From: an uncultured Bacteroidales bacterium
Lineage (GTDB): Bacteria; Bacteroidota; Bacteroidia; Bacteroidales; F082
Reading direction: 5' to 3'
Length of the DNA stretch: 64,000 nt
NCBI GenBank assembly: GCA_947166105.1
Contig: CAMVCZ010000010.1
Coordinates: 3,037 to 67,036 of the forward strand
In this document: positions 1 through 64,000 of the stretch, one piece after another
Position numbering within the stretch: position 1 is the first letter of the stretch
Layout: each line of letters begins with the position of its first letter
The notes under the pieces: model-generated
The model's database searches: none
The model's input: the letters and a program-made list of their open reading frames with translations, nothing else
Told to the model about the DNA's origin: nothing
Position numbers and translations under genes: made by a program

Positions 1-1708
1 GCTTGTTGAGGAAATTGAGCACCACCACGTCGTGTTTCTGTCCATAACGATGGCAACGCCCAATGCGTTGCTCGATGCGCTGGGGGTTCCAAGGCATGTC
101 GTAGTTGACCACCAAAGAGCAAAACTGAAGGTTGATGCCTTCCGCCGCCGCCTCGGTTGCAATCATTATCGTGGCGTTGTCGCGGAAGAAATCCACGATG
201 GCGGCGCGTTTGTCGGCGGTAGCCGAACCCGTGATTTTGCTGCTGCCTTTGTGCTTTTCGAGCCAATCCTTGTAGATGGCCGTTGAGCGTTTGTCGCTGT
301 TCGAGCCGTTGAACAGCACGACCTTTCCTTTGTAGCCGTTTTTCTCGCACAACTCAAACAGGAAATCCTGCGTCCGCCTCGATTCTGTAAAAAGCAAAGC
401 CTTCTTGTTGGCGCCCAAGCGTTCCAATTCCTCAAAGCCCTTGTTCAAGGCGATGAACAAATGTTCTGCCTTGCTGTTTTTCCTGATTTTTGCCGCCAAC
501 GCCTGAAATTCCTTCAAGTCCTCCAATTCGTTCTTGATTCCCTCTATCTCATTGGGATGCAAGCCGTATGCAGGAGCGGATTCGTTGGCCATAAATGCAT
601 ACGTTTCCTCCTCATCGTCGTCAAGCCAATAGTCGATGTTGTCGTCCAAGCCATCGTAATCCAGTGTTGTGGCATCCCATTCCACCTTGGTTTCCTGATG
701 GGCGAGAATAGCCTCCAGACGCTCGATGAGGCGTGAAAGCGTTCCGTAAATTGCGTATGTGGAAGAAGCCAGCAATTTGCGCAAAATCATCGTCATCAAT
801 TGCCGCTGGCTGTTGGGCAAGGCGTGCAACACAGGTCGCTGCAAATACTCCGAAACCAATTCATACAGTTTCTGTTCGTTGTCGGTCGGATAATATTCCT
901 CGCAAATGGCCACACGCTTCGTGAACTTGATGTATTCCAACACCTGACGGCGCAAGGTGCGTTTGCAAACAGGCTGCAATCGGCTCCGAAGGCTGCGGTA
1001 GTCGCTTTCCGTCAAGGCCTTGCTGTATTGGCTCTTGAAACTTTTCAAGTCGCCAAAAACGAAATCATCAATGATGGACACCAAGCCATACAATTCGAGG
1101 ATGGAATTTTGCAGCGGTGTGGCCGTCAGCAGTATTTTTTTCCGCTTGAGCAAGGCCTCTTTCAGTGTGTTGGCGATGCGATTGGTCGGTTTATACACAT
1201 TGCGAAGCCTATGCGCCTCGTCAATCACCACCAAATCCCACGCGGTTTGTTTCAGATAAGCGGCTTTTGCCCGCGCAAACTGATAAGAACAAACCACGAC
1301 TTCCTCACGGCTGAACGGATTAAAGTTTCCCTTCTCGATTTCCTGATTGAACGTTTTCGTCTCGAGAATCGCCGAAGGCAAGAAGAACTTCTCCATCAAC
1401 TCCGCCGACCATTGCTTGCGCAAATTGGCAGGGCAGATGATGAGCAACCGGCGTTTGTGTTCGGCCCATTGCTGCGAAAGGATGATTCCCGCCTCGATGG
1501 TTTTGCCCAAACCAACCTCGTCAGCCAAAATCGCCCCATTCGACAGCGGCGACTTGAAGGCAAACAAGGCGGCATCAATTTGGTGCGGGGTCAAATCCAC
1601 CTGCGCATCGTGCAAGGATGCCGTCAGTTTGTCCCGATTATTGGCAGGCAAACGCCTTGTCAGATAATGGGCAAAAAACTTGGCGTGATATGGGGTGATT
1701 GGGTTCAT
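1..1708 (-). CDS. SNF2/DEAD-like superfamily-2 helicase, N-terminal ~569 codons (3' end runs off the left window edge)
   Basis: Absent from the ORF track because it is open at the window edge. My own minus-strand translation from ATG 1708 reads MNPITPYHAKFF..LTPHQIDAALFAF..ILADEVGLGKTIEAG (motif I)..VVIDEAHRLRN (motif II)..LLTATPLQNS (motif III)..ATEAAAEGINLQ..NPQRIEQRIGRCHRYGQ (motif VI). The + ORF 800..1723 is its antisense shadow. Confidence 0.85.
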   Translation of the reverse strand, partial: MNPITPYHAKFFAHYLTRRLPANNRDKLTASLHDAQVDLTPHQIDAALFAFKSPLSNGAILADEVGLGKTIEAGIILSQQWAEHKRRLLIICPANLRKQWSAELMEKFFLPSAILETKTFNQEIEKGNFNPFSREEVVVCSYQFARAKAAYLKQTAWDLVVIDEAHRLRNVYKPTNRIANTLKEALLKRKKILLTATPLQNSILELYGLVSIIDDFVFGDLKSFKSQYSKALTESDYRSLRSRLQPVCKRTLRRQVLEYIKFTKRVAICEEYYPTDNEQKLYELVSEYLQRPVLHALPNSQRQLMTMILRKLLASSTYAIYGTLSRLIERLEAILAHQETKVEWDATTLDYDGLDDNIDYWLDDDEEETYAFMANESAPAYGLHPNEIEGIKNELEDLKEFQALAAKIRKNSKAEHLFIALNKGFEELERLGANKKALLFTESRRTQDFLFELCEKNGYKGKVVLFNGSNSDKRSTAIYKDWLEKHKGSSKITGSATADKRAAIVDFFRDNATIMIATEAAAEGINLQFCSLVVNYDMPWNPQRIEQRIGRCHRYGQKHDVVVLNFLNK

Positions 1709-1734
1709 TACATGGATAAATGACATTTAACTTG

Positions 1735-1742
1735 CAAAGATA
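1735..1742 (-). promoter_or_regulatory. Bacteroidetes-type -7 promoter box (TATCTTTG = TAnnTTTG) for the helicase gene
   Basis: The reverse complement of caaagata matches TAnnTTTG, 26 nt upstream of ATG 1708. Confidence 0.45.
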
Positions 1743-1859
1743 TATCATTTCACCCATAAAAACAAGAAAAAAAAACACTTTGCAATTATGGGGAAAATCT
1801 ATCCACATTGACAAAATGGTCAAGGTCAGTCCTTCGGCAAGCTCTTGAATCATAACTCT

Positions 1860-2291
1860 TTATTTCGTCACGAACTTACTCTGATACTTAAACAGTATAT
1901 ACTGGTCCGCGTTCATGTCGTAATCGATGGTGTGGACGCAGAAGCGGCAGTATTCGTAGGTGCCGTCATCCAAGAGCAGGCGACCCACATAGCCGTCTTG
2001 TAGGTTGATGTGCTCGATGGTGTCCGTCCAACCGTCTCTCGGGATTTTGTTGACCATGCTCAGGCGATACACCAAATCCTTCACAAAGGCAAACTCCACC
2101 TGACTGGTACCCGTGTTCGTAATGTTGAAGTCGCCATCGGCGACGAGATTCACGTCGCCCTGAGAGAAGAAGTTAACACCCTCGGTATGGCCAAGATACA
2201 TCACGCCCACCTGATAATCCGTCTCACCTGGAACGCAGGCGGATAAACCTAAGAGCGCAAAAAATAATACTATTATCTTTCTGTTTTTCAT
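1860..2291 (-). CDS. hypothetical lipoprotein
   Basis: 143-aa ORF with an N-terminal signal peptide and lipobox (MKNRKIIVLFFALLGLSAC). No recognisable catalytic motif. Confidence 0.6.
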   Translation of the reverse strand: MKNRKIIVLFFALLGLSACVPGETDYQVGVMYLGHTEGVNFFSQGDVNLVADGDFNITNTGTSQVEFAFVKDLVYRLSMVNKIPRDGWTDTIEHINLQDGYVGRLLLDDGTYEYCRFCVHTIDYDMNADQYILFKYQSKFVTK

Positions 2292-2294
2292 TCT

Positions 2295-4058
2295 TTATCC
2301 TCCAATTTCATCCAACTCTAACCACCGCAATTCCTTCTCGTCCAGCAAATCCTTGATCTCCTGCAAGCGGTTGCCCATTTCGTGGAGTTTCTGGTAGTCG
2401 GTTTCGCTGTTTAAGGCTTCAGTGAGGGTTTGTTTTTCGGCCTCAAGTTCGGCCATTTCTTTGGTAAGGTTCTCATACTCACGCTGTTCCTTGAAAGAGC
2501 GTTTCACCTTCTCGCGCTGCTTGACGGGACGAGGCTCATCTTTCTTTTCCGCCGCTTTTTCCTTGCGTTCCTCTTTTTGCTTCGCGTCGAGATAGTCCTT
2601 GTATTGGCTGTAATTGCCCATGAAACCTTTTACGTTGCCATCGCCTTGAAACACAAAGAGTTGGTCAACGACTTCATCCATGAAGAAACGGTCGTGCGAA
2701 ACCACCAAAAGGCATCCTTTGTAGCCTTGCAGAAATTCCTCCAACTTCTGTAAAGTCAAGAGGTCCAAGTCATTGGTTGGCTCGTCAAGGATGAGGAAGT
2801 TGGGATTGCTGACGAGCACGGTGAGCAAGTAAAGCCGCCGTTTCTCGCCTCCGCTGAGCAAGGCCACGGGCTGGCGGTGCATCTTGTAGGGGAACATGAA
2901 ATGCGCCAAAAGTTGGTCGGCGGTATAGACCTTGTCCTTGCCGTAATTGACCACCTCGGCGATGTCGCGCACGGTGTCAATCACGCTCTTGCCCTCATCG
3001 AATTTGATGCCTTCTTGTCGGTAATAGCCGTAACTCACTGTTTCACCAGTCTTTATACGGCCACGGTCAGGCAAGACAGAGCCTGTTATGAGGTTGAGGA
3101 AAGTCGATTTTCCCACGCCGTTTTTCCCAATCAGTCCGATGCGCTCGCCACGCTTGAAAACATAATCGAAGTCCTTCAAAACGGCAAGCTCGCCGTAGGA
3201 TTTCGACACATTGCTCATTTCCAGTATCTTGCCGCCCAGCCTTTGCATCTGCAAGCCAAACTCCAAACGCTCGTCCTGTTCCTGGTATTTCGAGCGTTCC
3301 TTCAAGTCGTAAAAGGCATCGATGCGGCTTTTCGACTTGCCCGTGCGGGCTTGCGGCGTGCTGCGCATCCATTCCAATTCATACTTCAGCAGTTGGCTGT
3401 TGCGCTCCGCCGTGGCGCGTTTCACCTCCTCTCGCTCGCGGCTTTTCTGCACATAATAGTCGAAGTTGCCGTTGTGGGTGTACATCACGCCTTGGTAGAG
3501 TTCAAAAATCTTATTGCACACTCTGTCAAGGAAATAGCGGTCGTGCGTGACCATTAGCAGGGTCATGCTGGATTGGGTGAGAAACTTCTCCAACCATTCC
3601 ACCATCTCCACATCCAAGTGGTTGGTTGGCTCGTCAAGTATCAGGAAATCAGGCTCATGCAAGAGCACCAATGCCAAAGCCAAGCGTTTCACCTGTCCAC
3701 CCGAAAGTTCGTCAACGGATTGCTCCAAATCATTGAGCGCAAAGCGGGTCAAATATTGTCGCGCTTTCAGGTGTTGCTCCTCGTTCAGGTCGTCGAGCAA
3801 ATCGGAAATCCGTGTTCCGGCGGGATACACGGGCAGTTGTTCCAAGTAGCCGATTTTCAAGTCGTTGGCGTAGGTAATCGTCCCTGTGTCGGGCGACTCC
3901 TTCCCTACCAAAATCTTTAGCATGGTCGATTTGCCCGATCCATTCGTGGCAATCAAGGCGGTTTTGTCACCCTTCTCAATGCCAAAGGTGACATCGGCAA
4001 ACAAAGTCTTGATTCCGAATGACTTGGAGATGGAATTGACAGAAAGGTAATTCATCAC
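2295..4058 (-). CDS. ABC-F family ATPase (two ABC domains, no transmembrane domain, charged coiled-coil C-terminal tail)
   Basis: Two Walker A motifs (ATNGSGKST, GKNGVGKST), two ABC signatures (LSGGQVKR, LSGGEKRR), and a K/E-rich C-terminus. Confidence 0.9.
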   Translation of the reverse strand: MMNYLSVNSISKSFGIKTLFADVTFGIEKGDKTALIATNGSGKSTMLKILVGKESPDTGTITYANDLKIGYLEQLPVYPAGTRISDLLDDLNEEQHLKARQYLTRFALNDLEQSVDELSGGQVKRLALALVLLHEPDFLILDEPTNHLDVEMVEWLEKFLTQSSMTLLMVTHDRYFLDRVCNKIFELYQGVMYTHNGNFDYYVQKSREREEVKRATAERNSQLLKYELEWMRSTPQARTGKSKSRIDAFYDLKERSKYQEQDERLEFGLQMQRLGGKILEMSNVSKSYGELAVLKDFDYVFKRGERIGLIGKNGVGKSTFLNLITGSVLPDRGRIKTGETVSYGYYRQEGIKFDEGKSVIDTVRDIAEVVNYGKDKVYTADQLLAHFMFPYKMHRQPVALLSGGEKRRLYLLTVLVSNPNFLILDEPTNDLDLLTLQKLEEFLQGYKGCLLVVSHDRFFMDEVVDQLFVFQGDGNVKGFMGNYSQYKDYLDAKQKEERKEKAAEKKDEPRPVKQREKVKRSFKEQREYENLTKEMAELEAEKQTLTEALNSETDYQKLHEMGNRLQEIKDLLDEKELRWLELDEIGG

Positions 4059-4516
4059 GCGAACCGCTTGACGTATTCGATGGGATATTGGCTCTTTTCG
4101 GAAACCTGCTCCACCGTCAAGCCCGATTTCAACAGTTTCTTGATGACTGCATCCATCGCCTCACCCACTTCAATGATATGGAAATCAGGGTCATAGAAGC
4201 GAACCACTCGCTGACCCCAAGGCATTTCCTCCACGCCGTGCACATACTTGAGTTTGGGGAATTCCTTCAGGTATTCGAGGAAACGGTCAAAGTTTTCCTC
4301 CTCGAAATAAAGTTCAACGGCGTTGTTCTTGCGGCGCACGTTCTCTGTGTGGATCATGGCCTTCCAAGTCTTCATCTCCTGAAGCGCGAAACCGCCCTCA
4401 AACACAACATTCTCGCCAAAGTTCATCGCGACCCTGTCGCCAATCAGTTCTTCATAAAACTCAATGGATTTCTCCATGTCGGTAACCGCAAGCAGCGGAC
4501 ATTTGAATTTCAGCAT
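4055..4516 (-). CDS. VOC (glyoxalase/bleomycin-resistance/dioxygenase) family protein
   Basis: I used the internal ATG (MLKFKCPLLAVTDMEKSIEFYEELIG..). The longer ORF to 4636 would overlap the upstream gene and its terminator. The stop overlaps the ABC-F start (ATGA). Confidence 0.6.
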   Translation of the reverse strand: MLKFKCPLLAVTDMEKSIEFYEELIGDRVAMNFGENVVFEGGFALQEMKTWKAMIHTENVRRKNNAVELYFEEENFDRFLEYLKEFPKLKYVHGVEEMPWGQRVVRFYDPDFHIIEVGEAMDAVIKKLLKSGLTVEQVSEKSQYPIEYVKRFA

Positions 4517-4540
4517 AACAGTCAATTTTGATTGTGCAAA

Positions 4541-4574
4541 AATAAAAAAAGCCTCGCATCCAACGACACGAGGC
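4541..4574 (-). terminator. intrinsic terminator after the aldose epimerase gene
   Basis: On the minus strand a GCCTCG..CGAGGC hairpin (4551-4574) is followed by a T-run (plus-strand aataaaaaaa, 4541-4550). Confidence 0.6.
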
Positions 4575-4593
4575 ACAACATTTTTCGCATTGC

Positions 4594-5754
4594 TTATTTC
4601 TTTTCCTTGGGCTTCACCGAGAACTTGTAGATGCAAAGTTGATGGTATTCCTCGCCGGGGTTGAGAATCGGCGTGGGTGCCAAGGCCTCATGGTTGATGG
4701 CATCAGGGAAAAACTGCGTTTCGAGGGCCAAACCTTCACGGTATTTCAAAGGCTTGCCACATTTGCCTATGGCCTTGCCGTTGAAGAAGTTACCGCTATA
4801 GAACTGCATACCAACTTGGTCGCTCCACACCTGCATTTCGCGTCCGCTGACGGGTTCGGTGAGGGTGGCGTTCCAAGCGTAGGCCTTCGGGTCGCTCTTG
4901 TCGATAATCCAGTTGTGGTCGTAGCCTTTCGCGTTTCTCAATTGCTCGTCGTCGGCGCCAATGTTGTCGCCAATGCGGTGCTTTTCGCGGAAGTCGAAAG
5001 GCGTATTCTTCACGCCCGAGAACTTGCCCGTGGTCAAGATGTGCTCATCGATAGTGGTCATGTAGCGCGAATTGATTTGCAGTTCGTGATCGAGGATGGT
5101 GCCGTTGCCCTCGCCCTTCAGGTTGAAGAAGGAATGGTGCGAAAGGTTGCACAACGTAGGGGCATCGGTAGTGGCCGCATAGCGGATAACAAACTGATTG
5201 TCATGCGTCAAGGTGTAACTCATATTCACATCAAGGTTGCCTGGGAAACCGTCCTCGCCATCGGCAAAAACGGTGTGCATCTTTATCACGCTGTCATTGA
5301 CCGAAACCACATCCCAAACACGTTTGTCTGCACCAGTGAGGCCGCCATGCAACGTGTTCTCGCCGTCATTCTTAGTCAACTGATACTCAACATCATTCAG
5401 AGTGAATTTGGCATTGGAAATGCGGTTGGCGCAACGCCCGACGACGGCACCCAAATAACGCTCGCCTTCGTTGTTCAAATACTTCTCGATACGGTCGTAA
5501 CCAAGAACGATGTCCTCGAAACTACCGCGATTGTCGGGCATCCAAAGGGCGACTACGCGACCGCCGTAGTTGGTGACCTGCATCGTCAGAAAACCATTGT
5601 GCAAGGTATAAAGCGAAACCTTCTTGCCGTCCACCTCAGTATTGAAGTTTTCGGTGGGAATCAACTGGACTTCTTTCTTTTTTGGTCCGCAACTGACTAA
5701 TAATAAAGCCATTGCAAAAATCGATAATGCTTTTTTCATCTTCTTCGATTTCAA
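4594..5754 (-). CDS. galM: aldose 1-epimerase (galactose mutarotase), lipoprotein form
   Basis: Signal peptide with lipobox (LLLVSCG). Mutarotase motifs GAVVGRCANRI and NTLHGG, with family-typical length. Confidence 0.85.
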   Translation of the reverse strand: MKSKKMKKALSIFAMALLLVSCGPKKKEVQLIPTENFNTEVDGKKVSLYTLHNGFLTMQVTNYGGRVVALWMPDNRGSFEDIVLGYDRIEKYLNNEGERYLGAVVGRCANRISNAKFTLNDVEYQLTKNDGENTLHGGLTGADKRVWDVVSVNDSVIKMHTVFADGEDGFPGNLDVNMSYTLTHDNQFVIRYAATTDAPTLCNLSHHSFFNLKGEGNGTILDHELQINSRYMTTIDEHILTTGKFSGVKNTPFDFREKHRIGDNIGADDEQLRNAKGYDHNWIIDKSDPKAYAWNATLTEPVSGREMQVWSDQVGMQFYSGNFFNGKAIGKCGKPLKYREGLALETQFFPDAINHEALAPTPILNPGEEYHQLCIYKFSVKPKEKK

Positions 5755-5773
5755 TCTTCAAAATTTGAGCCTG

Positions 5774-5781
5774 CAAAAGTA
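5774..5781 (-). promoter_or_regulatory. -7 promoter box (TACTTTTG) upstream of galM
   Basis: The reverse complement of caaaagta matches TAnnTTTG, about 20 nt upstream of the ORF start. Confidence 0.4.
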
Positions 5782-5811
5782 CAAAAACTTTCTTTTCGTA
5801 CAAACAGAATT

Positions 5812-7266
5812 TTAATGCGTTCTGACTACACCCTGATAATCAACTACTTTTTGCCTGCGCAAAAAATCAATCATCATCTCCTCGGAAGTCCTGAACAGGC
5901 TCCGCCCGTCGTCGACGCTCTCGATGTTGACCGTGGAGGCCATGTAACTGTTGAAGGCCACCTTATACACCTTCTTGGTCGAGAAACTTGTGCCTTCCAT
6001 GTTGATCCACACTGACTTACCGTCGTCGCTCACCCGATAGGTCATGCCCGAAACGTAGGACGGATGGCCGCCGTTTTTGCGGTAGGAATTGAGAATGAAC
6101 CGCTTCACCTGCTCGCCGGTCATGCGGAACACGACCACATCGTTGTTGAACGGATCGATGCTGTAGACATCCTTCACGGTGATGGGGCCTTTCTTCAGGT
6201 AGTTGACGCGCACCCCGCCCGTGTTTTGGAAGGCGAAGTCGGCACCACTCATCTCGCGGATGGCATCGGTTATCATGCAGCCCAACTCCTCTGGGTTCTC
6301 AAACTTGGTCTTCGCCGTCGCGATAGGCTCGTTCAAGGCGGGCGCGTCGTTGAACCCGTTCACCATTTGCCTGATTTCGGGTTTTTCTTTCCTTACCTTG
6401 CTGACATTCAGCACAATGGCCTCTTTATTGACAACCTTGTGGCCTTCCACCTCTAATTTAATCAAGGTGGCGAATTTCAGGTGCGAGCCAGATTGTGTAA
6501 CTAACACGCCGTTGGTTTCGCGAGGATGCTCAATCAAGGTGTGGCTGTGGCCGCCGATGATGGCATCGAGCCACGGATAGGCTTGGGCTATTTCCATGTC
6601 GTCCTCAATGCCGCAATGCGAAAGCAAAATCACCACATCATTCTGGTTTCTAAGGTATTGGTACTTAGGAAGCACATCGAAAGCGCGTTTGAAACTCACT
6701 TTTTTCAGGTTGTCGGGATGCGCACCCGGAATACCATCGTGGCGGACTTCAATCATGCCGACTACTGCCATCTTAACGCCTTGGTTTTCAAAGGTCAAGA
6801 AAGGCTTGATGCTGAGATTGACCGTGTCGGGGATGACGACATTGGCGCAAAGGAAGGGGAAGTTGGCCCGAAGGATGTCGTTTTGCAAATTCACGATGTT
6901 GCCGTCCCATTCGTGGTTGCCCACGGCGCAAAGGTCGAAGCCGGTTTGGTTCATCAGTTCGATCATGGGGTAATTGACGGGGTCGTACTGGTCGTTCACG
7001 GGGTTGCCCGTGCGGTTGTCGCCTGCCGAAAACAGCAGCAAATCAGGGTAGATGGCCCTCAAACTGTCGACCATCGCGGCAAATTTGGGAAACAGGTCGA
7101 TGTTGGCGTGCATGTCGTTGACCGACAAGATGACGATTTCGGTATTGCACGCAGCGTCCTGATTGCCAGCGTGTTCAGTTGGGTTTTCAGGTTGGTAGCG
7201 AAGGACGAGATACAACACCACGGCCACCAAAGCGAGCAGTAATAACAACTTTTTCTTGTTCATCAT
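5812..7266 (-). CDS. bifunctional metallophosphatase/5'-nucleotidase (UshA-like)
   Basis: Calcineurin-like motifs SVNDMHANI, SAGDNRTGNP, VGNHEWD and GGHSH, plus a C-terminal 5'-nucleotidase-like half and an N-terminal membrane anchor. Confidence 0.85.
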   Translation of the reverse strand: MMNKKKLLLLLALVAVVLYLVLRYQPENPTEHAGNQDAACNTEIVILSVNDMHANIDLFPKFAAMVDSLRAIYPDLLLFSAGDNRTGNPVNDQYDPVNYPMIELMNQTGFDLCAVGNHEWDGNIVNLQNDILRANFPFLCANVVIPDTVNLSIKPFLTFENQGVKMAVVGMIEVRHDGIPGAHPDNLKKVSFKRAFDVLPKYQYLRNQNDVVILLSHCGIEDDMEIAQAYPWLDAIIGGHSHTLIEHPRETNGVLVTQSGSHLKFATLIKLEVEGHKVVNKEAIVLNVSKVRKEKPEIRQMVNGFNDAPALNEPIATAKTKFENPEELGCMITDAIREMSGADFAFQNTGGVRVNYLKKGPITVKDVYSIDPFNNDVVVFRMTGEQVKRFILNSYRKNGGHPSYVSGMTYRVSDDGKSVWINMEGTSFSTKKVYKVAFNSYMASTVNIESVDDGRSLFRTSEEMMIDFLRRQKVVDYQGVVRTH

Positions 7267-7267
7267 T

Positions 7268-7663
7268 TCAATAGATTATTCTCTCAATTATCGAAATCAA
7301 TTCTTTCGCTTTGGGAATCATGGGCAAAACCTCTTCCTCTGTCGTCTCGAAAAGACAAGTGTAATCGCTTTTCTCGCGCATAGTTTCCAAACGTGCAAAA
7401 AACCTCCCGTATTCGGCATCAATCAAGCCTTCCTTGACAAAATGCTTGCTGAAAAGCACAGAAACGCCCTGATGCGATTCCGCGTGAAGTCCGTTCTTAA
7501 TCAATAGAGCCGTAACAGCATGAAAAACAGCATAATAAACTCTATTGGCCAAAGTATCCCAAAGTTTGGCGTTTTCAAGTATCGGAAACTGGTCAATCAG
7601 ACGGTGGGCTTTCTCAATTTCAAACTCCACCATGATTTTTCTTTCTTCGTCGTTGAGGCTCAT
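7268..7663 (-). CDS. HEPN domain protein (toxin partner of the MNT gene)
   Basis: 131 aa with ANRVYYAVFHAVTALLIKNGL..ESHQG, typical of HEPN. ATGA overlap with the upstream MNT gene. Confidence 0.75.
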   Translation of the reverse strand: MSLNDEERKIMVEFEIEKAHRLIDQFPILENAKLWDTLANRVYYAVFHAVTALLIKNGLHAESHQGVSVLFSKHFVKEGLIDAEYGRFFARLETMREKSDYTCLFETTEEEVLPMIPKAKELISIIERIIY

Positions 7664-7977
7664 ATCAGTACAATTTTATCGTGTTCAACATTGTGATAAA
7701 ACGGGGAAAACGACATGGCTTCCCATTGGCTCACAGTGTAAAGATGGGCGGAAACCGGCACGCCATAATCATACCCCAAGGCGATAAACGGGTAGGAATA
7801 GTTGTCGAAATCGGAATACTCTTCCTTGTCCTTGTCCAGCAGAATCAGCAAATCCCAATCGGAATCAGGCTTGTAATTGCCACGGGCACGCGACCCATAG
7901 AGATACAAGTGGCCATCGGCGGGAATGATTTCCCTACCCAGCCGTTGGATTTGGTTCAGAAGGTCGTTTGCAGCCAT
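7660..7977 (-). CDS. minimal nucleotidyltransferase (MNT/MntA-like antitoxin)
   Basis: LYLYGSRARGNYKPDSDWDLLILL matches the GSxxxG..DxD Pol-beta nucleotidyltransferase motif. Start placed at the internal ATG (MAANDLL). Confidence 0.75.
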   Translation of the reverse strand: MAANDLLNQIQRLGREIIPADGHLYLYGSRARGNYKPDSDWDLLILLDKDKEEYSDFDNYSYPFIALGYDYGVPVSAHLYTVSQWEAMSFSPFYHNVEHDKIVLI

Positions 7978-8065
7978 AGTTATCCAGTTGGTTTCCGACT
8001 GCAAAGATAAACAAATTTTGTTTTCAATTGTTGTTCTGCTATTTCTCAAAACAAAATGGCAGCCG

Positions 8066-9730
8066 CTATTTCGTTTGCGGCTGCTCCTTTATCCATTTGC
8101 CTGATTCGGCTTCCCTGCCATTTGCCATCACCCTCCAAACATACACCCCCGCAGGCCATCCTTCTGCATCTATCGAAGTGACATCCTCCGTTATCTCTTG
8201 CCCATAAACCATCCTCCCGCTCATATCATACACCTCCACCCGCGCATCCTTCAACCCCGTCCTGATGTTCAGCGTTTCTTTACCGGGGTTGGGATAGGCT
8301 ATGGCCACTTTCAGGCCGCTCGCATGGGCTTCGTCTATGCCGACGAGGGCGTTAGCCGGATACTTCCTCACCACATTCATCTTCACATCGTTGAGAAGGT
8401 CCAACTCCCACGAAACCAACACCACTCCGCCGTCTTCCGTGGCCGTGATGCCGTAGGCCCAATAACTTTTCCTGTCGTTCTCCTCACCGAAAAACACCGT
8501 GGAAATGGTGTTGAACTCCGGCGTCAGGTGTTCTATCACGATCCACGAGTCTCCTCTTTGAAACCAGTCTTGGTGCAATGTATAGGCATAATAAATCGTG
8601 CTGTCGCCCAACACTTGGACACCCGACCAATCGACAGGCCAATCCAAACAATGCCCCTCCGACTTCCGATCAGCATACCTGACAATGGGCGTGTAGTTTC
8701 CGCTTCCATTGACGTCATCGTTATATTCATACAAAATGGCGTGATACCAATTGTCGTCATTTGAATCCAAGGCACAGGTCAGATAGGTTGTCCCATGCGG
8801 GCTGCGTACGACACTCATGGACTGGAAATAGAAATTAGTCGCAGGATGAACAGAGGACGGATGTCGGAAATTTCGGGTACGCACCAGATTGAAATCGTGA
8901 TCCAAATAGGCGAGGTTGCTTTCATCGCCGACGATGTCGTACTTGTAACCGTAAAACAGGTAAAGGCTGTCTGCCTTGACGATATGGCTTTGAAGATGCC
9001 GTTGCATCGCACCCGAACTACGATTTCCACAATAGCTCTTGTGGTTGAGTATGTTTCCCTCAAAATCCATCCTGAAGAACACGGTCGAGTCGTAGCCACG
9101 AGGCTTGTAAGGATCATAGCTGACAGTCCTGACATACGCGCCCACGATGTTTCCATCGTCATCAACGAAGGCGCTAATAGGCAGGAGTTGCCCACAATTG
9201 TAGTGCATGTAATGGTTAGTATTGCTTCTCCATTCAAAAGTGTCGATGGGAATTTCCAACTCGTGGCTTTCGGCTATCGAGAGGTCGTCGTTGAGCTTGT
9301 ACAGGCCGAAAATGCAATGGTCGGTCGGGGGGTCGAAGTTCCTGAAGTAGTTTGGGGAGCAAGTGTCATGGTGGGGGCTGTAGGTGATGAAAAGGAACAC
9401 CTCGCCCGAACTGTTTTCGAGCACGTATGGCACGTAAGTGAAATAGCCGTCCTTGTGGTATTGCCTTTGGAACAGTTCCTCCCCGTCGGAAGAAAGCGAC
9501 ATCAATGTGGGTGTGGGTTTATACCATCTATTGAAACTATAACAATCTTCAAGATAGCCGGTTCTGCCTGTCACCAAAATCCTTCCGTCCGATGTCTCGT
9601 AAGGCGTGTTGATTTCATAAAACTCGTCGTTCGTTGTCAGGCCTCTCCATTCCCATTCAGGCTCTTGCGCGAAAGCCTTGGCTCCCATGAGGAGAGCCAA
9701 GGCGATGATGAGTGATAATGTCTTTTTCAT
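8066..9730 (-). CDS. secreted protein with T9SS (Por) C-terminal sorting domain
   Basis: Signal peptide MKKTLSLIIALALLMGAKAFAQ. The C-terminal ~80 aa (LNIRTGLKDARVEVYDMSGRMVYGQ..GVYVWRVMANG) looks like a T9SS CTD. Start set at ATG 9730. Confidence 0.7.
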   Translation of the reverse strand: MKKTLSLIIALALLMGAKAFAQEPEWEWRGLTTNDEFYEINTPYETSDGRILVTGRTGYLEDCYSFNRWYKPTPTLMSLSSDGEELFQRQYHKDGYFTYVPYVLENSSGEVFLFITYSPHHDTCSPNYFRNFDPPTDHCIFGLYKLNDDLSIAESHELEIPIDTFEWRSNTNHYMHYNCGQLLPISAFVDDDGNIVGAYVRTVSYDPYKPRGYDSTVFFRMDFEGNILNHKSYCGNRSSGAMQRHLQSHIVKADSLYLFYGYKYDIVGDESNLAYLDHDFNLVRTRNFRHPSSVHPATNFYFQSMSVVRSPHGTTYLTCALDSNDDNWYHAILYEYNDDVNGSGNYTPIVRYADRKSEGHCLDWPVDWSGVQVLGDSTIYYAYTLHQDWFQRGDSWIVIEHLTPEFNTISTVFFGEENDRKSYWAYGITATEDGGVVLVSWELDLLNDVKMNVVRKYPANALVGIDEAHASGLKVAIAYPNPGKETLNIRTGLKDARVEVYDMSGRMVYGQEITEDVTSIDAEGWPAGVYVWRVMANGREAESGKWIKEQPQTK

Positions 9731-9917
9731 GGTTCGTGTTATTTTGAAATTAAACATGGGGCAAAAATACAAGTTTTTTGTTTTTCATACAAGAAAATTT
9801 TCGTTTTGGCAACAGTCACCAGCAAAACCATACCTATTTATTATATGGTGTCGTTTCATGCTTGCATAAATAGGAAAATCTTTAAAAACAAGGGAAAAAC
9901 GGTTTCGGAAAAAGTGC

Positions 9918-9925
9918 TATCTTTG
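9918..9925 (+). promoter_or_regulatory. -7 promoter box (TATCTTTG) only 7 nt before the kinase ATG
   Basis: Exact TAnnTTTG match. ATG at 9933. Confidence 0.35.
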
Positions 9926-9932
9926 CGCCATC

Positions 9933-12389
9933 ATGCCGAAGAAAAGCCGAAACGATTACCCAAGCGGGAGCCGCACCAGTTGGAAGGTGGTCATCACCTA
10001 CTTGTTCGTCATGGCCCTTTGCGCAGCCTTGTTCTACTACATCTCCAACCTCCGCAACAGCATCGAAAACCAACGCTCCAACATCAACTCGCAGCACGAC
10101 GCGCTCAATTGGGTGAACGAATTCACCAAAAACGTACACGCCGCCCAAAACGCCGCCAACCTCTTCGCCTTCACCGAACAACCCAAATACAAGCGCGAGT
10201 TCAACGCCTACCGAGACGCCATCACCGCGCAAACCGACTCGCTGATGTCGTTTGAAATCAGCGATGACAACAAACTGATGGTGAGCAAGATAGAAAGTCT
10301 CATCAAAAGCAAGGGCCGCATCAGCAACGAACTGTCGAAGCAGTTCCACGACTTCAACCCTTTGGCCGAATTCGACCGCACCATCGACGACTACAGACCC
10401 CCAAAAACCGAGGACGAAATCGTGGTGACCACCGTTTCTAAAGACACCATCATCCATGTGCCGCGCAAGCCTGACAAGCCGGGCTTCTGGCAAAGGGTCG
10501 GCAAGGTGTTCAACCCGTCTGAATCCGCCGAAGACAGCCTCGTGTACATCTCCATCGAGCGCACCGACACGCTCCACATCCAACGCCAGCACCCCGACAC
10601 CATCAACATTTTGGCCGACCTGCGTGTGCTTTCCAACCGCGCCAAGGCCGAATACTGGAATAAAATCAAGGATTACGAAAAAAAGACGCAGGAACTGGTG
10701 AAGGCCGACAACCAACTATCAGAGCAGATTTCCACCTTATTGATACGCCTCAACCAAGAAATCCTCGACTCCACCATCGTTGAAATCGAGAAAAGCGAGG
10801 AAATCATCGACGAAAACACACGCACCTCCATCCTCATCGGTGCAGCAACATTGCTGCTCATCATCATCTTCATCATACTGATTATCAGTGATGTAAACAA
10901 AGGCTATCGCGCCCGCCGCGCCGCCGAGGAAGCCAAGAAAAAGACCGAGGAAATCATGGAAAGCCGCCACAAACTGCTGCTCTCCGTGTCACACGACATC
11001 AAGACGCCGCTCAGTTCCATCATGGGCTATGTGGAACTCTTGGACAAGACCGGCAACGAGAAGGAAATCAACTCGATACAGCAATCCGCCGGCCACATCC
11101 TCAACCTTTTGACCAACCTTTTGGAGTTTTCGAGCCTCGAACAGGGCAAACTGCAAGTCAACAAAGAGAACTTCAACATCCACCAACTTTGTGACGAAAC
11201 CGCCGAGATGTTCGAGTCCATCGCCCGACACAAGAACCTGCAATTCCAGTTGGAAAACAGCATCGAACCCAACACTTTTGTCTGCTCCGACCAACTGAAA
11301 ATCAAACAGATACTGACTAACATCATCTCCAACGGCATCAAATACACCTTGGAGGGCAGCGTCACCTTCAAGGCGCGGATGGGGCGCAACCTGCTCGTTT
11401 TCGACATCACCGACACGGGCGTGGGCATCCCCGAAGACAAGTTGGAGGAAGTGTTCAAGCCTTTTGTGCGCATCGAGACCTACAACCAATTCGCCGAGGG
11501 CAGTGGCTATGGCATGTCGGTCGTCAAGGGTCTCGTCGACCTGCTCGGCGGCGAAATCCACATCGATTCCGAGGTGGGCAAAGGCACGCATTTCGAGGTC
11601 AGGATTCCAGTGGAGTCGGTTGAGCAAAGAGTTGAAGAAACGAATGAGGTAATTGAGGACAACAAAAAGAGCCTCAACATCTTAGTTATCGATGACGACA
11701 ACACGCTTTTGTCCGTCATAGATACCATGCTGCACCGCCTCGGCCACCAAGCCATTCCCTGCCGCTCAATGAACGATGTGGAAAACGCCCTGCATCAGGT
11801 GCAGGAATACGATTACATCCTGACTGACAGGGAGATGGGAGCCGTTACGGGCAACGATGTACTGTATTTCTTCAAGGAAGCCGACCCCAAAAAGCCCGTC
11901 ATTCTTATGACCGGCCGCATCGAATACACCATCGAAAAAGCCAAAGCCGAGGGCTTCGATGGATTCTTGCAGAAACCCTTCAACCTCAAGCAGTTGGAGA
12001 ACCTATTCGGAAGTGTCGCTTCAAGTGAAATGGAGGCCGAAACCGCCTTCCCCGATTTTCCCGCCTTCAGTGAAATGATGGGCAACGACAAGGAAGCCAT
12101 GACCGATATTTTGGCCGTCTTTGTGCAGTCCACTGCCGACGATTTGGTTAAAATGAACACTTTAATTGAGCAGTCGGATTTCGTTGAAATGCAAGGGCTT
12201 TGCCACAAGATGCTGCCCATGTTCAAGCAATTGGAGCGCGACACCACCTTCCTCGCCCGCATGAACGCCCTGCGCGGCAAACCCGAAACTGAAGCCGACT
12301 ACCCCAACTGGAAAGACGACGCAACCCAATTCATGTCGCAAGTTGATGAATTGCTGGATTTGCTGGCGGAGAAGTATGGGATCGAATAA
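9933..12389 (+). CDS. hybrid sensor histidine kinase/response regulator with C-terminal Hpt domain
   Basis: Two TM segments. H-box SHDIKTPLSSIMGY, G1 DTGVGIPEDKLEEVFKPF, G2 GSGYGMSVVKGL, a REC domain (ILVIDDDNTLL..ILTDREMG), and an Hpt-like region (LCHKMLPMFKQL). Confidence 0.9.
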   Translation: MPKKSRNDYPSGSRTSWKVVITYLFVMALCAALFYYISNLRNSIENQRSNINSQHDALNWVNEFTKNVHAAQNAANLFAFTEQPKYKREFNAYRDAITAQTDSLMSFEISDDNKLMVSKIESLIKSKGRISNELSKQFHDFNPLAEFDRTIDDYRPPKTEDEIVVTTVSKDTIIHVPRKPDKPGFWQRVGKVFNPSESAEDSLVYISIERTDTLHIQRQHPDTINILADLRVLSNRAKAEYWNKIKDYEKKTQELVKADNQLSEQISTLLIRLNQEILDSTIVEIEKSEEIIDENTRTSILIGAATLLLIIIFIILIISDVNKGYRARRAAEEAKKKTEEIMESRHKLLLSVSHDIKTPLSSIMGYVELLDKTGNEKEINSIQQSAGHILNLLTNLLEFSSLEQGKLQVNKENFNIHQLCDETAEMFESIARHKNLQFQLENSIEPNTFVCSDQLKIKQILTNIISNGIKYTLEGSVTFKARMGRNLLVFDITDTGVGIPEDKLEEVFKPFVRIETYNQFAEGSGYGMSVVKGLVDLLGGEIHIDSEVGKGTHFEVRIPVESVEQRVEETNEVIEDNKKSLNILVIDDDNTLLSVIDTMLHRLGHQAIPCRSMNDVENALHQVQEYDYILTDREMGAVTGNDVLYFFKEADPKKPVILMTGRIEYTIEKAKAEGFDGFLQKPFNLKQLENLFGSVASSEMEAETAFPDFPAFSEMMGNDKEAMTDILAVFVQSTADDLVKMNTLIEQSDFVEMQGLCHKMLPMFKQLERDTTFLARMNALRGKPETEADYPNWKDDATQFMSQVDELLDLLAEKYGIE

Positions 12390-12391
12390 GA

Positions 12392-13729
12392 TTAAAGTTC
12401 TATCCCATACAAATGCATCTTGTTATACAAGGTCTTCCTGTCGATTTGCAAAAGTTTGGCGGCCACGGTCTTATTTCCACGCGCCTTCTGAAGCGCGGCC
12501 TCGATTTGTTCTTTCTCGTGCTCGGGACGCAAGGCCCAATCGTCTTCATCGGCGGCAATGACGGTCTTTTTGTTGGGCGCACTGAACACCGGCAGGTCGT
12601 CCAATTCGATGTTTTCGCCCTCGGCAAACAGCACGCAACGGCGCACTACATTGCGCAACTCGCGCAGGTTGCCGTTCCAGCGTTGCTCCTTCATGCGTTG
12701 CAAGGCATCGTCCGAAATGCCTTTCACGTTCTTGCCCAACTCCTCATTGGCCTGACGGATGAAAAACGCCGTCAGTTCGTCGAAGTCTTCCAAACGGTCA
12801 CGTAAAGGCGGCACCTCAATGGCAAACTCATTGATTCTATGGAACAAATCCTGACGGAAACGGCCTTCTTCTATGGCCTTTTCCAAGTTCTCATTGGTGG
12901 CGGCAAGGATGCGCACGTCAACATGGATGTCAGTGGCCGAGCCTACGGGCCTCACCTTTTGCTCCTGCAAGGCGCGGAGCAGTTGCATCTGCACCTCGTA
13001 GGGCAAATTGCCCACCTCGTCAAGGAACACCGTGCCGCCTTTGGCCTGCTCAAAAACGCCTTTCTTGTCGGCGATGGCTGAGGTGAATGAGCCTTTCAGA
13101 TGGCCAAACAACTCACTGGGAGCCAACTCCTTGGAGAGGCTTCCACAATCCACGGGGATGAAAGGCCCGTCTTTATATAAGCTCATCTCGTGAATCATGC
13201 GGGCGATATATTCCTTGCCCGTGCCGCTCTCGCCGAGGATGAGTACGGAGAATTTGGTCGGGGCAACCAGTTCCACATGCTTATAAAGCCGAATCATGGA
13301 AGGGCTGCTGCCCCTCACCCACTGTCTGTTGCCCGGAATGAAGGTTTCGGCTGCCTCTTCGTCGGTGGAAGCCAACGCCGCCGCGATTTTCTCCTCCAAA
13401 ACGCTCGGGTTGATGGGTTTCTTGAGGTAGTCGAAGGCACCGAGTTTCATGGCCGAAACAGCAGTTTGAACCTCGGCATAGCCCGTCATCACGATGATGG
13501 GTACCTTGCTTTTCAGTTTTTCGCGCACCCAAGTCATCAGGATGATGCCGTCGCCATCGGGCAAGCGCAAATCGGTGAGAATCAAGCCAAAATCACCGCT
13601 TGAAATCTCGATTTTAGCCTGTTCATAGCGCGACGCAAGCACCGCCTCATAGCCGTTCTTCTTCAGCCAAGTCTGAATCATCAGGCCGAAGGAGGCATCG
13701 TCTTCCACAACAAGAATTCTACATTTCAT
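12392..13729 (-). CDS. sigma-54-dependent Fis-family response regulator (NtrC-type enhancer-binding protein)
   Basis: REC domain (MKCRILVVEDD..LTDLRLPDG). AAA+ domain with Walker A GESGTGKE, a GAFTGA-loop variant GSFTSA and SELFGH. C-terminal HTH AAKLLQIDRKTLYNKM. Start at the internal ATG 13729. Confidence 0.9.
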   Translation of the reverse strand: MKCRILVVEDDASFGLMIQTWLKKNGYEAVLASRYEQAKIEISSGDFGLILTDLRLPDGDGIILMTWVREKLKSKVPIIVMTGYAEVQTAVSAMKLGAFDYLKKPINPSVLEEKIAAALASTDEEAAETFIPGNRQWVRGSSPSMIRLYKHVELVAPTKFSVLILGESGTGKEYIARMIHEMSLYKDGPFIPVDCGSLSKELAPSELFGHLKGSFTSAIADKKGVFEQAKGGTVFLDEVGNLPYEVQMQLLRALQEQKVRPVGSATDIHVDVRILAATNENLEKAIEEGRFRQDLFHRINEFAIEVPPLRDRLEDFDELTAFFIRQANEELGKNVKGISDDALQRMKEQRWNGNLRELRNVVRRCVLFAEGENIELDDLPVFSAPNKKTVIAADEDDWALRPEHEKEQIEAALQKARGNKTVAAKLLQIDRKTLYNKMHLYGIEL

Positions 13730-13734
13730 GGGTG

Positions 13735-13742
13735 CAAAAGTA
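13735..13742 (-). promoter_or_regulatory. -7 promoter box (TACTTTTG) immediately upstream of the activator ATG
   Basis: The reverse complement of caaaagta. Only 5 nt separate the box from ATG 13729. Confidence 0.35.
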
Positions 13743-13774
13743 ACAATTTTTTGTAGATTCCACAAAATTACACA

Positions 13775-13813
13775 CAAAAAAAGCCCCACATTGGGGAAAT
13801 GTGAGGCGTTTTT
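13775..13813 (-). terminator. intrinsic (bidirectional-looking) terminator
   Basis: Hairpin GCCCCACAT..ATGTGAGGC (13783-13807, one mismatch), flanked by an A-run and a T-run. It lies downstream of the coiled-coil lipoprotein gene. Confidence 0.6.
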
Positions 13814-13851
13814 AAAAAAATTGAAAACGAGCAGTTCCGGTTTACCGGATT

Positions 13852-14742
13852 TTATTTGATGGAAACTACCAAATAATTCGACATACTCCAGAAAGCGTCC
13901 TTGTCATGGATTTGGATGGTCAGCGAACCTTCCTCTCCCTCAGTGATTTCGTAACTGCTTTCCGGGTGGTTGGTCATGATTTTGGCCTTTTTGGTGTGCA
14001 GGGGGATGATGTCCAAGTCGCGCTTGTTGCCTTGCATGAACTGGCTCTTGTCAAAGCCCTGCTTGGAGATTTCGGTGGGTTGGAACAGACCGCCCTTGCT
14101 GAGGACGCCTTTTTCCACAAGCACCTGCTGCGTGGCGATGCAAATCCACACCGTGTTCAGCATGGCATCTTGGTTTTCGATGGTGGCCTGTTGCGCCGCG
14201 TTCTGAACCGTCATCACATCAAGATTGCTGCTGAGTTCGTTGATGTTCTCGTTCAGGTCCGAAACCTGTTCGTTCAGGTCGGCAATCTGCTGGCGGCTTT
14301 GCTGCAACTCGTCCTTCAGGTTGTTGATGTAGGTATCTTTCTCCTCCAGTTGCTTTTTCAGTCGGCTCACGGTCTGGTTCAAAGCCTTCGACTTCGAGCC
14401 TTGCTCTGCCAACTGTTTCTCCAATTTCTCAATCTTCTTGCGGTTTTCCTGCAAAGTCTGCTGGATGGCATTGATTTCCGAAACGGCTTTGTTGGTGTTG
14501 CCCTCTTGGTTCTCCATCATAATGATGTTTTCTTGGGCGCGGATGGCCTCAAGCGCATTCTCAATCTCGTTGATGGTATTCAGCGCATTGTCGAAACCAC
14601 CTTTGGCGGCAACGGCCTCGGTGTAAAGCGAATCGCGCTCGGCCAACAGGGTTTGGTACTTTTCGGAACGTTCCACATTGCACGACGCGGCCATCAAGAC
14701 CACGAGAAGCAATGAAACCAATGTCATTTTGTGTTGCATCAT
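13852..14742 (-). CDS. coiled-coil lipoprotein, function unknown (apparent sigma-54 target)
   Basis: Signal peptide with lipobox (MMQHKMTLVSLLLVVLMAASC), followed by a long heptad-like Q/E/L-rich region. The ORF-track start at 14760 is a GTG lying at the predicted transcription start, so I used ATG 14742. Confidence 0.65.
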   Translation of the reverse strand: MMQHKMTLVSLLLVVLMAASCNVERSEKYQTLLAERDSLYTEAVAAKGGFDNALNTINEIENALEAIRAQENIIMMENQEGNTNKAVSEINAIQQTLQENRKKIEKLEKQLAEQGSKSKALNQTVSRLKKQLEEKDTYINNLKDELQQSRQQIADLNEQVSDLNENINELSSNLDVMTVQNAAQQATIENQDAMLNTVWICIATQQVLVEKGVLSKGGLFQPTEISKQGFDKSQFMQGNKRDLDIIPLHTKKAKIMTNHPESSYEITEGEEGSLTIQIHDKDAFWSMSNYLVVSIK

Positions 14743-14771
14743 ATCCAGTTTTTGAATCACCTTATTTATTT

Positions 14772-14787
14772 AGCACAATGCGTGCCA
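14772..14787 (-). promoter_or_regulatory. sigma-54 (-24/-12) promoter
   Basis: The minus strand reads TGGCACGCATTGTGCT, against the consensus TGGCACG-N4-TTGCW (one mismatch, correct GG/GC spacing). It lies about 30 nt upstream of ATG 14742 and next to a sigma-54 activator gene. Confidence 0.65.
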
Positions 14788-14912
14788 CAACGAAAAGAAA
14801 TATTCAACTAATTGTTTATCAATATTTTGAAATCATTTCCACAACTACTACCAACTGTAGAAAACTGTGGAAAACACAAAATGGTTGCCCAAATTGTGGA
14901 AATGTGGGGATT

Positions 14913-15734
14913 CTACAGATACACAAATCCCGTGCATTTGTGGCGCGGCAAGGGGAAAATCGAGGTGTTTGCGTCGAGCCGGACGCGCTTTTTCTGGAAT
15001 TGCTGATAGAGGCACTGCATGGCGCGCTCAGGCGTGTTGTTGTTCTCACTGAGGTGGCAAAGCATGATGTTTTTCATCCCCGCATGGTAGATTTCGGCCA
15101 CGAAACGAGCCGATTCCTCATTGCTCAAATGCCCGAATGGACTCGAAATGCGCTGTTTCAGGATGTAAGGATAAGGGCCTTTTTCCAACATTTCCACATC
15201 GTAGTTCGCCTCAATGACAAGGTTGTCGGCACGGCGAATCTGTTCCTTCACCACCTTGTCAAGCATTCCAATATCAGTAGCGATGGTCAATGTACGGCCT
15301 TCGTAGTCAAAATGATAGCCTACAGCACCTCGGCCATCGTGCATGACGGGGAATGCCTCTATGGTGATGCCGCAAACCTCGAAAGGCTGCAAAGGCTCCA
15401 CTTCGCGGAACAATTGCGGGTCGACTTTCTTCGTCGACTTGCCCTCCGCAATGCCTTGCAAGCAATCCGAGTGCGCGTAAATCGGGATGGACGACAGTTT
15501 TGTCAAGTTTTCAAGCCCCAACACATGGTCGATGTGGTCGTGAGTAATCAGTATGGCCTTGATTTGGCTGAGCGGTATGTCGTTCTCGGCCAACAAATTC
15601 AAGATTTGTTTTGCACTGATGCCCACATCCACCAAAACGCCCTCGTCCTGCTTGCCCACATAATAGCAATTGCCGCTGCTGCCAGAGGCAAAACTGCAAA
15701 AAACGAAGGGCGAAAGACAGGAAAAGAGATCCAT
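14913..15734 (-). CDS. MBL-fold metallo-hydrolase
   Basis: HxHxDH motif (ILITHDHIDH) within a beta-lactamase-fold length. Start set at ATG 15734, because the longer ORF start lies inside the promoter box. Confidence 0.8.
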   Translation of the reverse strand: MDLFSCLSPFVFCSFASGSSGNCYYVGKQDEGVLVDVGISAKQILNLLAENDIPLSQIKAILITHDHIDHVLGLENLTKLSSIPIYAHSDCLQGIAEGKSTKKVDPQLFREVEPLQPFEVCGITIEAFPVMHDGRGAVGYHFDYEGRTLTIATDIGMLDKVVKEQIRRADNLVIEANYDVEMLEKGPYPYILKQRISSPFGHLSNEESARFVAEIYHAGMKNIMLCHLSENNNTPERAMQCLYQQFQKKRVRLDANTSIFPLPRHKCTGFVYL

Positions 15735-15752
15735 CTGATTCAAATTTGGCCG

Positions 15753-15760
15753 CAAAAGTA
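15753..15760 (-). promoter_or_regulatory. -7 promoter box (TACTTTTG) for the MBL hydrolase gene
   Basis: The reverse complement of caaaagta, 18 nt upstream of ATG 15734. Confidence 0.45.
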
Positions 15761-15781
15761 ATGATTAATTCGTTTTTTGTT

Positions 15782-15789
15782 TAATTTTG
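15782..15789 (+). promoter_or_regulatory. -7 promoter box (TAATTTTG) for the ureohydrolase gene
   Basis: Exact TAnnTTTG match, 19 nt upstream of ATG 15809. Confidence 0.45.
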
Positions 15790-15808
15790 TCCGCCAAAAT
15801 TATCAACA

Positions 15809-16840
15809 ATGGAAAACAACTTTGACCCCAACGCCGCAGCCGTCGCCGATTCAGGCATTTACGGGCTGCCTTGTTCCGCCGAGGAAGCGCAAATCATCAT
15901 CATACCCGTGGAATGGGAACTCACAACCAGCTACAACCGAGGCACCGTAGACGGGCCAGCCACCATCATGGAGGCTTCTTTGCAAGTCGACCTTTGCCAC
16001 CACGACTATCCCGACCTATGGCAGAAAGGCATTTGGATGGACGAATTTCCGAAGGAACTCCGCGAACTGCACGATGAGATGGCTCCGCTGAGCGAGGACA
16101 TCATCAACGCATTGTATGAAGGCACAATCGACGAAGAACCAGAGAAATACGATGAACTTTACGCCCGTATCGAAGCTGCCACGGAGAAGAAAAACGACTG
16201 GTTGCGCGAGCGCATCGCCTATTGGAAAAAACAAGGCAAGGTTGTGGGGCTTTTGGGCGGCGACCACAGTTGCCCTTTGGCCTATCACCAATACCTTAAT
16301 AATATAGGTGAGGAATACGGCATCCTCCACGCTGATGCCCACTGCGACCTGCGCGAGGCTTTCGAGGGCTTCAAATACTCACATGCTTCCATCTTTTACA
16401 ACACATTGAAATTCAGCAATGTGAAGAAACTGGTGCAATTCGGAATCCGCGACTACTGCCATCAGGAAAAAGCCTTGGCCGAGAGCCAACCCGAGCGCAT
16501 AAAAATCTTCTTTGACCGCGATTGCCGCCGCCGCATGTATGAAGGCGAAACATGGAAAAACATTGTGGATGAGATGATTGCGGCCTTGCCCGAAAAAGTC
16601 TATCTCTCCATCGACATTGATGCTTTAGACCCGAAACTTTGTCCCAACACGGGCACACCAGTGCCGGGCGGCTTGGAATACGAGGAACTGATGTACCTGC
16701 TCAACCGCATCCGCGAGGCTGGCAAAACCATCATTGGCTTCGACCTCTGCGAGGTCTCCCCCTCTCCTAATGGCGGCGATTGGGATGGCAACGTTGGAGC
16801 ACGGGTTTTATTCCATTTGTGCGGGGTGGCGGCTAGATAG
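15809..16840 (+). CDS. arginase/agmatinase/formiminoglutamase-family ureohydrolase
   Basis: Mn-binding motifs GGDHSC, HADAHCDLR and SIDIDALDP. Confidence 0.8.
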   Translation: MENNFDPNAAAVADSGIYGLPCSAEEAQIIIIPVEWELTTSYNRGTVDGPATIMEASLQVDLCHHDYPDLWQKGIWMDEFPKELRELHDEMAPLSEDIINALYEGTIDEEPEKYDELYARIEAATEKKNDWLRERIAYWKKQGKVVGLLGGDHSCPLAYHQYLNNIGEEYGILHADAHCDLREAFEGFKYSHASIFYNTLKFSNVKKLVQFGIRDYCHQEKALAESQPERIKIFFDRDCRRRMYEGETWKNIVDEMIAALPEKVYLSIDIDALDPKLCPNTGTPVPGGLEYEELMYLLNRIREAGKTIIGFDLCEVSPSPNGGDWDGNVGARVLFHLCGVAAR

Positions 16841-16849
16841 AGACGGTCT

Positions 16850-17401
16850 TTACCCAAAATACGCCTCAGCCGCATAAAGCGGAACATTCTCCATCCAACC
16901 TTGGTCGATGTAAGGTTTCATGCTGAACCGCAAACCTTTCAGGTTCAACTCCTTGAATTCCTCATTGATGAAAGTGGAAAGCGATTTTGATTTGACGTTT
17001 TCTTCCGCTTTCACCTCAACGGGAACAACCCGTTCTGATGTTTGAACAAGAAAATCAACCTCTTGCGTAGAGTTGTCCTTACTGTAATAATAAACGGAAT
17101 GGCTCATTTTGGCGGTCAATTGCTGCAATACAAAATTCTCGGCAAAAGCCCCCTTGAACTCGACGAAAGCCTTGCTGCCCAACAGAATATCGGCTGGTTC
17201 TGTTTCGCAAAGCGTGGCCAAAAGTCCGCAATCCAAAAGATAAATCTTGAAGGCCGACGTGGCAGCATAGAACTTCAAAGGTTGGCGTGGCACATTGCAG
17301 CGGTTCACGCGGATAAGCAACCCCGCATCAAGAAGCCATTGCAGAGCCTCCTCAAATTGCATCATGCATAAATCGCTCTTTCCATGATGTTTACATTTCA
17401 A
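16850..17401 (-). pseudogene. 5'-truncated AAA-ATPase gene (only the DUF4143-like C-terminal half remains)
   Basis: The 183-aa ORF matches my recollection of the C-terminal DUF4143 part of ~400-aa Bacteroidales ATPases (..YLLDCGLL..VDFLV..PVEVK..). No Walker A/B half is present. A tandem repeat starts directly upstream. Confidence 0.5.
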
Positions 17402-17413
17402 TTTCGCTGCAAA

Positions 17414-17497
17414 ATTACAATTTTATGAGGGAATATCATAAAAATATTACAATTTTATGAGGGAATATTTTCAAAAAATTACAATTTTATGAGGGAA
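17414..17497. repeat. three direct copies of ATTACAATTTTATGAGGGAA at a 32-bp period
   Basis: Exact 20-mers at 17414-17433, 17446-17465 and 17478-17497, separated by 12-bp A/T-rich spacers. Confidence 0.9.
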
Positions 17498-17597
17498 CAA
17501 CAGTTAAACCAAGTCTTTTGACATCTTCTTAGACTACCATATTCACGATCACTTTCCCTTTTCAGGAAAAAAACACGATTCCTATCCTATTATTCTC

Positions 17598-17605
17598 TAC
17601 TTTTG
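17598..17605 (+). promoter_or_regulatory. -7 promoter box (TACTTTTG) for the DMT transporter gene
   Basis: Exact TAnnTTTG match, 52 nt upstream of ATG 17658. Confidence 0.4.
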
Positions 17606-17657
17606 CACCCACGTATTGTGGGGAACATAAAGCAACCTGTTCAACATCGGATAATCC

Positions 17658-18602
17658 ATGACCACCACTTATTTCGGCGAAATCATCGCCCTTATCGTAG
17701 CCTTTTCGTGGACGGCCACAGCCCTGTTTGCTGACGTGGCCAGCCATCGGTTGGGCTCATTGCCGCTCAACCTCATTCGCATGGTACTTTCGTGGGCTTT
17801 CCTTTCGGTCATGCTTTGGGTGGTCACGGGGGCACCTTATCCCTTGTATGCCAACGGCCAAGCATGGTTTTGGTTGGCACTTTCGGGCTTGGTGGGTTAT
17901 GTCTTCGGCGACTGGTGTCTGTTCAATTCCTACATCGTTTTCGGCTCGCGCTATGGCCAGTTGTTTATGACCTTGGCACCACCGATGGCTGGTATTGCCG
18001 GATGGTTGATGTTGGGCGAGTCAATGTCGTGGCGTTCATGGTTGGCCATGCTCGTTACCCTGACGGGTATTGCCGTTTCCATTTTGGCCCGAGGCGGCGA
18101 GCAGCACAAACTCACTTTAAAACTGCCTTTGAAAGGCGTTTTGTTCGGAATAGGGGCTGGAGTTGGTCAAGGTGTTGGCTTGGTTCTCAGCAAGATAGGT
18201 CTGGAGCATTACGAGCAAGCCATCCCTTCCGACGCCCCTCAATCCATCGCCAAAATGATGCCTTTTGCAGGCACTTACATCCGTGCCGTGGCAGGATTTG
18301 TGGGCTTTTTCCTCATCTTGGCCTTGGCCAAATCGTTGCCGCAGGTCGGCAAGGCCGTCCGCGACAAGAAAGGGATGCTTTTCGCCACGCTGACCACCTT
18401 TTTCGGCCCATTCCTCGGCGTGTCGCTCTCGCTGATGGCCGTGCAATACGCCAAGGCGGGCATCGCCTCCACCCTGATGGCTCTCACGCCCGTCCTCATC
18501 ATTGTGCCATACGCCATCATCCACAAGCAAAAAATATCCGTGAAAGAGGTGATTGGAACATTGATTACGATGGTTGGAGTGGCGTTGTTTTTCTTGGTGT
18601 AA
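17658..18602 (+). CDS. DMT-superfamily (EamA-like) transporter
   Basis: 314 aa with about 10 hydrophobic helices arranged as two similar halves. Confidence 0.7.
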   Translation: MTTTYFGEIIALIVAFSWTATALFADVASHRLGSLPLNLIRMVLSWAFLSVMLWVVTGAPYPLYANGQAWFWLALSGLVGYVFGDWCLFNSYIVFGSRYGQLFMTLAPPMAGIAGWLMLGESMSWRSWLAMLVTLTGIAVSILARGGEQHKLTLKLPLKGVLFGIGAGVGQGVGLVLSKIGLEHYEQAIPSDAPQSIAKMMPFAGTYIRAVAGFVGFFLILALAKSLPQVGKAVRDKKGMLFATLTTFFGPFLGVSLSLMAVQYAKAGIASTLMALTPVLIIVPYAIIHKQKISVKEVIGTLITMVGVALFFLV

Positions 18603-18654
18603 GCCGAATAGACACATTAATTCTCTTTTTCTTTCATCCGTTCCATTTTTTCCC

Positions 18655-18662
18655 TACTTTTG
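18655..18662 (+). promoter_or_regulatory. -7 promoter box (TACTTTTG) for the DUF47-PiT-DUF47 operon
   Basis: Exact TAnnTTTG match, 49 nt upstream of ATG 18712. Confidence 0.45.
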
Positions 18663-18711
18663 CCCCCAAATTAATTTCGTTAAATTTAACGATTTCAAAC
18701 CCATCTCGATA

Positions 18712-19362
18712 ATGGCACTGAACAACCTTTTCACCAGAGGAAGCAGCCGCGAGAAGCATTTCTTCCCCACATACGCAAAACAGGCTGAGACTGCGCAAAT
18801 TGCAGCCAAATACCTCAAGGAACTCGTCAAGAGCGACGACCCCGAGGAGCGCAAACTGCTCACCCGAATGATCAAGAAACAGGAAACCACCGGCGACGAA
18901 CTGCTGCGCGAGTTCTACATCGAACTGAACGAGGCTTTCGTCACGCCCTTCGACCGCGAGGACATGAACGCCTTGGCCATGGACTTGGATAAGTTCCTCG
19001 ACTTCATCAACCATTCGGCCAAGACCATCCTGATGTACAACCCCAAGAAAATCGACAAGCAAATCAAGGAGATCATCGACAACATCCATGAGGACGCCAG
19101 CCTAATGATGCAAATCTTTGGTCTTTTGGACGATCTTGGAAAGAACCATCAGCAAATCAGCGACTTATGCCAGAAAGTCACCCTCATCGAACATGCCGTC
19201 GACGACATCTACGGCGACTACATCTCCTACCTTTTCAGCAACGAACACGATGAGATTGAACTGCTGAAATACAAGGAGATAGCCCAAGCTGTGGAAGACA
19301 CCACCGACCGCGCCAAAGAGGTGACCAGCACCGTTAAAAGTATTATCATAAAAGAATCGTGA
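18712..19362 (+). CDS. DUF47 (PhoU-like, YkaA-type) protein
   Basis: Start at the internal ATG (MALNNLF..). Contains GDELLREFYIELNEAFVTPFDREDMNALAMDLD, typical of DUF47. The stop overlaps the PiT start. Confidence 0.75.
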   Translation: MALNNLFTRGSSREKHFFPTYAKQAETAQIAAKYLKELVKSDDPEERKLLTRMIKKQETTGDELLREFYIELNEAFVTPFDREDMNALAMDLDKFLDFINHSAKTILMYNPKKIDKQIKEIIDNIHEDASLMMQIFGLLDDLGKNHQQISDLCQKVTLIEHAVDDIYGDYISYLFSNEHDEIELLKYKEIAQAVEDTTDRAKEVTSTVKSIIIKES

Positions 19363-20429
19363 TGAACCTCCTGACCATAGCCATCATCTTTTCCATCATC
19401 CTTGCCTTCGTCTTCACCTTCCTGAACGGCATGAATGACGCGGCCAACTCCATCTCGACCATCATCGCCACCAAGGTAATGACCCCGATTCAGGCCATCA
19501 TTTGGGCCTCGTTTTGGGAGTTCGCCGCCTTCTTCCTCATCCGATTAGTGCTGCATCAGCAATTCGCGGTGGGCAACACCATGGCCAACTTCGCCGACCA
19601 AAACGTCATCGACCCCTACCTTATATTATCTGCTCTCGTTGGGGCGGCCATTTGGGTGGCCGTTTGCACCAAAAGCGGTATGCCCATCTCCACCTCGCAC
19701 GCCCTAATCGGGGGCATCATCGGGGCGGCATGGTTCGTCAATGGGAGTGGCGTACTGCACATGCAGCCAATCATTATCACATTGGCTTTCATTGTTTTAT
19801 CACCACTTATCGGTCTGTTTTTGGGTTTCTTCCTCGAATGTCTTTTGCTGAGGATTTTCAAGAACAGTTCACGCAAAAGGGTCGACAAGATTTTCAAGGT
19901 GATGCAGCATTTCTCGACAGCTGCCTTCTGCATCGGCCACGGCTCTAACGATGCGCCCAAAACTATGGGTATCATCGCCGTGTTGATGGCCAGCGTGTTC
20001 ACCACGCAAGGTGTCAGTCCTGAGATGCAAAGTTTCATCGGCAATTTCTACGACAGCAGTCAAGGCTTCCATATTCCTGACATTCTGGCTGTTGTTTGCT
20101 ATATCATCATGTCGTTGGGCATCCTGATTGGCGGCAAGAACGTCATCAAAACGATGGGTGGCGGTTTGGCGAAAATCACACCCATACGCGGTTTCTCCGC
20201 CGAATTTGCCGGTGCTACCACATTGATTGCCACTTCGTTCATGGGTATTCCTGTCAGTACGACACATACTATCACGGGCGGCGTCATTGGCGTAGGCCTC
20301 ACCGACGGTGTGAAATCCGTGAAATGGGTCACGGCCAAGCGCATTGTCCTTTCGTGGATTTTGACCATTCCAGTGCCTCTCGTCATCAGCGGCATCCTGA
20401 ACCTGTTGTTTAACCTCTTAGTCAAGTAA
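19359..20429 (+). CDS. inorganic phosphate transporter, PiT family
   Basis: Duplicated PHO4 signatures NGMNDAANSI and GSNDAPKTMG, and a polytopic membrane protein. Confidence 0.85.
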   Translation: MMNLLTIAIIFSIILAFVFTFLNGMNDAANSISTIIATKVMTPIQAIIWASFWEFAAFFLIRLVLHQQFAVGNTMANFADQNVIDPYLILSALVGAAIWVAVCTKSGMPISTSHALIGGIIGAAWFVNGSGVLHMQPIIITLAFIVLSPLIGLFLGFFLECLLLRIFKNSSRKRVDKIFKVMQHFSTAAFCIGHGSNDAPKTMGIIAVLMASVFTTQGVSPEMQSFIGNFYDSSQGFHIPDILAVVCYIIMSLGILIGGKNVIKTMGGGLAKITPIRGFSAEFAGATTLIATSFMGIPVSTTHTITGGVIGVGLTDGVKSVKWVTAKRIVLSWILTIPVPLVISGILNLLFNLLVK

Positions 20430-20433
20430 CGCC

Positions 20434-21084
20434 ATGAGCCTCAACAGTTTCTTTCAGTTTTTTGTCCCCAAGGAAACCAAGTTCTTCCCGCTCTACCAAA
20501 AACAGGCGGAATACATCGACAAAGCTTCAAGACTTTTGCGTAAGATGCTCACGGAGACTGACTTGCAGCAACTTGAGGCCTTGAAAAAGGACATCAAGAC
20601 CTGCGAGACCGAGGGCGACCAAGTGCTTCGCGACTTCTACAGCCAGCTTTTCGCCACTGTTTTGACACCTTTTGAGCGTGAAGACGTTCACGAACTCGCC
20701 GAGATGATGGATACCTTCCTCGACCATATCGACGACACGGCCAACATCATCCTCACGCGCCGCTTCACCGACGTTGACGAAGACCTTACCACGATGGCCG
20801 ACAACATCATGTTTGCCGCCGAAAACCTCAGCAACATCATCGCCGACCTGCCCGAAATGACTACTGCCAAAGGCAAGGAAATCGTCCGTTTGTGCCACGA
20901 AATCAAGTCGTTGGAAAACGAAAACGATGTGCTTTACGGCAGTTACATCAACAAATTGTTCCAACAAAATTACAGCCTTCCCGAAATCATCAAGCGGAAA
21001 GACCTCGTGCAAGTGCTTGAAAACACCACCAATTCGGTAAAGTATATATCAGATAAAATTAGGAGTATCATCAGCAAACTATAA
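20434..21084 (+). CDS. second DUF47 (PhoU-like) protein
   Basis: GDQVLRDFYSQLFATVLTPFEREDVHELAEMMD. Paralogous to 18712..19362. Confidence 0.75.
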   Translation: MSLNSFFQFFVPKETKFFPLYQKQAEYIDKASRLLRKMLTETDLQQLEALKKDIKTCETEGDQVLRDFYSQLFATVLTPFEREDVHELAEMMDTFLDHIDDTANIILTRRFTDVDEDLTTMADNIMFAAENLSNIIADLPEMTTAKGKEIVRLCHEIKSLENENDVLYGSYINKLFQQNYSLPEIIKRKDLVQVLENTTNSVKYISDKIRSIISKL

Positions 21085-21087
21085 GCC

Positions 21088-22281
21088 ATGAGACAAATCA
21101 TCAACAGCCTGTTAGACAACGACCTATACACCTTCAGTGTGTGCTATGCCTACCTGCAAAAGTTCCCACGCGCCATTGGTCAATACACCTTCGTCGACCG
21201 CAACAACACGGTCTATCCCAAGGGCTTTGCCGAGTTGCTTCGGGAGCAGTTCGACAGTTACGCCAACCTCAAAATCACTGACGAGGAAGTGCATTTCATG
21301 AAACGGAAATGCTATTATTTCCCGCTGTGGTTCTTCACTTTCTTGAGGGGCTTCCACATGCGCCCCAACGAGGTCGAAGTGAGCCAAGACGCTGAGGGTC
21401 ACTTGCATATCACCGTCACGGGCTTACTATGGCGCACCGTTTTTTGGGAAATGCCTATCTTGGCCACCGTTTCAGAACTGATGCACGAACTGAAAGGCGA
21501 ATTTGAGCATTACGATGCCGAAAAGGAATACAAGAAATCCTACGACAAGGGCATCCGCCTCATCGGCAATGGCGTGAAGTTCAGCGACTTCGGTACGCGC
21601 CGCCGTTTCTCCTTTGAGCATCAAGACAGGGTGATACAATCGTTTATCGAGGCGCAAAAACAGTTTACCAAAACTTGTTTCGTGGGAACGAGTAATGTGC
21701 TGTTGGCCATGAAATACGACCTCACGCCCATTGGAACGATGAGCCATCAGTTCATTGAGACCTGCTCGCTTTACGGCTACAACGAAGCCAACTACCTCGC
21801 CATGGACTATTGGCAGGAGGTGTATGCTGGTAGCCTCGGCGTATTCCTCTACGACACCTACACGCGCAAGGCTTTCTTCCAGAATTTCACCACATTACAC
21901 GCCAAATTGTTTGACGGCCTGCGCGTCGATAGCGGCGACAACATTGAGGCTTTGGAAGAAATCATCGCCAAATACAAGGAACTCGGCATCGACCCAGCGC
22001 AAAAGTCCATCATTTTCAGTAACGGCCTGAATGTCAGCGAAGCCATCGCCATCCACGAGGCCGTGAACGGGCGGATGCAAGACTCCTACGGTATCGGCAC
22101 CCACCTCACCTGCGACATCGACAATGTGAAACCGATGAACATCGTCGTGAAACTGACGGCAGCCAAAATCACCGAGAAACGCAATTGGAAAAAGGTGGTC
22201 AAACTCAGCGACGACCACGGCAAATACACCGGCGACCCCGAAGAGATTGAAATTTGTAGGAAGACGCTGGAGATTGAGTGA
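21088..22281 (+). CDS. pncB: nicotinate phosphoribosyltransferase
   Basis: LLDNDLYTFSVCYAYLQKFP at the N-terminus, FSDFGTRRRFS, and 397 aa. Confidence 0.85.
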   Translation: MRQIINSLLDNDLYTFSVCYAYLQKFPRAIGQYTFVDRNNTVYPKGFAELLREQFDSYANLKITDEEVHFMKRKCYYFPLWFFTFLRGFHMRPNEVEVSQDAEGHLHITVTGLLWRTVFWEMPILATVSELMHELKGEFEHYDAEKEYKKSYDKGIRLIGNGVKFSDFGTRRRFSFEHQDRVIQSFIEAQKQFTKTCFVGTSNVLLAMKYDLTPIGTMSHQFIETCSLYGYNEANYLAMDYWQEVYAGSLGVFLYDTYTRKAFFQNFTTLHAKLFDGLRVDSGDNIEALEEIIAKYKELGIDPAQKSIIFSNGLNVSEAIAIHEAVNGRMQDSYGIGTHLTCDIDNVKPMNIVVKLTAAKITEKRNWKKVVKLSDDHGKYTGDPEEIEICRKTLEIE

Positions 22282-22292
22282 GCGTTGAGTGC

Positions 22293-23873
22293 CTAAGCGA
22301 TGATGTATTCCCCAACGGTCATCGTGTCACGGTCAAACTGAACACCCACTTTCACTACTTTTTTGCCTTCTGACCGATAGGGTAGTGCGTAACCTTTGCT
22401 ATTGATTTGGTCTATGGCTTCCTGGGCAGTGCCATTCACCTTCAACTCGAAGACGTATGTGGCGTCAGGCATCTGCACCACGAAGTCAATGCGTCCGCCG
22501 TGACATTTTACCTGGGTTTGGGCATACACATTCAGCATGTTGAATATCAACCAAAAAGTGTATTCGTAGAAGCCCTCTGAGAACGCGGCATCCTCCAGTT
22601 TCTTTTTGAAACCCTCAACGTATGGAACACCTGCAAGGAAAGCCTTCATCTCGTCCAATGCGGCCGCCATGTCGTGTCTACGTAGCGCACGATAAAACTT
22701 CAATGCAAAGCCATCCTTGACCGAACTGCCGTCCAAGCCTATATAAGCTGGGATAAGGCCGTCGATAAGTCCAACCCGAACCTCCTTGTTGGGAATCGAC
22801 AAGATGTAGGATTCGGTTTCGCGGTCATAGTCCTTGATGGTAACATAGCCGCTTTGGTAAAGCAGCGGCAGGGCGTTTTCCATCGCTTCAGTAGGACGGT
22901 CAAAGGAAGAGGCAGAAGCCTCAATGCGATCCATCCCCATGATGTCAGTCCTGAAATGCTGCATCTGGTGTATGAGGAAGGTCGGAGTGCCGCTCTCGAA
23001 CCAGTAATTGCCCAATTTCCTATGCCCGAAGGCCTTCATCAGACTGAACGGGTTGTATATCTCTTGCGGGGCTTCGGAAAACCGATAGCCGTCATACTGT
23101 TGTTTCAATTTGGCGTGCATTTCCTCAAAGGTGCATCCATATTCCTCGGCAAGCATGGCGAGGTCAGGGGCCATATCTCTCTCAAACTCCTCCTCCGTAA
23201 TGCCGCAGATTGCCGTATAACGCGGATCCATCGAAACGTTCATCAGGTTGTTGATGGTAGAGAAAATGCTCAACTGGCTGAACTTGGTGATGCCCGTGAT
23301 GAAGCAGAACTTCACCATCGCCTCATTGGCCTTCAACTGGACATAAAACTCCTGCATCACATTACGGAACTGGTCAAGTTGTTCCGATTCATGAAGCACA
23401 TCAAGCAACGGCGCGTCATATTCGTCAATGATGACAGCCACTTGCTTGCCTGTTTGCTCGTAGGCCCTGTGAATCAATCCATTTAGCATTTTGCCAGGCG
23501 AGGTTTCCAGCGCATCACGACCATAAACATTACACAATGGATTCATCAGCCACATCAAGGTTGCCCACAATTCATCTGCCGAAGGCTGTCGTTTTGCCGT
23601 ACTCAAATCCAAGTGAATGACAGGGTAACTTTCCCAATTCTTCTCCAATTCCATGATTTTCAGGCCCTCGAACAGGTCTTTACGACCTTGGAAATATGAA
23701 TCCAAGGTGGTGGTTAGTAGGCTCTTGCCAAACCTGCGCGGGCGGCTGAGGAAGATGTATTTGGCCTCGTGCGCCAAGTTCCACACGAGATCTGTTTTGT
23801 CAATGTAAATGTATCCGTCTTTCCTAATTTCCGAAAAAGTCTGTATGCCAATGGGATATTTTCTTGCTTGCAT
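22293..23873 (-). CDS. AAA-ATPase-like N-domain + PD-(D/E)XK (PDDEXK_9-like) C-domain protein, paralog 1
   Basis: YPIGIQTFSEIRKDGYIYIDKT, YIFLSRPRRFGKSL (P-loop-like), IIDEYDAPL, and a C-terminal GRIDFVVQ..YVFELKV nuclease-like core. Confidence 0.75.
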   Translation of the reverse strand: MQARKYPIGIQTFSEIRKDGYIYIDKTDLVWNLAHEAKYIFLSRPRRFGKSLLTTTLDSYFQGRKDLFEGLKIMELEKNWESYPVIHLDLSTAKRQPSADELWATLMWLMNPLCNVYGRDALETSPGKMLNGLIHRAYEQTGKQVAVIIDEYDAPLLDVLHESEQLDQFRNVMQEFYVQLKANEAMVKFCFITGITKFSQLSIFSTINNLMNVSMDPRYTAICGITEEEFERDMAPDLAMLAEEYGCTFEEMHAKLKQQYDGYRFSEAPQEIYNPFSLMKAFGHRKLGNYWFESGTPTFLIHQMQHFRTDIMGMDRIEASASSFDRPTEAMENALPLLYQSGYVTIKDYDRETESYILSIPNKEVRVGLIDGLIPAYIGLDGSSVKDGFALKFYRALRRHDMAAALDEMKAFLAGVPYVEGFKKKLEDAAFSEGFYEYTFWLIFNMLNVYAQTQVKCHGGRIDFVVQMPDATYVFELKVNGTAQEAIDQINSKGYALPYRSEGKKVVKVGVQFDRDTMTVGEYIIA

Positions 23874-23895
23874 GACGATGGTAGTTTTATGGCGA

Positions 23896-23903
23896 CAAAT
23901 TTA
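23896..23903 (-). promoter_or_regulatory. -7 promoter box (TAAATTTG) for paralog 1
   Basis: The reverse complement of caaattta, 22 nt upstream of ATG 23873. Confidence 0.4.
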
Positions 23904-24039
23904 CGCAAAAAAACCTTAAACTTGCAAACGGATTTGTTTTGCGTACACGAATGGCCATAAATGAACCACGAATTTGGCACTTATCCTATGGCTGCTACAA
24001 TGCGACAACCCTCCCCAACCTATCAATTCCTAAACTATT

Positions 24040-26037
24040 TCATTCAAACACCTTCCGCCACCCACATCCATTCCGCCACTCAGAGCAACCGTATGCGGTC
24101 TTACCTTTAATAATATGCCCTTTGCCACATAGCGGACAAGGTTGCCCGATGATGGCATCGGGATTCGCTGGAACGGTTTCTGTTTTCTTGGGTTTTGAGG
24201 CCTTTTTTGGTGTGGTTTTCTTGGGTTTTTCTTCCGCAGCAACGGCAGCCACACGGCGGTTGCTATTGTCCATCATCACGGTCGTGACAATTTCGGTGAC
24301 CATTTGTTTCAGTTCGTCCAAAAACTGTCGGGCTTCGTATTTATGTTGTTCTATTTCACGGAGTTTCTTTTCCCAAATGCCTGTCAGTTCGGCACTTTTC
24401 AGGAGGTCTTCACGGATAAGGCTGATGAGTTCGATGCCTGTGGGTGTAGGTTCGAGGCTTTTGCGTATCTTCTTGATATAGTTGCGCTTGAACAATGTCT
24501 CGATGATGGCTGCTCGCGTGGATGGTCGCCCGATGCCGTTTTCTTTCATCACCTCGCGGAGGGATTCATCGTCAACGAGTTTGCCTGCGGTTTCCATTGC
24601 GCGGAGCAAGGTGGCTTCAGTGTATGGCTTTGGTGGTGAAGTCCATTTTTCGGCCAATTGCGGCTGATGCGGTCCGTGCTCGCCTTTAGTGAAGATGGGC
24701 AAAGTCTTCTCCTCGTCCTCCTGCCCTTCTTTCTTCTCCTCTTCTTGCTTCGCCGGTTTGATGACCTCGCGCCAGCCAAGAACCAAAATCTGCTTGCCTG
24801 AAGTCTTGAACTCCACCTCCTCCACTTTGCCCTGCACGGTTGTCGTAGCGAATTGACAATCAGGATAGAACACGGCGATGAAATGACGACAGACTTCGTC
24901 ATAGACTTGCTGTTCAGCAAACGACAAGCCTTGTGGCACCACACCCGTCGGGATGATGGCGTGGTGGTCGGTGACTTTGCTGTTGTCGAACACCTTCTTG
25001 CTTTTGGGCAGTTTCTTGCCTGCCAAAGGTGAAGTCAAGTCGGCGTAGTTCGTGAGTTTGGACAAAATGTCGGGGCATTTTGGATAAATGTCGTCGCTCA
25101 GATAGGTCGTGTCCACACGCGGATAGGTAGTGTATTTCTTCTCGTAAAGGCTCTGTATGGTCTGCAAAGTCTGGTCGGCGGAAAGATTGTATTTCTTGTT
25201 ACATTCCACCTGAAGTGATGTCAAATCGTAAAGCCTCGGCGGGGCTTCTGTGCCTTTCTTGGTTGAAATGTCGGTCACGGTAAACTCTTTTCCCTCAATG
25301 TTTTGCAAATCCTTTTGGCCATCCTCAACGGAACCATATTTGCCTTTGGTGGCGGTAAAAGTCGTGTCGCGATAGATGGTTGAAAGCACCCAATAGGCCT
25401 CCGGCTTGAAGTTTACGATTTCGTGATAACGGTTGACAATCAGCGCCAAAGTGGGCGTTTGCACTCGTCCGATGGACAACACTTGTCGGTTTTGGCCGTA
25501 TTTCAAGGTGTAAAGCCGCGTGGCGTTCATTCCCAAGAGCCAGTCGCCGATGGCACGGCTGAGTCCGGCCTCGTAAAGCGACTGATAATCAGACTGATCT
25601 TTCAAATTCTTGAAGCCTTCGCGGATGGATTCTTCGGTCAAGGAGGAAATCCAAAGGCGCTTCACAGGGCACTTCACGGAGGCCTTCTGCATCACCCAAC
25701 GCTGGATGAGTTCGCCCTCCTGACCGGCATCGCCACAGTTCACGATTTCGTCGGCTTTCTGGAACAAAGATTCGATGGTCTTGAACTGTTTCTCCACACC
25801 TTTGTCCGCAATCAACTTAATGCCAAATCGTTGCGGAATCATCGGCAGGCGGCTCAGTGCCCAAGCTTTCCATTGCTCGGTGTAGTCGTGAGGCTCTTTT
25901 AGCGTGCAAAGATGGCCGAAAGTCCACGTCACTTGATAGCCGTTACCTTCCATATAGCCCTCGCGTGAAGTGTTGGCTCCCAGCACTTTGGCAATGTCGC
26001 GAGCGACGCTTGGCTTTTCGGCGATACAGACTATCAT
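24040..26037 (-). CDS. topB: DNA topoisomerase III
   Basis: TOPRIM N-terminus MIVCIAEKPSVARDIA..QVTWTFGHL, a type IA core, and a C-terminal K-rich linker with a Cys4-type zinc ribbon (CPLCGKGH..YGCSEWRNGC). Confidence 0.9.
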   Translation of the reverse strand: MIVCIAEKPSVARDIAKVLGANTSREGYMEGNGYQVTWTFGHLCTLKEPHDYTEQWKAWALSRLPMIPQRFGIKLIADKGVEKQFKTIESLFQKADEIVNCGDAGQEGELIQRWVMQKASVKCPVKRLWISSLTEESIREGFKNLKDQSDYQSLYEAGLSRAIGDWLLGMNATRLYTLKYGQNRQVLSIGRVQTPTLALIVNRYHEIVNFKPEAYWVLSTIYRDTTFTATKGKYGSVEDGQKDLQNIEGKEFTVTDISTKKGTEAPPRLYDLTSLQVECNKKYNLSADQTLQTIQSLYEKKYTTYPRVDTTYLSDDIYPKCPDILSKLTNYADLTSPLAGKKLPKSKKVFDNSKVTDHHAIIPTGVVPQGLSFAEQQVYDEVCRHFIAVFYPDCQFATTTVQGKVEEVEFKTSGKQILVLGWREVIKPAKQEEEKKEGQEDEEKTLPIFTKGEHGPHQPQLAEKWTSPPKPYTEATLLRAMETAGKLVDDESLREVMKENGIGRPSTRAAIIETLFKRNYIKKIRKSLEPTPTGIELISLIREDLLKSAELTGIWEKKLREIEQHKYEARQFLDELKQMVTEIVTTVMMDNSNRRVAAVAAEEKPKKTTPKKASKPKKTETVPANPDAIIGQPCPLCGKGHIIKGKTAYGCSEWRNGCGWRKVFE

Positions 26038-26042
26038 TTTTA

Positions 26043-26084
26043 GTTGAGAGTTGAGAGTTTAGAGTTTAGAGTTGGGTGTTGGGA
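26043..26084. repeat. six tandem heptamers (GTTGAGA x2, GTTTAGA x2, GTTGGGT, GTTGGGA)
   Basis: Read directly from the sequence. The array spans the last codons and stop of the antiporter gene and most of the 28-nt spacer before the topB ATG. Confidence 0.9.
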
Positions 26085-28357
26085 ATTGTGTCGGGATTGT
26101 AGTTCATCAGGAATTCGGCTTTGTCTTTTTGTGCCACAAACCACACCAAATCAGCGGGTTGGAAGGTGATTCGGGCCGATGGGTTCAAGATAAAATGCCC
26201 GTCGCGCTCGATGGCAATGACCATAGCATCAAGTTTTTCGGCCAAGCCAGAATCCATCAAGGCCACACCGACGTATGGACTTTGGGGACGCACCTCCACC
26301 TTGTACAAATCAACCTCGCTATCTTCGTGTTCCTGAATCAGTTGCTCGTCAAAAACCTCCACCTTCGACAACAGCAGCCGCAAATGGTCCTCGTGTCCCA
26401 CAAAAGTAATCTTATCATACGGAAACAGTTGAAAATCAGACTTCGGCAACTCGAAAAGTTGTTTGCCACGCTCCACACTCACCACGCTCACGTTGTAGTT
26501 GTCCCGAAAATCGGTATCCTTGATCAACTTACCAGAATAATCGCTGTCGGGGCTGAGCGTCATCTTCTGCAAATGGCAGTTTTCCTGAAGAATTTCGGGA
26601 ATGGTGAACACCTGCATCGACTGGCGCTTGTTAAGGTTGTCGGTGAACCTGTCCTCAATGCGTTTGTAGAATTTCATTGCCGGGCTTAAAACGCGAAGCA
26701 ACACCGTGAAAACCAGTGCAAAACCGATGTTTATCAATTGATACCACGGCGAACCCACGCCTAAACGCGGCCAGAAAAATCCGTTGAGGAAATGGCGAAT
26801 GACAAAGTAGGAAATGACACCCACAATCACGAAGCGTAAAATGAAGACAATGAGAATCAAAGTCTTGTTGAACTTGTTGGCATCCATCAACTTATGCGTG
26901 GTTTTCACCAAAGTGTGCTTGAAGCCCATCGCCCAAAGGAATGGCGAAAGCAGCACCAACGACAAGGCCGTGCTGATGGCCCCGCTCCACGGTTGCCCCA
27001 CATATTTCATAATGAACGAACTCGCGAAAAACGCAATGAAAACCACAGCGATAATGATGGCCAGATAGATTACGATGTTCTTGAACTGACGCGCCAAAAA
27101 ACTGCCCATATTGACCTTCTTTCCGCTCTTCACCTTGATACCTGAATCACTGTTTTCCAAGTGGTTAAGCCAACCTTCAGGAAAATGCTTCGTCACCCAT
27201 TGGTAACTCGGCACAGCTGATTTGATGGCGTAAGGCGTGATGAAAGTGGTGATGATGGACACCGAAACGATGATGGGGTAAAGGAACTCGTCGATGACGC
27301 CGTAATTGAGGCCTAAAGTGGCGATTATGAACGAAAACTCACCGATTTGGCTGAAACAGAAACCACCTTGCATGGCTTGTTTCAAGCCCAAACCCGCTAT
27401 CAAACGACCGATGACGTTGCTCAACGGCTTGAAAATAAGCAACACCAAGGTCACAATGAGAATCTGCCACCAATAATTGACCAAAATCTGCGGATCGACC
27501 ATCATACCGACCGACACGAAAAAGATGGCTCCAAACAGGTTCTTGATGGGAGTGGTCAGTTTGTGAATCGCCTCAGCCTCAAGCGTTTCCGCCAAGATGG
27601 AACCCATAATGAACGCGCCCAAAGCCGAGGAATAGCCGGCCAAATTGGCCAACACAACCATCAGGAAACACAAGCCGACCGCAAACACCGTCAGCGTTTC
27701 CTCCGACATAAACTTGCGCGACCATTTCAGCACCGTCGGAACCAAGAAAATGCCTCCAAAAAACCATACCAAAAGGAAAAACGCCAGTTTCAACATACTG
27801 GTAACCAATTCCATACCGTTGAACGACTGGCTCACTGCCAAAGTGGAGAGAATCACCATCAACAAAACGGCTTCAAGGTCTTCGACGACCAACTCGCCGA
27901 TGACATTGCCGCTGAACTTCTCGCGGTGCAACTTCATATCGTCGAAGGCTTTGGCGATAATCGTGGTGGAGGAAATCGAGAGCATTGCGCCGAGGAAAAT
28001 GCTGTCCATCTGGCTCCAGCCCAAGGTTTTGCCGAGCAAGAAACCAACCACGCACATCGTCACCAATTCGGTGAGTGCGGTAATGCCTACCGTCCCTCCC
28101 ACTTTCTTCAACTTCTTGAAACTGAATTCCAAACCGATGCCAAACAGCATGAATACCATGCCGATTTCGCTCCAGGTCTCCACGCTCGTGTGGTCTTGCA
28201 CGACGGGAAACCACTCAAAATTAGGTCCAATGATGAAGCCGGCAATAATATAGCCCAACACGACGGGCTGTTTCAACCACTTGAAAATCACGGTGGTAAG
28301 TCCTGCAGTAACGAGTATCAGGGCAAGGTCGGAGAATAATGCGGGTAGGGATTCCAT
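26066..28357 (-). CDS. Kef-type cation:proton antiporter with two C-terminal RCK_C/TrkA-C domains (copy 2)
   Basis: Na+/H+ exchanger-like polytopic N-terminal half, an extra TM block, and a C-terminal pair of TrkA-C-like segments (GKLIKDTDFRDNYNVSVVSVERG..). Confidence 0.8.
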   Translation of the reverse strand: MESLPALFSDLALILVTAGLTTVIFKWLKQPVVLGYIIAGFIIGPNFEWFPVVQDHTSVETWSEIGMVFMLFGIGLEFSFKKLKKVGGTVGITALTELVTMCVVGFLLGKTLGWSQMDSIFLGAMLSISSTTIIAKAFDDMKLHREKFSGNVIGELVVEDLEAVLLMVILSTLAVSQSFNGMELVTSMLKLAFFLLVWFFGGIFLVPTVLKWSRKFMSEETLTVFAVGLCFLMVVLANLAGYSSALGAFIMGSILAETLEAEAIHKLTTPIKNLFGAIFFVSVGMMVDPQILVNYWWQILIVTLVLLIFKPLSNVIGRLIAGLGLKQAMQGGFCFSQIGEFSFIIATLGLNYGVIDEFLYPIIVSVSIITTFITPYAIKSAVPSYQWVTKHFPEGWLNHLENSDSGIKVKSGKKVNMGSFLARQFKNIVIYLAIIIAVVFIAFFASSFIMKYVGQPWSGAISTALSLVLLSPFLWAMGFKHTLVKTTHKLMDANKFNKTLILIVFILRFVIVGVISYFVIRHFLNGFFWPRLGVGSPWYQLINIGFALVFTVLLRVLSPAMKFYKRIEDRFTDNLNKRQSMQVFTIPEILQENCHLQKMTLSPDSDYSGKLIKDTDFRDNYNVSVVSVERGKQLFELPKSDFQLFPYDKITFVGHEDHLRLLLSKVEVFDEQLIQEHEDSEVDLYKVEVRPQSPYVGVALMDSGLAEKLDAMVIAIERDGHFILNPSARITFQPADLVWFVAQKDKAEFLMNYNPDTIPNTQL

Positions 28358-28366
28358 TGTTATTCA

Positions 28367-28408
28367 GTTTAGAGTTTAGGGTTTAGGGTTTAGAGTTTAG
28401 AGTTTAAT
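28367..28408. repeat. six tandem heptamers (GTTTAGA, GTTTAGG x2, GTTTAGA x2, GTTTAAT)
   Basis: Read directly from the sequence. The array spans most of the 32-nt spacer between the two antiporter genes and extends through the stop and last codons of the upstream copy. Confidence 0.9.
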
Positions 28409-30699
28409 ATTGTTTTGTTTTCATTTGTGACTGGTTGTTTGGCGCTATTGAGCACTTCTTTGGCGTGGCTTTCGGAGGCCACGAACCATACTTTGTCGCC
28501 GTCGAGGAAGGTGATGGAGGATTCCGGGTTAAGGATGAAATCGTCGCCGCGTTCCACCGCTATCACAAAGACATTGAAGCGGTTACGCAGGTCGGAGTCG
28601 TGCAAGGTCACACCCTCGTAGCGGTCGCCTTTGGTCACCACCGAGCAATAAATGTCGACATCGCTTTCAGGCCGTTCCTTGACGAGCACGTCGTCCTCCA
28701 CCTCGATGCGTGAGCGCACCTTAGCCAACTGTTCCTCAGTGCCCAACAGCGTGATTTCGTCCATCGGGAACAGCATAAAGTCGCGCCTCGGCAGGTCAAT
28801 GACCTCATCGGCACGGTCAACACTCACCACGCTCGCATCGTAAGCGTCGTGGAAGTCGGTCTCGCGGATGTGTTTGCCAGCATATATACTCTTGGCACTC
28901 AGCGTCATTTTCTCCAAAACGAAGTTTTCCTGCAAAATCTCAGGCACCACAAACGATTGCAGCGTTTGGCGGTTGTTCATATTGTCCAAAAAACGTTTCT
29001 CGATGCGCTCGTACCAGTGCATCACTGGACTTATCCCCCTCAGTATGAGAAGATAAGCCAATGAAGCGACAATGGCTATGACGAGGTCGTCCATCTGAAT
29101 GTTAAGCGAGCGCCAAAACTCGTCGTTGAGTCCATGTTGGAACACTCGCGCCGTGAAACCCCAAGCGATGACGAAACCCAAGGCAAACAAAATCCTGACC
29201 ATTCGGTTGTTCGCCTTGTTTTCCTTGACCATTTTTACGGTCTCCTCGTCCAAGTCGCGCTTGAAAGCCAGCGCCCAAATGAACGGCGAAAGGACAAGCA
29301 ACAAAGCCGCAAGGACAATCACCCCAGAATAGGGCTGCAAAACATTGTTCATTACAGGTTCGAGGAGCGAGAAAGTGATGAGCATCAAGGCCAAAAGGAT
29401 AGCCGAGTAGAGCACGGCACTTTTCACCCGACCGACCACGAAATCCTTCATAGTCAGTTGGTTGCCGCGTTTGATTTTCAGGTTTTTCTCCTTGCTGCCG
29501 AAAAACTGCGTCCAACTTTCGGGCACTTTATTGTTGATCCAATTATAGAGCGGTTCGCCGCCTTTTATCAGATAAGGTGTAAGGAAAGTGGTGATGATGG
29601 ACACCGAAACGATGATGGGATAAAGGAAGTCGTCGATCACGCCGAAACTCATACCCACCGTGGCGATGATGAACGAAAACTCGCCGATTTGCCCGAAACA
29701 CATTCCGGCACGCACGGCGTTGTGGAGGTTGTCGCGCGAAAGCAACATACCCACGCCCGAAGTCAACGACTTAAGCACCACCACGGCCACCGTAATCACC
29801 AAAATTTGCCACCAATACTGCACCAAAACGGACGGATTGACCATCATACCCACCGACACGAAAAACACCGCTCCGAACAGGTTCTTGATGGGTGTGGTGA
29901 GTTTGTGAATCATCTCAGCCTCAAGCGTTTCGGCCAAGATGCTGCCCATAATGAAAGCACCCAGGGCCGACGAGAAACCGGCTTTGTTGGCTAACCAAAC
30001 CATAAAGAAACAAAGGCCAACGGCAAACACCGTCAGGGTCTCTTCCGACATAAACTTGCGCGACCATTTCAGGACAGTCGGGATGAGAAACACGCCACCG
30101 ACATACCACACCAAAAGGAAGAAAACGAGGCGCAAAACGCTGAACAGCAATTCGGTGCCGTTCAAGGCCGTGCTAACCGCCAAGGTGGAGAGAATCACCA
30201 TCATTAAGATGGCGGCCAAATCCTCGACCACCAAAACGCCGATGACGCTGCCGGTGAACTTCTCGCTTTTCAGTTTCAGGTCGTCGAAAGCCTTGGCGAT
30301 AATCGTTGTCGACGACATTGAAAGCATAGCACCAAGGAAAATGCTGTCCATCTGCGACCAGCCCATCACCTTGCCGAGCAGGAAGCCGATGATGCACATC
30401 GAGACCAATTCCGTCAATGCTGTAATGCCCACAGTGCCAGCCTGTTTCTTCAGTTTCTTGAAACTGAATTCCAAGCCGATGGCAAACAAGAGGAACACCA
30501 TTCCGATTTCGCTCCAAATCTCAACGCTTTCGTGGTCGCTGATGACCGGAAACCACGGAAAATAAGGCCCAATGAGCAGTCCCGCGATGATGTATCCCAA
30601 CACCAAAGGCTGCTTCAGCCACTTGAAAATCACTGTAGTAACACCTGCCGTGACAAGAATTAAGGCGAGGTCGGAGAATAATGCGGGTAAGGATTCCAT
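28390..30699 (-). CDS. Kef-type cation:proton antiporter with two C-terminal RCK_C/TrkA-C domains (copy 1)
   Basis: Paralog of 26066..28357. Both share the N-terminus MESLPALFSDLALILVTAG and many conserved blocks. Confidence 0.8.
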   Translation of the reverse strand: MESLPALFSDLALILVTAGVTTVIFKWLKQPLVLGYIIAGLLIGPYFPWFPVISDHESVEIWSEIGMVFLLFAIGLEFSFKKLKKQAGTVGITALTELVSMCIIGFLLGKVMGWSQMDSIFLGAMLSMSSTTIIAKAFDDLKLKSEKFTGSVIGVLVVEDLAAILMMVILSTLAVSTALNGTELLFSVLRLVFFLLVWYVGGVFLIPTVLKWSRKFMSEETLTVFAVGLCFFMVWLANKAGFSSALGAFIMGSILAETLEAEMIHKLTTPIKNLFGAVFFVSVGMMVNPSVLVQYWWQILVITVAVVVLKSLTSGVGMLLSRDNLHNAVRAGMCFGQIGEFSFIIATVGMSFGVIDDFLYPIIVSVSIITTFLTPYLIKGGEPLYNWINNKVPESWTQFFGSKEKNLKIKRGNQLTMKDFVVGRVKSAVLYSAILLALMLITFSLLEPVMNNVLQPYSGVIVLAALLLVLSPFIWALAFKRDLDEETVKMVKENKANNRMVRILFALGFVIAWGFTARVFQHGLNDEFWRSLNIQMDDLVIAIVASLAYLLILRGISPVMHWYERIEKRFLDNMNNRQTLQSFVVPEILQENFVLEKMTLSAKSIYAGKHIRETDFHDAYDASVVSVDRADEVIDLPRRDFMLFPMDEITLLGTEEQLAKVRSRIEVEDDVLVKERPESDVDIYCSVVTKGDRYEGVTLHDSDLRNRFNVFVIAVERGDDFILNPESSITFLDGDKVWFVASESHAKEVLNSAKQPVTNENKTILNSKL

Positions 30700-30719
30700 A
30701 ACATATCTTTTTGGGACTG

Positions 30720-30727
30720 CAAAGGTA
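30720..30727 (-). promoter_or_regulatory. -7 promoter box (TACCTTTG) for the antiporter-antiporter-topB unit
   Basis: The reverse complement of caaaggta, 20 nt upstream of ATG 30699. Confidence 0.45.
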
Positions 30728-30814
30728 CAAACTTAACTTGAAAGCTCAAAACAGAAAAACGAGTCTTTCCATACGGATTCATCGGAACAAAAACAACTTT
30801 GGAATTGTCATTGG

Positions 30815-31690
30815 TCAAGGATGCAAACTATTCCAATAGGGTCGAAGAATGTTTCGTATTAGCCCTCCAACTGTAACAAATGGCAGAGACTCGCCGAACT
30901 TTATCCTTCTTAGAAATCCTTCCCAATACATATTGCGGTTGTTATCGGTATAGAACTCCTCGGTAAACAGAGGATGATTCTCCACATACTTCGTGTCGCG
31001 GTTGGCAAAGGTCGCATTGATGGCATCGCCAAGGATTTCAGCATCGATATCCTGTCTCGTCATGATTTGGTACACGTCAAAGAAGTCTTTCATGCGGCTG
31101 TTACCTAACGACAGCGAAACCATCGCCTGAAACTTCTCGGCCACGACGGTTTCCAATGAGTAGGCCAAGATGGTTGTGCCTGGTACCGTATCGATTAAAG
31201 CTGGAAACGCCAACTGCTGAGGGTATGGGGTAATCACATCGCCAAATCCCACATCCATCGAAATGCGTTGCTGTGCCGTGTCCAGATGAGCCAAGAGCGA
31301 AACGCGCAAACCATGATATTCCTTGGTGATGGCAATCTCGCCTGTCTCTATCGTATTGCTGTCAAACATAACGCCATCCTCTTCACATTCGATCTGGCAA
31401 ATCTTTTGGAATGCACCCTTGATGTTCTCGGCATCGTTGCTGATGCGCCTTGCCATGAAGTCTATGTCCAAGGTGGGACGCGCCTGAAACCCGTCATGGG
31501 CATAGAGCAGCGCGCCACCTTTCAGGATAAAACTGTCCTTGTATTCGCTGACCGAAAGCCTGTACAGCAGACGTTCTTGGAAATAGCGTGAGAGCAGCAG
31601 CTGCAAGCTGTACTGCTCATCCCGTGAGATATTAAGCAAGCGTTCCTTGACGGACTTGCCATAATTGCTGAGGTTCTTTTTCTTGGCCAT
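30815..31690 (-). CDS. abiEii: AbiEii/AbiGii-family nucleotidyltransferase toxin
   Basis: FILKGGALLYAHDG..RPTLDIDFMARR matches the AbiEii NTase motif region. 291 aa, and directly downstream of an AbiEi-like gene. Confidence 0.75.
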   Translation of the reverse strand: MAKKKNLSNYGKSVKERLLNISRDEQYSLQLLLSRYFQERLLYRLSVSEYKDSFILKGGALLYAHDGFQARPTLDIDFMARRISNDAENIKGAFQKICQIECEEDGVMFDSNTIETGEIAITKEYHGLRVSLLAHLDTAQQRISMDVGFGDVITPYPQQLAFPALIDTVPGTTILAYSLETVVAEKFQAMVSLSLGNSRMKDFFDVYQIMTRQDIDAEILGDAINATFANRDTKYVENHPLFTEEFYTDNNRNMYWEGFLRRIKFGESLPFVTVGGLIRNILRPYWNSLHP

Positions 31691-31695
31691 AAAAG

Positions 31696-32295
31696 TTATA
31701 CCATGTATTTAACGAGTTCATCCATGAGTTTCCCGATGCGCATAACGATTGCGTATGAGTATAGTTTCGTGATGTCACAATCCTTTCGCGAGAGATAGTT
31801 TCGGAATATCTCAGAGCTAACATCAATTCCCACGCGGTTGCGGTACTTGATGGCATCGCAAACCGACTTCTCCAGGTCATAGATTTTCACCGTGAAGCCT
31901 TCTATGACAGCCTCAGTCACGCCAAGTTCAAAAACCTTACTGCTGAGGTAGAAGAGTTCTATCGGCGGGTAATCCGGCAGAACCACCTTGCGGCTGCGTT
32001 CGATAGCGATGCAATAGGAAAGGGGTATCTGCGTGCTCAGCCCATAATGTGACCAGGCTGAATACATACACAACACGCCGCTTGGCACGAGTCGTTCCAC
32101 GTCAACCATAGGTTTGGCCAGCCCCTCGCTAAGCGCATAGATTCCTTGGCGCACCCGTATGATAGTCCCTTTCTCGGCTTCATAAAGAAGCTGGTTGTAC
32201 AGGTTTTTCTCCTTGGCCTCCGCCGAGGAGATATACCCTCCATTCTGGTTTATATACTCTTTGATGTCCACTTTTTCGCAAATATATTGCTGCAA
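31696..32295 (-). CDS. abiEi: AbiEi-family type IV antitoxin/transcriptional regulator
   Basis: The N-terminal wHTH-like region ends in GTIIRVRQGIYAL, the family-typical R..rGvY. 199 aa. The ORF-track start is a TTG, so the true start is uncertain. Confidence 0.65.
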   Translation of the reverse strand: MQQYICEKVDIKEYINQNGGYISSAEAKEKNLYNQLLYEAEKGTIIRVRQGIYALSEGLAKPMVDVERLVPSGVLCMYSAWSHYGLSTQIPLSYCIAIERSRKVVLPDYPPIELFYLSSKVFELGVTEAVIEGFTVKIYDLEKSVCDAIKYRNRVGIDVSSEIFRNYLSRKDCDITKLYSYAIVMRIGKLMDELVKYMV

Positions 32296-32298
32296 AAA

Positions 32299-32324
32299 TA
32301 CTGCATTTTTTCAAAAGTGCAGTA
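32299..32324. promoter_or_regulatory. perfect 7-bp inverted repeat TACTGCA-N12-TGCAGTA abutting the abiEi start
   Basis: Arms at 32299-32305 and 32318-32324. On the minus strand it is followed by TTTTT, so it could be an operator and/or the terminator of the upstream operon. Confidence 0.5.
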
Positions 32325-32416
32325 GATTTATAGGATTTTTTTTCCGAAAAGTTACTCACAATTGGAGCAAACGCCCATCGTCACAAATGCTTCTTCTGTT
32401 AATTTGCGCATAATCT

Positions 32417-32659
32417 TCAAATTAATCCATCATTATAATGTTTACCTGTTACATAATCTTCAAGAATCAGATTACCCCATTTAGTTGAACCATTCCTTTC
32501 ACCCAAGAAATCATACCATTTCTTTAAAACCATTTCCGTGTTTGAAATGTAGAAATATCCACCCCCAGCGTCCTTGTATTTCTCGTAAAGTGCTCTTACA
32601 TACTTTCGCATCGGCCCCAATTTGATCTTGATAAGGGTTTTCTTTTCCGATTTTTTCAC
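32417..32659 (-). CDS. 80-codon ORF, probably the displaced C-terminal part of the upstream palm-like gene
   Basis: Starts at a GTG inside GGTGAAAAAATCGG. Its sequence looks protein-like (..YVRALYEKYKDAGGGYFYISNTEMVLKKWYDFLGERNG..), while the overlapping tail of the 32511..33221 ORF does not. Confidence 0.4.
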   Translation of the reverse strand: MKKSEKKTLIKIKLGPMRKYVRALYEKYKDAGGGYFYISNTEMVLKKWYDFLGERNGSTKWGNLILEDYVTGKHYNDGLI

Positions 32660-33200
32660 CTATAAACTCAAACCAATTTACACACGGCATTTCTACCCAG
32701 CCTTCTTTTTTTATTGGTATTATCATTTCAGTGACCAAGTCGGGGATGGTTAGATTGACCGCAACCGGCAGAATAAGATCTGCTTTCTCATAAGCTATTT
32801 TATCCAGTACTATGCCATAAAAAAACAGTTTGTTTTGGAGTTCATATACCCTTGCTAAAGGTTCGCCTAACCAAATGTTTCTTTCCTTGTCAATTGTAAT
32901 AGTACCATAAGAAATTGCTCCATTGACAGCATATCCATGTTTAATGCAATAAGCCTCAATTTGAGCACAAAACAAAACCAATGATTCATATCCATCAACT
33001 GAATCATCAATTGTAGCTGCCATTATTGAATCAGAGTAATAATTGATGATAAGATTATTCTTTCTATACACTTTTGTAATATCATCAATCTCAGCATATA
33101 ACATATAGATTTTTTTGACGCCTTCTGTTTTTATCAGGTTTTTTATGCCCATAATATCCAAGAAGGCAATAAATCTATTTTTTGTAATGCTATCCAACAT
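32511..33200 (-). CDS. hypothetical protein with palm-domain cyclase/polymerase-like motifs (possibly frameshifted)
   Basis: FIAFLDIMGIKNLI .. (41 aa) .. YYSDSIMAAT .. NGAISYGTITI resembles the two acidic motifs of class III cyclase, GGDEF, Cas10 and mCpol palm domains. ATG 33200 was chosen because the track start is a TTG. Confidence 0.35.
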   Translation of the reverse strand: MLDSITKNRFIAFLDIMGIKNLIKTEGVKKIYMLYAEIDDITKVYRKNNLIINYYSDSIMAATIDDSVDGYESLVLFCAQIEAYCIKHGYAVNGAISYGTITIDKERNIWLGEPLARVYELQNKLFFYGIVLDKIAYEKADLILPVAVNLTIPDLVTEMIIPIKKEGWVEMPCVNWFEFIGEKIGKENPYQDQIGADAKVCKSTLREIQGRWGWIFLHFKHGNGFKEMV

Positions 33201-33207
33201 ATTACGT

Positions 33208-34227
33208 TTATTTTTCAACAAGTTTAAAACTCTTCCAATAATGAGATTTTTGATAATAACTCAATATGCTTTTTGACAAAACAATAATTGGATTTGTAAA
33301 CAAAAAAGTATTTTGCTCAATTAAAGGTGGTAATCCCAACATGGAAATCTTAGGAGAACCACAAGAATAAAAAGCCTCATCCTTTATCCTTTTCACACTG
33401 GCAGGAATTGTTATAGTTTCCAAATAATCACAATACTTCATCATACCCCTTCCAATCTCTTCAATTCCATCTGGAAACACAATTGATTTCAAGGATTTAC
33501 AGTAAGAAAAACACTCATTACCTATATGATTTATACTATTTGAAAGTACAATGCTTTTTAGACTTCGACAACTCTCAAATGCCTTGTCTCCAATGCTTTG
33601 AATGTTAGAGCCAATGTCCAACACTCTCAATGAACCACAATTATAAAAAGAACCGTCACCAATTTCTTCAATAGTCTGGGGAAGATAGATTTCTTTAATA
33701 TCACCGCAATTCTTAAAAGCATCATCACCTATCTTTGTAATGGTATAGGTATTCCCTTTAAATACAACTCTATCAGGAATATACAACTTGCCTTTTACAT
33801 AATTACAATTCAAAACGACAGCATTTGTTCCCTCGATATTCAATGCAACAATATTACCATCATCAAACACTATGTAGAAATCATAATCGGTCTTTCGTTC
33901 GGATCCGCATTCTACTTTATAATTGATTTTGTTCTTTTTGAATTGACTATTTAACCCACTCGGTGCTGTTGCATAATTATCTAAATCTAGACTTTTGATT
34001 TTTTCTATTGCAGCTTTACTTGAAGGATTTAATGCCAAATACTTGTACACTGTCGACTTTGCCGAATCGATTTTCCCCATACCCTCATATGCATCAGCCA
34101 ACCAAAGATAGGCCTCTTCCTTTTTCGGGTCGTTTTCAATGACTACCTGAAAAAACTCAATTGCTTGAAGAAATTGTCCTTTCTGGCACAACTCTATTCC
34201 TTTTTTTATTAATTGGTTATTATCCAT
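33208..34227 (-). CDS. TPR + BspA-type leucine-rich-repeat (LRR_5) protein, no signal peptide
   Basis: N-terminal TPRs (GQFLQAIEFFQVVIENDPKKEEAYLWLADAYEGMG). C-terminal repeats of the ..I.IP.SV..IG..AF..C..L.. type (IGDDAFKNCGDIKEIYLP, IGDGSFYNCGSLRVLDI, IGDKAFESCRSLKSIVL and others). Confidence 0.7.
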   Translation of the reverse strand: MDNNQLIKKGIELCQKGQFLQAIEFFQVVIENDPKKEEAYLWLADAYEGMGKIDSAKSTVYKYLALNPSSKAAIEKIKSLDLDNYATAPSGLNSQFKKNKINYKVECGSERKTDYDFYIVFDDGNIVALNIEGTNAVVLNCNYVKGKLYIPDRVVFKGNTYTITKIGDDAFKNCGDIKEIYLPQTIEEIGDGSFYNCGSLRVLDIGSNIQSIGDKAFESCRSLKSIVLSNSINHIGNECFSYCKSLKSIVFPDGIEEIGRGMMKYCDYLETITIPASVKRIKDEAFYSCGSPKISMLGLPPLIEQNTFLFTNPIIVLSKSILSYYQKSHYWKSFKLVEK

Positions 34228-34247
34228 AGCATTATCAAATTCTTTGA

Positions 34248-35495
34248 TTAAATTTCCTCCCAAACCAGCCTCACCCTAAACGGATGCTCTTCCATTTTCC
34301 AAACCAAAACCCGTTCCTTTTCTGCCATGCCCACCTCATCATAATAAGGCACAAATGCATCACCGTTGTACTCCTTCAGAAGAATGTCCATTTTTCTGAC
34401 CAATTGCTGTTTTTCAGCATAACCTTTGTCATTGTCGTTTTGGGCATATCGCAGTTCAATCTTGCTTTTATCGGTATGATCGCCTGCCATTTCCAAACGG
34501 TTGCGTCTATCCTTGGCTTCCATAATCTTTTTGTTGACCGCAAGGATGCTGGCTTTGGTCAGAGCAATCTGCCACAAAATGAACTTCGGCAAAGCATCGA
34601 CCAATTTCACTTCATCATACACACAGGCAATCGACATGTCATCCTGACTGCCACGTTTGCTCAGCACTGGCAGGGTCTCTTTGATGTCCGCAAAGGTAGC
34701 ATCATAACCATCAGTTACCAAGGACTTGGCCACTTTCACATAGAAATTCACCAAATTGGTTTCTTCGCCAAAAGAGTCGTCCATGCCATCGGATCCAAGA
34801 AAAATGGCAACAGGGAAGCCACCATCGCCTTGATAGGTGTAGCGGAACTCGTTCAAGGCATCGGAATCGCAAATCGAAGTGGTCTTGTTGAGGAAGCAGC
34901 GGTCGTCCCAAAGCACAGGTTCTTTCCATTGTGCCTCATGGTCGAATGAAATCATCTTTCCGTCGCCGAGATGGAAGGCAAACCAATATTTTGGCGTTTG
35001 CACATACGCCATCAACGTGCAACCATAAATCTTTTCCAACTTATAGCCTGACAAAAACTCCTTTTTGTACTGATCTTCAACCTGAGCATTCTCCTTTTCG
35101 GTCAGAGGATTCTCAGCAGCATGTCGCTCAATCCGTTGCTGCCATTGGCTGATGATGGAGGCGAACAACTGCCTGAAAGCCATATCGACAGGCTTTTCCT
35201 TGCGGAAATCCTGACGGTCTATTTCCGTCTGAATGGCCGCTTGTTGGGTGAATGGCTGGCCAACAAGCAGAGTTTCGTCAATATGATTGACAAACTCCCT
35301 TACATTGTTGGCGATAATCTCGGTGGCAAAACGTGCTCCCACATCGCTGCGGAAATAGTGCTTTCCACCGTGGCCATCACACACAACGGCAATGGCCAGA
35401 CCATTCTCGTCAACATGACTGTAAGAATAGTCTTGGCACATTTTATCAGTTGCCTTGTGGCTTTCGCCTTGGCAATGAAAATCGAAACACCTCAT
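34248..35495 (-). CDS. PP2C-family Ser/Thr protein phosphatase (TerY-P triad component)
   Basis: CQDYSY..AIAVVCDGHGGKHYFRSDVGA and a later GSDGMDD. ATG 35495 was chosen because the track start is a TTG. Confidence 0.8.
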   Translation of the reverse strand: MRCFDFHCQGESHKATDKMCQDYSYSHVDENGLAIAVVCDGHGGKHYFRSDVGARFATEIIANNVREFVNHIDETLLVGQPFTQQAAIQTEIDRQDFRKEKPVDMAFRQLFASIISQWQQRIERHAAENPLTEKENAQVEDQYKKEFLSGYKLEKIYGCTLMAYVQTPKYWFAFHLGDGKMISFDHEAQWKEPVLWDDRCFLNKTTSICDSDALNEFRYTYQGDGGFPVAIFLGSDGMDDSFGEETNLVNFYVKVAKSLVTDGYDATFADIKETLPVLSKRGSQDDMSIACVYDEVKLVDALPKFILWQIALTKASILAVNKKIMEAKDRRNRLEMAGDHTDKSKIELRYAQNDNDKGYAEKQQLVRKMDILLKEYNGDAFVPYYDEVGMAEKERVLVWKMEEHPFRVRLVWEEI

Positions 35496-35506
35496 GGGAT
35501 AGGTTT

Positions 35507-36250
35507 TTAATCCCAATCGTCAGAATATGAGCTGCCGTCAACTTTCGTTGCGACTTCGGCACCGTCGATGTTATCCACGGCATTCTGTACTTCGCTAATC
35601 ACCTGGTCTTGCTTTGTGGTGTCGCCAGCAGTACTGCTCTTGCTACCTATCTGCGAAGATGTAACGGCCACCACGCGGATGATCTGCTTCAACGCGTCAA
35701 TGTTGTGAACCGTAAACACGGCCTCGTTGGTACCCGTAAACTTGGCTAACACTTCCTTGTCAGCATCGTCGCCGATGGCAATGGCCACCTTGATGGCCGA
35801 TTTGAACCAGTTGTTGGCTTTCAGTTTCGCTAGACCAGCCTCATAATTGTCGGTAGGGGCACCGTCGGACAATAGAATGATTGCAGGGGCAAACGAGCCA
35901 CTTGCAGACTGCATGAAGCCCTTGCTGCGCGACAGTTTGTTTTCCAATTCTTCGCAAGCTGCACCCAATGAGGTCAGGCCGTTGGCTTGAACATCTTGCC
36001 AAACAAATTCATTGGCCAATTTCGGCTCGTTGTAGAGCCAGTTGCAGCCCGTCGAGAACTCCAAAGCTGCCACCTTGATCTCGGCATCCGGATTGGTGAC
36101 GGAAATCTCGTCCAACATGGGCAGCACATTAACCACCGCATCATTGACAGCTCCGATTTTGCTTCCAGCCATACTACCGGAAGTGTCAATCATGAAGAAA
36201 AGCGTCATAGTTCTACGCGGTACACTTACAGTTTCGTCTAATAGTGACAT
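35507..36250 (-). CDS. vWA-domain protein, TerY-like (TerY-P triad component)
   Basis: MIDAS motif DTSGSM in LFFMIDTSGSMAGSKI, then ..GLTSLGAA.. and ..ILLSDGAPTD... 247 aa. Confidence 0.8.
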   Translation of the reverse strand: MSLLDETVSVPRRTMTLFFMIDTSGSMAGSKIGAVNDAVVNVLPMLDEISVTNPDAEIKVAALEFSTGCNWLYNEPKLANEFVWQDVQANGLTSLGAACEELENKLSRSKGFMQSASGSFAPAIILLSDGAPTDNYEAGLAKLKANNWFKSAIKVAIAIGDDADKEVLAKFTGTNEAVFTVHNIDALKQIIRVVAVTSSQIGSKSSTAGDTTKQDQVISEVQNAVDNIDGAEVATKVDGSSYSDDWD

Positions 36251-36262
36251 AATGCTTTGATT

Positions 36263-37534
36263 TTATTGATTATTGATTATGATCTCTCCTTTATTGGCGG
36301 CATTAAAGCCAACCTTGATGCCGTGTTTGACAGGCATAAACTCATTCGGTTCAACCGACTTGACTTTCCCGCTTGGTGTTTCAGCCGTCCATTTTTCTTT
36401 CGTCAGGTTTTGCAAAAGCAGCATATTCCTGTCCTGTGGATTGACGGCGACACGTGCATCTGGTGTGTTGTCGTAGTCGATAAAGAGTCGGGTTCCATTG
36501 GTCAGCAACAGAGTGCGTAATCCTAATTTCAACCTCCTTCTGACATCCACGTCACGCCCGCAATTCATACATTGCGGCTTTGCCTCATCTATGAATGTTT
36601 CTTCGCCACAATGCGGACAAATTACCAACTTGTCACGCAATGAGGCAATCAGCTTCCCCCAATTCTGTTCTATCATTCGGCTTTGTGGATTCTTCAACAT
36701 TTCCGGGCTAAACTCGCGAATAAAAGTATCGCGCAATTCGGCAGGCATGACAGGCCAACGACGTATTACATTCTGATGAATGCCCCTAACAGGCAGATTG
36801 GTCTTGTTATTAGGGTCATAAATGAAAACCGCTTCGCTACCGTAAAACTTCTTTTCGTATGCCTCAGTCATGCAAGGACAGGCCACCACCTTGGCACCCT
36901 CAAACGGATGGTTGGCATAGAACAGCATAAACAAGATAACCGACAACGAAAAACGGTCGCTATACTTGTCGGGAATGCCGCCAGCCACTATCTCTGGCGC
37001 CATATAACGTGCCTTGCCCATAATGCCCGATTTTTCGCCTTGTGGCATCACGTTGTCGTTGTCGCAAATCAGAACGTCGCCCGTGTCGGGATCGATGAAG
37101 AAATTACCATCGTTCAAGTCCTGGTAGCTATAGCCAAAACGGTGCAGCATCATAAAGCCGTTGCAGATCTTCATTGCAGCGGCCATCATTGCCTGAAATG
37201 ATTTGAAACTTTTTTTCGCCAAAAGGAAGTTGCCAAATTCAAAATAATTCTGAGGGCGCAGTGCCATCACATAGCCAAAACTTCCTTTTTGTCGCTCTGA
37301 AATGCGTTCTGGCCAAAGAAATGCCGAACTTGGAGCACCATTCATAACATTATTTGCCAAATTATTGTAAAAGCTCACATCAGGCATGTTATGGTACCAT
37401 TTCAATGCCTTCGGCTGGCCATTCAAATCGACCAAATACACAATTCCCTGGCCACCTCGCCCAAGTTCCTTTTTTATAGTGACAAAGCCACCGTTGAGGA
37501 GGCTAATTTTCTCTCCTGTTCTCAGTTCGCTCAT
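36263..37534 (-). CDS. Ser/Thr protein kinase with C-terminal zinc ribbon and FHA-like tail (TerY-P triad component)
   Basis: Gly loop GRGGQGIVY, Lys in PKALKWY, catalytic loop YQDLNDGNFF, CDNDN (the DFG equivalent) and RYMAPEI. CPHCGEE..CMNCG zinc ribbon. Start at ATG 37534, downstream of its own promoter box. Confidence 0.8.
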   Translation of the reverse strand: MSELRTGEKISLLNGGFVTIKKELGRGGQGIVYLVDLNGQPKALKWYHNMPDVSFYNNLANNVMNGAPSSAFLWPERISERQKGSFGYVMALRPQNYFEFGNFLLAKKSFKSFQAMMAAAMKICNGFMMLHRFGYSYQDLNDGNFFIDPDTGDVLICDNDNVMPQGEKSGIMGKARYMAPEIVAGGIPDKYSDRFSLSVILFMLFYANHPFEGAKVVACPCMTEAYEKKFYGSEAVFIYDPNNKTNLPVRGIHQNVIRRWPVMPAELRDTFIREFSPEMLKNPQSRMIEQNWGKLIASLRDKLVICPHCGEETFIDEAKPQCMNCGRDVDVRRRLKLGLRTLLLTNGTRLFIDYDNTPDARVAVNPQDRNMLLLQNLTKEKWTAETPSGKVKSVEPNEFMPVKHGIKVGFNAANKGEIIINNQ

Positions 37535-37557
37535 TTTTCCATTTTTGTTAGTGACCG

Positions 37558-37565
37558 CAAAAATA
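37558..37565 (-). promoter_or_regulatory. -7 promoter box (TATTTTTG) heading the kinase-vWA-PP2C module
   Basis: The reverse complement of caaaaata, 23 nt upstream of ATG 37534, inside the only sizeable (55-nt) gap of the island. Confidence 0.45.
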
Positions 37566-37589
37566 CATATTTCTTTCCAGTATTGAAAA

Positions 37590-38363
37590 TCAAAACCAAA
37601 TCTCGTCATTAACGACACTCTCCACTTCATTTTCCAGCTTATCAGGTAAAGTGTAGAAAAAATCGATGCCAGTCAATGACTCAATCTCATCAATGGTCTT
37701 TGTATATACCGACAAAGGTTTGTGTCCAGCTACGTTCTCAAAATAAAAACCAACACCTTCATATTTGCCGTTTTTGCAAACCAGAAGCACCTTGTAGAAT
37801 GCATCTGGAACCGCAACCAGATTACGACCTATCACACCGTTTTTAGCTTCTCCTACAACGGGCCCGGCTGCAATATAAACATTTCCATATCGACGGGCAT
37901 AATCGCGGCATTTTTCCTCCAAGGACCGCCAATCGCCTCCATTCAAATTGTGGTTTTGAGGACAAATGTTTGTGAAATAGCAACTCTCCAACATGGCTTG
38001 TTCGTCCCACTTCATATCACCAGCTGGAGCAATGTGACCTTTGTCCCATCCCGTGTTTCGATAGTCATCATTGTCAGCTTGCTTCCCTCTCGCATCGGGG
38101 TCAGGAAAGTAACGGCTGTTTCGTTTGCAGGTGCCGTTCACTTCAATATCGGTAAGCTCGTATGCCACACAATTCGGCAGCCTCGTATCCTTGTTGTACG
38201 AAACCGTGTAGCCCATGTGTACGATAACCTGGTTTTCCCTGCTATCCATTACTCTTGGCGTTTCAATAGGTACAGTGTTAACCGCCTCGGTTTTCTTGAC
38301 GTTGGCACAAGAGACCTGCAAAAGCGTTAACAGCGTGGCAATTATGTAAATTAAGTCACTCAT
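37590..38363 (-). CDS. DNA/RNA non-specific endonuclease (Endonuclease_NS/NucA-like), lipoprotein
   Basis: Signal peptide with lipobox (MSDLIYIIATLLTLLQVSC). Active-site region GWDKGHIAPAGD (the DRGH equivalent) and NICPQNHNLNGGDW. ATG 38363 overlaps the channel stop (ATGA). Confidence 0.8.
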   Translation of the reverse strand: MSDLIYIIATLLTLLQVSCANVKKTEAVNTVPIETPRVMDSRENQVIVHMGYTVSYNKDTRLPNCVAYELTDIEVNGTCKRNSRYFPDPDARGKQADNDDYRNTGWDKGHIAPAGDMKWDEQAMLESCYFTNICPQNHNLNGGDWRSLEEKCRDYARRYGNVYIAAGPVVGEAKNGVIGRNLVAVPDAFYKVLLVCKNGKYEGVGFYFENVAGHKPLSVYTKTIDEIESLTGIDFFYTLPDKLENEVESVVNDEIWF

Positions 38364-39130
38364 TCGTTTGTTTTCTCCTCTTTTTTGTTTTTTGATTCTT
38401 TCAAAGCACGAAGTTCGTCCAAATAGCTTGCTGTGATAACACCTGATGGTAAGGCAATGATAGCCACGCCAAAAAGTGACGATAGCATACTGATAAACCT
38501 TCCAAGGTCTGTTACAGGACACAGATCACCATAGCCAACGGTTGTTAATGTGACCGTAGCCCAATACAATGCATCAAAGAACGAAGAAAAAGTCTCAGCT
38601 CCTGTATCAGGATTGACTCGTGGTTCCGCATTAAACATAATTAATGCCGTCAGGAATATGTAGAATACCGCTATCACTAACACGGTAAGAAGCACATTCT
38701 TTTCTTTCTTGATGACATTCAAAAACAAAGAAACTTTGTCAGTATACCTCAACAATTTGAGTAAACGAAACACACGCAGCACCCTCGACAACCTGAATAT
38801 CTTGAACGCGGGGTTCAATACATTCAATCCGGGCAAAATAGACATCATGTCTATTATTGCCATTGGTGTGAGAGGATATAAAGCAAATGACCATCCTTTT
38901 TTGTTTAGTTTCAGGTCGGCAGTAATCCACCGAAACACATAATCCACGATGAAGATAACAGTGGTTATCTTGTCCACTGCCTTGAACCAGGGCAATTCAA
39001 CAGTAAACATCAAAGGAATGATGCTTAATACAATAACAACCAACATGAAAACATCATACACCTTACTGGTGATGCTGTTATGGCTGTCCTTTTCGATGAT
39101 GTCAAATATTTTAGCTCGCGTATGCGCCAT
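38360..39130 (-). CDS. 6-TM voltage-gated-type potassium channel
   Basis: S4-like FRLSRVLRVFRLLKLLRY with Arg at every third position, and the selectivity filter TLTTVGYGD. ATG 39130 was chosen because the track start is a TTG. Confidence 0.85.
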   Translation of the reverse strand: MAHTRAKIFDIIEKDSHNSITSKVYDVFMLVVIVLSIIPLMFTVELPWFKAVDKITTVIFIVDYVFRWITADLKLNKKGWSFALYPLTPMAIIDMMSILPGLNVLNPAFKIFRLSRVLRVFRLLKLLRYTDKVSLFLNVIKKEKNVLLTVLVIAVFYIFLTALIMFNAEPRVNPDTGAETFSSFFDALYWATVTLTTVGYGDLCPVTDLGRFISMLSSLFGVAIIALPSGVITASYLDELRALKESKNKKEEKTNE

Positions 39131-39143
39131 AATCAATGCGGTT

Positions 39144-40319
39144 TTAATTTGTTTTCTTTAGTTCCGAAAGTATCTTTTCATATTTGATTGGCAGCACAAC
39201 GGATTGCTTGCTTTGTGAATCTGCCAATTCTATAGCTTCAGTTATTTCCTGATTGTCAGCAATGTTATCTCTAATCATAATAGCATCATCCATCGTCAAG
39301 ACACACGTAGTTGGCTTCTGCATTGGTTTAGTTGGCCTGATGAAATTGGAATGCGTAACGCCTCCATCTTCTAGATTCTTGATACTGGTAGTAAACGTGG
39401 TTGAGCGTATTGATTCCAATCGCATCGCGCCACGAACCATTTTTTCATTCATTACATGAGTCCAATTGTAAATGTCAGCATCTGGCGCAATCCTTTTGAT
39501 ATTCAGTGCCGCGAACCTGTCTCTTTCAAATTCCACCCATAGCTGCCCTTCAGTATGACCTGTTTTCCACATGGCCACCTGTACATAGCAGACGTTCACT
39601 GAAACGGTAAACATCAGACCTGCCAAATAATACGCCAAACTTAAAATGCTGTCAGTCGTTTCTTGTGTAATCTCTCTTTGTAGCTTGTCTTTGTAGGTTG
39701 AACCCAAACGTGCCGTATAAACTTCTTTTATCGCTGGAACACCCATGTCAAAGGGAAGTTCAACATCCAAGGCTACGCAACGATTCCGTTTTGTGTATTC
39801 CACATTCAGTTTCAGGTCGTATGGCAGCCTTAAATTGGAGAATATGGCACTAACCCCTGCCATCACATAGTCATCTTCGCCTGAGATGTGTTTCTCTAGT
39901 TTTGACTTTTCTTCAAGGAACGCTTCAAGATAAGTATGATTCTGTTTGGCCTCATTATAATCCTCCAGCTTTTCAAAGAAATCAGCCAACCTTAACCATT
40001 GCTTTTGACGATCATTAAAAGCTTTATCAAGATGAGTAGAAACATAATCGGCTACTTTTTTATCTCTTTCATTCGCTTCCGACTCAAACAGGAACTTCGC
40101 TTCTTCTTCCAGCAACGCTTTCACTTCCTTTTTCTGCGGCTTGGCAAAGCCAAATCTCTTCCTGGAATACTTCTTTTGTCCCAATTGCGTCAGTAGGTTT
40201 TCAAAGTACATGGAAGGTCTTATTTCTGGTATGTCTTTATGCAACCCAGTAAGCTTCTTGGTTAGCGCATTGGGCTCCAATCCCAAGTTAGACCTCAAAA
40301 TGGTGTGTGTGCTTTTCAT
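39144..40319 (-). CDS. hypothetical protein (391 aa), no family recognised
   Basis: Long ORF with normal composition, wedged between hxsC (16-nt gap) and the channel gene (13-nt gap). Confidence 0.6.
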   Translation of the reverse strand: MKSTHTILRSNLGLEPNALTKKLTGLHKDIPEIRPSMYFENLLTQLGQKKYSRKRFGFAKPQKKEVKALLEEEAKFLFESEANERDKKVADYVSTHLDKAFNDRQKQWLRLADFFEKLEDYNEAKQNHTYLEAFLEEKSKLEKHISGEDDYVMAGVSAIFSNLRLPYDLKLNVEYTKRNRCVALDVELPFDMGVPAIKEVYTARLGSTYKDKLQREITQETTDSILSLAYYLAGLMFTVSVNVCYVQVAMWKTGHTEGQLWVEFERDRFAALNIKRIAPDADIYNWTHVMNEKMVRGAMRLESIRSTTFTTSIKNLEDGGVTHSNFIRPTKPMQKPTTCVLTMDDAIMIRDNIADNQEITEAIELADSQSKQSVVLPIKYEKILSELKKTN

Positions 40320-40335
40320 CGTTTTCTCCTTCTAA

Positions 40336-41205
40336 TTAACTTTGCTTATTAAGTCCTATATACTCTTTAGCGGAAGTGCTGAACAAGCCACAACACTTTT
40401 CCTTTACCGAACAATCATCGCAAATCTTCGAGTATTTTATCTTCCAATCAGAAATGCTTCTTTTTGCAAACACCCAGCAATCTTTGGGCAACAGACATAA
40501 TGGGATATTGTAGACTGCAACTGGTACACCCCAACTATCCAAAATCATCGCTGCTTCTCTCAAGTAAGAGGCATATTCGTAGGGCTCAGCCCAAATCAAA
40601 GACTGGTTCTTGACCGAATATCCTATTCTTTCCATTCCCATGAATGCCACCCATGAGACAAAGGGCAGATTCTTGAAAATGAATTCTGCCATTTGCGGCA
40701 AGCGTTTGTAGTTCATGGCATTGATAACAACCCGCAATTCTATCTCTACACCCTCAGCAGCCAAATTATACAATCCATAAACGGTTTCCTCAAAAGCATG
40801 TTTGCTTCCCGCTATTGCATCATGGTCTTTCAAATAATCGGAATGTAAGGGTATGCCTACGAAAAACTCTTCTCCAGCGGCTTGTGCCACACGATGGGCA
40901 TAATCAGCATCCTTAAATTTTCTACCATTGCTAAGCAATTGAATGGCGGTGTTTGGCAGGTGCTTCCTGATTTCAACAATAAGATCAACTAGTCTTTCTC
41001 CCAAAAGAGTCGGCTCACCACCTGTTATTCCTAAAACCTTCAATCCCTCTGGAGCACTCTTCAACAATTGAAGATTCTTCTGATATAATGCTTCTATGTC
41101 ATCAACAGTCGATGGCGGCTGACAACACATTAGGCAATTATTATTGCATTGCTCGGTGACGAACAAAGCATTGTCGTTGGAATCTATGTCAAAACCATTT
41201 TTCAT
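40336..41205 (-). CDS. hxsC: His-Xaa-Ser system radical SAM maturase HxsC
   Basis: CxxxCxxC motif CNNNCLMC near the N-terminus, a C-terminal Cys cluster CDDCSVKEKCCG, about 290 aa, and a position directly after hxsB with an ATGA overlap. Confidence 0.8.
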   Translation of the reverse strand: MKNGFDIDSNDNALFVTEQCNNNCLMCCQPPSTVDDIEALYQKNLQLLKSAPEGLKVLGITGGEPTLLGERLVDLIVEIRKHLPNTAIQLLSNGRKFKDADYAHRVAQAAGEEFFVGIPLHSDYLKDHDAIAGSKHAFEETVYGLYNLAAEGVEIELRVVINAMNYKRLPQMAEFIFKNLPFVSWVAFMGMERIGYSVKNQSLIWAEPYEYASYLREAAMILDSWGVPVAVYNIPLCLLPKDCWVFAKRSISDWKIKYSKICDDCSVKEKCCGLFSTSAKEYIGLNKQS

Positions 41206-42605
41206 AGAAGCCAAGTTTTGAATATGGGAACAACTTCATCTTTACGCTCAACAATCAAGGAAATCAAGTATTCTATGATAGCCTTGTTTTTCTTACACAA
41301 CAACGATGATGGCCTATGGCCATACATATCGCCTTGTGTTGAATAGTTTCTAACGGGGTCTGCACCACAATACGCTTTCAACGCACAATCAGAACAACCC
41401 GCCAGCGATTCATTTGCCCAAATCTCAGCTATATCACGAACCTTATTTCCGTACACAACATCTTCATAACGGTCAAACACGCTACCAAGCTGGAATGTGT
41501 AGTCTCCCTTTTCCGCCAACATCCTTGATTCATCTGAAGCATACACGTAGCCGTCATAGTTGTAAACGAGAACAGAATTAACGATGCCTGCTGGTGATTG
41601 TAGGTCGACAAAACCAGTGCTAAATGGTGTGAGCATCTTGCGCAAAATAATGATGGCAAACTCTTCGGCAAAATGAACGCCTTGTTTGTTGAGCTCCAGA
41701 ATATGCTCAAATGCCTTTTTATAGAAATCAATAAACTTCCGCGTGTAATCTTCCCAATCAGGATTGTCTGAGGCTAAACCGTATGGATTTAAGGCTCTTA
41801 AAAACAAGCTCTTGAACCCAAGTTTAGCATATTCATCGACAATTTCTACGGGATGGTTTAATCCCCGAACTGATGTCGTCATCAATGCAGAAACTTGTTC
41901 GTTGCCTAAAGCTTTACGAGCCTTTTCAATCCCAGCAACGACTTTTTCATAGCTATCCGTTTTTCCTCTATTAGCGTTGTGTAAAAAAGCAGGTCCATCC
42001 AAAGAGGTGGAAATCATCACACGATATTGCTTGCAGATGTCCAGCATCTCGTCCGTCAGATTCACACAGTTGGTGCAAAGCACATACCTCACTTCTCGGC
42101 CATCGACCAGCCTTTTCTCTTCAGCTTTTTCTATGCCGAAACGGATAAGCTCAGGATGTAAGCTCGGTTCGCCTCCTTGAAACTCCATCGTAAGGACTGG
42201 TGCAGGTGAACGGAACATGAGTTCAACAGAACGTTCCATTACTTCATACGACATAGTACAATGCTCACTTTGTTCTTTGCGGCTCGAAGCCTGGCAATAG
42301 ACACAATTCTGATTGCATTGCAAGGTCACGACAAAGATGTGCAATGCCGTGAAGTAATCCATAAACCGTTTCTTTTCTCTCAATCGAGCAGCATAAACAT
42401 CCAGTAGGGGAGGTACCAATTCTTCGCTGATAAAGAAGTTGGCCACCAAAGATTTATACAAATCATCTTTTCCCATTTGTCGGTCAATAATCCGTTGGAC
42501 TGTGCCCTCTGGAACAACCATCATATCACCCACTTCGTTGACAAGTATTTCTTTGTCAGCAATTCGGGTGAAATTAAATGGTAAAAGATGATACTGCATT
42601 TTCAT
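41202..42605 (-). CDS. hxsB: His-Xaa-Ser system radical SAM/SPASM maturase HxsB
   Basis: CNQNCVYC radical SAM motif and a C-terminal SPASM-like CSDCALKAYCG..LC. 467 aa, with ATGA overlaps on both sides. Confidence 0.8.
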   Translation of the reverse strand: MKMQYHLLPFNFTRIADKEILVNEVGDMMVVPEGTVQRIIDRQMGKDDLYKSLVANFFISEELVPPLLDVYAARLREKKRFMDYFTALHIFVVTLQCNQNCVYCQASSRKEQSEHCTMSYEVMERSVELMFRSPAPVLTMEFQGGEPSLHPELIRFGIEKAEEKRLVDGREVRYVLCTNCVNLTDEMLDICKQYRVMISTSLDGPAFLHNANRGKTDSYEKVVAGIEKARKALGNEQVSALMTTSVRGLNHPVEIVDEYAKLGFKSLFLRALNPYGLASDNPDWEDYTRKFIDFYKKAFEHILELNKQGVHFAEEFAIIILRKMLTPFSTGFVDLQSPAGIVNSVLVYNYDGYVYASDESRMLAEKGDYTFQLGSVFDRYEDVVYGNKVRDIAEIWANESLAGCSDCALKAYCGADPVRNYSTQGDMYGHRPSSLLCKKNKAIIEYLISLIVERKDEVVPIFKTWLL

Positions 42606-42898
42606 TCGGCTTCCTCGATATTAAAATCTTCGTAGTCGGCAAATGCTTTTGCATACAAGATTGTTCGGATGTCTTTTGTTTCTTCTGCTACTATTTGCCT
42701 CAATTTAAAGTCGTTCAACTTTTGAAGAAACAGTCTTTCGGCATCCTCATCCGAAATGAATCCATTTGTCGGAATCAGTTCTATGCTTTCAGTATTGCCA
42801 TCTAGTTGTCTATTACATTGAAAGACCTCCGATAAACTATATACGCATTTACTGATGCATTCATCAGAATAAATGTTCCTATCAATCAGAATCTTCAT
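42602..42898 (-). CDS. hxsD: His-Xaa-Ser system protein HxsD
   Basis: 98 aa. Contains KLNDFKLRQ, matching the LLNDYxLRE signature after which the TIGRFAMs HxsD model is named. Confidence 0.8.
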   Translation of the reverse strand: MKILIDRNIYSDECISKCVYSLSEVFQCNRQLDGNTESIELIPTNGFISDEDAERLFLQKLNDFKLRQIVAEETKDIRTILYAKAFADYEDFNIEEAE

Positions 42899-43770
42899 TT
42901 TGCAGATGCCTTTAGTCTTTCAATCGTAGTCCTGTCTGCTATTCCAGTGACTTCAAGTCCAGCAAAAGCTTGGAAAGTCTTTACTGCCTTCCTCACTTCT
43001 TCATTGTACTTGTTCCCATCCAGTTTCTCTGGCTCTGGTGGGAAGCCAGCCTTGTTTAAGAGTTCAATTAAAGCAAGCACATCTGCACCGCTATCATTTT
43101 GTTTCAAGTCCCTTACACCCAATACAAGTGTTGATTTTGAGCTGTTCCAAGTACCTAAAAGCGATACTTCTGTTTCTCCAACTATACCAGTTTCTTTGAT
43201 TTTAGCGTCTTTTTGGAACTGCTTTACAGCTCTTTCAACATCTTGATTAAACAAGTAATAATCCGATTGCGTCGCTGAAAAGTCGTTCCGTAAATAGTAA
43301 TTAGACTGAAGCTTTGAAACCAATTCATTGACATCCTTTCCATACAGCCCTCTCTTTAATGTACGGTCGCCAAGTGAATAGGTCTTGTACGTCTTAGCAG
43401 CAGGTTTAGGCGTAGAATACAGTCCGCTTGCAGTTCCCGAGCTACTTGAATAATGCGAACTTGAATAGTGGGAACTTGAATAATGCGAACTATGCCCGCT
43501 TCTGCTCGAACGGTGTGAGCTGTGCGAACGGTGCGAGCTGTGTGAACGATAACTATCTACGCCAATCATCGTTCCATCCGGCTTTAGTTTTATAACATGT
43601 TTGAAAACCTTTTGCTTCATGATGTCTAGTTCTTCAGCATTGCTGTTGCCAAGATCGTCAAGTGATGGCAGTGTGGGTACTTCAGCCTTCAATTCAGAAT
43701 GAAACAGCGACAAAACGGCTGAGGCCAAAAGTGATTTGATGATTCTTTGAGAAGTCTTATTCATTTTCAT
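42895..43770 (-). CDS. hxsA: His-Xaa-Ser repeat protein HxsA with two C-terminal peptidoglycan-binding (PG_binding_1-like) repeats
   Basis: Signal peptide MKMNKTSQRIIKSLLASAVLSLFHSELKA. Repeat tract SHSSHRSHSSHRSSRSGHSSHYSSSHYSSSHYSSS. PG-binding-like VKQFQKDAKIKETGIVGETE and VKTFQAFAGLEVTGIADRTT. Start at ATG 43770 (ATGA overlap with the upstream stop). Confidence 0.8.
   Translation of the reverse strand: MKMNKTSQRIIKSLLASAVLSLFHSELKAEVPTLPSLDDLGNSNAEELDIMKQKVFKHVIKLKPDGTMIGVDSYRSHSSHRSHSSHRSSRSGHSSHYSSSHYSSSHYSSSSGTASGLYSTPKPAAKTYKTYSLGDRTLKRGLYGKDVNELVSKLQSNYYLRNDFSATQSDYYLFNQDVERAVKQFQKDAKIKETGIVGETEVSLLGTWNSSKSTLVLGVRDLKQNDSGADVLALIELLNKAGFPPEPEKLDGNKYNEEVRKAVKTFQAFAGLEVTGIADRTTIERLKASAK
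43441..43551 (-). repeat. coding tandem repeats specifying the H-x-S tract
   Basis: Plus-strand reiterations cttgaataatgcgaa/cttgaatagtgggaa/cttgaataatgcgaa and gaacggtgtgagctgtgc/gaacggtgcgagctgtgt. Confidence 0.8.
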
Positions 43771-45209
43771 TTTGTTGTACGTTTCTTTATAAAGTTCAGC
43801 CAATAATCATTGGGGTTGTATTTCAAAAGAGCCTCCAATTCTTTTTTACTATCTTCGCTTAGCTTTCCCTTGTTTTTAGATATGTCTTTCAATAATGAAT
43901 CAAACCTAATTTCAAAGGATTCATTTGCCTTCAATTGGTATCTTTTTACCACACTTTGAATCCTTTCAGTATACCTGCCATCATTTCTAACTTGCTTTGG
44001 AATAACTCCGATAAATTCCTCTATTGGCAAATAGTCATTATTTGCTGCTATGATGGCATTACATTGCCTTTCAAACTCATCAATGGCTTGTTCACTTAAT
44101 TCTTTCAGCTTCCCATCCACCTTAGATTGATACATCTGTTGCTTATAGCTAATCCCATAGAATTCTATTCCATTCTCGTATGCTAAATAGGCTTTGTCAA
44201 ACTGCTTCAATGACATCAAACTGTCACCTTCTCCAATCTTATTCTCGATTGCTAATATGCTGGGTTTGTTTGCCGCATATCGAGCCTTGGATATGGCAAT
44301 TATTGTGAGGACAGCAACTATTATCGCAATCATTGAGAACAATGCAATACGGACAGATTTTCTTCGCTTATTAGCTGCGTCAATTGCAGCTTGCATGTCC
44401 TTTTTGCTGTCGAATGTAACTGGCAACCTTAGTATAGTCTGTGCTTTACGCAACTTCATAGCCATTTCATCTAATTTGCTAACTGTGGCATCTTCATAGA
44501 AAGGCTTCGCTCCAGTAAGCAAACCTTTTGATACAACAATACTATCTGTCAATAGCTTGTTGTAATCCCCAGTCAAACTGTCAATTGTAGCTTGTGCGAC
44601 AGATTTCATTTTGCTATATGGTGCTCTATACTTAGCCAGGCAATCTAATTTCTTGTTCTTACACCAATCAACATCCTTTTCGTTTAAGTGCTGCATGAGC
44701 AATGCTATCTTTCCCTCCCAGAAATACAATTCATTACATGCATCTACACCATAGTATGCATCATCAAGCCCTAAGCAATCTTTTACTTTAGTGATAAGTC
44801 TCTCTAAGCTTTTTGTGTAACTCTTTTTTGCATTTTCAAGTTCCTGCTCAGGATCTGTAATCACAGCTTCAACTGCATCAGCATCTGAAATAAGCCCAAC
44901 GCCTTGAAGCAATCCATAGACCACATCCGAAACTTCTTTTTTGTCAAAATTGCCTCTTGAGACAAAGTCTAACACATAATCCTCGTTTTGCTGTTTCCAG
45001 TCTGCTTTGTGTTCATTCAGCCATCCAATTATCTTTGCGCCATAGCCATCGGCAATCAAACTCTTTATAATGAGTTTTTCTTTTCCATCCGCTATTCGAA
45101 ATGCTCCATAATCGGCCAAGACGTTTACAAAACTTGACGACCTAAGTGTATCAACACCGAGCGCATCTACTGCTTGCTTGACCGCTTCTTTGATTTGAAC
45201 ATTTTTCAT
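43767..45209 (-). CDS. hypothetical single-pass membrane protein (480 aa)
   Basis: One central TM helix (IALFSMIAIIVAVLTIIAISKA) between two helical soluble halves. Its stop overlaps the hxsA start. Confidence 0.6.
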   Translation of the reverse strand: MKNVQIKEAVKQAVDALGVDTLRSSSFVNVLADYGAFRIADGKEKLIIKSLIADGYGAKIIGWLNEHKADWKQQNEDYVLDFVSRGNFDKKEVSDVVYGLLQGVGLISDADAVEAVITDPEQELENAKKSYTKSLERLITKVKDCLGLDDAYYGVDACNELYFWEGKIALLMQHLNEKDVDWCKNKKLDCLAKYRAPYSKMKSVAQATIDSLTGDYNKLLTDSIVVSKGLLTGAKPFYEDATVSKLDEMAMKLRKAQTILRLPVTFDSKKDMQAAIDAANKRRKSVRIALFSMIAIIVAVLTIIAISKARYAANKPSILAIENKIGEGDSLMSLKQFDKAYLAYENGIEFYGISYKQQMYQSKVDGKLKELSEQAIDEFERQCNAIIAANNDYLPIEEFIGVIPKQVRNDGRYTERIQSVVKRYQLKANESFEIRFDSLLKDISKNKGKLSEDSKKELEALLKYNPNDYWLNFIKKRTTK

Positions 45210-45241
45210 AGTGAACTATCTAATTCCATTATATTTCTACA

Positions 45242-46336
45242 TTATACACTTACCATCGAAAGCAGGTTCACCACAAACCAGCTATCAAAACCTTGAAACA
45301 CCATTCGCTTGGAATTACCATCCTTCAGCACTTCAATGCCGTCGGAATACGGAGTGATACCAACCAATTTCTTGTATGGTATCTTCACACCTTTTTCCGT
45401 TGAATAGAATATGAAGTCCTGATTGGTCACATACAGATCGCCAACGGCTACTTTTTCCATATACTTATGCTCAACGGGATGTCCTTTTGACCTACCAGTG
45501 TGGTAATAAACCCCTTTCATTACCTTAAAGCTGAACCCTCCACTATTCCTGACAAATTCTTTCTCTATCTTTTCCTGATAGAAAGTTACATTGTTGTATG
45601 TCCACAACAATGATTCATTTTTCCCTAAAAGCACAGGAAGTTGAACAAATGTGGAGGGCATTATGCCTTTGGCAAAATTCTTCAGAACCGTCATTTGACC
45701 CAGCTTTGCCAAATCCGTATCCTTATATTTTACTGGCAGATTATCAATAGGAAGCGAAAATGCCGAAGCAAAAGACCGTATCAATCCTTCTTCCTTATCG
45801 GTAAGGATGCCGTCTTTCATAAAATTCTCGGCAGCTTTGTTCAGCACATACAAATAGGCTTCGTTTTGTTCCTCTTGATTCAAAGGAAGTACAGCCATTA
45901 CCTCACGAATATTGCGCTTTACCTCGTTTTCAGTAGCGCCATCTGTGAAACACATCACCAAATGCCCTTTCACTACTTTTTGAGCCAATTTGCTTAATGT
46001 GTTATCCTTGTTCAAAACATTGTATGAAACATTCAACAGTTTCATCAAGCGACTAACATTTTGTTCAACGGCGTGAGTAAATGGCCTATGTATGGCATCG
46101 ACAAACTTGTCCAAGGCTTTTATGGCGCAATCCGTCCTCTCATCATCTGTTATATAGCCCTTATTCTGAATCCCATTAAAACGTTCAACAAAGTCTTTGT
46201 TCGTTAGAGGCTTACACAAATATGAAAACAAGAAACCCTCCATTTCTTGGATTCCGTTTTCGTGTTGCTCTTCACATTCTTTGTGTTTCGTCGAGAACAA
46301 TCCAACATCTTTTCCGCAATACTTACATTTTCCCAT
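45242..46336 (-). CDS. hypothetical protein, N-terminal CxxC zinc-ribbon-like motif and C-terminal bacterial PH/GRAM-like region
   Basis: MGKCKYCGK..HKEC at the N-terminus. The C-terminal part (..LLGKNESLLWTYNNVTFYQE..GDLYVTNQDFIFYS..) resembles bPH/YokE-like domains. This is the first gene after the island promoter box. ATG 46336 was chosen because the track start is a TTG. Confidence 0.55.
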   Translation of the reverse strand: MGKCKYCGKDVGLFSTKHKECEEQHENGIQEMEGFLFSYLCKPLTNKDFVERFNGIQNKGYITDDERTDCAIKALDKFVDAIHRPFTHAVEQNVSRLMKLLNVSYNVLNKDNTLSKLAQKVVKGHLVMCFTDGATENEVKRNIREVMAVLPLNQEEQNEAYLYVLNKAAENFMKDGILTDKEEGLIRSFASAFSLPIDNLPVKYKDTDLAKLGQMTVLKNFAKGIMPSTFVQLPVLLGKNESLLWTYNNVTFYQEKIEKEFVRNSGGFSFKVMKGVYYHTGRSKGHPVEHKYMEKVAVGDLYVTNQDFIFYSTEKGVKIPYKKLVGITPYSDGIEVLKDGNSKRMVFQGFDSWFVVNLLSMVSV

Positions 46337-46366
46337 TAGCAATGATTAGCCTCATAAATAATGCCG

Positions 46367-46374
46367 CAAAGATA
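46367..46374 (-). promoter_or_regulatory. -7 promoter box (TATCTTTG) heading the extended Hxs operon
   Basis: The reverse complement of caaagata, 30 nt upstream of ATG 46336. Confidence 0.45.
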
Positions 46375-46440
46375 CACATTCTTTTTCACAAAAAAAACTC
46401 AATCCACAAACCCAAGCCTCCAAATCGGGATGGGGAACAA

Positions 46441-47985
46441 TCAGCCGATGCACCAACCCTCAATCCGTCTCGTCTTAGACGAGAAATTGACTCCTATCTT
46501 AAACAGTTTCCGGCTGTCATTGGCAAACGGCTTGGCATATTGCTTCTCCTCTATTTGCGCAAGGGCTTCGTCGGCTGATTTGTCAATCTTGAACTCAAAG
46601 ATGTAAATATAGTCCTTGGTTTGCACAACCATATCCATACGCCCGTCGGAAGTGTGACGTTCCACATCCACATAAAAACCGACCATCTTGAAGACGACAT
46701 ACGCCACATTGTGGAAATAGAGTTCGGCATCGCCCGCAACCTTATAGTTCTGGTCGGCAAAGAATGTTTCCAAACGCTTCATAAATGCTTCGGGCCTACC
46801 ATCCCAAACTTCCGTAACAAACCCCTTGACAAAAGAAGCGGACTGCTCGGGACGGATGGGCGCATAGTGATAAAACAGGAATTTCACGAATCCTCGCTCC
46901 ACCTCGCCATTTGGGAAGCCCAACAGGTAATTGTCGAATTGAGGATCATAACTCTTGATGGTGAGATACCCGCTCTGATACATCAGAGGCAGCGGATTGG
47001 TAGCCATCGAATCGAGGCTGCCCAAAAGGTCGCTTGTGACCTCCTCGCGGGTCAGGTTCTCCAACTCATAATTGGTGCGTTTCAGCGTTTCCACGAGAAT
47101 GGTTGGAGTGCCAGTCTCAAACCAATAGTCCTTGAAACGCTTCACACTGAGCGCATTCAAAAGGCTGAAAGGATTGTAAACGCCCACCGATTCTTCGCTG
47201 AAATGGTAGCCATCATAATTCTCTTTCAACTTGGCGTAACATTCTTCTTTGGTCAACCGATTGGCTTCGGCCATCTCTTGGACTTGTGCGTCAAGGTTCT
47301 CGTGGATTTCCTTTTCAGTAATGCCGCAGATTTCGGAAAAGCGATAATCCAAGGTGATGTCGGCCAAATTGTTCAAGTCGCTGAAAATGCTCACTTTAGA
47401 GAATTTGGTCACACCCGTAAAGAAAGCAAACCGTATCTTTGAATCCATCGTCTTGATTACGGAATAAAACGATTTCAGTTTCCGGCGATAACTGTTTTGG
47501 AGTTCGGCATTGTCGGCCACCTGAAGCAAAGGCTTGTCGTATTCGTCCACGAGGATGACGACGGGCTTTCCCGTCTTTTCCACCGCCAAGTCAATCACAT
47601 GCTGGAAACGCTCCTCCGGCTCACGACCCTTGAACTCGTCGCCATAGTCCTTTTCCCAATATTCCAGGTGCTTGTTGAGTTCGGCAATGAGTGAACTTAT
47701 ATCCACATAATCGCGTGCATTGAAGTCCATACGAAACACAGGATAGGTCGTCCAATCCTTTTCCAATGTTTCCATAGCCAAACCCTTGAAGAGTTCTTTC
47801 TTCCCAAGGAAATAGGCTTCCATCGTGGTAAGCAACAAACTCTTGCCGAACCTGCGCGGGCGGCTTAGGAAGTAAAAGCCGCCATTCCACACCAATTGAT
47901 GGACAAGAGCGGTTTTGTCCAAATAGAGAAAGCCATCTTCTCTGATTTTTTCAAAAGTCTGTATGCCAATTGGATACTTTACCAT
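46441..47985 (-). CDS. AAA-ATPase-like + PD-(D/E)XK (PDDEXK_9-like) protein, paralog 2
   Basis: YPIGIQTFEKIREDGFLYLDKT, YFLSRPRRFGKSL, VILVDEYDKPLLQ, and a C-terminal DGRMDMVVQTKDYIYIFEFKIDKSADEAL. Confidence 0.75.
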   Translation of the reverse strand: MVKYPIGIQTFEKIREDGFLYLDKTALVHQLVWNGGFYFLSRPRRFGKSLLLTTMEAYFLGKKELFKGLAMETLEKDWTTYPVFRMDFNARDYVDISSLIAELNKHLEYWEKDYGDEFKGREPEERFQHVIDLAVEKTGKPVVILVDEYDKPLLQVADNAELQNSYRRKLKSFYSVIKTMDSKIRFAFFTGVTKFSKVSIFSDLNNLADITLDYRFSEICGITEKEIHENLDAQVQEMAEANRLTKEECYAKLKENYDGYHFSEESVGVYNPFSLLNALSVKRFKDYWFETGTPTILVETLKRTNYELENLTREEVTSDLLGSLDSMATNPLPLMYQSGYLTIKSYDPQFDNYLLGFPNGEVERGFVKFLFYHYAPIRPEQSASFVKGFVTEVWDGRPEAFMKRLETFFADQNYKVAGDAELYFHNVAYVVFKMVGFYVDVERHTSDGRMDMVVQTKDYIYIFEFKIDKSADEALAQIEEKQYAKPFANDSRKLFKIGVNFSSKTRRIEGWCIG

Positions 47986-48012
47986 AGCAATAGTTTTTCA
48001 GGATTCTGACGG

Positions 48013-48020
48013 CAAAGGTA
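48013..48020 (-). promoter_or_regulatory. -7 promoter box (TACCTTTG) for paralog 2
   Basis: The reverse complement of caaaggta, 27 nt upstream of ATG 47985. Confidence 0.4.
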
Positions 48021-48082
48021 AACAAAAAATCGCAAAACCAACATTTTTCCCACCCCGAAACGGAAGTTTCCGCGAAAACCAC

Positions 48083-48090
48083 TACCTTTG
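48083..48090 (+). promoter_or_regulatory. -7 promoter box (TACCTTTG) for the large SNF2 gene
   Basis: Exact TAnnTTTG match, 41 nt upstream of ATG 48132 and divergent from the paralog-2 promoter. Confidence 0.4.
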
Positions 48091-48131
48091 CCGACCAACT
48101 TTGGCAACGCCATTCCCCAACATCAAACGAA

Positions 48132-51100
48132 ATGAGCAACTTGGAAAAACTTCTGCCCTTGCCGGGAAAACTCAACGACGATGAATTCTTTATCCTCGGC
48201 CTCATCACCTACCTCGACTCCGGCCTTCAGGATAGCACGATGGACTATATTTGCAGGCAACGCGGCATACCAAAAATGCAGATTCGTGACATCACGAAAA
48301 AACTTAACCACCTCGGCCTCATTTCGTTAGGTTCGCGTTATTGGAATCCTTTCGGAAATACCTACCCGCAACACTACTTCGCTGTCGCCCTGCGGCTTTT
48401 GGAGAGCCATCCCGAATGGGTTAAATATCTCGAAAGCCTTCGCACCCAGCCATCAGGAATCTATGATTTCCTTTGGCGCATCGCCAAGGCCATCCATACC
48501 CAAGACCCAAAAATCATCTCCAACATACGCCTGTTTCCTGATTGGACACGAAGCCCCCTTCCCTATTTGGAGCCGCTTTTCGGCCACAAGGAGTTCCTTC
48601 CCGCCTATGCGAGCCTCGATCCACAGCAGATGGAGCAACTGCTTCACGACCGACTTGACAATATGCTCCTCCACGAGGCTTGGGACGAAAAACAATTGGG
48701 CGACCTGCAAGACATCATTGAGTATTATGGTTATTTGGAACCTAAATCAAAAGACGGTCTTTCAGACCTTTTGACAGCATACCAATTCCTTTTTGAAGGC
48801 ACAAAACCCGTTTGGAAATCCAATGAGCCGAGTTATTTGACGCTGTGCATCGATGCCATCCAATCGGTTTATCGCGGCGATTTGGACGCTGCCGGAAAGC
48901 AATTTGAAACCTCGCTGAAACTGCGCAACAAGACCGCCGAAAACAAGAACCTGTACGAGAATCCCTTGCTCGACTTCTTCCTCATCCTCTATTATGCCAA
49001 GGCCAACACACCCGCTACCCTCAAGAAAGCCAACCAGTTCTTCAACAAGAATGTGACCGGCGGCGCCGACCATTATCCTTGCCGCATCATCATCAGCCAA
49101 ATCATCAATGCGGAAGACGACAAACGGCTCAAAAGCGATATTGAACACAGTCTTTCATCGTACCGTGCGCTCACCATTTCGAGGCATCTTGCCGCGCTGC
49201 TCTCCCAATATTTCGGCTTGGCCGATGTGGTCAAGCAAGGCCTTTTCAAAACCTCTACCGACCCTAAATGCGCCTTGCTGCGCCACGAGCTTTCTCCGTA
49301 TTATGAAACCGCTGACCGCCAAGAACTTGAGGAACGTTTCGGCGGCAAGCCCATCTTGTTTTCAATCCATAGGAAAGAGCATTGGGAAAGCGTAATCGAG
49401 AACTTGGCCGCACAAGTTGCCGTTTCCAAAAAGAGCATCGACCAACCCGTCCAAAGCGACAAGCGAATCATCTATATCATAAGCGATTACGAGTCGATTG
49501 AGCCGATGGAGCAACGCCGGCTGAAAAGCGGCGCTTGGAGTGTCGGAACGCACTTATCGACAGACAAGTTTATGCGTCAGGAATTGGATAGTATGGACGA
49601 AACCGACAAGAAAACTGCCGCCGCCTCGCGCTCCTACAGTTATTATTCCATCTACGGACGCTACGCCATTCCGCAACTCATCGGCTCCGACCGCGTGTTC
49701 ATCAACAGCACAAAAGGCCGACAACCCGTGGAAATCGTCGAAGAAAAGCCCTTCATCGCCATCGAGAAAGCGAAAAACGGCTTCGTGGTCAAGACCAATG
49801 TGCCCGAAAAAGACGAATTCTACCGCGAAAAAGCAAGTCCGACCATCATCCGCCGCGACAGCAAGACCCACTTCACCGTGTTCAAACTCACCGATTTCGA
49901 GCAGAAAATCATCGAAACACTAATCGGATTGGGTATGTTTCCCAAACAAGCCGAAACCAAACTGCTCCAGTTCATCGAGCAGATTTCCGACAAGGTCGAA
50001 ATCCACTCCGATTTGTTGGAAGGCGGCTCCACCTTGCAGAAAAAGGAAGGCCTTTCGCGCCTGCTTTTGCGCGTCGTTCCCGACAAAGAGACTTTTTTGG
50101 CAAGCATCCTCGCCAATCCGCTCGAAGGCGGCAAACTCCGCCTAATGCCCGGAATGGGACAGGAAACCGTGTTCGACGAAGCCAACGGCGAGCGTTTCCA
50201 AGTGTCGCGCAACCTTGTGGCCGAAAAAGACAACCTTATGGAAATCAAAGGGTTTATGCAAGAGGAATTGCTCACTTCGGTTTCAGTGAACCAAGCCGAA
50301 ATGGAGCCGGAAAGCCTGCTCGGACTGCTCGAATTCGTGAGCGACCATTCCGACCGTTACGAAATGGAGTGGCCCGAAGGCAAAAAGCTGAACCTGAAGG
50401 CAAAGTTGAGCAAAGATTTGGTCAACATCAACCTTGTTTCGAAGGAAAACTGGTTTGAGGTGGAAGGCAACATCACGATTGGAGGCAACAATATGTCGGC
50501 CCTCGATTTCCTCAACCTGATTTCGCAGGGCATCTACCACGAGCGTTTCGTCAAGCTGAACGAGACCGACTACATCGCCATCAGCGAGCAGTTGGCCAAA
50601 TACCTGCGCCGATTGGAGGGCCTTGCCCAGCAAAGCCACGGCAAGGTGCGCATCCCCTTCTATCAGGTGGGAGCCTTGGCCGAAATCGTTCACAACACCG
50701 ACGGCAGCCTCAAAGCCGACAAGGGTATGGACACCCTCGTCAAGAAAATCGAAAAAGCCGCCAAGATGAAAATCGCCATCCCGAGCGCATTGCAAGCCGA
50801 ACTGCGTGACTATCAGCGCGAAGGCTTCAAGTGGATGGTGAGGCTTTCGGAATGGGGAGCAGGTGCCTGCCTCGCCGACGATATGGGCTTGGGCAAGACC
50901 GTGCAGACCATCGCCTTCTTGCTCCACAAGGCCGCCAAAGGACCTTCGTTGGTAGTTTGTCCGGCCTCCGTTATGCTCAATTGGGCCAACGAATTGAACC
51001 GTTTTGCACCCTCATTGGAAGTCAAGATCCTTAACGAATCTTCCGACCGCGACGCCCTTCTCGACAACGCCAAAGCCTACGACGTGGTACTCACCACCTA

Positions 51101-52169
51101 CGGGTTGCTTGTCCGCGAGGAGGAAGCCCTCACCAAGCTCCAATGGAACATCGTCTGCTTAGACGAAGCCCACACCATCAAGAACCGAGGCACGAAAATG
51201 TCGTCGTCAGCGATGAAACTCAAGGCCGAAAGCCGCGTCATCCTCACGGGCACGCCCATCCAGAACTACCTCTCTGAACTTTGGAACTTGTTCCAGTTCC
51301 TCAATCCGGGGCTGCTCGGCACCTTCGACAGTTTCATGAACAAATACATCCTCCCCATCGAGCGGGACGGCGTGGAAGAACGCCGCTCGCAACTCAAGCG
51401 GATGATTACGCCTTTTATGCTGCGTCGCACCAAGGCCGAAGTCATCGAAGAACTGCCCGAAAAGACCGAAATCACCCACGACATCCAACTGACCGATGCC
51501 GAAATCACCGCCTACGAAACCCTTCGCGAAGCCACCGAACAAGCCTTGCAATCGGAGGACAAGGTGGATGTGAACATTTTGGCCCAAATCACCAAACTGC
51601 GACAAGCCGCCTGCTCCATCGGCCTCATCGAAAAAGGCTGGAAAATGGGTTCGACGAAAATCGCCGCCGCCGTGGATTTGGTGGAGGAAATCGTCAAGTC
51701 GAAAAACAGCGTGTTGGTTTTCAGCCAGTTCACCTCATTTCTCGATATGGCCAAAACCCAAATCGAGGCGCGTATCGGCAAGGACAAGATTTTCTATTTG
51801 GACGGTTCCACGCCCATCCGCAAGCGCGAGAAGATGGTGGCCGACTTCCAGCACGGCTTGGTGCCCGTGTTCCTCATCAGCCTGAAAGCCGGCGGATTGG
51901 GCCTCAACCTGACCAACGCCAACTACGTCATCCACTTGGACCCGTGGTGGAATCCCGCCATCGAGCAGCAAGCCACCGACCGTGCCTACCGCATCGGGCA
52001 AAACAAGAACGTTACTGTGTATCACCTGATTTCGCGCCACACTATTGAGGAGAAAATCCTGCGCCTCCACAAAACCAAACGCGATTTGGCCGACTCGCTC
52101 CTTTCGGGCAGCAACATCAGCCGCGCTATGACCATTGACGACTTGAAGTTTTTGGTGGGACAAAACTAA
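48132..52169 (+). CDS. SNF2-family helicase with ~850-aa uncharacterised N-terminal extension
   Basis: The C-terminal third carries LADDMGLGKTVQTIAF (I), LDEAHTIKN (II), LTGTPIQN (III), VFSQFTSFLD, and GGLGLNLTNANYVIHLDPWWNPAIEQQATDRAYRIGQ (V-VI). Confidence 0.85.
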   Translation: MSNLEKLLPLPGKLNDDEFFILGLITYLDSGLQDSTMDYICRQRGIPKMQIRDITKKLNHLGLISLGSRYWNPFGNTYPQHYFAVALRLLESHPEWVKYLESLRTQPSGIYDFLWRIAKAIHTQDPKIISNIRLFPDWTRSPLPYLEPLFGHKEFLPAYASLDPQQMEQLLHDRLDNMLLHEAWDEKQLGDLQDIIEYYGYLEPKSKDGLSDLLTAYQFLFEGTKPVWKSNEPSYLTLCIDAIQSVYRGDLDAAGKQFETSLKLRNKTAENKNLYENPLLDFFLILYYAKANTPATLKKANQFFNKNVTGGADHYPCRIIISQIINAEDDKRLKSDIEHSLSSYRALTISRHLAALLSQYFGLADVVKQGLFKTSTDPKCALLRHELSPYYETADRQELEERFGGKPILFSIHRKEHWESVIENLAAQVAVSKKSIDQPVQSDKRIIYIISDYESIEPMEQRRLKSGAWSVGTHLSTDKFMRQELDSMDETDKKTAAASRSYSYYSIYGRYAIPQLIGSDRVFINSTKGRQPVEIVEEKPFIAIEKAKNGFVVKTNVPEKDEFYREKASPTIIRRDSKTHFTVFKLTDFEQKIIETLIGLGMFPKQAETKLLQFIEQISDKVEIHSDLLEGGSTLQKKEGLSRLLLRVVPDKETFLASILANPLEGGKLRLMPGMGQETVFDEANGERFQVSRNLVAEKDNLMEIKGFMQEELLTSVSVNQAEMEPESLLGLLEFVSDHSDRYEMEWPEGKKLNLKAKLSKDLVNINLVSKENWFEVEGNITIGGNNMSALDFLNLISQGIYHERFVKLNETDYIAISEQLAKYLRRLEGLAQQSHGKVRIPFYQVGALAEIVHNTDGSLKADKGMDTLVKKIEKAAKMKIAIPSALQAELRDYQREGFKWMVRLSEWGAGACLADDMGLGKTVQTIAFLLHKAAKGPSLVVCPASVMLNWANELNRFAPSLEVKILNESSDRDALLDNAKAYDVVLTTYGLLVREEEALTKLQWNIVCLDEAHTIKNRGTKMSSSAMKLKAESRVILTGTPIQNYLSELWNLFQFLNPGLLGTFDSFMNKYILPIERDGVEERRSQLKRMITPFMLRRTKAEVIEELPEKTEITHDIQLTDAEITAYETLREATEQALQSEDKVDVNILAQITKLRQAACSIGLIEKGWKMGSTKIAAAVDLVEEIVKSKNSVLVFSQFTSFLDMAKTQIEARIGKDKIFYLDGSTPIRKREKMVADFQHGLVPVFLISLKAGGLGLNLTNANYVIHLDPWWNPAIEQQATDRAYRIGQNKNVTVYHLISRHTIEEKILRLHKTKRDLADSLLSGSNISRAMTIDDLKFLVGQN

Positions 52170-52170
52170 A

Positions 52171-53994
52171 TCACTCCGCAAACATCCCGTCAATCAGGTC
52201 TTTATAATGTTCGGCTATGGCTTTGCGGCGGATTTTCAGGCTGGGGGTCATTTCGCCGTCGTCGATGGTCCACTCATGGTCGAGCAACTCGAAACGTTTC
52301 ACTTTCTCGTAGTCGCCGAAGAACTTGTTGTAACTATCGACTTCCTTGCGGAAACGGTCGTTAACTGCCTTAACCTTAATCATTTCCGTATTTGTAGTAT
52401 AAGGAATGTGGTTTTCCTCGCACCAAGTCTTAAGATGCTCGAAGTTGGGCACAATCAAGGCGGCAGCAAACTTCTGGTTTTCACCTACCACCATAATGCT
52501 GTTGATGAATGGCGATTCTGTAAACTTCCCTTCAATCAGAGCAGGCGAAATGTACTTGCCCATTGAGTCCTTGAAAATCTCTTTCATACGCCCCGTAATC
52601 TTCAGCAAGCCGTCCTCGTCAAACTCGCCGATATCGCCCGTGTGGAAATACCCCTCCTCGTCGATGGCGATTTTGGTTTGTTCCTCGTCCTTGTAGTAGC
52701 CTTTCATCACGCTGGAACCTTTCACCAAAATCTCACCCGTTTCCGAATCAATCTTGAAGGTCACGTTTTCGCAAGGCACGCCCACTGTTCCCGCCTTGAT
52801 GACACCCAAAGCGAGGCTGTTGGTGGCAATCACTGGCGAAGTTTCAGTGAGGCCATAGCCTTCGATGATTGGGATGTCCATAGCGGCAAACAAACGCACC
52901 AAACGAGGCTGCAAACTGGCACCTCCTGAAATAATAAACTCCAAGCGTCCACCAAAGGCTTTTCTTACTTCATTGAAAACCAATCTATTAGCCAAATACA
53001 ATTTGAATCGATAGGCTCGTTGGGGTTTCTTTTCCGTTTCATCATAGCGTTCAGCCAGCTTGAAAGCCCAAAGGAAAATGCGTTTCTTCACGCCTGTCAG
53101 TTTATCCCCCTTGCGCATAAAGCCATTATACACTTTCTCGACAATACGAGGCACCGTTGTGAAATGCTCAGGCTTCACGTCGGCAATGTCGCGCATAATG
53201 GTACCAAAATTCTCCACATAATAGGTGGAATTGCCGAGATAAAGATGGGTGAATAGCACCGAGCGCTCATAAATATGCGACAAAGGCAAGAAACTCACCA
53301 CTTTATGCGAACTTGGCACGGGATAATGCGGGCCGTAGTGTGCCACGCAACTCATCAAATTATTATGCGTCAGCATCACGCCCTTTGGAGTGCCCAAAGT
53401 GCCTGAAGTATAGATAATTGTGGCCACATCTTCAGGGTTGACGGCATCCTTATGGGCTTGCAAGGCAGTTTGGCTCTTCTTGTCGATTTTGACGGAAACC
53501 ATCAGTCCGCGCAAGGTCATCATTCCTTCCACGGGATTGAAAGCGAACTCTTTAGGCCGCTCAGGCATCTGGTCAAGGATGCTCTTCACCTTCTTATGAA
53601 TAAGGGAGCCTTCCACGAAAACCACCTTGGGGGCGGCATGGTTGAGAATGTGCTCGTAGTCGGTTTGGCGTGCCGTGGGATAGACGGGAACCAAAATGGC
53701 ACCAATCTGCTGAACGGCGAAATCCACCATGTTCCATTGCGGGCAGTTGTTGGAAATCAATGCAATACGATCACCTTTGCCCACACCAAGACCTATCAGA
53801 CCTTGGCTGATGACATCCGTCATTTTCACGAAGTCGCGACCGATGTATTTCTTCCACTCCCCTTCCACTTTGCAGGCAAACATCACCTTCTTCTTGCCGA
53901 ATTTCTCCACAAATCGCGGCAGCAGGTCGAAAGTGCGAGGCGGAATGTCAGGAAAAGCCTGAACCTTTTTTCCTTTGATTGCGTATTTTTCCAT
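52171..53994 (-). CDS. long-chain acyl-CoA ligase (AMP-dependent synthetase family)
   Basis: AMP-binding motif IIYTSGTLGTPKGVMLTHNN, plus GYGLTETSP and TGDIGEFDEDG. 607 aa. Confidence 0.85.
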   Translation of the reverse strand: MEKYAIKGKKVQAFPDIPPRTFDLLPRFVEKFGKKKVMFACKVEGEWKKYIGRDFVKMTDVISQGLIGLGVGKGDRIALISNNCPQWNMVDFAVQQIGAILVPVYPTARQTDYEHILNHAAPKVVFVEGSLIHKKVKSILDQMPERPKEFAFNPVEGMMTLRGLMVSVKIDKKSQTALQAHKDAVNPEDVATIIYTSGTLGTPKGVMLTHNNLMSCVAHYGPHYPVPSSHKVVSFLPLSHIYERSVLFTHLYLGNSTYYVENFGTIMRDIADVKPEHFTTVPRIVEKVYNGFMRKGDKLTGVKKRIFLWAFKLAERYDETEKKPQRAYRFKLYLANRLVFNEVRKAFGGRLEFIISGGASLQPRLVRLFAAMDIPIIEGYGLTETSPVIATNSLALGVIKAGTVGVPCENVTFKIDSETGEILVKGSSVMKGYYKDEEQTKIAIDEEGYFHTGDIGEFDEDGLLKITGRMKEIFKDSMGKYISPALIEGKFTESPFINSIMVVGENQKFAAALIVPNFEHLKTWCEENHIPYTTNTEMIKVKAVNDRFRKEVDSYNKFFGDYEKVKRFELLDHEWTIDDGEMTPSLKIRRKAIAEHYKDLIDGMFAE

Positions 53995-54134
53995 AAAACC
54001 GAAAATCGGTGCGAAAATAGAGATAATTTCACTCCACCCGCCTTTTTATCCAAACGATGGGTTATTTTGAAACCAAAATAGGAGATTTTTTCAACGAAAT
54101 TGAAACGGAAGTGGCTCGTTTTTCCGAGAATGAC

Positions 54135-54142
54135 TAATTTTG
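54135..54142 (+). promoter_or_regulatory. -7 promoter box (TAATTTTG) for the PPTase gene
   Basis: Exact TAnnTTTG match, 17 nt upstream of ATG 54160. This argues against the longer ORF start at 54100. Confidence 0.4.
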
Positions 54143-54159
54143 CGCCCGATTCAATTGCT

Positions 54160-54795
54160 ATGGTGACCATTTTCGACGATATGAGCCAAGTGACCGAAGC
54201 CGAGGTGCAACGGATGCTGCCTTTGGTGGACGGGCAACGACGCAAAGAGGCCTTACGCTACAAACACCTTTTCGGGCAATTCGCCTGCCTAAGGTCGTGG
54301 CTGATGCTGCAAGAGCTGCTGAAACCATTGGGCATCAGCGACTTGGACTTCGATTTCAACGAACATGGAAAGCCGTTCCTAAAGCATCATCCTGACATCC
54401 ATTTCAACCTCAGCCATTGCAAAAACGGCATTGCCGTTGCAGTCGATTTTGCTCCTGTAGGCATTGATATTGAGAGTTTTAGGAAAGACAATCTCTCCCT
54501 TGTGCGCAAGACGATGAGCCCCACCGAGGCCGAATGGATTTATGCATCAAGCGAGCCTGTCGAGGTGTTCACGCAATATTGGACCAAGAAGGAAGCCGTA
54601 GTGAAACTGCGCGGCACTGGAATCATTGACGACCTACATCATGTGTTGGACGGCAAAGGCTACCGACTTGAAACACACCTCAATCGCGAAAAACGCTATG
54701 CTTGGAGCGTGGCATACCAAAAAACAGGAACTGCGAAGCAAAGCCCCGCAGTTCCCAACCTAACCTATAAAAAACTTACTCTTTTCATGCAATGA
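54160..54795 (+). CDS. 4'-phosphopantetheinyl transferase (Sfp-type)
   Basis: GIDIESF metal-binding motif and WTKKEAVVKLRG (W/FxxKEAxxK). Confidence 0.75.
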   Translation: MVTIFDDMSQVTEAEVQRMLPLVDGQRRKEALRYKHLFGQFACLRSWLMLQELLKPLGISDLDFDFNEHGKPFLKHHPDIHFNLSHCKNGIAVAVDFAPVGIDIESFRKDNLSLVRKTMSPTEAEWIYASSEPVEVFTQYWTKKEAVVKLRGTGIIDDLHHVLDGKGYRLETHLNREKRYAWSVAYQKTGTAKQSPAVPNLTYKKLTLFMQ

Positions 54796-55723
54796 TGCGC
54801 GTGCCGCAAGCAGCATCGCCCAACTTGGTAGCCTCGGTGATGATGGCCTCGTGACCCGTGGCTTCCACAAACAGCACAGCGGCGCGAATCTTGGGAGCCA
54901 TGCTGCCCTCGGTGAAGTGACCTTCAGCCAAATATTGCTTGGCCTCGGCCACTGTGATGGTGTCCAAAGCCTTCTCGTTTTCCTTGCGGAAATTGATGTA
55001 GACTTTCGGCACATCAGTAAGGATGTAGAACTCATCGGCACCAATCTTGATGGCAGTCATGGCGGAAGCCAAGTCCTTGTCGATGACCGCCTCAACGCCC
55101 ACATGCACGCCGTCCTTCTTGACGACCGGGATACCACCGCCACCAACGGTGATGACGATGTTGCCCTCATTAGCCAAACGCTTCACCAATTCAATATTCT
55201 GAATGTCAATCGGTTTTGGCGAGGCAACCACCTTGCGCCAGCCTTTTCCTTTCGGGTCTTCCTTGTAGACGGCACCCGTTTCGGCGGCGTATTTTTCGGC
55301 TTGCTCTTTGGTGTAATACGGTCCAACCGGCTTGGTGGGATTCTTGAACATCGGGTCGTCTTTGTCGACAAGCACCTGTGTCACGAAGGTAACCACGTTG
55401 CGGTCGATGTTTTCCTTCACCATCACCTTTTCGAGGCCCATCTCAATCATGTAGCCGATCTGGCCTTGGGTCTCGGCACCACAAACGTCCATCGGCATGG
55501 CGGGCAGCCCAAACTGCTGCAAACCAGCCTCGTTTTGGAGCAACACATTGCCCACTTGAGGGCCGTTGCCGTGGCCGATGACCAAATTATAACCCTGTTT
55601 CAGGAACGGCAGCAGCGACTGGCAAGTGTCGGCCACATTCTGCATCTGTTCCTGGCATGTACCTTTCTGACCGCTTCTCAAAAGGGCGTTTCCGCCGAAA
55701 GCGATAACAGCCAATTTCTTCAT
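54785..55723 (-). CDS. arcC: carbamate kinase
   Basis: VIAFGGNALL, VIGHGNGPQVG, and 312 aa. Confidence 0.9.
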   Translation of the reverse strand: MKKLAVIAFGGNALLRSGQKGTCQEQMQNVADTCQSLLPFLKQGYNLVIGHGNGPQVGNVLLQNEAGLQQFGLPAMPMDVCGAETQGQIGYMIEMGLEKVMVKENIDRNVVTFVTQVLVDKDDPMFKNPTKPVGPYYTKEQAEKYAAETGAVYKEDPKGKGWRKVVASPKPIDIQNIELVKRLANEGNIVITVGGGGIPVVKKDGVHVGVEAVIDKDLASAMTAIKIGADEFYILTDVPKVYINFRKENEKALDTITVAEAKQYLAEGHFTEGSMAPKIRAAVLFVEATGHEAIITEATKLGDAACGTRIIA

Positions 55724-55759
55724 TATTCGTTATTTAAGATTTAGTATATAAATTAAAAT

Positions 55760-56107
55760 TTATCTTCTTTGATAGGTCACGGAATAGCCGTCCTGACCGA
55801 TGACCAACTGCTTCTCGTCAAGCGAGATAATCGTATTGGTGTCGGCGAAACTGCTTTGGACGCTTCCATTGGTCACTCCGTTGAGAATCAACTTGTCGCC
55901 GACCTTTTCCCAAGTCTTGTACTCCCTGAAGCCCGTGTTGATGGACACGACATCGCCGTTTTCGAGCAAAGTGAAGCCCACATCGCCAATAAGACTGCCC
56001 TCAGCGGCAGGTTCAACCCAAGTTCCAACGATGGAAGGACGTGAGCATGAAGCAAAAAACAGCCCCATCACACAAGCTAAAGCAATAATTATCAAACGTT
56101 TATTCAT
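55760..56107 (-). CDS. small lipocalin-like lipoprotein
   Basis: Signal peptide with lipobox (MNKRLIIIALACVMGLFFASC), then IVGTWVEP. Start at the internal ATG 56107. Confidence 0.5.
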   Translation of the reverse strand: MNKRLIIIALACVMGLFFASCSRPSIVGTWVEPAAEGSLIGDVGFTLLENGDVVSINTGFREYKTWEKVGDKLILNGVTNGSVQSSFADTNTIISLDEKQLVIGQDGYSVTYQRR

Positions 56108-56134
56108 TTTTTCTATTCTTTTGAATTGGAGCGG

Positions 56135-56142
56135 CAAAGGTA
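56135..56142 (-). promoter_or_regulatory. -7 promoter box (TACCTTTG) for the lipoprotein/arcC unit
   Basis: The reverse complement of caaaggta, 27 nt upstream of ATG 56107. Confidence 0.4.
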
Positions 56143-56206
56143 GGAATAATTTTCATAAACGAAACTATTTCAATGAATTATTTTTTCATAGGAATCCATT
56201 TATGAG

Positions 56207-56236
56207 AATTCATGGCTAATTCATGGAAATTCATGT
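56207..56236. repeat. three tandem AATTCATG(G/T) units at an 11/10-bp period
   Basis: aattcatgg (56207-56215), aattcatgg (56218-56226) and aattcatgt (56228-56236). Confidence 0.85.
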
Positions 56237-56292
56237 TTGCAACGAAAAAATGCACATTCCGCAAACCATCATTTGAGCAAGATTTGTGGCAG

Positions 56293-56331
56293 ATTTGTTT
56301 CCAAATCATTTGCATTTGTTTCCAAATCATT
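56293..56331. repeat. two perfect 18-bp direct repeats ATTTGTTTCCAAATCATT (21-bp period), each with an internal ATTTG/CAAAT dyad
   Basis: Copies at 56293-56310 and 56314-56331. The second abuts the -7 box. Confidence 0.9.
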
Positions 56332-56338
56332 ATTTTTG
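56331..56338 (+). promoter_or_regulatory. -7 promoter box (TATTTTTG) for paralog 3
   Basis: Exact TAnnTTTG match, 26 nt upstream of ATG 56365. Confidence 0.45.
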
Positions 56339-56364
56339 CAGTCGGATTCCAACTATAGAACGCT

Positions 56365-57915
56365 ATGACTAAATATCCTATCGGCTTACAGAATTTCCAA
56401 GGGCTTCGCGAAGACGGCTATATTTATGTGGACAAGACAGCCTTTGTGTATGAATTGGCACAAAGTGGGAAATACTATTTCCTCAGCCGTCCGCGCCGTT
56501 TCGGAAAGAGTTTGTTCCTTTCCACCCTCGAAGCCTATTATCAAGGGAAAAAGGAGCTTTTCAAAGGCTTGGCATTGGAGCGGTTGGAGAAGGATTGGAA
56601 GGTTTATCCTGTGTTGCACTTGGATTTGAATGCTGAACAATATATAGCTCCAGAAGGACTCCTTTCCATTTTGGACAGGCATCTGAGGCAGTGGGAAAGA
56701 ATCTACGGCAAAAATGAAGGCGACAAAACCCCTGCCGACCGATTTATAGCCATAATCCAACACGCCTACGAACAAACAGGCCAAAAAGCGGTCATTTTGG
56801 TCGATGAATATGACAAGCCGCTCTTGCAAGCCATTGGCAACGAAGACCTTCAAAACAGTTATCGTTCCTTGTTGAAATCCTTTTACGGAGTTGCCAAAAC
56901 AATGGACAGTTATATTCAAATGGCTTTCTTTACCGGAGTGACGAAATTCTCCAAAGTCAACGTTTTCAGCGACTTAAATAATTTGAATGATATTTCGTTG
57001 GACGAGCGTTTCGTGGAAATTTGTGGTATCACTGAACAAGAAATCCGAGCCATTTTTGACGATGATGTTGAAAAAATGGCACTGAAACGAGGCTTGGACA
57101 AAGAAACCTGCTATTGCAAACTTAAAGAAAACTATGACGGCTATCATTTCAGGGAAGATTCCGTTGGGATGTACAATCCCTTCAGTTTGCTGAACGCCCT
57201 TCAAAAAATGGAGTTCAAAGACTATTGGTTCGAGACCGGCACTCCAACTTTCCTCGTGGAAACCCTGAAACAAAACAACTACGAACTCGAGAACATGACC
57301 CGAGAGGAAGTCACGGCAGACCTTTTGGGCAGCCTTGATTCCATCGACCAAAATCCCTTGCCACTGCTTTACCAAAGTGGTTATCTGACCATTAAGGATT
57401 ATAACCCCGATTTTGGCACCTACACATTGGGGTTTCCAAATGGCGAGGTCGAAAGAGGCTTCACGAGGTTTTTGTTCAGACATTACGCGCCCATCAAAAT
57501 TTACGAGTCCGATTCGTTTGTCAAAAACTTCACCATCGAGGTGCGCAACGGCCAACCCGAGAAGTTCATGCCACGCCTTGAAGCTTTGTATGCCGGCCAA
57601 GACTATCAACTTGTCGGCGATACGGAACTATACTTCCACAATGTTACGAGCCTTGTTTTCAAGATGTTGGGGTTCTATACCGATGTGGAACGCCACACCA
57701 CCGATGGACGCATGGATATGCTTGTGCAGACCAAAGACTATATCTATATCTTTGAATTTAAGATAGATAAGTCTGCTGATGAGGCTTTGAAACAGATTGA
57801 GGAAAAGCAATACGCGAAACCTTTTGAAACGGATGAGCGCAAACTTTATAAAATAGGTGTGAACTTCTCCAGCACTACGCGGCGGATTGAGAGCTGGAAG
57901 ATGACCGCGTCTTAA
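56365..57915 (+). CDS. AAA-ATPase-like + PD-(D/E)XK (PDDEXK_9-like) protein, paralog 3
   Basis: Shares long identical blocks with paralog 2 (YFLSRPRRFGKSL, VILVDEYDKPLLQ, FFTGVTKFSKV, KDYWFETGTPT, LGFPNGEVERGF, QTKDYIYIFEFKIDKSADEAL). Confidence 0.75.
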   Translation: MTKYPIGLQNFQGLREDGYIYVDKTAFVYELAQSGKYYFLSRPRRFGKSLFLSTLEAYYQGKKELFKGLALERLEKDWKVYPVLHLDLNAEQYIAPEGLLSILDRHLRQWERIYGKNEGDKTPADRFIAIIQHAYEQTGQKAVILVDEYDKPLLQAIGNEDLQNSYRSLLKSFYGVAKTMDSYIQMAFFTGVTKFSKVNVFSDLNNLNDISLDERFVEICGITEQEIRAIFDDDVEKMALKRGLDKETCYCKLKENYDGYHFREDSVGMYNPFSLLNALQKMEFKDYWFETGTPTFLVETLKQNNYELENMTREEVTADLLGSLDSIDQNPLPLLYQSGYLTIKDYNPDFGTYTLGFPNGEVERGFTRFLFRHYAPIKIYESDSFVKNFTIEVRNGQPEKFMPRLEALYAGQDYQLVGDTELYFHNVTSLVFKMLGFYTDVERHTTDGRMDMLVQTKDYIYIFEFKIDKSADEALKQIEEKQYAKPFETDERKLYKIGVNFSSTTRRIESWKMTAS

Positions 57916-60664
57916 TCCTATGCACCCACCGTTCCAACTCGCCCAACCACAAAATCAGCGAGGTTCCGATGATGATGCGCACCCATTCGTCGAAAGGCAG
58001 GGGCACCACACTGAACATTTCACCGCCGAAAGTGATGATGAAAATTTGGCCGAGAGCAATTATTAATATGGTGAGTCCAAAACCGCGCCTTATGTCCTTG
58101 TTGAGCAAGCCCTTAAACGATGAATCCATAGTATGGTAGGCCTTGGCGTTGAAGATGTTCCAAAACTGCATGAAAACAAAAATAGTGAAGAGTAGCGAAA
58201 GTTCTTTCGGGGTGAAATTGCCGCCCTCATGATGGAAATTAAAATAACTCACAAGGTAATCTCGGAAACAAAACTCCGTCAACGAGTCGACATGGCAGTG
58301 CATGAAATATTGGATGAAGCCAAACAAAACCGCCACGAACAACAATCCCACTCCAAAGATGCGCCGCCCCATGTCCTTGGTGATGATGAATGCCGTGCGC
58401 GAGCGGGGCTTGTCCTTCAAAACGCTGTGGTCGGGAGGCAGCGAAGCCAAAGCCATAGCTGCAAAAGTGTCCATGATGAGGTTGATCCATAGCATCTGGG
58501 TCACGGTGAGCGGCGAATCCGTTCCCATCACCGCACCGAGCAAAACGATGAGGCAAGCCGCCACATTGATGGTCATTTGGAACAGGATAAAACGCTGGAT
58601 ATTAAGGTATAGCGAGCGTCCCCACATCACGGCGCGGGCAATGCTCTTAAACGAGTTGTCGAGGATAGTGATGTCGCTGGCTTCCTTGGCCACCGAAGTG
58701 CCGTCGCCCATCGAGAGGCCAATTTGCGCCCTGTTCAAGGCGGGTGCGTCGTTGGTGCCGTCGCCGGTGACGGCCACCACCTCACCTTGCTCCTGCAACA
58801 GGCGCACAAGGCGTTCCTTGTCGGAGGGACGCGCTCGAGACATGATTTTCAAGTCGCCGATGCGTTCCCTCAGCTCGTCATCAGTCAAAAGATTGAATTG
58901 TTTTCCAGTAATCATCTGACGTTCAACATCATCTTCTTTTGTCCACAATCCCACCTGCCTACCGATTTCCATAGCTGTTCCTGGTGTGTCGCCCGTCACA
59001 ATCTTGATGTTGATGCCCGCATTGAGGCAGTCTTGAATGGAGTCGGCCACGTCGTCACGAATCGGGTCGATGATGCCCACAATGCCGAGGAAGCAAAGGT
59101 CTTCCAACTGCAACTTGCCATTCTCAAACACATGCTCCATCTCTTCTTCGGTAAGATACCGATAGGCGAAGCCCAACGTGCGCATGGCTTTGCCCTGATA
59201 TTCTTGAAGTTTGTCCTCCACTTCCTTTTTCACCCAATGGATACCTGCCTCACTGTCAGCCATTTTTGCCGTGACGCAACGTTTCATGATGATTTCCGGA
59301 GCACCTTTCACAAACAACAGATACTCGCCCAAAAATGGAGTCTTCACCACCGTAGCCATATACTTGTACTTGGTCGTGAAAGGCAACTGTTTGACAATCT
59401 TAGTGTTATCGCGGATTCTAACGAAGTCAACGCTATGGTCGAAAAGCCAAAGCAACAAAGCGCCTTCGGTCGGATTGCCCACCACTTTCACCTTTTGCTT
59501 GTCGCTGTAGTCCAAGAATGCGGTGGAATTGATGGCAATGCCCTCCTTGATCAGCTTGCCCACTTCAGAATTGTCCAACAGGCCATTACGCAAGCCAAAA
59601 AAGTAACTGTCGCCCAAGCTCATGCGGTTTTTGGTCAAGGTGCCGGTTTTGTCGGAACAAATCACCGTGGCGGCCCCCATCGTTTCGCAAGCGTGCATTT
59701 TCCGTACCAAGTTGTTGGTTTCCAGCATCCTTTTCATACTCAAGGCCAAACTCAGCGTAACGCTCATCGGCAATCCTTCCGGCACGGCCACCACAATCAG
59801 CGTGACCGCAATCATCAGAGTATTAAGCGTATAGCGGGCGAAATTCATCCAATCGAAAGGGCCATCGTCGGCATAAACGAAATACATCACCATGCGCAAA
59901 ACCCCAATCAAGCCCGCGATGACATAACTGGCAATCGTGATGCCGTTTCCCAATCGGTCAAGTTGTTCATTCAGAGGCGTTTTCACTTTATTGTCGATTT
60001 GTGCCCCCTGAAACACCTTGCCCCATTCCGTGGCATCGCCGACCTTCTCAACCACAAAAATGCCGTGGCCTTCCATCACCGAACTGCCGCGACAGATGTA
60101 GTTGGAAGGATAAGTCGCCTCGTGGTTGAAATCGGCTTCTTCCGTGGTCTTACTGCACGAAGGCTCGCCCGTCAGGTCTGATTCGTTCACTCTCAGCGAG
60201 ATAGCCTCCATCAAAACGCCATCGGCAGGCACCTCGTCACCCGTTTCGATGACTACCGAATCGCCCACCACAACTTCCTTACGTTCAATGCGTTGAATCA
60301 AGCCGTCGCGAAACACGGTCACCATTTTTTCATCCTCGGTCTGGTTCAAAATGTCGAATTTCTTGTTGGCGCTCACCTCAAAAAAGAAGCCCACCGTGGT
60401 GGCCAACATCACCGCCACGAAAATGCCCAAAGGCTCCAAAAGCACAGACATTCCTTCTGCCCCAGTGAACAACTGATATAACGAAACCGCAACCGATAAC
60501 AGCAATGCTATTAACAAGATACGGATTATCGGGTCGGAAAACTTTTCCAGAAACTGTTTCCAAAGCGGGTCTTTCTTGGGCGGGGTCAAAACATTGTCGC
60601 CGTGTATGCGCCGACTTTCTTCGACTTCCTCGTGGGTCAAACCATTCTTATAATCTCGCGCCAT
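57875..60664 (-). CDS. calcium-translocating P-type ATPase (PMCA/SERCA-like)
   Basis: Phosphorylation site CSDKTGTLT, plus TGDTPGTA and VTGDGTNDAPAL, with 10 TM segments. 929 aa. Confidence 0.9.
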   Translation of the reverse strand: MARDYKNGLTHEEVEESRRIHGDNVLTPPKKDPLWKQFLEKFSDPIIRILLIALLLSVAVSLYQLFTGAEGMSVLLEPLGIFVAVMLATTVGFFFEVSANKKFDILNQTEDEKMVTVFRDGLIQRIERKEVVVGDSVVIETGDEVPADGVLMEAISLRVNESDLTGEPSCSKTTEEADFNHEATYPSNYICRGSSVMEGHGIFVVEKVGDATEWGKVFQGAQIDNKVKTPLNEQLDRLGNGITIASYVIAGLIGVLRMVMYFVYADDGPFDWMNFARYTLNTLMIAVTLIVVAVPEGLPMSVTLSLALSMKRMLETNNLVRKMHACETMGAATVICSDKTGTLTKNRMSLGDSYFFGLRNGLLDNSEVGKLIKEGIAINSTAFLDYSDKQKVKVVGNPTEGALLLWLFDHSVDFVRIRDNTKIVKQLPFTTKYKYMATVVKTPFLGEYLLFVKGAPEIIMKRCVTAKMADSEAGIHWVKKEVEDKLQEYQGKAMRTLGFAYRYLTEEEMEHVFENGKLQLEDLCFLGIVGIIDPIRDDVADSIQDCLNAGINIKIVTGDTPGTAMEIGRQVGLWTKEDDVERQMITGKQFNLLTDDELRERIGDLKIMSRARPSDKERLVRLLQEQGEVVAVTGDGTNDAPALNRAQIGLSMGDGTSVAKEASDITILDNSFKSIARAVMWGRSLYLNIQRFILFQMTINVAACLIVLLGAVMGTDSPLTVTQMLWINLIMDTFAAMALASLPPDHSVLKDKPRSRTAFIITKDMGRRIFGVGLLFVAVLFGFIQYFMHCHVDSLTEFCFRDYLVSYFNFHHEGGNFTPKELSLLFTIFVFMQFWNIFNAKAYHTMDSSFKGLLNKDIRRGFGLTILIIALGQIFIITFGGEMFSVVPLPFDEWVRIIIGTSLILWLGELERWVHRIKTRSSSSSQSAA

Positions 60665-60795
60665 TTTTAAACAATTAAATTTGTGTGTCAGAATTTACTA
60701 TTTTTGCACTGAAAAAAACGCGGCAAAAATACAATCTATTGTATAACAGGAATGAGGTTGCAAGGTTACAACCCAAAATCGGAAACGCTAACACA

Positions 60796-62169
60796 ATGAA
60801 ATTCAAGGAACAACATAAAACGGCTTTGGCCAAAGTTCTTTCAGACCTACTGCAATGCGACGGCATCGTCAACCAAGGCGAGATAGACTTCCTGCAACAG
60901 GTTTACGGGATGCTCAACATCACTTCGACCAGCCGCAAAAAAGCCACCAACCTCAGCCTTTCGGAAGCGGTCGGCATCCTGAAAAACCTTGGAAATCAGG
61001 AGAAAATAGCCATTCTAAGGATATTCCAACGGCTTTCCCTCTCCGACGATTCCCTCGATCCTAACGAGTCGATGCTCATCACCGCATTGTTGCTCTCCAT
61101 AGGCATCGAACTGCCTGAAACAGAAGGCATCAACGCCAATTTCGTTTCCATTCCCAACCTCAACTTCGACACGCACAACGCCGTGCTTTACGTTGAACCG
61201 GCTTTCGACAAGACCGTCAACGCAAGCATCAATCAAGAATACGAGGCCATTTGCGCATTGCTGCAACGGTCGCAACGCGAGTTTTTCTACCTGCCCAAGG
61301 TCATCCGCGACCTCGAAAGCAAGAAAACCACCTTCCGCAACACGGTGAGTTACATCGAGCCGCTACTTTCAGACGAGCAACTCGACCTCATCGACAGCAA
61401 ACTCTCCCAACTCGACAGCGTCAGGCTTTCCAAGGAAGTGTTTCTCAACTATCTCAACGCCAACGGATTGAAAATCAGCAAACCGTCATTTTTCCTCAAA
61501 ATCGGAAACATGAAACCCGACTTGCACCAAGATTTTCTCATCATCGAAATCGTAGACAGTCCGCTAAGCACTTTGGAACGTTTTATTTGCCTCAATTCCA
61601 ATATTTTGAGCATCAATCCGCCCGTCAGCAACGCGAAAGAAGAAAAGTTCATCCAACAACTGGCCCTGAAGCCCGACAAACAGCAAAAAAACGAACTCCG
61701 CTACACGGGTTTCCACAAAATCATCCTCGACATCCTTCTGAAATACAACGGATTGCACGAATACAGCCGACTATTCATCAACCGACACGGCGACATCTTC
61801 CTCACTGACCGCAACAATACCGAGGTGAAAATGCCTGCCCTTTGCAAAGCCCTCTACATCTTTTTCCTTCTCCACGAAGACGGCATGTCGCTCAACTACC
61901 TAAACGACCACAAACCAGAACTTTACAGAATCTATCGGCGCATTTCGACTTACGGCGACGAGGAACTGCTCAACAAGGCCATCGACAACCTCACCGACTT
62001 CATCGGCTCCACGATGAACGCCAACCTCTCACGCATCCGCAAGGCATTCCGCGACATTTTAGGCGACGAAGCCAACATCTACCTCATCAAAGGCGAAAAA
62101 GGTGGACGAAAAAACATCCACCTCGACCGCAGCCTCGTGGTCTTTGAAGACCGCAAGGCGTTTGAATAA
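60796..62169 (+). CDS. hypothetical protein (458 aa), possibly with a TerB-like N-terminal module
   Basis: Start at the internal ATG 60796, downstream of a TATTTTTG box at 60699-60706. The N-terminus LAKVLSDLLQCDGIVNQGEIDFLQQV loosely resembles the TerB-type DG-x3-E helices. Confidence 0.5.
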   Translation: MKFKEQHKTALAKVLSDLLQCDGIVNQGEIDFLQQVYGMLNITSTSRKKATNLSLSEAVGILKNLGNQEKIAILRIFQRLSLSDDSLDPNESMLITALLLSIGIELPETEGINANFVSIPNLNFDTHNAVLYVEPAFDKTVNASINQEYEAICALLQRSQREFFYLPKVIRDLESKKTTFRNTVSYIEPLLSDEQLDLIDSKLSQLDSVRLSKEVFLNYLNANGLKISKPSFFLKIGNMKPDLHQDFLIIEIVDSPLSTLERFICLNSNILSINPPVSNAKEEKFIQQLALKPDKQQKNELRYTGFHKIILDILLKYNGLHEYSRLFINRHGDIFLTDRNNTEVKMPALCKALYIFFLLHEDGMSLNYLNDHKPELYRIYRRISTYGDEELLNKAIDNLTDFIGSTMNANLSRIRKAFRDILGDEANIYLIKGEKGGRKNIHLDRSLVVFEDRKAFE

Positions 62170-62174
62170 ACCTA

Positions 62175-62948
62175 TCAAGCCTGTTGCCCTTCCAGCAGGA
62201 AGGTGACATCAGAATTCGGGTCGATCTCGACGGCTTCCTTGCCGTAGCGCATGATGACCATCTTCTTGCCGCCTTTCAGCATCATCTTGCCATCGTTTAC
62301 CCAAAGTGCCGAAGCCTCGCGCAGGCCTACCACGGTCACATTTTGATTCACGGCAAGATACTCGTTGATGCGGTCTTGGCGCGTCTCGCCGCCGTGCTTG
62401 ATCATCTTGTCGATTTCGGGGTGCGGGTCAAGATAGTGCGGGTTGATTTGGAACGGCACCAAATTGAGGCAATTGAACGAAGCGGGTTGCACAATCGGCA
62501 TGTCGTTGGTGGTGCAAAGCGTGGGGCAAGCCACATTCGAGCCTGCGCTCCAGCCCATGTAAGGCACGCCGGCAAGGGCGCGGTTGCGGATGGCCTCCAT
62601 CAGGCCGTAGCGGTGCATTTCGGCCACCAAGTGGAAGGTGTTGCCGCCGCCCACCACGATGCAGTCGGCCTCGTTGACGGCCTTCACCTTGTCGTCGAAA
62701 TGATGAACGGAAGTGAAGTTCTCCAAGCCGAACTTGGTGCGGAAAACGTTCCTCACCTTCGACTCGTAGGCATCGTAACTCTGCGGATACACCATCCCGC
62801 CGATGTTCACGCCCGCGAAAGGCACGAAGACGATGCGGCTATCCTTATTAATATGGTTCTGCAAGCAGAAAAGCTCGATTTGGGTCGAAGCCCAAGCCAA
62901 ATAATTCTCACCGAAATTGGTCGAATTGCTGATCAGTAATAATCTCAT
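62175..62948 (-). CDS. pepE: dipeptidase E (peptidase S51)
   Basis: MRLLLISNS.., VGGGNTFHL, and GWSAGSNV (the nucleophile Ser region). The longer ORF to 63257 runs through the promoter and tRNA-Arg, so it is rejected. Confidence 0.8.
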   Translation of the reverse strand: MRLLLISNSTNFGENYLAWASTQIELFCLQNHINKDSRIVFVPFAGVNIGGMVYPQSYDAYESKVRNVFRTKFGLENFTSVHHFDDKVKAVNEADCIVVGGGNTFHLVAEMHRYGLMEAIRNRALAGVPYMGWSAGSNVACPTLCTTNDMPIVQPASFNCLNLVPFQINPHYLDPHPEIDKMIKHGGETRQDRINEYLAVNQNVTVVGLREASALWVNDGKMMLKGGKKMVIMRYGKEAVEIDPNSDVTFLLEGQQA

Positions 62949-62975
62949 GACGTAATAATTTTGAAAAAGTTGGCG

Positions 62976-62983
62976 CAAAGATA
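62976..62983 (-). promoter_or_regulatory. -7 promoter box (TATCTTTG) for pepE
   Basis: The reverse complement of caaagata, 27 nt upstream of ATG 62948. Confidence 0.45.
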
Positions 62984-63120
62984 GCAAAAAAGCGATTGCA
63001 ATAGCAAAAACAAACGAAAATCGACTTGTCCATGTAAAAAATATTGGTTTGAATATCAACCATTTGAAACAGACAACAAATTTTTTCCTGAATTTTTGCT
63101 TGCGTGAAAGAAAAAAGCTG

Positions 63121-63128
63121 TACTTTTG
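63121..63128 (+). promoter_or_regulatory. -7 promoter box (TACTTTTG) for the tRNA pair
   Basis: Exact TAnnTTTG match, 17 nt upstream of tRNA-Arg position 1. Confidence 0.5.
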
Positions 63129-63145
63129 CATCGTCAAAAGCGATT

Positions 63146-63219
63146 GGACTAGTAGCTTAATTGGATAGAGCTTCTGACTACGGATCAGAGGGTTGGGGGT
63201 TCGAGTCCCTCCTAGTTCA
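63146..63219 (+). tRNA. tRNA-Arg (anticodon ACG)
   Basis: Folded by hand: acceptor GGACTAG/CTAGTTC, D stem GCTT/GAGC, anticodon stem TCTGA/TCAGA with loop CTACGGA, T arm GGGGG-TTCGAGT-CCCTC, discriminator A. 74 nt, with no encoded CCA. Confidence 0.85.
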
Positions 63220-63250
63220 CAAAGGTTCCTCAAAAAGAACCTCTTTTTTT

Positions 63251-63322
63251 GGCCCATTCGACTAGCGGTTAGGTCGTAAGTTTCTCACACTTAAAACAGC
63301 GGTTCGATTCCGCTATGGGCTA
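63251..63322 (+). tRNA. tRNA-Glu (anticodon CTC)
   Basis: Folded by hand: acceptor GGCCCAT/ATGGGCT (G1-U72 wobble), D stem GACT/GGTC, anticodon stem TAAGT/ACTTA with loop TTCTCAC, T arm AGCGG-TTCGATT-CCGCT. 72 nt. Confidence 0.8.
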
Positions 63323-63329
63323 CCTAATC

Positions 63330-63367
63330 AAGCCTTAACTCCTTGAAAATCAGAGTTGAGGCTTTTT
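63330..63367 (+). terminator. intrinsic terminator after the tRNA pair
   Basis: 10-bp stem GCCTTAACTC/GAGTTGAGGC (one G-U pair), followed by TTTTT. Confidence 0.65.
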
Positions 63368-63554
63368 GATTGCCCGAAAACTGCCCGAACATCGTATTTG
63401 CCCAAAACGAAAAACCGCCTGCCAATCATTTGACAGACGGTTACACACATTTCACCGTTATGGAACGGCACGGCAAATGTACAACTTATTTCCATACACA
63501 GCATAGAACGAAATACTGTTCATCGCTCGCCTGCTACTATTAGCAAGACAATTA

Positions 63555-63911
63555 TTAAGCTCTCAGTATTTTGTGCATAGCATCCTCAAGTTTCATCTCT
63601 ATTCTTGTTAGTTCTCCAAGCCTTCGATTCATCTCCTGAACTACAGATTCGGACAACTTACCACTTTTGATACAGATATTGGCATAGTGAGCCAATTGAT
63701 TGATATTATTACCTGTCTTATGCATCTCATAAATCTGCTTCCTATACTCTTTCAGAAATTCCACCGCATTGATGGTTGCTTTCTCGCCACCAAACAGCTT
63801 CGCGCGAATGTATCCAGATACTGATTTACCAGAAGCTGCGGCCATCTGTAAAAGTTTGTCGTATTCTTTTTGTGTGAGCCGAATTTCCTTTCTCTTAACT
63901 TTGTTATCCAT
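63555..63911 (-). CDS. MobC-family (ribbon-helix-helix) mobilisation/relaxosome accessory protein
   Basis: RLTQKEYDKLLQMAAASGKSVSGYIRAKL (RHH) and the hallmark GNNINQLAHYAN. Confidence 0.75.
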   Translation of the reverse strand: MDNKVKRKEIRLTQKEYDKLLQMAAASGKSVSGYIRAKLFGGEKATINAVEFLKEYRKQIYEMHKTGNNINQLAHYANICIKSGKLSESVVQEMNRRLGELTRIEMKLEDAMHKILRA

Positions 63912-64000
63912 TTATTGTGATGTTTATAAAATCCAAGTTGCGATGAATTTTAACCCCTAAAGCCATTCAAGGGTTTTAGGCAAATTTCGTTTTTGTACGT

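Follow-up and report, generated by a model that had tools for sequence, protein, structure and literature searches.

The TerY-phosphorylation triad was reportedly defined by Anantharaman, Iyer and Aravind in 2012, and anti-phage activity of TerY-P is said to have been described by Gao et al. in 2020. The triad definition used here for comparison is that of PMC11090510. [quoted passage not shown] According to Li et al. (Nat Commun 2026, PMC13128918), 99.7% of HXS systems are found in Pseudomonadota, and in 99.6% the genes follow the order D-B-C-A.

The locus described here comes from a 64,000-nucleotide stretch of DNA of an uncultured Bacteroidales bacterium, called the window throughout. Our main reading, with a probability of roughly 55%, is that a TerY-P-type switch hub carries an optional, swappable LRR and cyclase-fold accessory that is decaying in this genome.

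The kinase–vWA–PP2C triad and its island

An ORF check places all five genes of 32417-37565 on the minus strand. The three promoter-proximal genes and the box ahead of them are:

37558..37565, minus: Bacteroidetes-type -7 promoter box TATTTTTG (TAnnTTTG), 24 nt upstream of the kinase ATG
36263..37534, minus: Ser/Thr kinase, 423 aa (Pkinase E 2.3e-13); its C-terminal part holds a CxxC...CxxC zinc ribbon followed by a beta-rich tail of ~90 aa
35507..36250, minus: TerY-like vWA protein, 247 aa (VWA E 3.1e-12), MIDAS motif DTSGS
34248..35516, minus: PP2C phosphatase, 415 aa from the ATG at 35495 (PP2C_2 E 6.9e-29), motifs CDGHGG and GSDGMDD, helical C-terminal tail

The zinc-ribbon kinase, the vWA MIDAS and the two PP2C motifs named in an earlier, sequence-only reading are all present, and the Pkinase, VWA and PP2C_2 profiles match. 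The kinase motifs LGRGGQG, ALK, YQDLNDGN and YMAPE are readable, as is the zinc ribbon (CPHCG...CMNCG), for which profile matches stay below threshold. The FHA-like tail ascribed to the kinase has to be dropped: no FHA profile matches it, even at E<=0.5. The vWA protein shares about 30% identity with TerY from enterobacterial plasmids, one copy of which is annotated terY; this identity, the Pfam domains and the literature definition (PMC11090510) uphold the proposed TerY-P likeness, and by sequence-level criteria the triad is a TerY-P-type module. A PADLOC search finds the AbiEi/AbiEii pair near the triad but matches no defence model to the vWA, PP2C, LRR and gene 5 proteins.

The promoter box, rightly placed by the earlier reading, lies within the 55 nt that separate the stop codon of the nuclease gene from the kinase ATG. 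By itself, the TAnnTTTG motif is weak evidence for a promoter (55 copies observed in the window, 38 expected); upstream of the kinase it recurs in seven of nine related loci, including some with unrelated upstream DNA. ATG starts, which public gene calls take, leave gaps of 20 nt (PP2C/LRR) and 7 nt (LRR/gene 5), and TTG starts give overlaps, both as previously described. Terminator and promoter evidence among the genes neither joins nor separates them decisively.

Further members of the island are:

45242..46342, minus: 366-aa uncharacterised protein with an N-terminal CxxC and C-terminal GRAM/PH-like hints
40336..43803, minus: HXS anti-phage module by profile matches (HxsA 42895-43803, HxsD 42602-42898, HxsB 41202-42605, HxsC 40336-41214)
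37590..38363, minus: Endonuclease_NS (PF01223 E 3.7e-50) with a lipoprotein-type signal sequence (MSDLIYIIATLLTLLQVSC), directly upstream of the kinase
30815..32295, minus: AbiEi/AbiEii toxin-antitoxin pair (PADLOC AbiEi 1e-54, AbiEii 8.8e-94)

HxsB and HxsC each exceed the NCBIfam cut-off (2.1e-171 and 6.9e-102), and HxsA combines PG_binding_1 (1.5e-22) with H-x-S repeats. In the window and about 10 related loci, HXS and the triad are neighbours. The Endonuclease_NS gene also recurs in related loci. No other partner of this triad clade is as constant as the 366-aa protein, found in 12 of 28 genome-scan loci and 9 further related loci; its gene directly follows PP2C in distant triads, and its 296 clusters are all labelled 'hypothetical'. 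These better-conserved partners lie outside 32417-37565 and were missed by the earlier reading. Judged by sequence comparison, the conserved unit is larger than five genes, adding the 366-aa protein, the secreted nuclease and often HXS. The AbiE pair, which has its own TAnnTTTG boxes (32279-32300), is a separate downstream unit.

The LRR_5 gene, gene 5 and their cassette

Downstream of PP2C, the following features make up or interrupt the cassette:

32343..34241, no strand: swappable cassette, bounded by the two points (34241 and 32343) between which homology to the near-identical island L015 is interrupted
33208..34227, minus: TPR plus BspA-type LRR_5 protein, 339 aa, GC 33% (LRR_5 E 9.7e-40; TPR_19 E 3.9e-7)
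32511..33200, minus: gene 5 frame A, class III cyclase-fold domain, 229 aa to a premature stop (AF2 and Foldseek)
32615..32618, minus: +1 insertion, one extra G in a GGGG run, frameshifting gene 5 (DNA alignment with L037 and L038)
32417..32614, minus: gene 5 frame B, conserved C-terminal helical domain (YxYISNTE...WGNLILEDY), out of frame (homologue comparison)
32355..32411, minus: TerY_C gene remnant of 19 codons; the first 17 (MRKLTEEAFVTMGVCS.C) match, then a stop follows

Inspection of the LRR protein's N-terminus reveals no hydrophobic stretch and no signal peptide, in line with the earlier claim, and on this basis the protein is probably cytoplasmic. The N-terminal TPR motif EYFQAAIE is common to it and the FtsK/TPR protein of these islands. 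LRR copies number one to four per island, and the paralogues are 26-41% identical where kinase and vWA reach 74-83%. At 90% identity, cluster sizes are 198 for the kinase, 166 for the vWA protein, 2 for PP2C and 5 for the LRR protein.

The fifth gene, 32417..33200 (784 nt), had been taken for a single ORF and turns out to be two reading frames split by the +1 frameshift. Frame B as an open reading frame spans 32659..32417, and intact homologues of 256-266 aa cover both frames. The contig seems metagenomic, so the frameshift could be an assembly error. In other loci, TerY_C comes after gene 5; here it is cut to 19 codons. The frameshift and the TerY_C truncation suggest that the cassette is decaying in the window genome and that gene 5 has probably lost its function.

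Gene 5 itself gives no match to Pfam, NCBIfam or PADLOC. Among 5.8e9 proteins it has just 17 clusters at the 90% identity level, all of them lacking Pfam domains; the wider family comprises 1453 representative clusters. Its AlphaFold (AF2) model (pLDDT 91.4, pTM 0.89) retrieves class III adenylyl/guanylyl cyclases throughout the top 50 Foldseek PDB matches (E 1e-7 to 6e-6; target-normalised TM 0.6-0.71) and cyclase/GGDEF proteins in BFVD as well, which bears out the palm-domain likeness suggested earlier. Guanylate_cyc, matched by 5 of 52 gene 5 relatives, is the sole Pfam family matched by more than one of them. Across 52 diverse members D15 and D57 are invariant; the model puts them where beta1 ends and in the hairpin that joins beta2 and beta3. 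In the C-terminal part, the motif Y218/N221/T222 hardly varies within the wide family. The cyclase chemistry of gene 5 is uncertain because the Asn/Arg pair of cyclase helix alpha4, judged by secondary-structure register, is not conserved in the family.

Recombination junctions at about 34241 and 32343 delimit the cassette, whose GC is 33-34% versus 46-50% in the triad. Sliding identity places another breakpoint near 34700, within the PP2C gene: kinase, vWA and the 5' part of PP2C resemble L015/L009, and the PP2C 3' end, the LRR gene (98-100% nucleotide identity) and the 5' end of gene 5 resemble L037. In the L015 island, which has 91-98% protein and about 93% nucleotide identity to the window, this slot is occupied by another cassette, of 5.2 kb.

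An optional pair and its explanations

Across 11 of 11 distinct gene-5 architectures (the window, L001, L002, L006, L024, L026, L037/L125, L038, L041, L126 and L127), a TPR+LRR_5 gene without signal peptide lies directly upstream of gene 5, the copy in L001 being apparently degenerate. A triad is visible wherever the contig extends far enough. Part of this synteny is shared ancestry, because all gene-5 loci belong to one order, Bacteroidales. From these comparisons, the LRR and cyclase-like pair is best described as a real but optional, swappable add-on. The sequence-only reading thereby keeps its triad, motifs, LRR protein and palm fold, as well as the conservation of the fourth and fifth genes next to triads in Bacteroidales, but gene 5 is optional and the fixed five-gene unit falls away.

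Under our main reading, kinase, TerY-like vWA and PP2C would work together as a phosphorylation switch of the TerY-P type. This switch would be the conserved centre, closest to the promoter, of a mosaic defence island that occurs in gut and rumen Bacteroidales. A recombination-prone slot downstream of PP2C would be filled by interchangeable cassettes, in the window by a cytoplasmic TPR+LRR_5 protein and, 7 nt on, a class III cyclase-fold protein. The fast-evolving TPR-LRR protein may act as a ligand-recognition or adaptor subunit, probably docking through its conserved N-terminal TPR, and the cyclase-fold protein may be an enzyme dedicated to it, one that either makes a nucleotide-derived signal or works as a nucleotidyl transferase. 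Coupled to the switch, the pair would be an optional accessory and not its core. With the conserved C-terminal domain of the cyclase-like gene lost to the frameshift, the triad and possibly the LRR protein are probably still working here, along with the 366-aa protein, the secreted nuclease and HXS. Against this reading, distant relatives of gene 5 have varied neighbourhoods that contain neither LRR genes nor kinases.

Possible, if rather doubtful, is that the two genes constitute an autonomous defence module of Pycsar- or CBASS-like logic, a sensor plus a nucleotide-signal enzyme, which only settles in the variable part of defence islands with no functional tie to the triad. In L026, L041 and L126 the pair indeed follows the HXS module or a K+ channel gene instead of PP2C. 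The low GC of the cassette would also fit, as would its recombination as a unit, with 98-100% identity to L037 against 87-93% in the flanks. Members of the wider gene 5 family also occur without triads, at times beside RM, Shedu, AAA_15/21 or HEPN genes. However, none of the 11 architectures places the pair outside triad/HXS/366/EndoNS islands, two contigs being too short to tell; the PP2C 3' tail is co-inherited with the cassette, and the 20-nt and 7-nt gaps contain no promoter box. TPR-LRR genes also occur in 11 of 14 loci with a kinase at least 74% identical to the window's, even where gene 5 is absent, and neither a recognisable cNMP-binding effector nearby nor a PADLOC Pycsar match was found.

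An obligate five-component TerY-P variant, with all five genes needed and the five-gene operon as the unit of selection, is unlikely: gene 5 is present in only 2 of 28 related species-level loci and absent from 26, L015 is the same island with another cassette, and three architectures have the pair away from PP2C. The window's gene 5 is frameshifted while its triad is intact, and gene 5 has 17 clusters where the 366-aa partner has 296. Such a variant would nonetheless account for the tight intergenic spacing, the promoter box ahead of the kinase, and the reappearance of the whole block in another context, L037/L125, where gene 5 is intact and a 5.3-kb segment is colinear at 88% identity. LRR_5 proteins in Bacteroidota are typically surface proteins, and the LRR protein has a sub-threshold NCBIfam match to the adhesin HupY. 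With all loci in Bacteroidales, it could be an ordinary BspA-like surface or adhesion protein among unrelated cargo, its association being synteny inherited in one lineage. This is highly improbable, since nine of nine paralogues start with a TPR module and have neither signal peptide nor lipobox, the same module heads the cytoplasmic FtsK-type ATPase of these islands, LRR–gene 5 adjacency is kept in at least 11 rearranged architectures, and the protein's gene is surrounded by defence genes (AbiE, HXS, SLFN/AlbA_2, AbiGi).

Comparison with described systems

Like TerY-P, the locus combines an adjacent, co-directional vWA protein with MIDAS, PP2C and zinc-ribbon Ser/Thr kinase, set amid variable conflict modules (FtsK, helicase, nucleases) as in the literature. 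It differs in its kinase-vWA-PP2C order, in matching only generic kinase PADLOC models, and perhaps in the beta-rich tail after the zinc ribbon, the position of an OB fold in Gao's kinase. Its clade-specific TPR+LRR_5, cyclase-fold, 366-aa and HXS partners are not known from described TerY-P systems. All four Hxs genes are found 3-9 kb further upstream, within this island and in the same orientation; they are neighbours of the five genes, not members. Unlike described HXS systems, the module has a Bacteroidales host, the order A-D-B-C and conserved extra genes (480 aa, 391/304 aa).

Gene 5 shares with class III cyclases the beta-alpha-alpha-beta-beta-alpha-beta palm fold and two invariant Asp at metal-binding positions, and the Pycsar cyclase PycC (cUMP synthase, PDB 7r65) was among the matches of a first, weaker model. 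Unlike those cyclases, it has no Pfam, NCBIfam or PADLOC match, apparently lacks the Asn/Arg transition-state pair and carries an extra conserved C-terminal helical domain of ~80 aa with a Y-x-x-N-T motif; unlike in Pycsar, no adjacent effector has a cNMP-binding domain. The MoxR/VMAP or GTPase core of vWA-centred ternary systems (PMC7159879) is absent here, and the cyclase fold is encoded by a small gene of its own that forms a pair with LRR_5, yet the locus shares with those systems the combination of vWA, repeat-domain sensors and cyclase domains.

The kinase-vWA-PP2C triad and its neighbouring genes

Every gene from 30.8 kb to 48 kb of the window lies on the minus strand. Within this block, a Ser/Thr kinase, a TerY-like vWA protein and a PP2C phosphatase (the triad) are followed by a TPR+LRR_5 gene and a cyclase-fold gene, here called gene 5.

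37534..36263, minus strand: Ser/Thr kinase, 423 aa; Pkinase (PF00069), E 2.3e-13
36250..35507, minus strand: vWA protein; VWA (PF00092), E 3.1e-12; MIDAS motif DTSGS visible
35516/35495..34248, minus strand: PP2C phosphatase; PP2C_2 (PF13672), E 6.9e-29, above cut-off
34227..33208, minus strand: TPR+LRR_5 protein; LRR_5 (PF13306), E 9.7e-40
32417..33200, minus strand: gene 5, 784 nt, in two frames
32411..32355, minus strand: TerY_C (PF15616-type) remnant, 19 codons, MRKLTEEAFVTMGVCSNCE then a stop

With ATG starts, which public gene calls also chose, the gaps between the five ORFs measure 12, about 11, 20 and 7 nt; the last two bear out the 7-20 nt proposed by the sequence-only reading. A TATTTTTG box at 37558-37565 precedes the kinase ATG by 24 nt and falls within the 55 nt that separate the kinase from the nuclease gene upstream. 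Because the window holds many copies of TAnnTTTG (55 observed against 38 expected), this box alone proves little as the triad's own promoter, the role first assigned to it. It is nevertheless present, and it recurs upstream of the kinase in 7/9 related loci, including three with unrelated upstream sequence.

The kinase shows a Gly loop, the ALK lysine, a YQDLNDGN catalytic loop and YMAPE, and its C-terminus carries a zinc ribbon (CPHCG-x14-CMNCG; Pfam matches sub-threshold only, E 0.001-0.5) ahead of a tail of ~90 aa. This tail had been called FHA-like, a label that was not confirmed: Pfam and PDB sequence searches returned neither FHA nor any other domain for it. Metal-binding motifs are visible in the PP2C protein (DGHGG, GSDGMDD, DDMS). 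By tblastn, the vWA protein is ~30% identical over 80% to sequences in 2263 plasmid records; most of these are enterobacterial ter plasmids, and one match carries the annotation terY. Pfam, gene adjacency and TerY homology thus agree with the motifs first noted and point to a TerY-P-type identity. In the proposed PADLOC check, the kinase matched PD-T4-6, mad6 and generic kinase models only, and neither the vWA nor the PP2C protein had a match at E<=0.01 in a set that may lack TerY-P models. Exact-sequence look-ups with the vWA protein and with truncated gene 5 returned no contig.

Published accounts give TerY-P a TerY-like vWA protein with a MIDAS motif, an adjacent PP2C and an adjacent Ser/Thr kinase with a C-terminal zinc ribbon; the kinase of the Gao version bears an OB fold at its C-terminus. 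Such triads are described as embedded in variable conflict systems (PMC11090510), and the 2012 triad definitions of Anantharaman are taken from papers citing that work. At the sequence level, the window triad fits this description, including the embedding among variable conflict systems.

The TPR-LRR protein and the cyclase-fold gene

The TPR+LRR_5 protein shares its LRR_5 repeats with BspA-type surface proteins, but by a hydropathy heuristic it does not share their export signal. Its N-terminus is a TPR helix, with neither signal peptide nor Cys lipobox, in agreement with the sequence-only reading. Over the first 40 aa, 12-residue hydropathy, a heuristic measure, peaks at 1.74 in the window protein and at no more than 0.82 in its paralogues; every paralogue opens with a TPR module, and none has a hydrophobic N-terminus. 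The paralogue TPR motif, (A/M)xE(Y/F)FQAAIE, stands at the head of the islands' FtsK/TPR ATPase as well. Identity among the LRR paralogues is only 26-41%, in loci where kinase and vWA reach 74-83%. TPR-LRR genes occur in 11/14 loci whose kinase is at least 74% identical to that of the window, and in none of the more distant triads among the genome-scan loci, making them a frequent accessory of this triad clade.

Gene 5, initially read as one ORF, runs in two frames: frame A extends from the ATG at 33200 to a stop at 32511 (229 aa), and the second covers 32659 to 32417. Full-length homologues of 256-266 aa span both, and DNA alignment with two intact relatives locates one extra G, in the GGGG at 32615-32618. 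This frameshift deletes the C-terminal helical domain, which includes Y218/N221/T222, near-invariant across the wider family; about 25 positions of the domain are invariant among close homologues. The first 17 residues of the adjoining TerY_C remnant correspond to the N-terminus of a 122-aa TerY_C protein encoded after gene 5 in a related locus, L038. Given the frameshift and this remnant, and provided that the extra G is real rather than an error of assembly, the 3' end of the cluster has decayed here; gene 5 is probably inactivated in the window.

Close relatives of gene 5 are few: 5.8 billion proteins yielded only 17 clusters. With a profile run against 1.84 billion representative proteins, 1453 relatives were recovered at E<=1e-3, most of them 230-270 aa long. 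Gene 5 had no significant match in Pfam, NCBIfam, PADLOC or PDB sequence searches, and its one PHROGs match is to a family of unknown function; the profile's PDB sequence matches to SRN2 and Tako8 were set aside as chance matches. A first structure model built from 14 close homologues (pLDDT 51) was replaced by an AlphaFold (AF2) model from a 52-sequence alignment (pLDDT 91.4, pTM 0.89). The best 50 Foldseek matches of this model in the PDB are all class III adenylyl/guanylyl cyclase catalytic domains (E 1e-7 to 6e-6, target-normalised TM 0.6-0.71, probability 1.00), and the viral-library structure matches are likewise cyclase or GGDEF proteins. The gene had been called palm-like, correctly on this evidence: the model predicts a cyclase-homology-domain fold. 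Guanylate_cyc (PF00211), alone among Pfam families, was hit by several relatives (5/52, below threshold, best E 0.0046), and at its gathering score it matched neither the window gene 5 protein nor P0001, another protein of this type.

Only D15, G18, S56, D57 and G112 are invariant in all 52 sequences. The model puts D15 at the end of strand beta1 and D57 within the beta2-beta3 hairpin, which are the positions of the two metal-binding residues of a cyclase palm. Unlike class III cyclases, which carry a transition-state Asn/Arg pair in helix alpha4 (VNxAxR), gene 5 apparently has no conserved counterpart of these residues; by manual secondary-structure mapping, the helix at the alpha4 register reads EPL(A/S)xVY(E/D)LQ, with no conserved N or R. 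Catalytic residues were mapped manually because hhalign could not align the family profile with the sequence of Cya2.

Family members (L044-L123) are stand-alone proteins of ~240 aa without annotation, from many environments and heterogeneous contexts, some adjoining RM methylase, Shedu SduA_C, AAA_15/21 or HEPN genes. The distant relatives show no recurrent neighbour in metagenomes and so lend no support to a general link of the family to LRR or kinase genes. A phage-borne element was also considered and rejected, since gene 5 relatives were not found in viral contigs and the PP2C clade was found there once only.

Linkage, cassette exchange and the wider island

Linkage was followed from both ends, with all loci mapped by tblastn: contexts of gene 5 homologues were read on metagenome contigs, and a PP2C-alignment scan of one genome per species gave 28 loci, nearly all from rumen or gut Bacteroidales MAGs. 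A TPR+LRR_5 gene stands directly upstream of gene 5 in 11/11 distinct architectures, though apparently degenerate in one (L001). The triad is visible in nine of the eleven; on the contigs of the remaining two, the sequence runs out before its presence can be judged. Two loci (L037/L125) hold the five-gene block with intact gene 5 in a different setting, as one colinear 5.3-kb alignment at 88% identity; the gene after gene 5 in L125 is not TerY_C and looks AlbA_2-type by its N-terminal sequence. Starting from gene 5, the association of pair and triad is strong. Starting from the triad it is weak, with gene 5 in only 2/28 species-level loci (L024, L026). The main rival explanation takes the LRR-gene 5 pair as an autonomous two-gene module, an arrangement in keeping with L026, L041 and L126, where the pair follows an HXS module or K+ channel gene rather than PP2C; the strong association seen from gene 5 speaks for a tie to the triad.

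Comparison with L015, a near-identical island, exposes a slot downstream of PP2C. The two share 91-98% protein identity from the 366-aa gene to vWA (92.7% nucleotide) and 91-94% over AbiE, yet homology breaks off at 34241, just past the stop codon of PP2C, and restarts at 32343. Where the window has the LRR-gene 5 pair between these points, L015 carries a 5.2-kb cassette (416-aa, 240-aa, 240-aa, TerY_C, LRR and LRR genes). The TerY_C remnant at 32355-32411 marks the downstream recombination junction of the cassette.

Sliding-window identity places the window kinase and vWA nearest L015 and L009 (mostly 90-100%) and the PP2C 3' end (34686-34240) nearest L037 (87-95%, against 63-79% for L015). 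Over the LRR gene and the initial 260 nt of gene 5, identity to L037 reaches 98-100%, with flanks at 87-93%. GC content is 33-34% in the pair, 46-50% in the triad, 36-42% in the HXS block and 48% in AbiE. Cluster sizes at 90% identity (kinase 198, vWA 166, PP2C 2, LRR 5) tell the same story of a mosaic. No flanking repeats or tRNA genes were found at the cassette borders; tRNA-Arg(ACG) and tRNA-Glu(CTC) lie at 63146-63324, far from the island borders.

The island around these genes contains the following features.

48132-52169, plus strand: SNF2-family helicase, 1345 aa; island border
46441-47985, minus strand: AAA-ATPase_like + PDDEXK_9 gene; island border
45242-46342, minus strand: uncharacterised 366-aa protein, N-terminal CxxC, weak GRAM/PH-like C-terminus
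40336-45209, minus strand: HXS (HxsC, HxsB, HxsD, HxsA) and the 480-aa gene
39144-40319, minus strand: 391-aa gene
38360-39136, minus strand: Ion_trans K+ channel, 258 aa; recurs in related loci
37590-38363, minus strand: Endonuclease_NS, lipoprotein-type signal sequence; just upstream of the kinase promoter box
30815-32295, minus strand: AbiEi/AbiEii toxin-antitoxin pair, own TAnnTTTG boxes; directly downstream

All genes of 46342..37590 (366-aa, 480-aa, HxsA, HxsD, HxsB, HxsC, 391-aa, K+ channel, Endonuclease_NS) have counterparts in related loci, though arranged differently: in most of the other loci they follow the triad, and in the window they precede it. The conserved unit exceeds five genes. 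The most constant partner of the triad clade is the 366-aa protein, found in 12/28 genome-scan loci and nine further related loci. In distant triads its homologue comes directly or within a few genes after PP2C, for example on a complete Prevotella plasmid and one viral contig. The family comprises 296 clusters, all annotated hypothetical, with length tightly fixed at 364-366 aa. The Prevotella sp. E2-28 plasmid pE2-28 (L124; NZ_CP091789.1, 23989-52735), complete and annotated, carries HTH, TerY_C, kinase, vWA and PP2C genes, then hypothetical genes (one the 366-aa homologue), an FGE-family protein, a 3'-5' exonuclease and FtsK. It offers a cultured-strain entry point for experiments on this clade.

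The HXS system of the window is complete, identified by NCBIfam equivalogs for HxsB (TIGR03978, 570.8 bits, cut-off 370) and HxsC (TIGR03977, 340.2 bits, cut-off 267.9), by homology of HxsD to PF27806-annotated genes, and by SHRSHSSHRS...SHYSSSHY repeats with PG_binding_1 (E 1.5e-22) in HxsA. It stands beside the triad in the window and ~10 related loci, and two further conserved genes accompany it, one of 480 aa upstream and one of 391/304 aa downstream.

The islands of L006, L009, L010, L013-L015, L024 and L126 are likewise flanked by AbiE pairs. The same SNF2 flank occurs in L037/L125, where a TPR/LRR gene and an SLFN/AlbA_2 ATPase replace the block from the 366-aa gene to Endonuclease_NS; these loci keep only the last 20 codons of Endonuclease_NS, beside the intact five-gene block. 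This location resembles a defence hot spot. In the window, Endonuclease_NS abuts the channel gene's stop codon with zero gap, and in L026, L041 and L126 the channel gene lies directly upstream of the LRR-gene 5 pair. Just outside the island, two tandem paralogous membrane-protein genes of ~765 aa each (26066-28357, 28390-30699) look, by eye, like cation/proton antiporters with C-terminal regulatory domains.

A proposed regulatory hub and its relation to known systems

Since the triad matches the TerY-P description, and cNMP-cyclase domains are known as signal-generating parts of vWA-centred systems (PMC7159879), the region can be read as a hub with a cassette slot. The triad would act as a hub of TerY-P type, and the slot that comes after PP2C would be prone to recombination. 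The TPR-LRR protein may serve as a variable recognition or adaptor subunit, possibly a sensor, and the cyclase-fold protein would be its optional enzymatic partner, possibly with a signal role. The sequence-only reading is accordingly confirmed in part in its observations and supported in part in its interpretation.

A broader reading is much more tentative, at a probability of roughly 0.2. The triad would be a phospho-switch hub controlling interchangeable client modules that have an N-terminal TPR in common (LRR_5 sensors, an FtsK-type ATPase, the cyclase-fold enzyme) and, in many Bacteroidales, also HXS as a periplasmic DNA-entry barrier, the whole forming a regulated, multi-layered immune island. 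The cyclase-fold family (~1450 representative clusters) would be a new class of nucleotide-signal synthase, its C-terminal Y-x-x-N-T replacing the Asn/Arg pair.

TerY-P protects against phage. In this Bacteroidales clade nature has combined a single conserved hub with many different cassettes downstream (cytoplasmic LRR proteins, cyclase-fold enzyme, TerY_C, FtsK, HXS), which makes three hypotheses directly testable: that the triad acts as the regulatory switch of varying sensors and effectors, that the large unannotated cyclase-fold family functions in defence, and that, in Bacteroidales of gut and rumen, HXS is tied to a phosphorylation switch. To our knowledge, few defence systems of these bacteria have been studied experimentally.

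Two known systems invite comparison. Pycsar pairs a PycC-type cyclase with an adjacent cNMP-binding effector, whereas the neighbours of gene 5 have no cNMP-binding domain; PADLOC gave no Pycsar match, and the island K+ channel protein has Ion_trans domains only. HXS blocks the entry of phage DNA, according to a 2026 paper that mentions neither kinases nor TerY and places 99.7% of systems in Pseudomonadota, with the order D-B-C-A in 99.6% (PMC13128918). In contrast to that arrangement, HXS in the window and related loci follows the order A-D-B-C, in Bacteroidales.

Follow-up and report, generated by a model that had tools for sequence, protein, structure and literature searches.

A putative composite envelope defence locus built around an HXS-type cassette in Bacteroidales

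Background

HXS is a published, experimentally validated anti-phage system that blocks the entry of phage DNA (Li et al., Nat Commun 2026; PMC13128918). The Hxs families had originally been proposed to form a peptide-modification system. In E. coli, HxsABCD alone is sufficient for defence, and the four-gene system protects against 110 of 113 coliphages (PMC13128918). E. coli HxsA bears an essential +8 Da modification at SHRSS and requires both its signal peptide and its peptidoglycan (PG)-binding domain; the mature protein is periplasmic, acts in the periplasm and binds DNA (PMC13128918). An earlier, sequence-only reading of the locus described here had stated that no function was demonstrated for Hxs and that its role was undescribed. 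For the Hxs core both statements are out of date, as HxsABCD has been validated against phage (PMC13128918). The searchable literature yielded no description of the gene arrangement around Hxs in Bacteroidota, and the architecture of the HXS locus in this phylum appears to be undescribed.

Results

The window, that is, the whole 64,000-nt stretch of Bacteroidales DNA that we analysed, contains the nine co-directional minus-strand ORFs claimed for positions 37590-46374; every one of them was found in the sequence. All features below lie on the minus strand. Five start and stop codons do overlap as ATGA (43767-43770, 42895-42898, 42602-42605, 41202-41205 and 38360-38363). Such overlaps flank HxsD on both sides, join the stop of g2 to the start of HxsA, and join the channel stop to the nuclease start. 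The other junctions, given previously as 13-32 nt, measure 32, 16 and 7 nt, the last one leaving that range unless the channel starts at ATG (13 nt). GC content across the region is 0.39-0.43 versus about 0.49-0.50 in the flanks. Together with family searches, this bears out an AT-rich location beside a kinase/vWA/PP2C triad and AbiEi/AbiEii, so that defence genes, AbiE among them, are neighbours of the array within the window.

The Hxs cassette in the window is real. HxsB (467 aa; 41202..42605), a radical SAM/SPASM maturase, matches TIGR03978 over its full length (570.8 bits, cut-off 370) as well as PF04055, and carries CNQNCVYC and a C-terminal Cys cluster. HxsC (289 aa; 40336..41205), a radical SAM maturase in its short Bacteroidales form, matches TIGR03977 (339.6 bits, cut-off 267.9), PF04055 and Fer4_12; both of its quoted motifs, CNNNCLMC and CDDCSVKEKCCG, are present. 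HxsD (98 aa; 42602..42898) reaches 73.6 bits against TIGR03976 (cut-off 50), with KLNDFKLRQ replacing LLNDYxLRE. The HxsA-like effector (291 aa; 42895..43770) combines a Sec-type signal peptide, eight HxS triplets that include SHRSS, the tract SHSSHRSHSSHRSSRSGHSSHYSSSHYSSSHYSSS, a Ser-rich linker and two PG_binding_1 stretches detected with Pfam. Its architecture of signal peptide, SHRSS and PG-binding is that of E. coli HxsA (PMC13128918). The sequence-only reading, which took the trusted cut-offs as its own criterion, had called the HxsA/D/B/C cassette complete. HxsD, HxsB and HxsC exceed these cut-offs, but HxsA does not (52.7 bits against 121.65 for TIGR03979), and it also falls under those of the HxsA2 and HxsA3 models of NCBIfam.

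Could HxsA instead be the precursor of a released His/Ser-rich peptide in a RiPP or bacteriocin pathway, with the channel, the nuclease and the unknown proteins providing immunity or export? Profile searches relate HxsB, as a SPASM-type peptide maturase, to the maturases of ranthipeptides, sactipeptides and SCIFF, in line with the original peptide-modification proposal. Nonetheless, HxsA, at 291 aa and equipped with two peptidoglycan-binding domains as well as a Sec-type signal, fits a precursor poorly, and profile searches of the locus found neither a peptidase-containing ABC exporter nor a leader-type protease. Moreover, mature E. coli HxsA remains and acts in the periplasm (PMC13128918). 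We give this explanation hardly any credence.

Two further genes of the array belong to well-defined families. The first encodes a Kv-type voltage-gated K+ channel of 256 aa with six TM segments (38360..39130), matching Ion_trans (about 1e-31 to 6e-31) and Ion_trans_2 in Pfam. Its S4 segment is RLSRVLRVFRLLKLLR, its selectivity filter is TVGYGD and it has no cytoplasmic domain; the best PDB matches (KCNQ1, Kv2.1 and Kv1.x) cover S1-S6. The second product is a beta-beta-alpha-Me non-specific nuclease of 257 aa (37590..38363; Endonuclease_NS, 2e-50 in Pfam) with a lipoprotein-type signal (LLQVSC) and the catalytic motif DKGH. Alignment to EXOG/EndoG/NucA shows that the catalytic His and Asn are kept. 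Full-length nuclease homologues in the surveyed loci start with hydrophobic signal-like sequences, and export of the nuclease is thus predicted to be conserved. Neither protein has a PADLOC match.

A channel and an exported nuclease might also be at home in envelope, metal or ion homeostasis, in which HxsA would bind metals, the TerY-P genes would sense them, the channel would balance ions and extracellular DNA would be scavenged by the nuclease. Repeats rich in His are able to chelate metals, and genes for cation transporters (Na/H exchangers with TrkA_C, a P-type ATPase) lie in the flanks of the window. However, the locus has defence genes (AbiE, BREX, helicase/nuclease) around it in the window as well as in relatives, and the stretch is AT-rich and variable in gene content between relatives. 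The anti-phage activity of the homologous four-gene system against 110 of 113 coliphages and the DNA binding of periplasmic HxsA (PMC13128918) also argue against homeostasis, which we regard as improbable.

The three proteins described as unrecognisable, g1, g2 and g7, indeed match no Pfam, NCBIfam or PADLOC family significantly. Cytoplasmic g1 (364 aa; 45242..46336) has a CCHC zinc ribbon at its N-terminus, followed by a helical domain and, at the C-terminus, a PH/PTB-like fold. Its AF2 model has a pLDDT of 86.8, and the Foldseek matches are PH/PTB domains. The 334 homologues are uniform in length, with C4, C7, H18 and C21 invariant. By TM scan, g2 (480 aa; 43767..45209) is a single-pass membrane protein whose helix spans approximately residues 283-313. 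A helical, adaptor-like domain of about 105 aa forms its cytoplasmic N-terminus, and the C-terminal part of about 165 aa is predicted to be periplasmic. This N-terminal domain has no Pfam match, but 111 proteins in the surveyed loci, with more than 20 different architectures, carry it, 102 of them at the N-terminus. Carriers include g2, FGE-sulfatase-domain proteins, FtsK-like ATPases and some vWA proteins, so that g2 has it in common with other genes beside the TerY-P module. For g7 (391 aa; 39144..40319), cytoplasmic and partly coiled-coil, only 24 homologues were found; the AF2 model (pLDDT 70) has no recognisable fold, and neither fold nor sequence produced a PDB match.

How often do these genes accompany Hxs elsewhere? 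We surveyed 79 HxsB-seeded loci, one genome per species, and counted families over the 54 loci of Bacteroidota type. The 12 largest neighbour clusters among the 79 loci are exactly the window's 12 genes from g1 to PP2C: their co-occurrence is conserved, yet rearranged. At least one accessory family is present in 37 of the 54 loci, in 32 different gene orders and nearly always on the hxs strand. Recurrence of the flanking genes with hxsBCD, the sequence-only reading's own test, is borne out: of the 54 loci, 20 have the channel (in 19 of them on the same strand), 20 the nuclease, 19 g2, 17 g7 and 13 g1.

A g1-seeded comparison of metagenome loci that span 12 kb or more, 10 with Hxs and 35 without, separates the accessory genes. 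The respective frequencies are 9/10 versus 0/35 for g2, 9/10 versus 2/35 for g7, 7/10 versus 4/35 for the nuclease and 5/10 versus 2/35 for the channel (Fisher p from 1e-8 to 4e-3, values that are optimistic because the loci are phylogenetically non-independent). The divergence of each accessory protein follows that of HxsB in pairwise comparison (Mantel r 0.72-0.94), a correlation that shared species phylogeny could explain. Thus g2, g7, the exported nuclease and the channel go with Hxs, whereas g1 goes with TerY-P.

Consistent with this, of 39 informative metagenome loci 23 have g1 immediately after PP2C and no Hxs in the vicinity, which contradicts the claim that the nine genes form one indivisible unit. 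By gene order, g1 is assigned as the fifth gene of a Bacteroidales TerY-P module, TerY_C-kinase-vWA-PP2C-g1, which is usually found without Hxs and adjacent to other defence genes. The window encodes the Ser/Thr kinase (423 aa; 36263..37534; Pkinase 2e-13) with a C-terminal CxxC...CxxC zinc ribbon, the TerY-like vWA protein (247 aa; 35507..36250; VWA 3e-12) and the PP2C phosphatase (34248..35495; PP2C_2 7e-29), the last one 415 aa long from ATG or 422 aa from an upstream TTG at 35516. The TerY_C gene (PF15616), which precedes the triad in relatives, is absent from the window. Across 16 related loci the kinase is 67-97% identical; the vWA protein is 75-98% identical in related loci, where PP2C is present too. 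PADLOC matched the kinase to the PD-T4-6 and mad6 kinases only, and no TerY-P or other PADLOC system model matched the vWA and PP2C proteins. In the literature TerY-P is viewed as a defence system or a defence-associated switch.

The array continues with a TPR and BspA-type LRR protein (339 aa; 33208..34227; LRR_5 1e-39, TPR; cluster c27), a recurrent partner present in loci L007 and L051 and, in relatives, often encoded just upstream of g1, several metagenome loci included. The final co-directional gene encodes a 229-aa protein (32511..33200; cluster c64) of unassigned function that matched no family in domain and PADLOC profile searches; a homologue comes after the TPR-LRR gene in L007. TerY-P had been described as lying beside the array. 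It does adjoin it, but the relationship goes beyond adjacency: the triad shares the same conserved neighbourhood in 13-14 of 54 loci, without exception on the same strand, which extends the conserved set beyond nine genes.

The main alternative is co-location in a defence island: HXS, TerY-P with g1, the nuclease, the channel and AbiE would have accumulated at one hotspot and would move together, each as a separate system or gene uncoupled from the others. Each module is also found alone, as would equally be expected of such an island: many Bacteroidota loci have plain ADBC without extras, most g1 loci have TerY-P-g1 without Hxs, and an A-D-B-C-nuclease-channel-g7 arrangement occurs with no triad nearby. 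In relatives, BREX PglZ/BrxL adjoin the TerY-P module, and the genes after TerY-P-g1 are highly variable (UvrD/RNase_T, large DEAD helicases, PIF1-like helicases, FtsK-like ATPases), as is typical of a hotspot. In L002, whose HxsB is 90% identical, unrelated genes are inserted between channel, nuclease and kinase, so strict operon integrity is not maintained. E. coli HxsABCD, moreover, works by itself (PMC13128918).

Other features are harder to reconcile with mere co-location. Although neither the channel nor Endonuclease_NS is known as a defence system on its own, 20 of the 54 loci contain the one and 20 the other, mostly on the strand of hxsB and no more than a few kb away from it; the accessory genes track Hxs rather than TerY-P. 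In relatives, genes are tightly packed across module borders, either 3 to 32 nt apart or overlapping by 4 nt; in the window the g2/HxsA and channel/nuclease overlaps span such borders. Furthermore, in loci that also have the triad g2 always lies between PP2C and HxsA, and where both PP2C and g1 are visible the g2-HxsADBC cassette is nested between them, not appended. For example, L080 has the order PP2C-g2-A-D-B-C-g1, with PP2C/g2 and HxsC/g1 junctions of 3-7 nt. The domain that g2 has in common with other genes beside TerY-P points the same way. Overall, co-location without coupling is possible but rather doubtful.

Promoter-like boxes say less about operon boundaries. The Bacteroidetes-type -7 box TATCTTTG (within TGTATCTTTGCGG; 46367..46374), 24 nt upstream of the g1 ATG, is real and intergenic. 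The next box had been placed at 37558..37565, in the 55-nt nuclease-kinase gap (TATTTTTG within TGTATTTTTGCGG), but further TAnnTTTG boxes intervene inside genes (43901-43908 and 39636-39643). The 8-mer is in modest excess in the window (55 observed, 38 +/- 6 expected; about 1.4-fold). Because of these findings, the promoter argument is weaker than the sequence-only reading had it. The two intergenic boxes have the longer motif TGTATnTTTGCGG in common. No terminator-like site was found in the 55-nt gap; the box at 37558 suggests a second transcription unit, and there are probably two, one from g1 to the nuclease and one from the kinase to the 229-aa gene.

Discussion

Taken together, we read the locus, with moderate confidence, as a composite defence locus of the envelope in which Bacteroidales have elaborated on the HXS anti-phage system. 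The firm ground is the family membership of HxsB, HxsC, HxsD, the channel and the nuclease, the domain architecture of HxsA, and the recurrence of all twelve genes together in varying order. Every functional link between the modules we infer. Given the HXS homology and the defence neighbours, a conflict or defence role is the best reading of the locus; the envelope-stress role proposed alongside it found no specific support.

By analogy with E. coli, HxsB and HxsC, with their small partner HxsD, would carry out the cytoplasmic maturation of HxsA, the His-x-Ser repeat protein. The mature protein would then be exported and anchored on peptidoglycan through its two PG-binding domains, and its basic HxS array could trap incoming phage DNA and block genome entry. 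The exported nuclease may degrade DNA stalled in the periplasm, and the minimal Kv-type channel may sense or counter membrane depolarisation during genome injection. The channel and the TerY-P module, in which kinase with zinc ribbon, vWA protein, PP2C and g1 would enclose the whole Hxs cassette, could serve sensing or regulation. Since its N-terminal domain of about 105 aa marks genes found beside the TerY-P module, we propose g2 as an adaptor through which phosphorylation would control the maturation or export of HxsA, or else the activity of the effectors.

Whereas E. coli HXS consists of four genes and works alone, the locus in the window adds the nuclease, the channel, g2, g7 and the TerY-P module; as HxsABCD is sufficient in E. 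coli, these extra genes should be dispensable for the basic mechanism. The locus may well represent HXS anti-phage defence in the form that gut/rumen Bacteroidales have. Packed around its Hxs core are an exported nuclease, a voltage-gated K+ channel, the unrecognised proteins and a kinase/phosphatase switch, all of which recur with Hxs in many related genomes.

The Hxs core and the E. coli HXS system

The four central genes of the array were compared with curated family models. HxsB matched the NCBIfam model TIGR03978 over its full length (570.8 bits against a cut-off of 370). HxsC, whose gene shares an ATGA overlap with that of HxsB, scored 339.6 bits against the TIGR03977 cut-off of 267.9, and HxsD, in which the LLNDYxLRE-type motif is degenerate (KLNDFKLRQ), scored 73.6 bits against 50 for TIGR03976. 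Thus, three of the assignments made in the sequence-only reading exceed the NCBIfam cut-offs, but the fourth does not: HxsA remained under every curated model (TIGR03979, 52.7 against 121.65; HxsA2, 25.9 against 48; HxsA3, 23.5 against 65). Since low-complexity sequence made BLASTP of this protein against Pantoea HxsA uninformative, we likened it to the E. coli effector by architecture, as described in PMC13128918. It has a hydrophobic N-terminus (MKMNKTSQRIIKSLLASAVLSLFHSELKA), eight HxS triplets including SHRSS, and two PG_binding_1 stretches (Pfam), in agreement with the description of the validated effector, namely a signal peptide, at least five HxS repeats with SHRSS, and a peptidoglycan-binding domain.

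The sequence-only reading had regarded Hxs as an uncharacterised system for which no function had been demonstrated. This is no longer tenable, as HxsA/B/C/D of E. coli constitute the anti-phage system HXS (Li et al., Nat Commun 2026; PMC13128918). Of 113 coliphages, E. coli HxsABCD restricted 110, in a manner that did not involve abortive infection and that depended on each of the four genes (PMC13128918). Both the signal peptide and the peptidoglycan-binding domain of HxsA are required, its N-terminal processing depends on HxsB, HxsC and HxsD, an essential +8 Da modification maps to the SHRSS motif, and the periplasmic protein binds DNA (PMC13128918). Among possible triggers, the authors name a loss of proton motive force (PMC13128918). 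In their survey, 99.7% of systems came from Pseudomonadota, 99.8% had four genes and 99.6% had the order D-B-C-A; Bacteroidota, nucleases, potassium channels, kinases and TerY are not mentioned in that paper (PMC13128918). The same E. coli data speak against two weak alternatives, according to which the locus would be a metal or envelope homeostasis system or a RiPP pathway.

Like its E. coli counterpart, the window system combines paired radical-SAM enzymes with a small HxsD, each above its curated cut-off, and an HxsA with signal peptide, tandem HxS repeats (HRSHSSHRSHSSH...), SHRSS and PG-binding domains; its predicted site of action is likewise the periplasm or cell wall. It differs in that HxsA is longer (291 aa, with its eight HxS triplets and two PG-binding domains) and falls under the TIGR03979 cut-off, HxsC is ~100 aa shorter, the host belongs to Bacteroidota rather than to the Pseudomonadota that dominate the survey, and the core is accompanied by a nuclease, a Kv channel, the membrane protein g2, the cytoplasmic protein g7 and a TerY-P module. 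A PADLOC search with all nine proteins of the array assigned no system, HxsB and HxsC showing only generic viperin-type radical-SAM similarity.

Organization of the array and its surroundings

Nine back-to-back minus-strand ORFs span positions 46342 to 37590 of the window. The protein motifs quoted in the sequence-only reading were all found in these ORFs, and the five ATGA start/stop overlaps were located at the positions claimed. The other junctions measure 32, 16 and 7 nt (13 nt with ATG as the start codon of the channel). The statement on TAnnTTTG boxes was less exact: the box at 46367 is real, but two intragenic boxes, at 43901 and 39636, had been overlooked. Such 8-mers are ~1.4-fold above chance within the window. 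Since the boxes at 46367 and 37558 are intergenic and have TGTATnTTTGCGG in common, two transcription units, one from g1 to the nuclease and the other from the kinase onward, are plausible. Scans of the region for sigma-70 promoters and intrinsic terminators stayed at chance level and yielded no operon boundary; Rfam and tRNA scans of the region gave no match.

The same strand goes on past the nuclease with genes for a kinase with a C-terminal zinc ribbon, vWA, PP2C, a TPR+LRR protein and a 229-aa protein; according to the choice of start codon, these genes lie ~10-20 nt apart or overlap slightly. The functional unit probably consists of three interlocked modules, reaching at least 34248 and probably 32511. 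The 229-aa gene is followed, at the downstream end of the array, by AbiEi/AbiEii (30815-32295, minus strand), a complete pair (PADLOC 1e-54 and 9e-94) that also marks the downstream end of the AT-rich stretch. The claimed AT-rich island was confirmed: the stretch is AT-rich relative to its flanks, which carry housekeeping genes, and GC falls to 0.35 around 32-34 kb. Overall, the original observation was largely borne out, with the HxsA HMM score and the promoter-box statement as the parts that failed.

Several other genes surround the island. Divergent from it, at 48132-52169 (plus strand), is a gene for a 1345-aa SNF2-family helicase (PADLOC DpdE 2e-153, ZorD 1e-119); in other loci it is not a conserved neighbor of Hxs. 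Paralogous AAA-ATPase_like + PDDEXK_9 genes encoding 514 and 516 aa lie at 46441-47985 (minus) and 56365-57915 (plus), one of them directly upstream of the g1 promoter region. Tandem paralogous Na+/H+ exchangers of 763 and 769 aa, with two TrkA_C domains, border the island at 26066-28357 and 28390-30699 (minus). We also considered whether the locus could be prophage or phage cargo and rejected this: the window contains no phage genes, and Hxs and g1 are nearly absent from IMG/VR, with two distant matches each in 2.9 million viral contigs.

Recurrence of the accessory genes around HxsB

How typical is this gene content? With the HxsB of the window as seed, we scanned one genome per species and collected 10 kb on either side, which gave 79 loci, mostly from gut and rumen Bacteroidales and otherwise from Hymenobacter, Acidobacteriota and Pseudomonas. 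The order A-D-B-C or A-A-D-B-C was found in 54 of the 79, nearly all Bacteroidota loci having A-D-B-C; Pseudomonas and Pantoea loci have D-B-C followed by A. The window thus shares A-D-B-C, unlike the D-B-C-A order of E. coli HXS. Tandem HxsA occurs in six loci (L007, L011-L014 and L040 in our numbering of compared loci), and the second copy is short in L011-L014 and L040 (129-171 aa with four HxS triplets). In a comparison of L047-L079 with L001-L046, HxsC was ~290 aa in most Bacteroidales-type loci and 360-410 aa in Hymenobacter and other non-Bacteroidales Bacteroidota, Acidobacteriota and Pseudomonas, the long form having an N-terminal extension that is absent from the short one.

ORFs were called in the 79 loci and the resulting 1,467 proteins were clustered. 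The twelve largest clusters turned out to be exactly the twelve genes of the window from g1 to PP2C. Among the 54 Bacteroidota-type loci, which are not phylogenetically independent, the channel was present in 20 (19 on the hxs strand), the nuclease in 20, g2 in 19, g7 in 17, kinase and PP2C in 14 each, and vWA and g1 in 13 each. The predicted recurrence of the channel, the nuclease and the unfamiliar families with hxsBCD was thereby confirmed. At least one accessory family occurred in 37 of the 54 loci, in 32 different orders. The usual one is TerY_C-kinase-vWA-PP2C-g2-A-D-B-C, after which g1, g7, channel and nuclease stand in variable arrangement; the window shares g1-g2-A-D-B-C-g7-channel-nuclease-kinase-vWA-PP2C with L001 and L002, which are closely related to it. 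That content is kept while order is shuffled, at HxsB identities of 60-97%, argues for selection on the linkage of these genes. Pairwise divergence of the accessory proteins correlates with that of HxsB (Mantel r 0.72-0.94), to which shared species history could contribute.

The nine-gene array is not invariant even at short evolutionary distance. In L002, where HxsB is 90% identical to that of the window, a 554-aa gene is inserted between channel and nuclease, and two more genes between nuclease and kinase. An Alistipes/Cryptobacteroides-type arrangement, A-D-B-C-nuclease-channel-g7, occurs without the triad within reach. The idea of a single system needs to be modified: co-occurrence and a defence role stand, but the genes are better described as three interlocked modules. 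A further three-gene module, absent from the window, follows HxsC or g7 in 13 genome loci (L012-L014, L017, L020, L021, L025, L040, L052, L053, L055, L057, L062) and 5 metagenome loci (L117, L157, L166, L170, L174). It encodes an SGNH hydrolase with PD40 repeats, an MBOAT acyltransferase and a carbamoyltransferase, and looks like an Hxs-linked envelope O-acylation/carbamoylation module.

g1 and the TerY-P module

The TerY-P triad, adjacent to the array and co-directional with it, has gaps of ~12 nt and clear domain matches (Pkinase 2e-13, VWA 3e-12, PP2C_2 7e-29). Such triads were reportedly described by Anantharaman, Iyer and Aravind in 2012, and TerY-P is said to have been presented as a stand-alone defence by Gao et al. 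in 2020. As in known triads, the window has vWA, PP2C and a Ser/Thr kinase with a zinc ribbon (ICPHCGEETFIDEAKPQCMNCG) C-terminal to the kinase domain, where a weak TerY_C-like tblastn match is also located. Likewise, a TerY_C gene stands ahead of the triad in relatives of the window, preceding the kinase in 11 related genome loci and 35 metagenome loci. Unlike known TerY-P, however, the window has no TerY_C gene (PF15616), and its vWA and PP2C proteins have no PADLOC match, the kinase matching only the PD-T4-6 and mad6 kinase models.

The first gene of the array, g1 (45242-46336, minus strand), belongs with g2 and g7 to the genes for which no significant family was found in Pfam, NCBIfam or PADLOC. 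Neither g1 nor g2 has meaningful sequence relatives in PDB. We found 334 g1 homologues of very uniform length. The AF2 model of g1 (pLDDT 86.8) comprises a CCHC zinc ribbon, a helical domain and a C-terminal PH/PTB-like fold (Foldseek), which supports the initial guess of a Zn-ribbon/PH-like protein. A role as guanine-nucleotide exchange factor was considered and rejected: the DH/PH similarity has a TM-score of only 0.23, and we therefore read g1 only as a helical domain plus a PH-like fold.

Homologues of g1 occur in two kinds of context, the full TerY-P-g2-HxsADBC-g1 arrangement and TerY_C-kinase-vWA-PP2C-g1 without Hxs. Modules of the second kind are followed by FGE-sulfatase + UvrD/RNase_T or adjoin BREX PglZ/BrxL and large helicases. 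For a census, metagenome contigs were searched with g1 as seed. Of the 39 loci that extend 6 kb or more upstream, 23 have g1 directly after PP2C and no Hxs, and 10 have Hxs. Because of these 23 loci, g1 is to be counted, judged by gene neighborhood, as a fifth member of a TerY-P module in Bacteroidales. Such a conserved fifth gene (zinc ribbon, helical and PH-like) sets the module apart from known TerY-P, and we found no description of it in the literature, although the 2012 paper may mention such contexts in passing. In relatives, the g2-HxsADBC cassette is nested between PP2C and g1.

The same census allowed us to compare loci of at least 12 kb with and without Hxs (10 and 35, respectively). 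g2 was found in 9/10 versus 0/35, g7 in 9/10 versus 2/35, the nuclease in 7/10 versus 4/35 and the channel in 5/10 versus 2/35; these four genes thus track Hxs.

In the literature, TerY-P is viewed as a switch that forms a close-knit part of other defence operons, and the triad is an add-on module of type II/III-A CoCoNuT systems (PMC11090510). The triad of the window resembles these CoCoNuT-linked ones in being tightly built into an operon with an unrelated defence core, but its partner is a periplasm-acting radical-SAM system instead of a cytoplasmic nuclease/helicase. In many rumen Bacteroidales contigs, TerY_C-kinase-vWA-PP2C-g1 comes directly after BREX PglZ and BrxL (L084-L087, L093-L094, L104-L116, L121, L124, L138, L140-L149, L163 and others). 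The genes after the five-gene module are variable and include FGE-sulfatase + UvrD/RNase_T, a 1500-aa DEAD helicase + vWA, a PIF1-like helicase and an FtsK-like ATPase.

The g7 protein and an adaptor-like domain in g2

The first ~105 residues of g2 (43767-45209, minus strand) resemble the N-termini of several other families in the compared loci. This all-helical domain (44870-45200, g2 residues ~4-112; consensus MELHEAIKKIIDQFGKDILKEERLVNILSDYGAF...) was found by iterated HMM searches in 111 proteins, in 102 of them at the N-terminus, and its consensus has no Pfam match. Among window proteins it is confined to g2. Across L001-L174, g2 and the 110 other proteins represent more than 20 architectures beside TerY-P modules, with C-terminal parts that include the g2 membrane part, multi-TM, TPR and FGE-sulfatase-domain regions, FtsK/SpoIIIE ATPases with a gamma domain and a few vWA. 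In a search against 1.8 billion representative proteins, the N- and C-terminal parts of g2 recur separately in other architectures. To us, this pattern resembles the adaptor domains by which other conflict systems link effectors to a signalling core.

Our chief argument for a functional connection between the Hxs cassette and TerY-P, as opposed to simple adjacency, is this shared domain. The main rival explanation is that the modules are only co-located in a defence island, without any coupling. Every module indeed also exists alone, the genes after TerY-P-g1 are very variable, E. coli HxsABCD suffices for defence, and the array of L002 is interrupted by insertions. Against mere co-location, besides the g2 domain, stand the nesting of the cassette inside TerY-P-g1, coding overlaps that cross module borders, and the recurrence of two genes, channel and nuclease, that are not defence systems in themselves and that track Hxs.

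The g7 gene (39144-40319, minus strand) has only 24 homologues by sequence search, profile included; its link to Hxs was tested in reverse by one look-up and the g1-seeded census. Its AF2 model (pLDDT 70) has no Foldseek match in PDB (best E 0.35), nor is there a PDB sequence match. In one g7 homologue (L016:19198-20676), the C-terminal segment is close to the FtsK gamma DNA-binding domain, a hint that g7 may act in connection with DNA.

The channel and the nuclease

The channel has six TM segments (Ion_trans PF00520, 6e-31), a positively charged S4 (RLSRVLRVFRLLKLLR) and the selectivity filter TVGYGD, and its PDB matches align it with KCNQ and Kv over S1-S6; it is under NCBIfam equivalog cut-offs. 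By these sequence features it is a Kv-type voltage-gated K+ channel, with gating predicted. The nuclease matches Endonuclease_NS (PF01223, 171.9 bits against 23, 2e-50; Pfam). Its DKGH, with the catalytic His, aligns to the SRGH motif of EXOG, and the metal-binding Asn is retained. The N-terminus is lipoprotein-type (LLQVSC), and full-length homologues in related loci have hydrophobic signal-like N-termini. The protein is thus similar to periplasmic or extracellular nucleases of the Serratia/NucA type, which are likewise beta-beta-alpha-Me enzymes of this family with an export signal. We know of no description of a nuclease in the periplasm that is coupled to a DNA-trapping protein.

Zorya combines an ion-driven, peptidoglycan-anchored ZorAB envelope sensor with the ZorC/ZorD nuclease-helicase. 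A functional analogy can be drawn: in both cases a PG-binding envelope component, an ion-conducting membrane protein and a nuclease belong to one anti-phage locus, with action at or just after genome injection. There is no homology, however; the channel of the window is a Kv-type tetrameric K+ channel and not a MotAB-like stator, and its nuclease is exported rather than cytoplasmic. Membership in Zorya was rejected, as none of the nine proteins matches Zor models, those for the MotAB-like stator proteins ZorA/ZorB included. Phage superinfection exclusion (e.g. T4 Imm/Sp) provides another parallel, since the predicted action of the locus is on DNA entry at the envelope, but the locus is host-encoded and multi-gene.

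A possible mechanism and its implications

Taken together, the comparisons make defence the best-placed role, and we regard the interpretation given in the sequence-only reading as partly supported. By homology to the E. coli system, HxsB, HxsC and HxsD would mature HxsA, which would be exported, bind peptidoglycan and engage incoming DNA. The exported nuclease might then degrade the DNA held in the periplasm, the Kv channel could respond to injection-linked depolarisation, and g2 may couple the cassette to the kinase/phosphatase/vWA/g1 switch. In the most far-reaching version, twelve or more genes would form one "trap, sense and degrade" envelope immune machine: HxsA would hold the injected genome in the periplasm, the nuclease would destroy it, the channel would read or correct the depolarisation, and the TerY-P + g1 switch would control the cassette through a hitherto unrecognised ~105-aa adaptor domain on g2, which would also recruit many other effectors to Bacteroidales TerY-P modules. 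We put this version forward as speculative and rather unlikely to hold in full.

What appears to be new here is the Bacteroidota arrangement; the HxsABCD core was already known as an anti-phage system (PMC13128918). The 2026 publication presented HXS as the first system of host origin for which a block on phage DNA entry was demonstrated, with four genes and an almost exclusive occurrence in Pseudomonadota. The present locus and its relatives show that the core is widespread in gut and rumen Bacteroidota, and that an exported nuclease and a voltage-gated K+ channel accompany it there time and again. The nuclease bears on the fate of the blocked DNA, raising the question of whether stalled DNA is degraded in the periplasm; the channel bears on the sensing step of HXS and on whether loss of membrane potential is the signal. 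Should the integrated machine prove real, a voltage-gated channel would for the first time be assigned a place in prokaryotic immunity. The comparisons further define a candidate adaptor domain and a TerY-P module of five genes, one of which encodes a new PH-like component; together, the two would help to explain how TerY-P switches are wired to differing defence effectors. Few defence systems have so far been tested in Bacteroidales, a group of central importance for gut ecology and for work on phage therapy.
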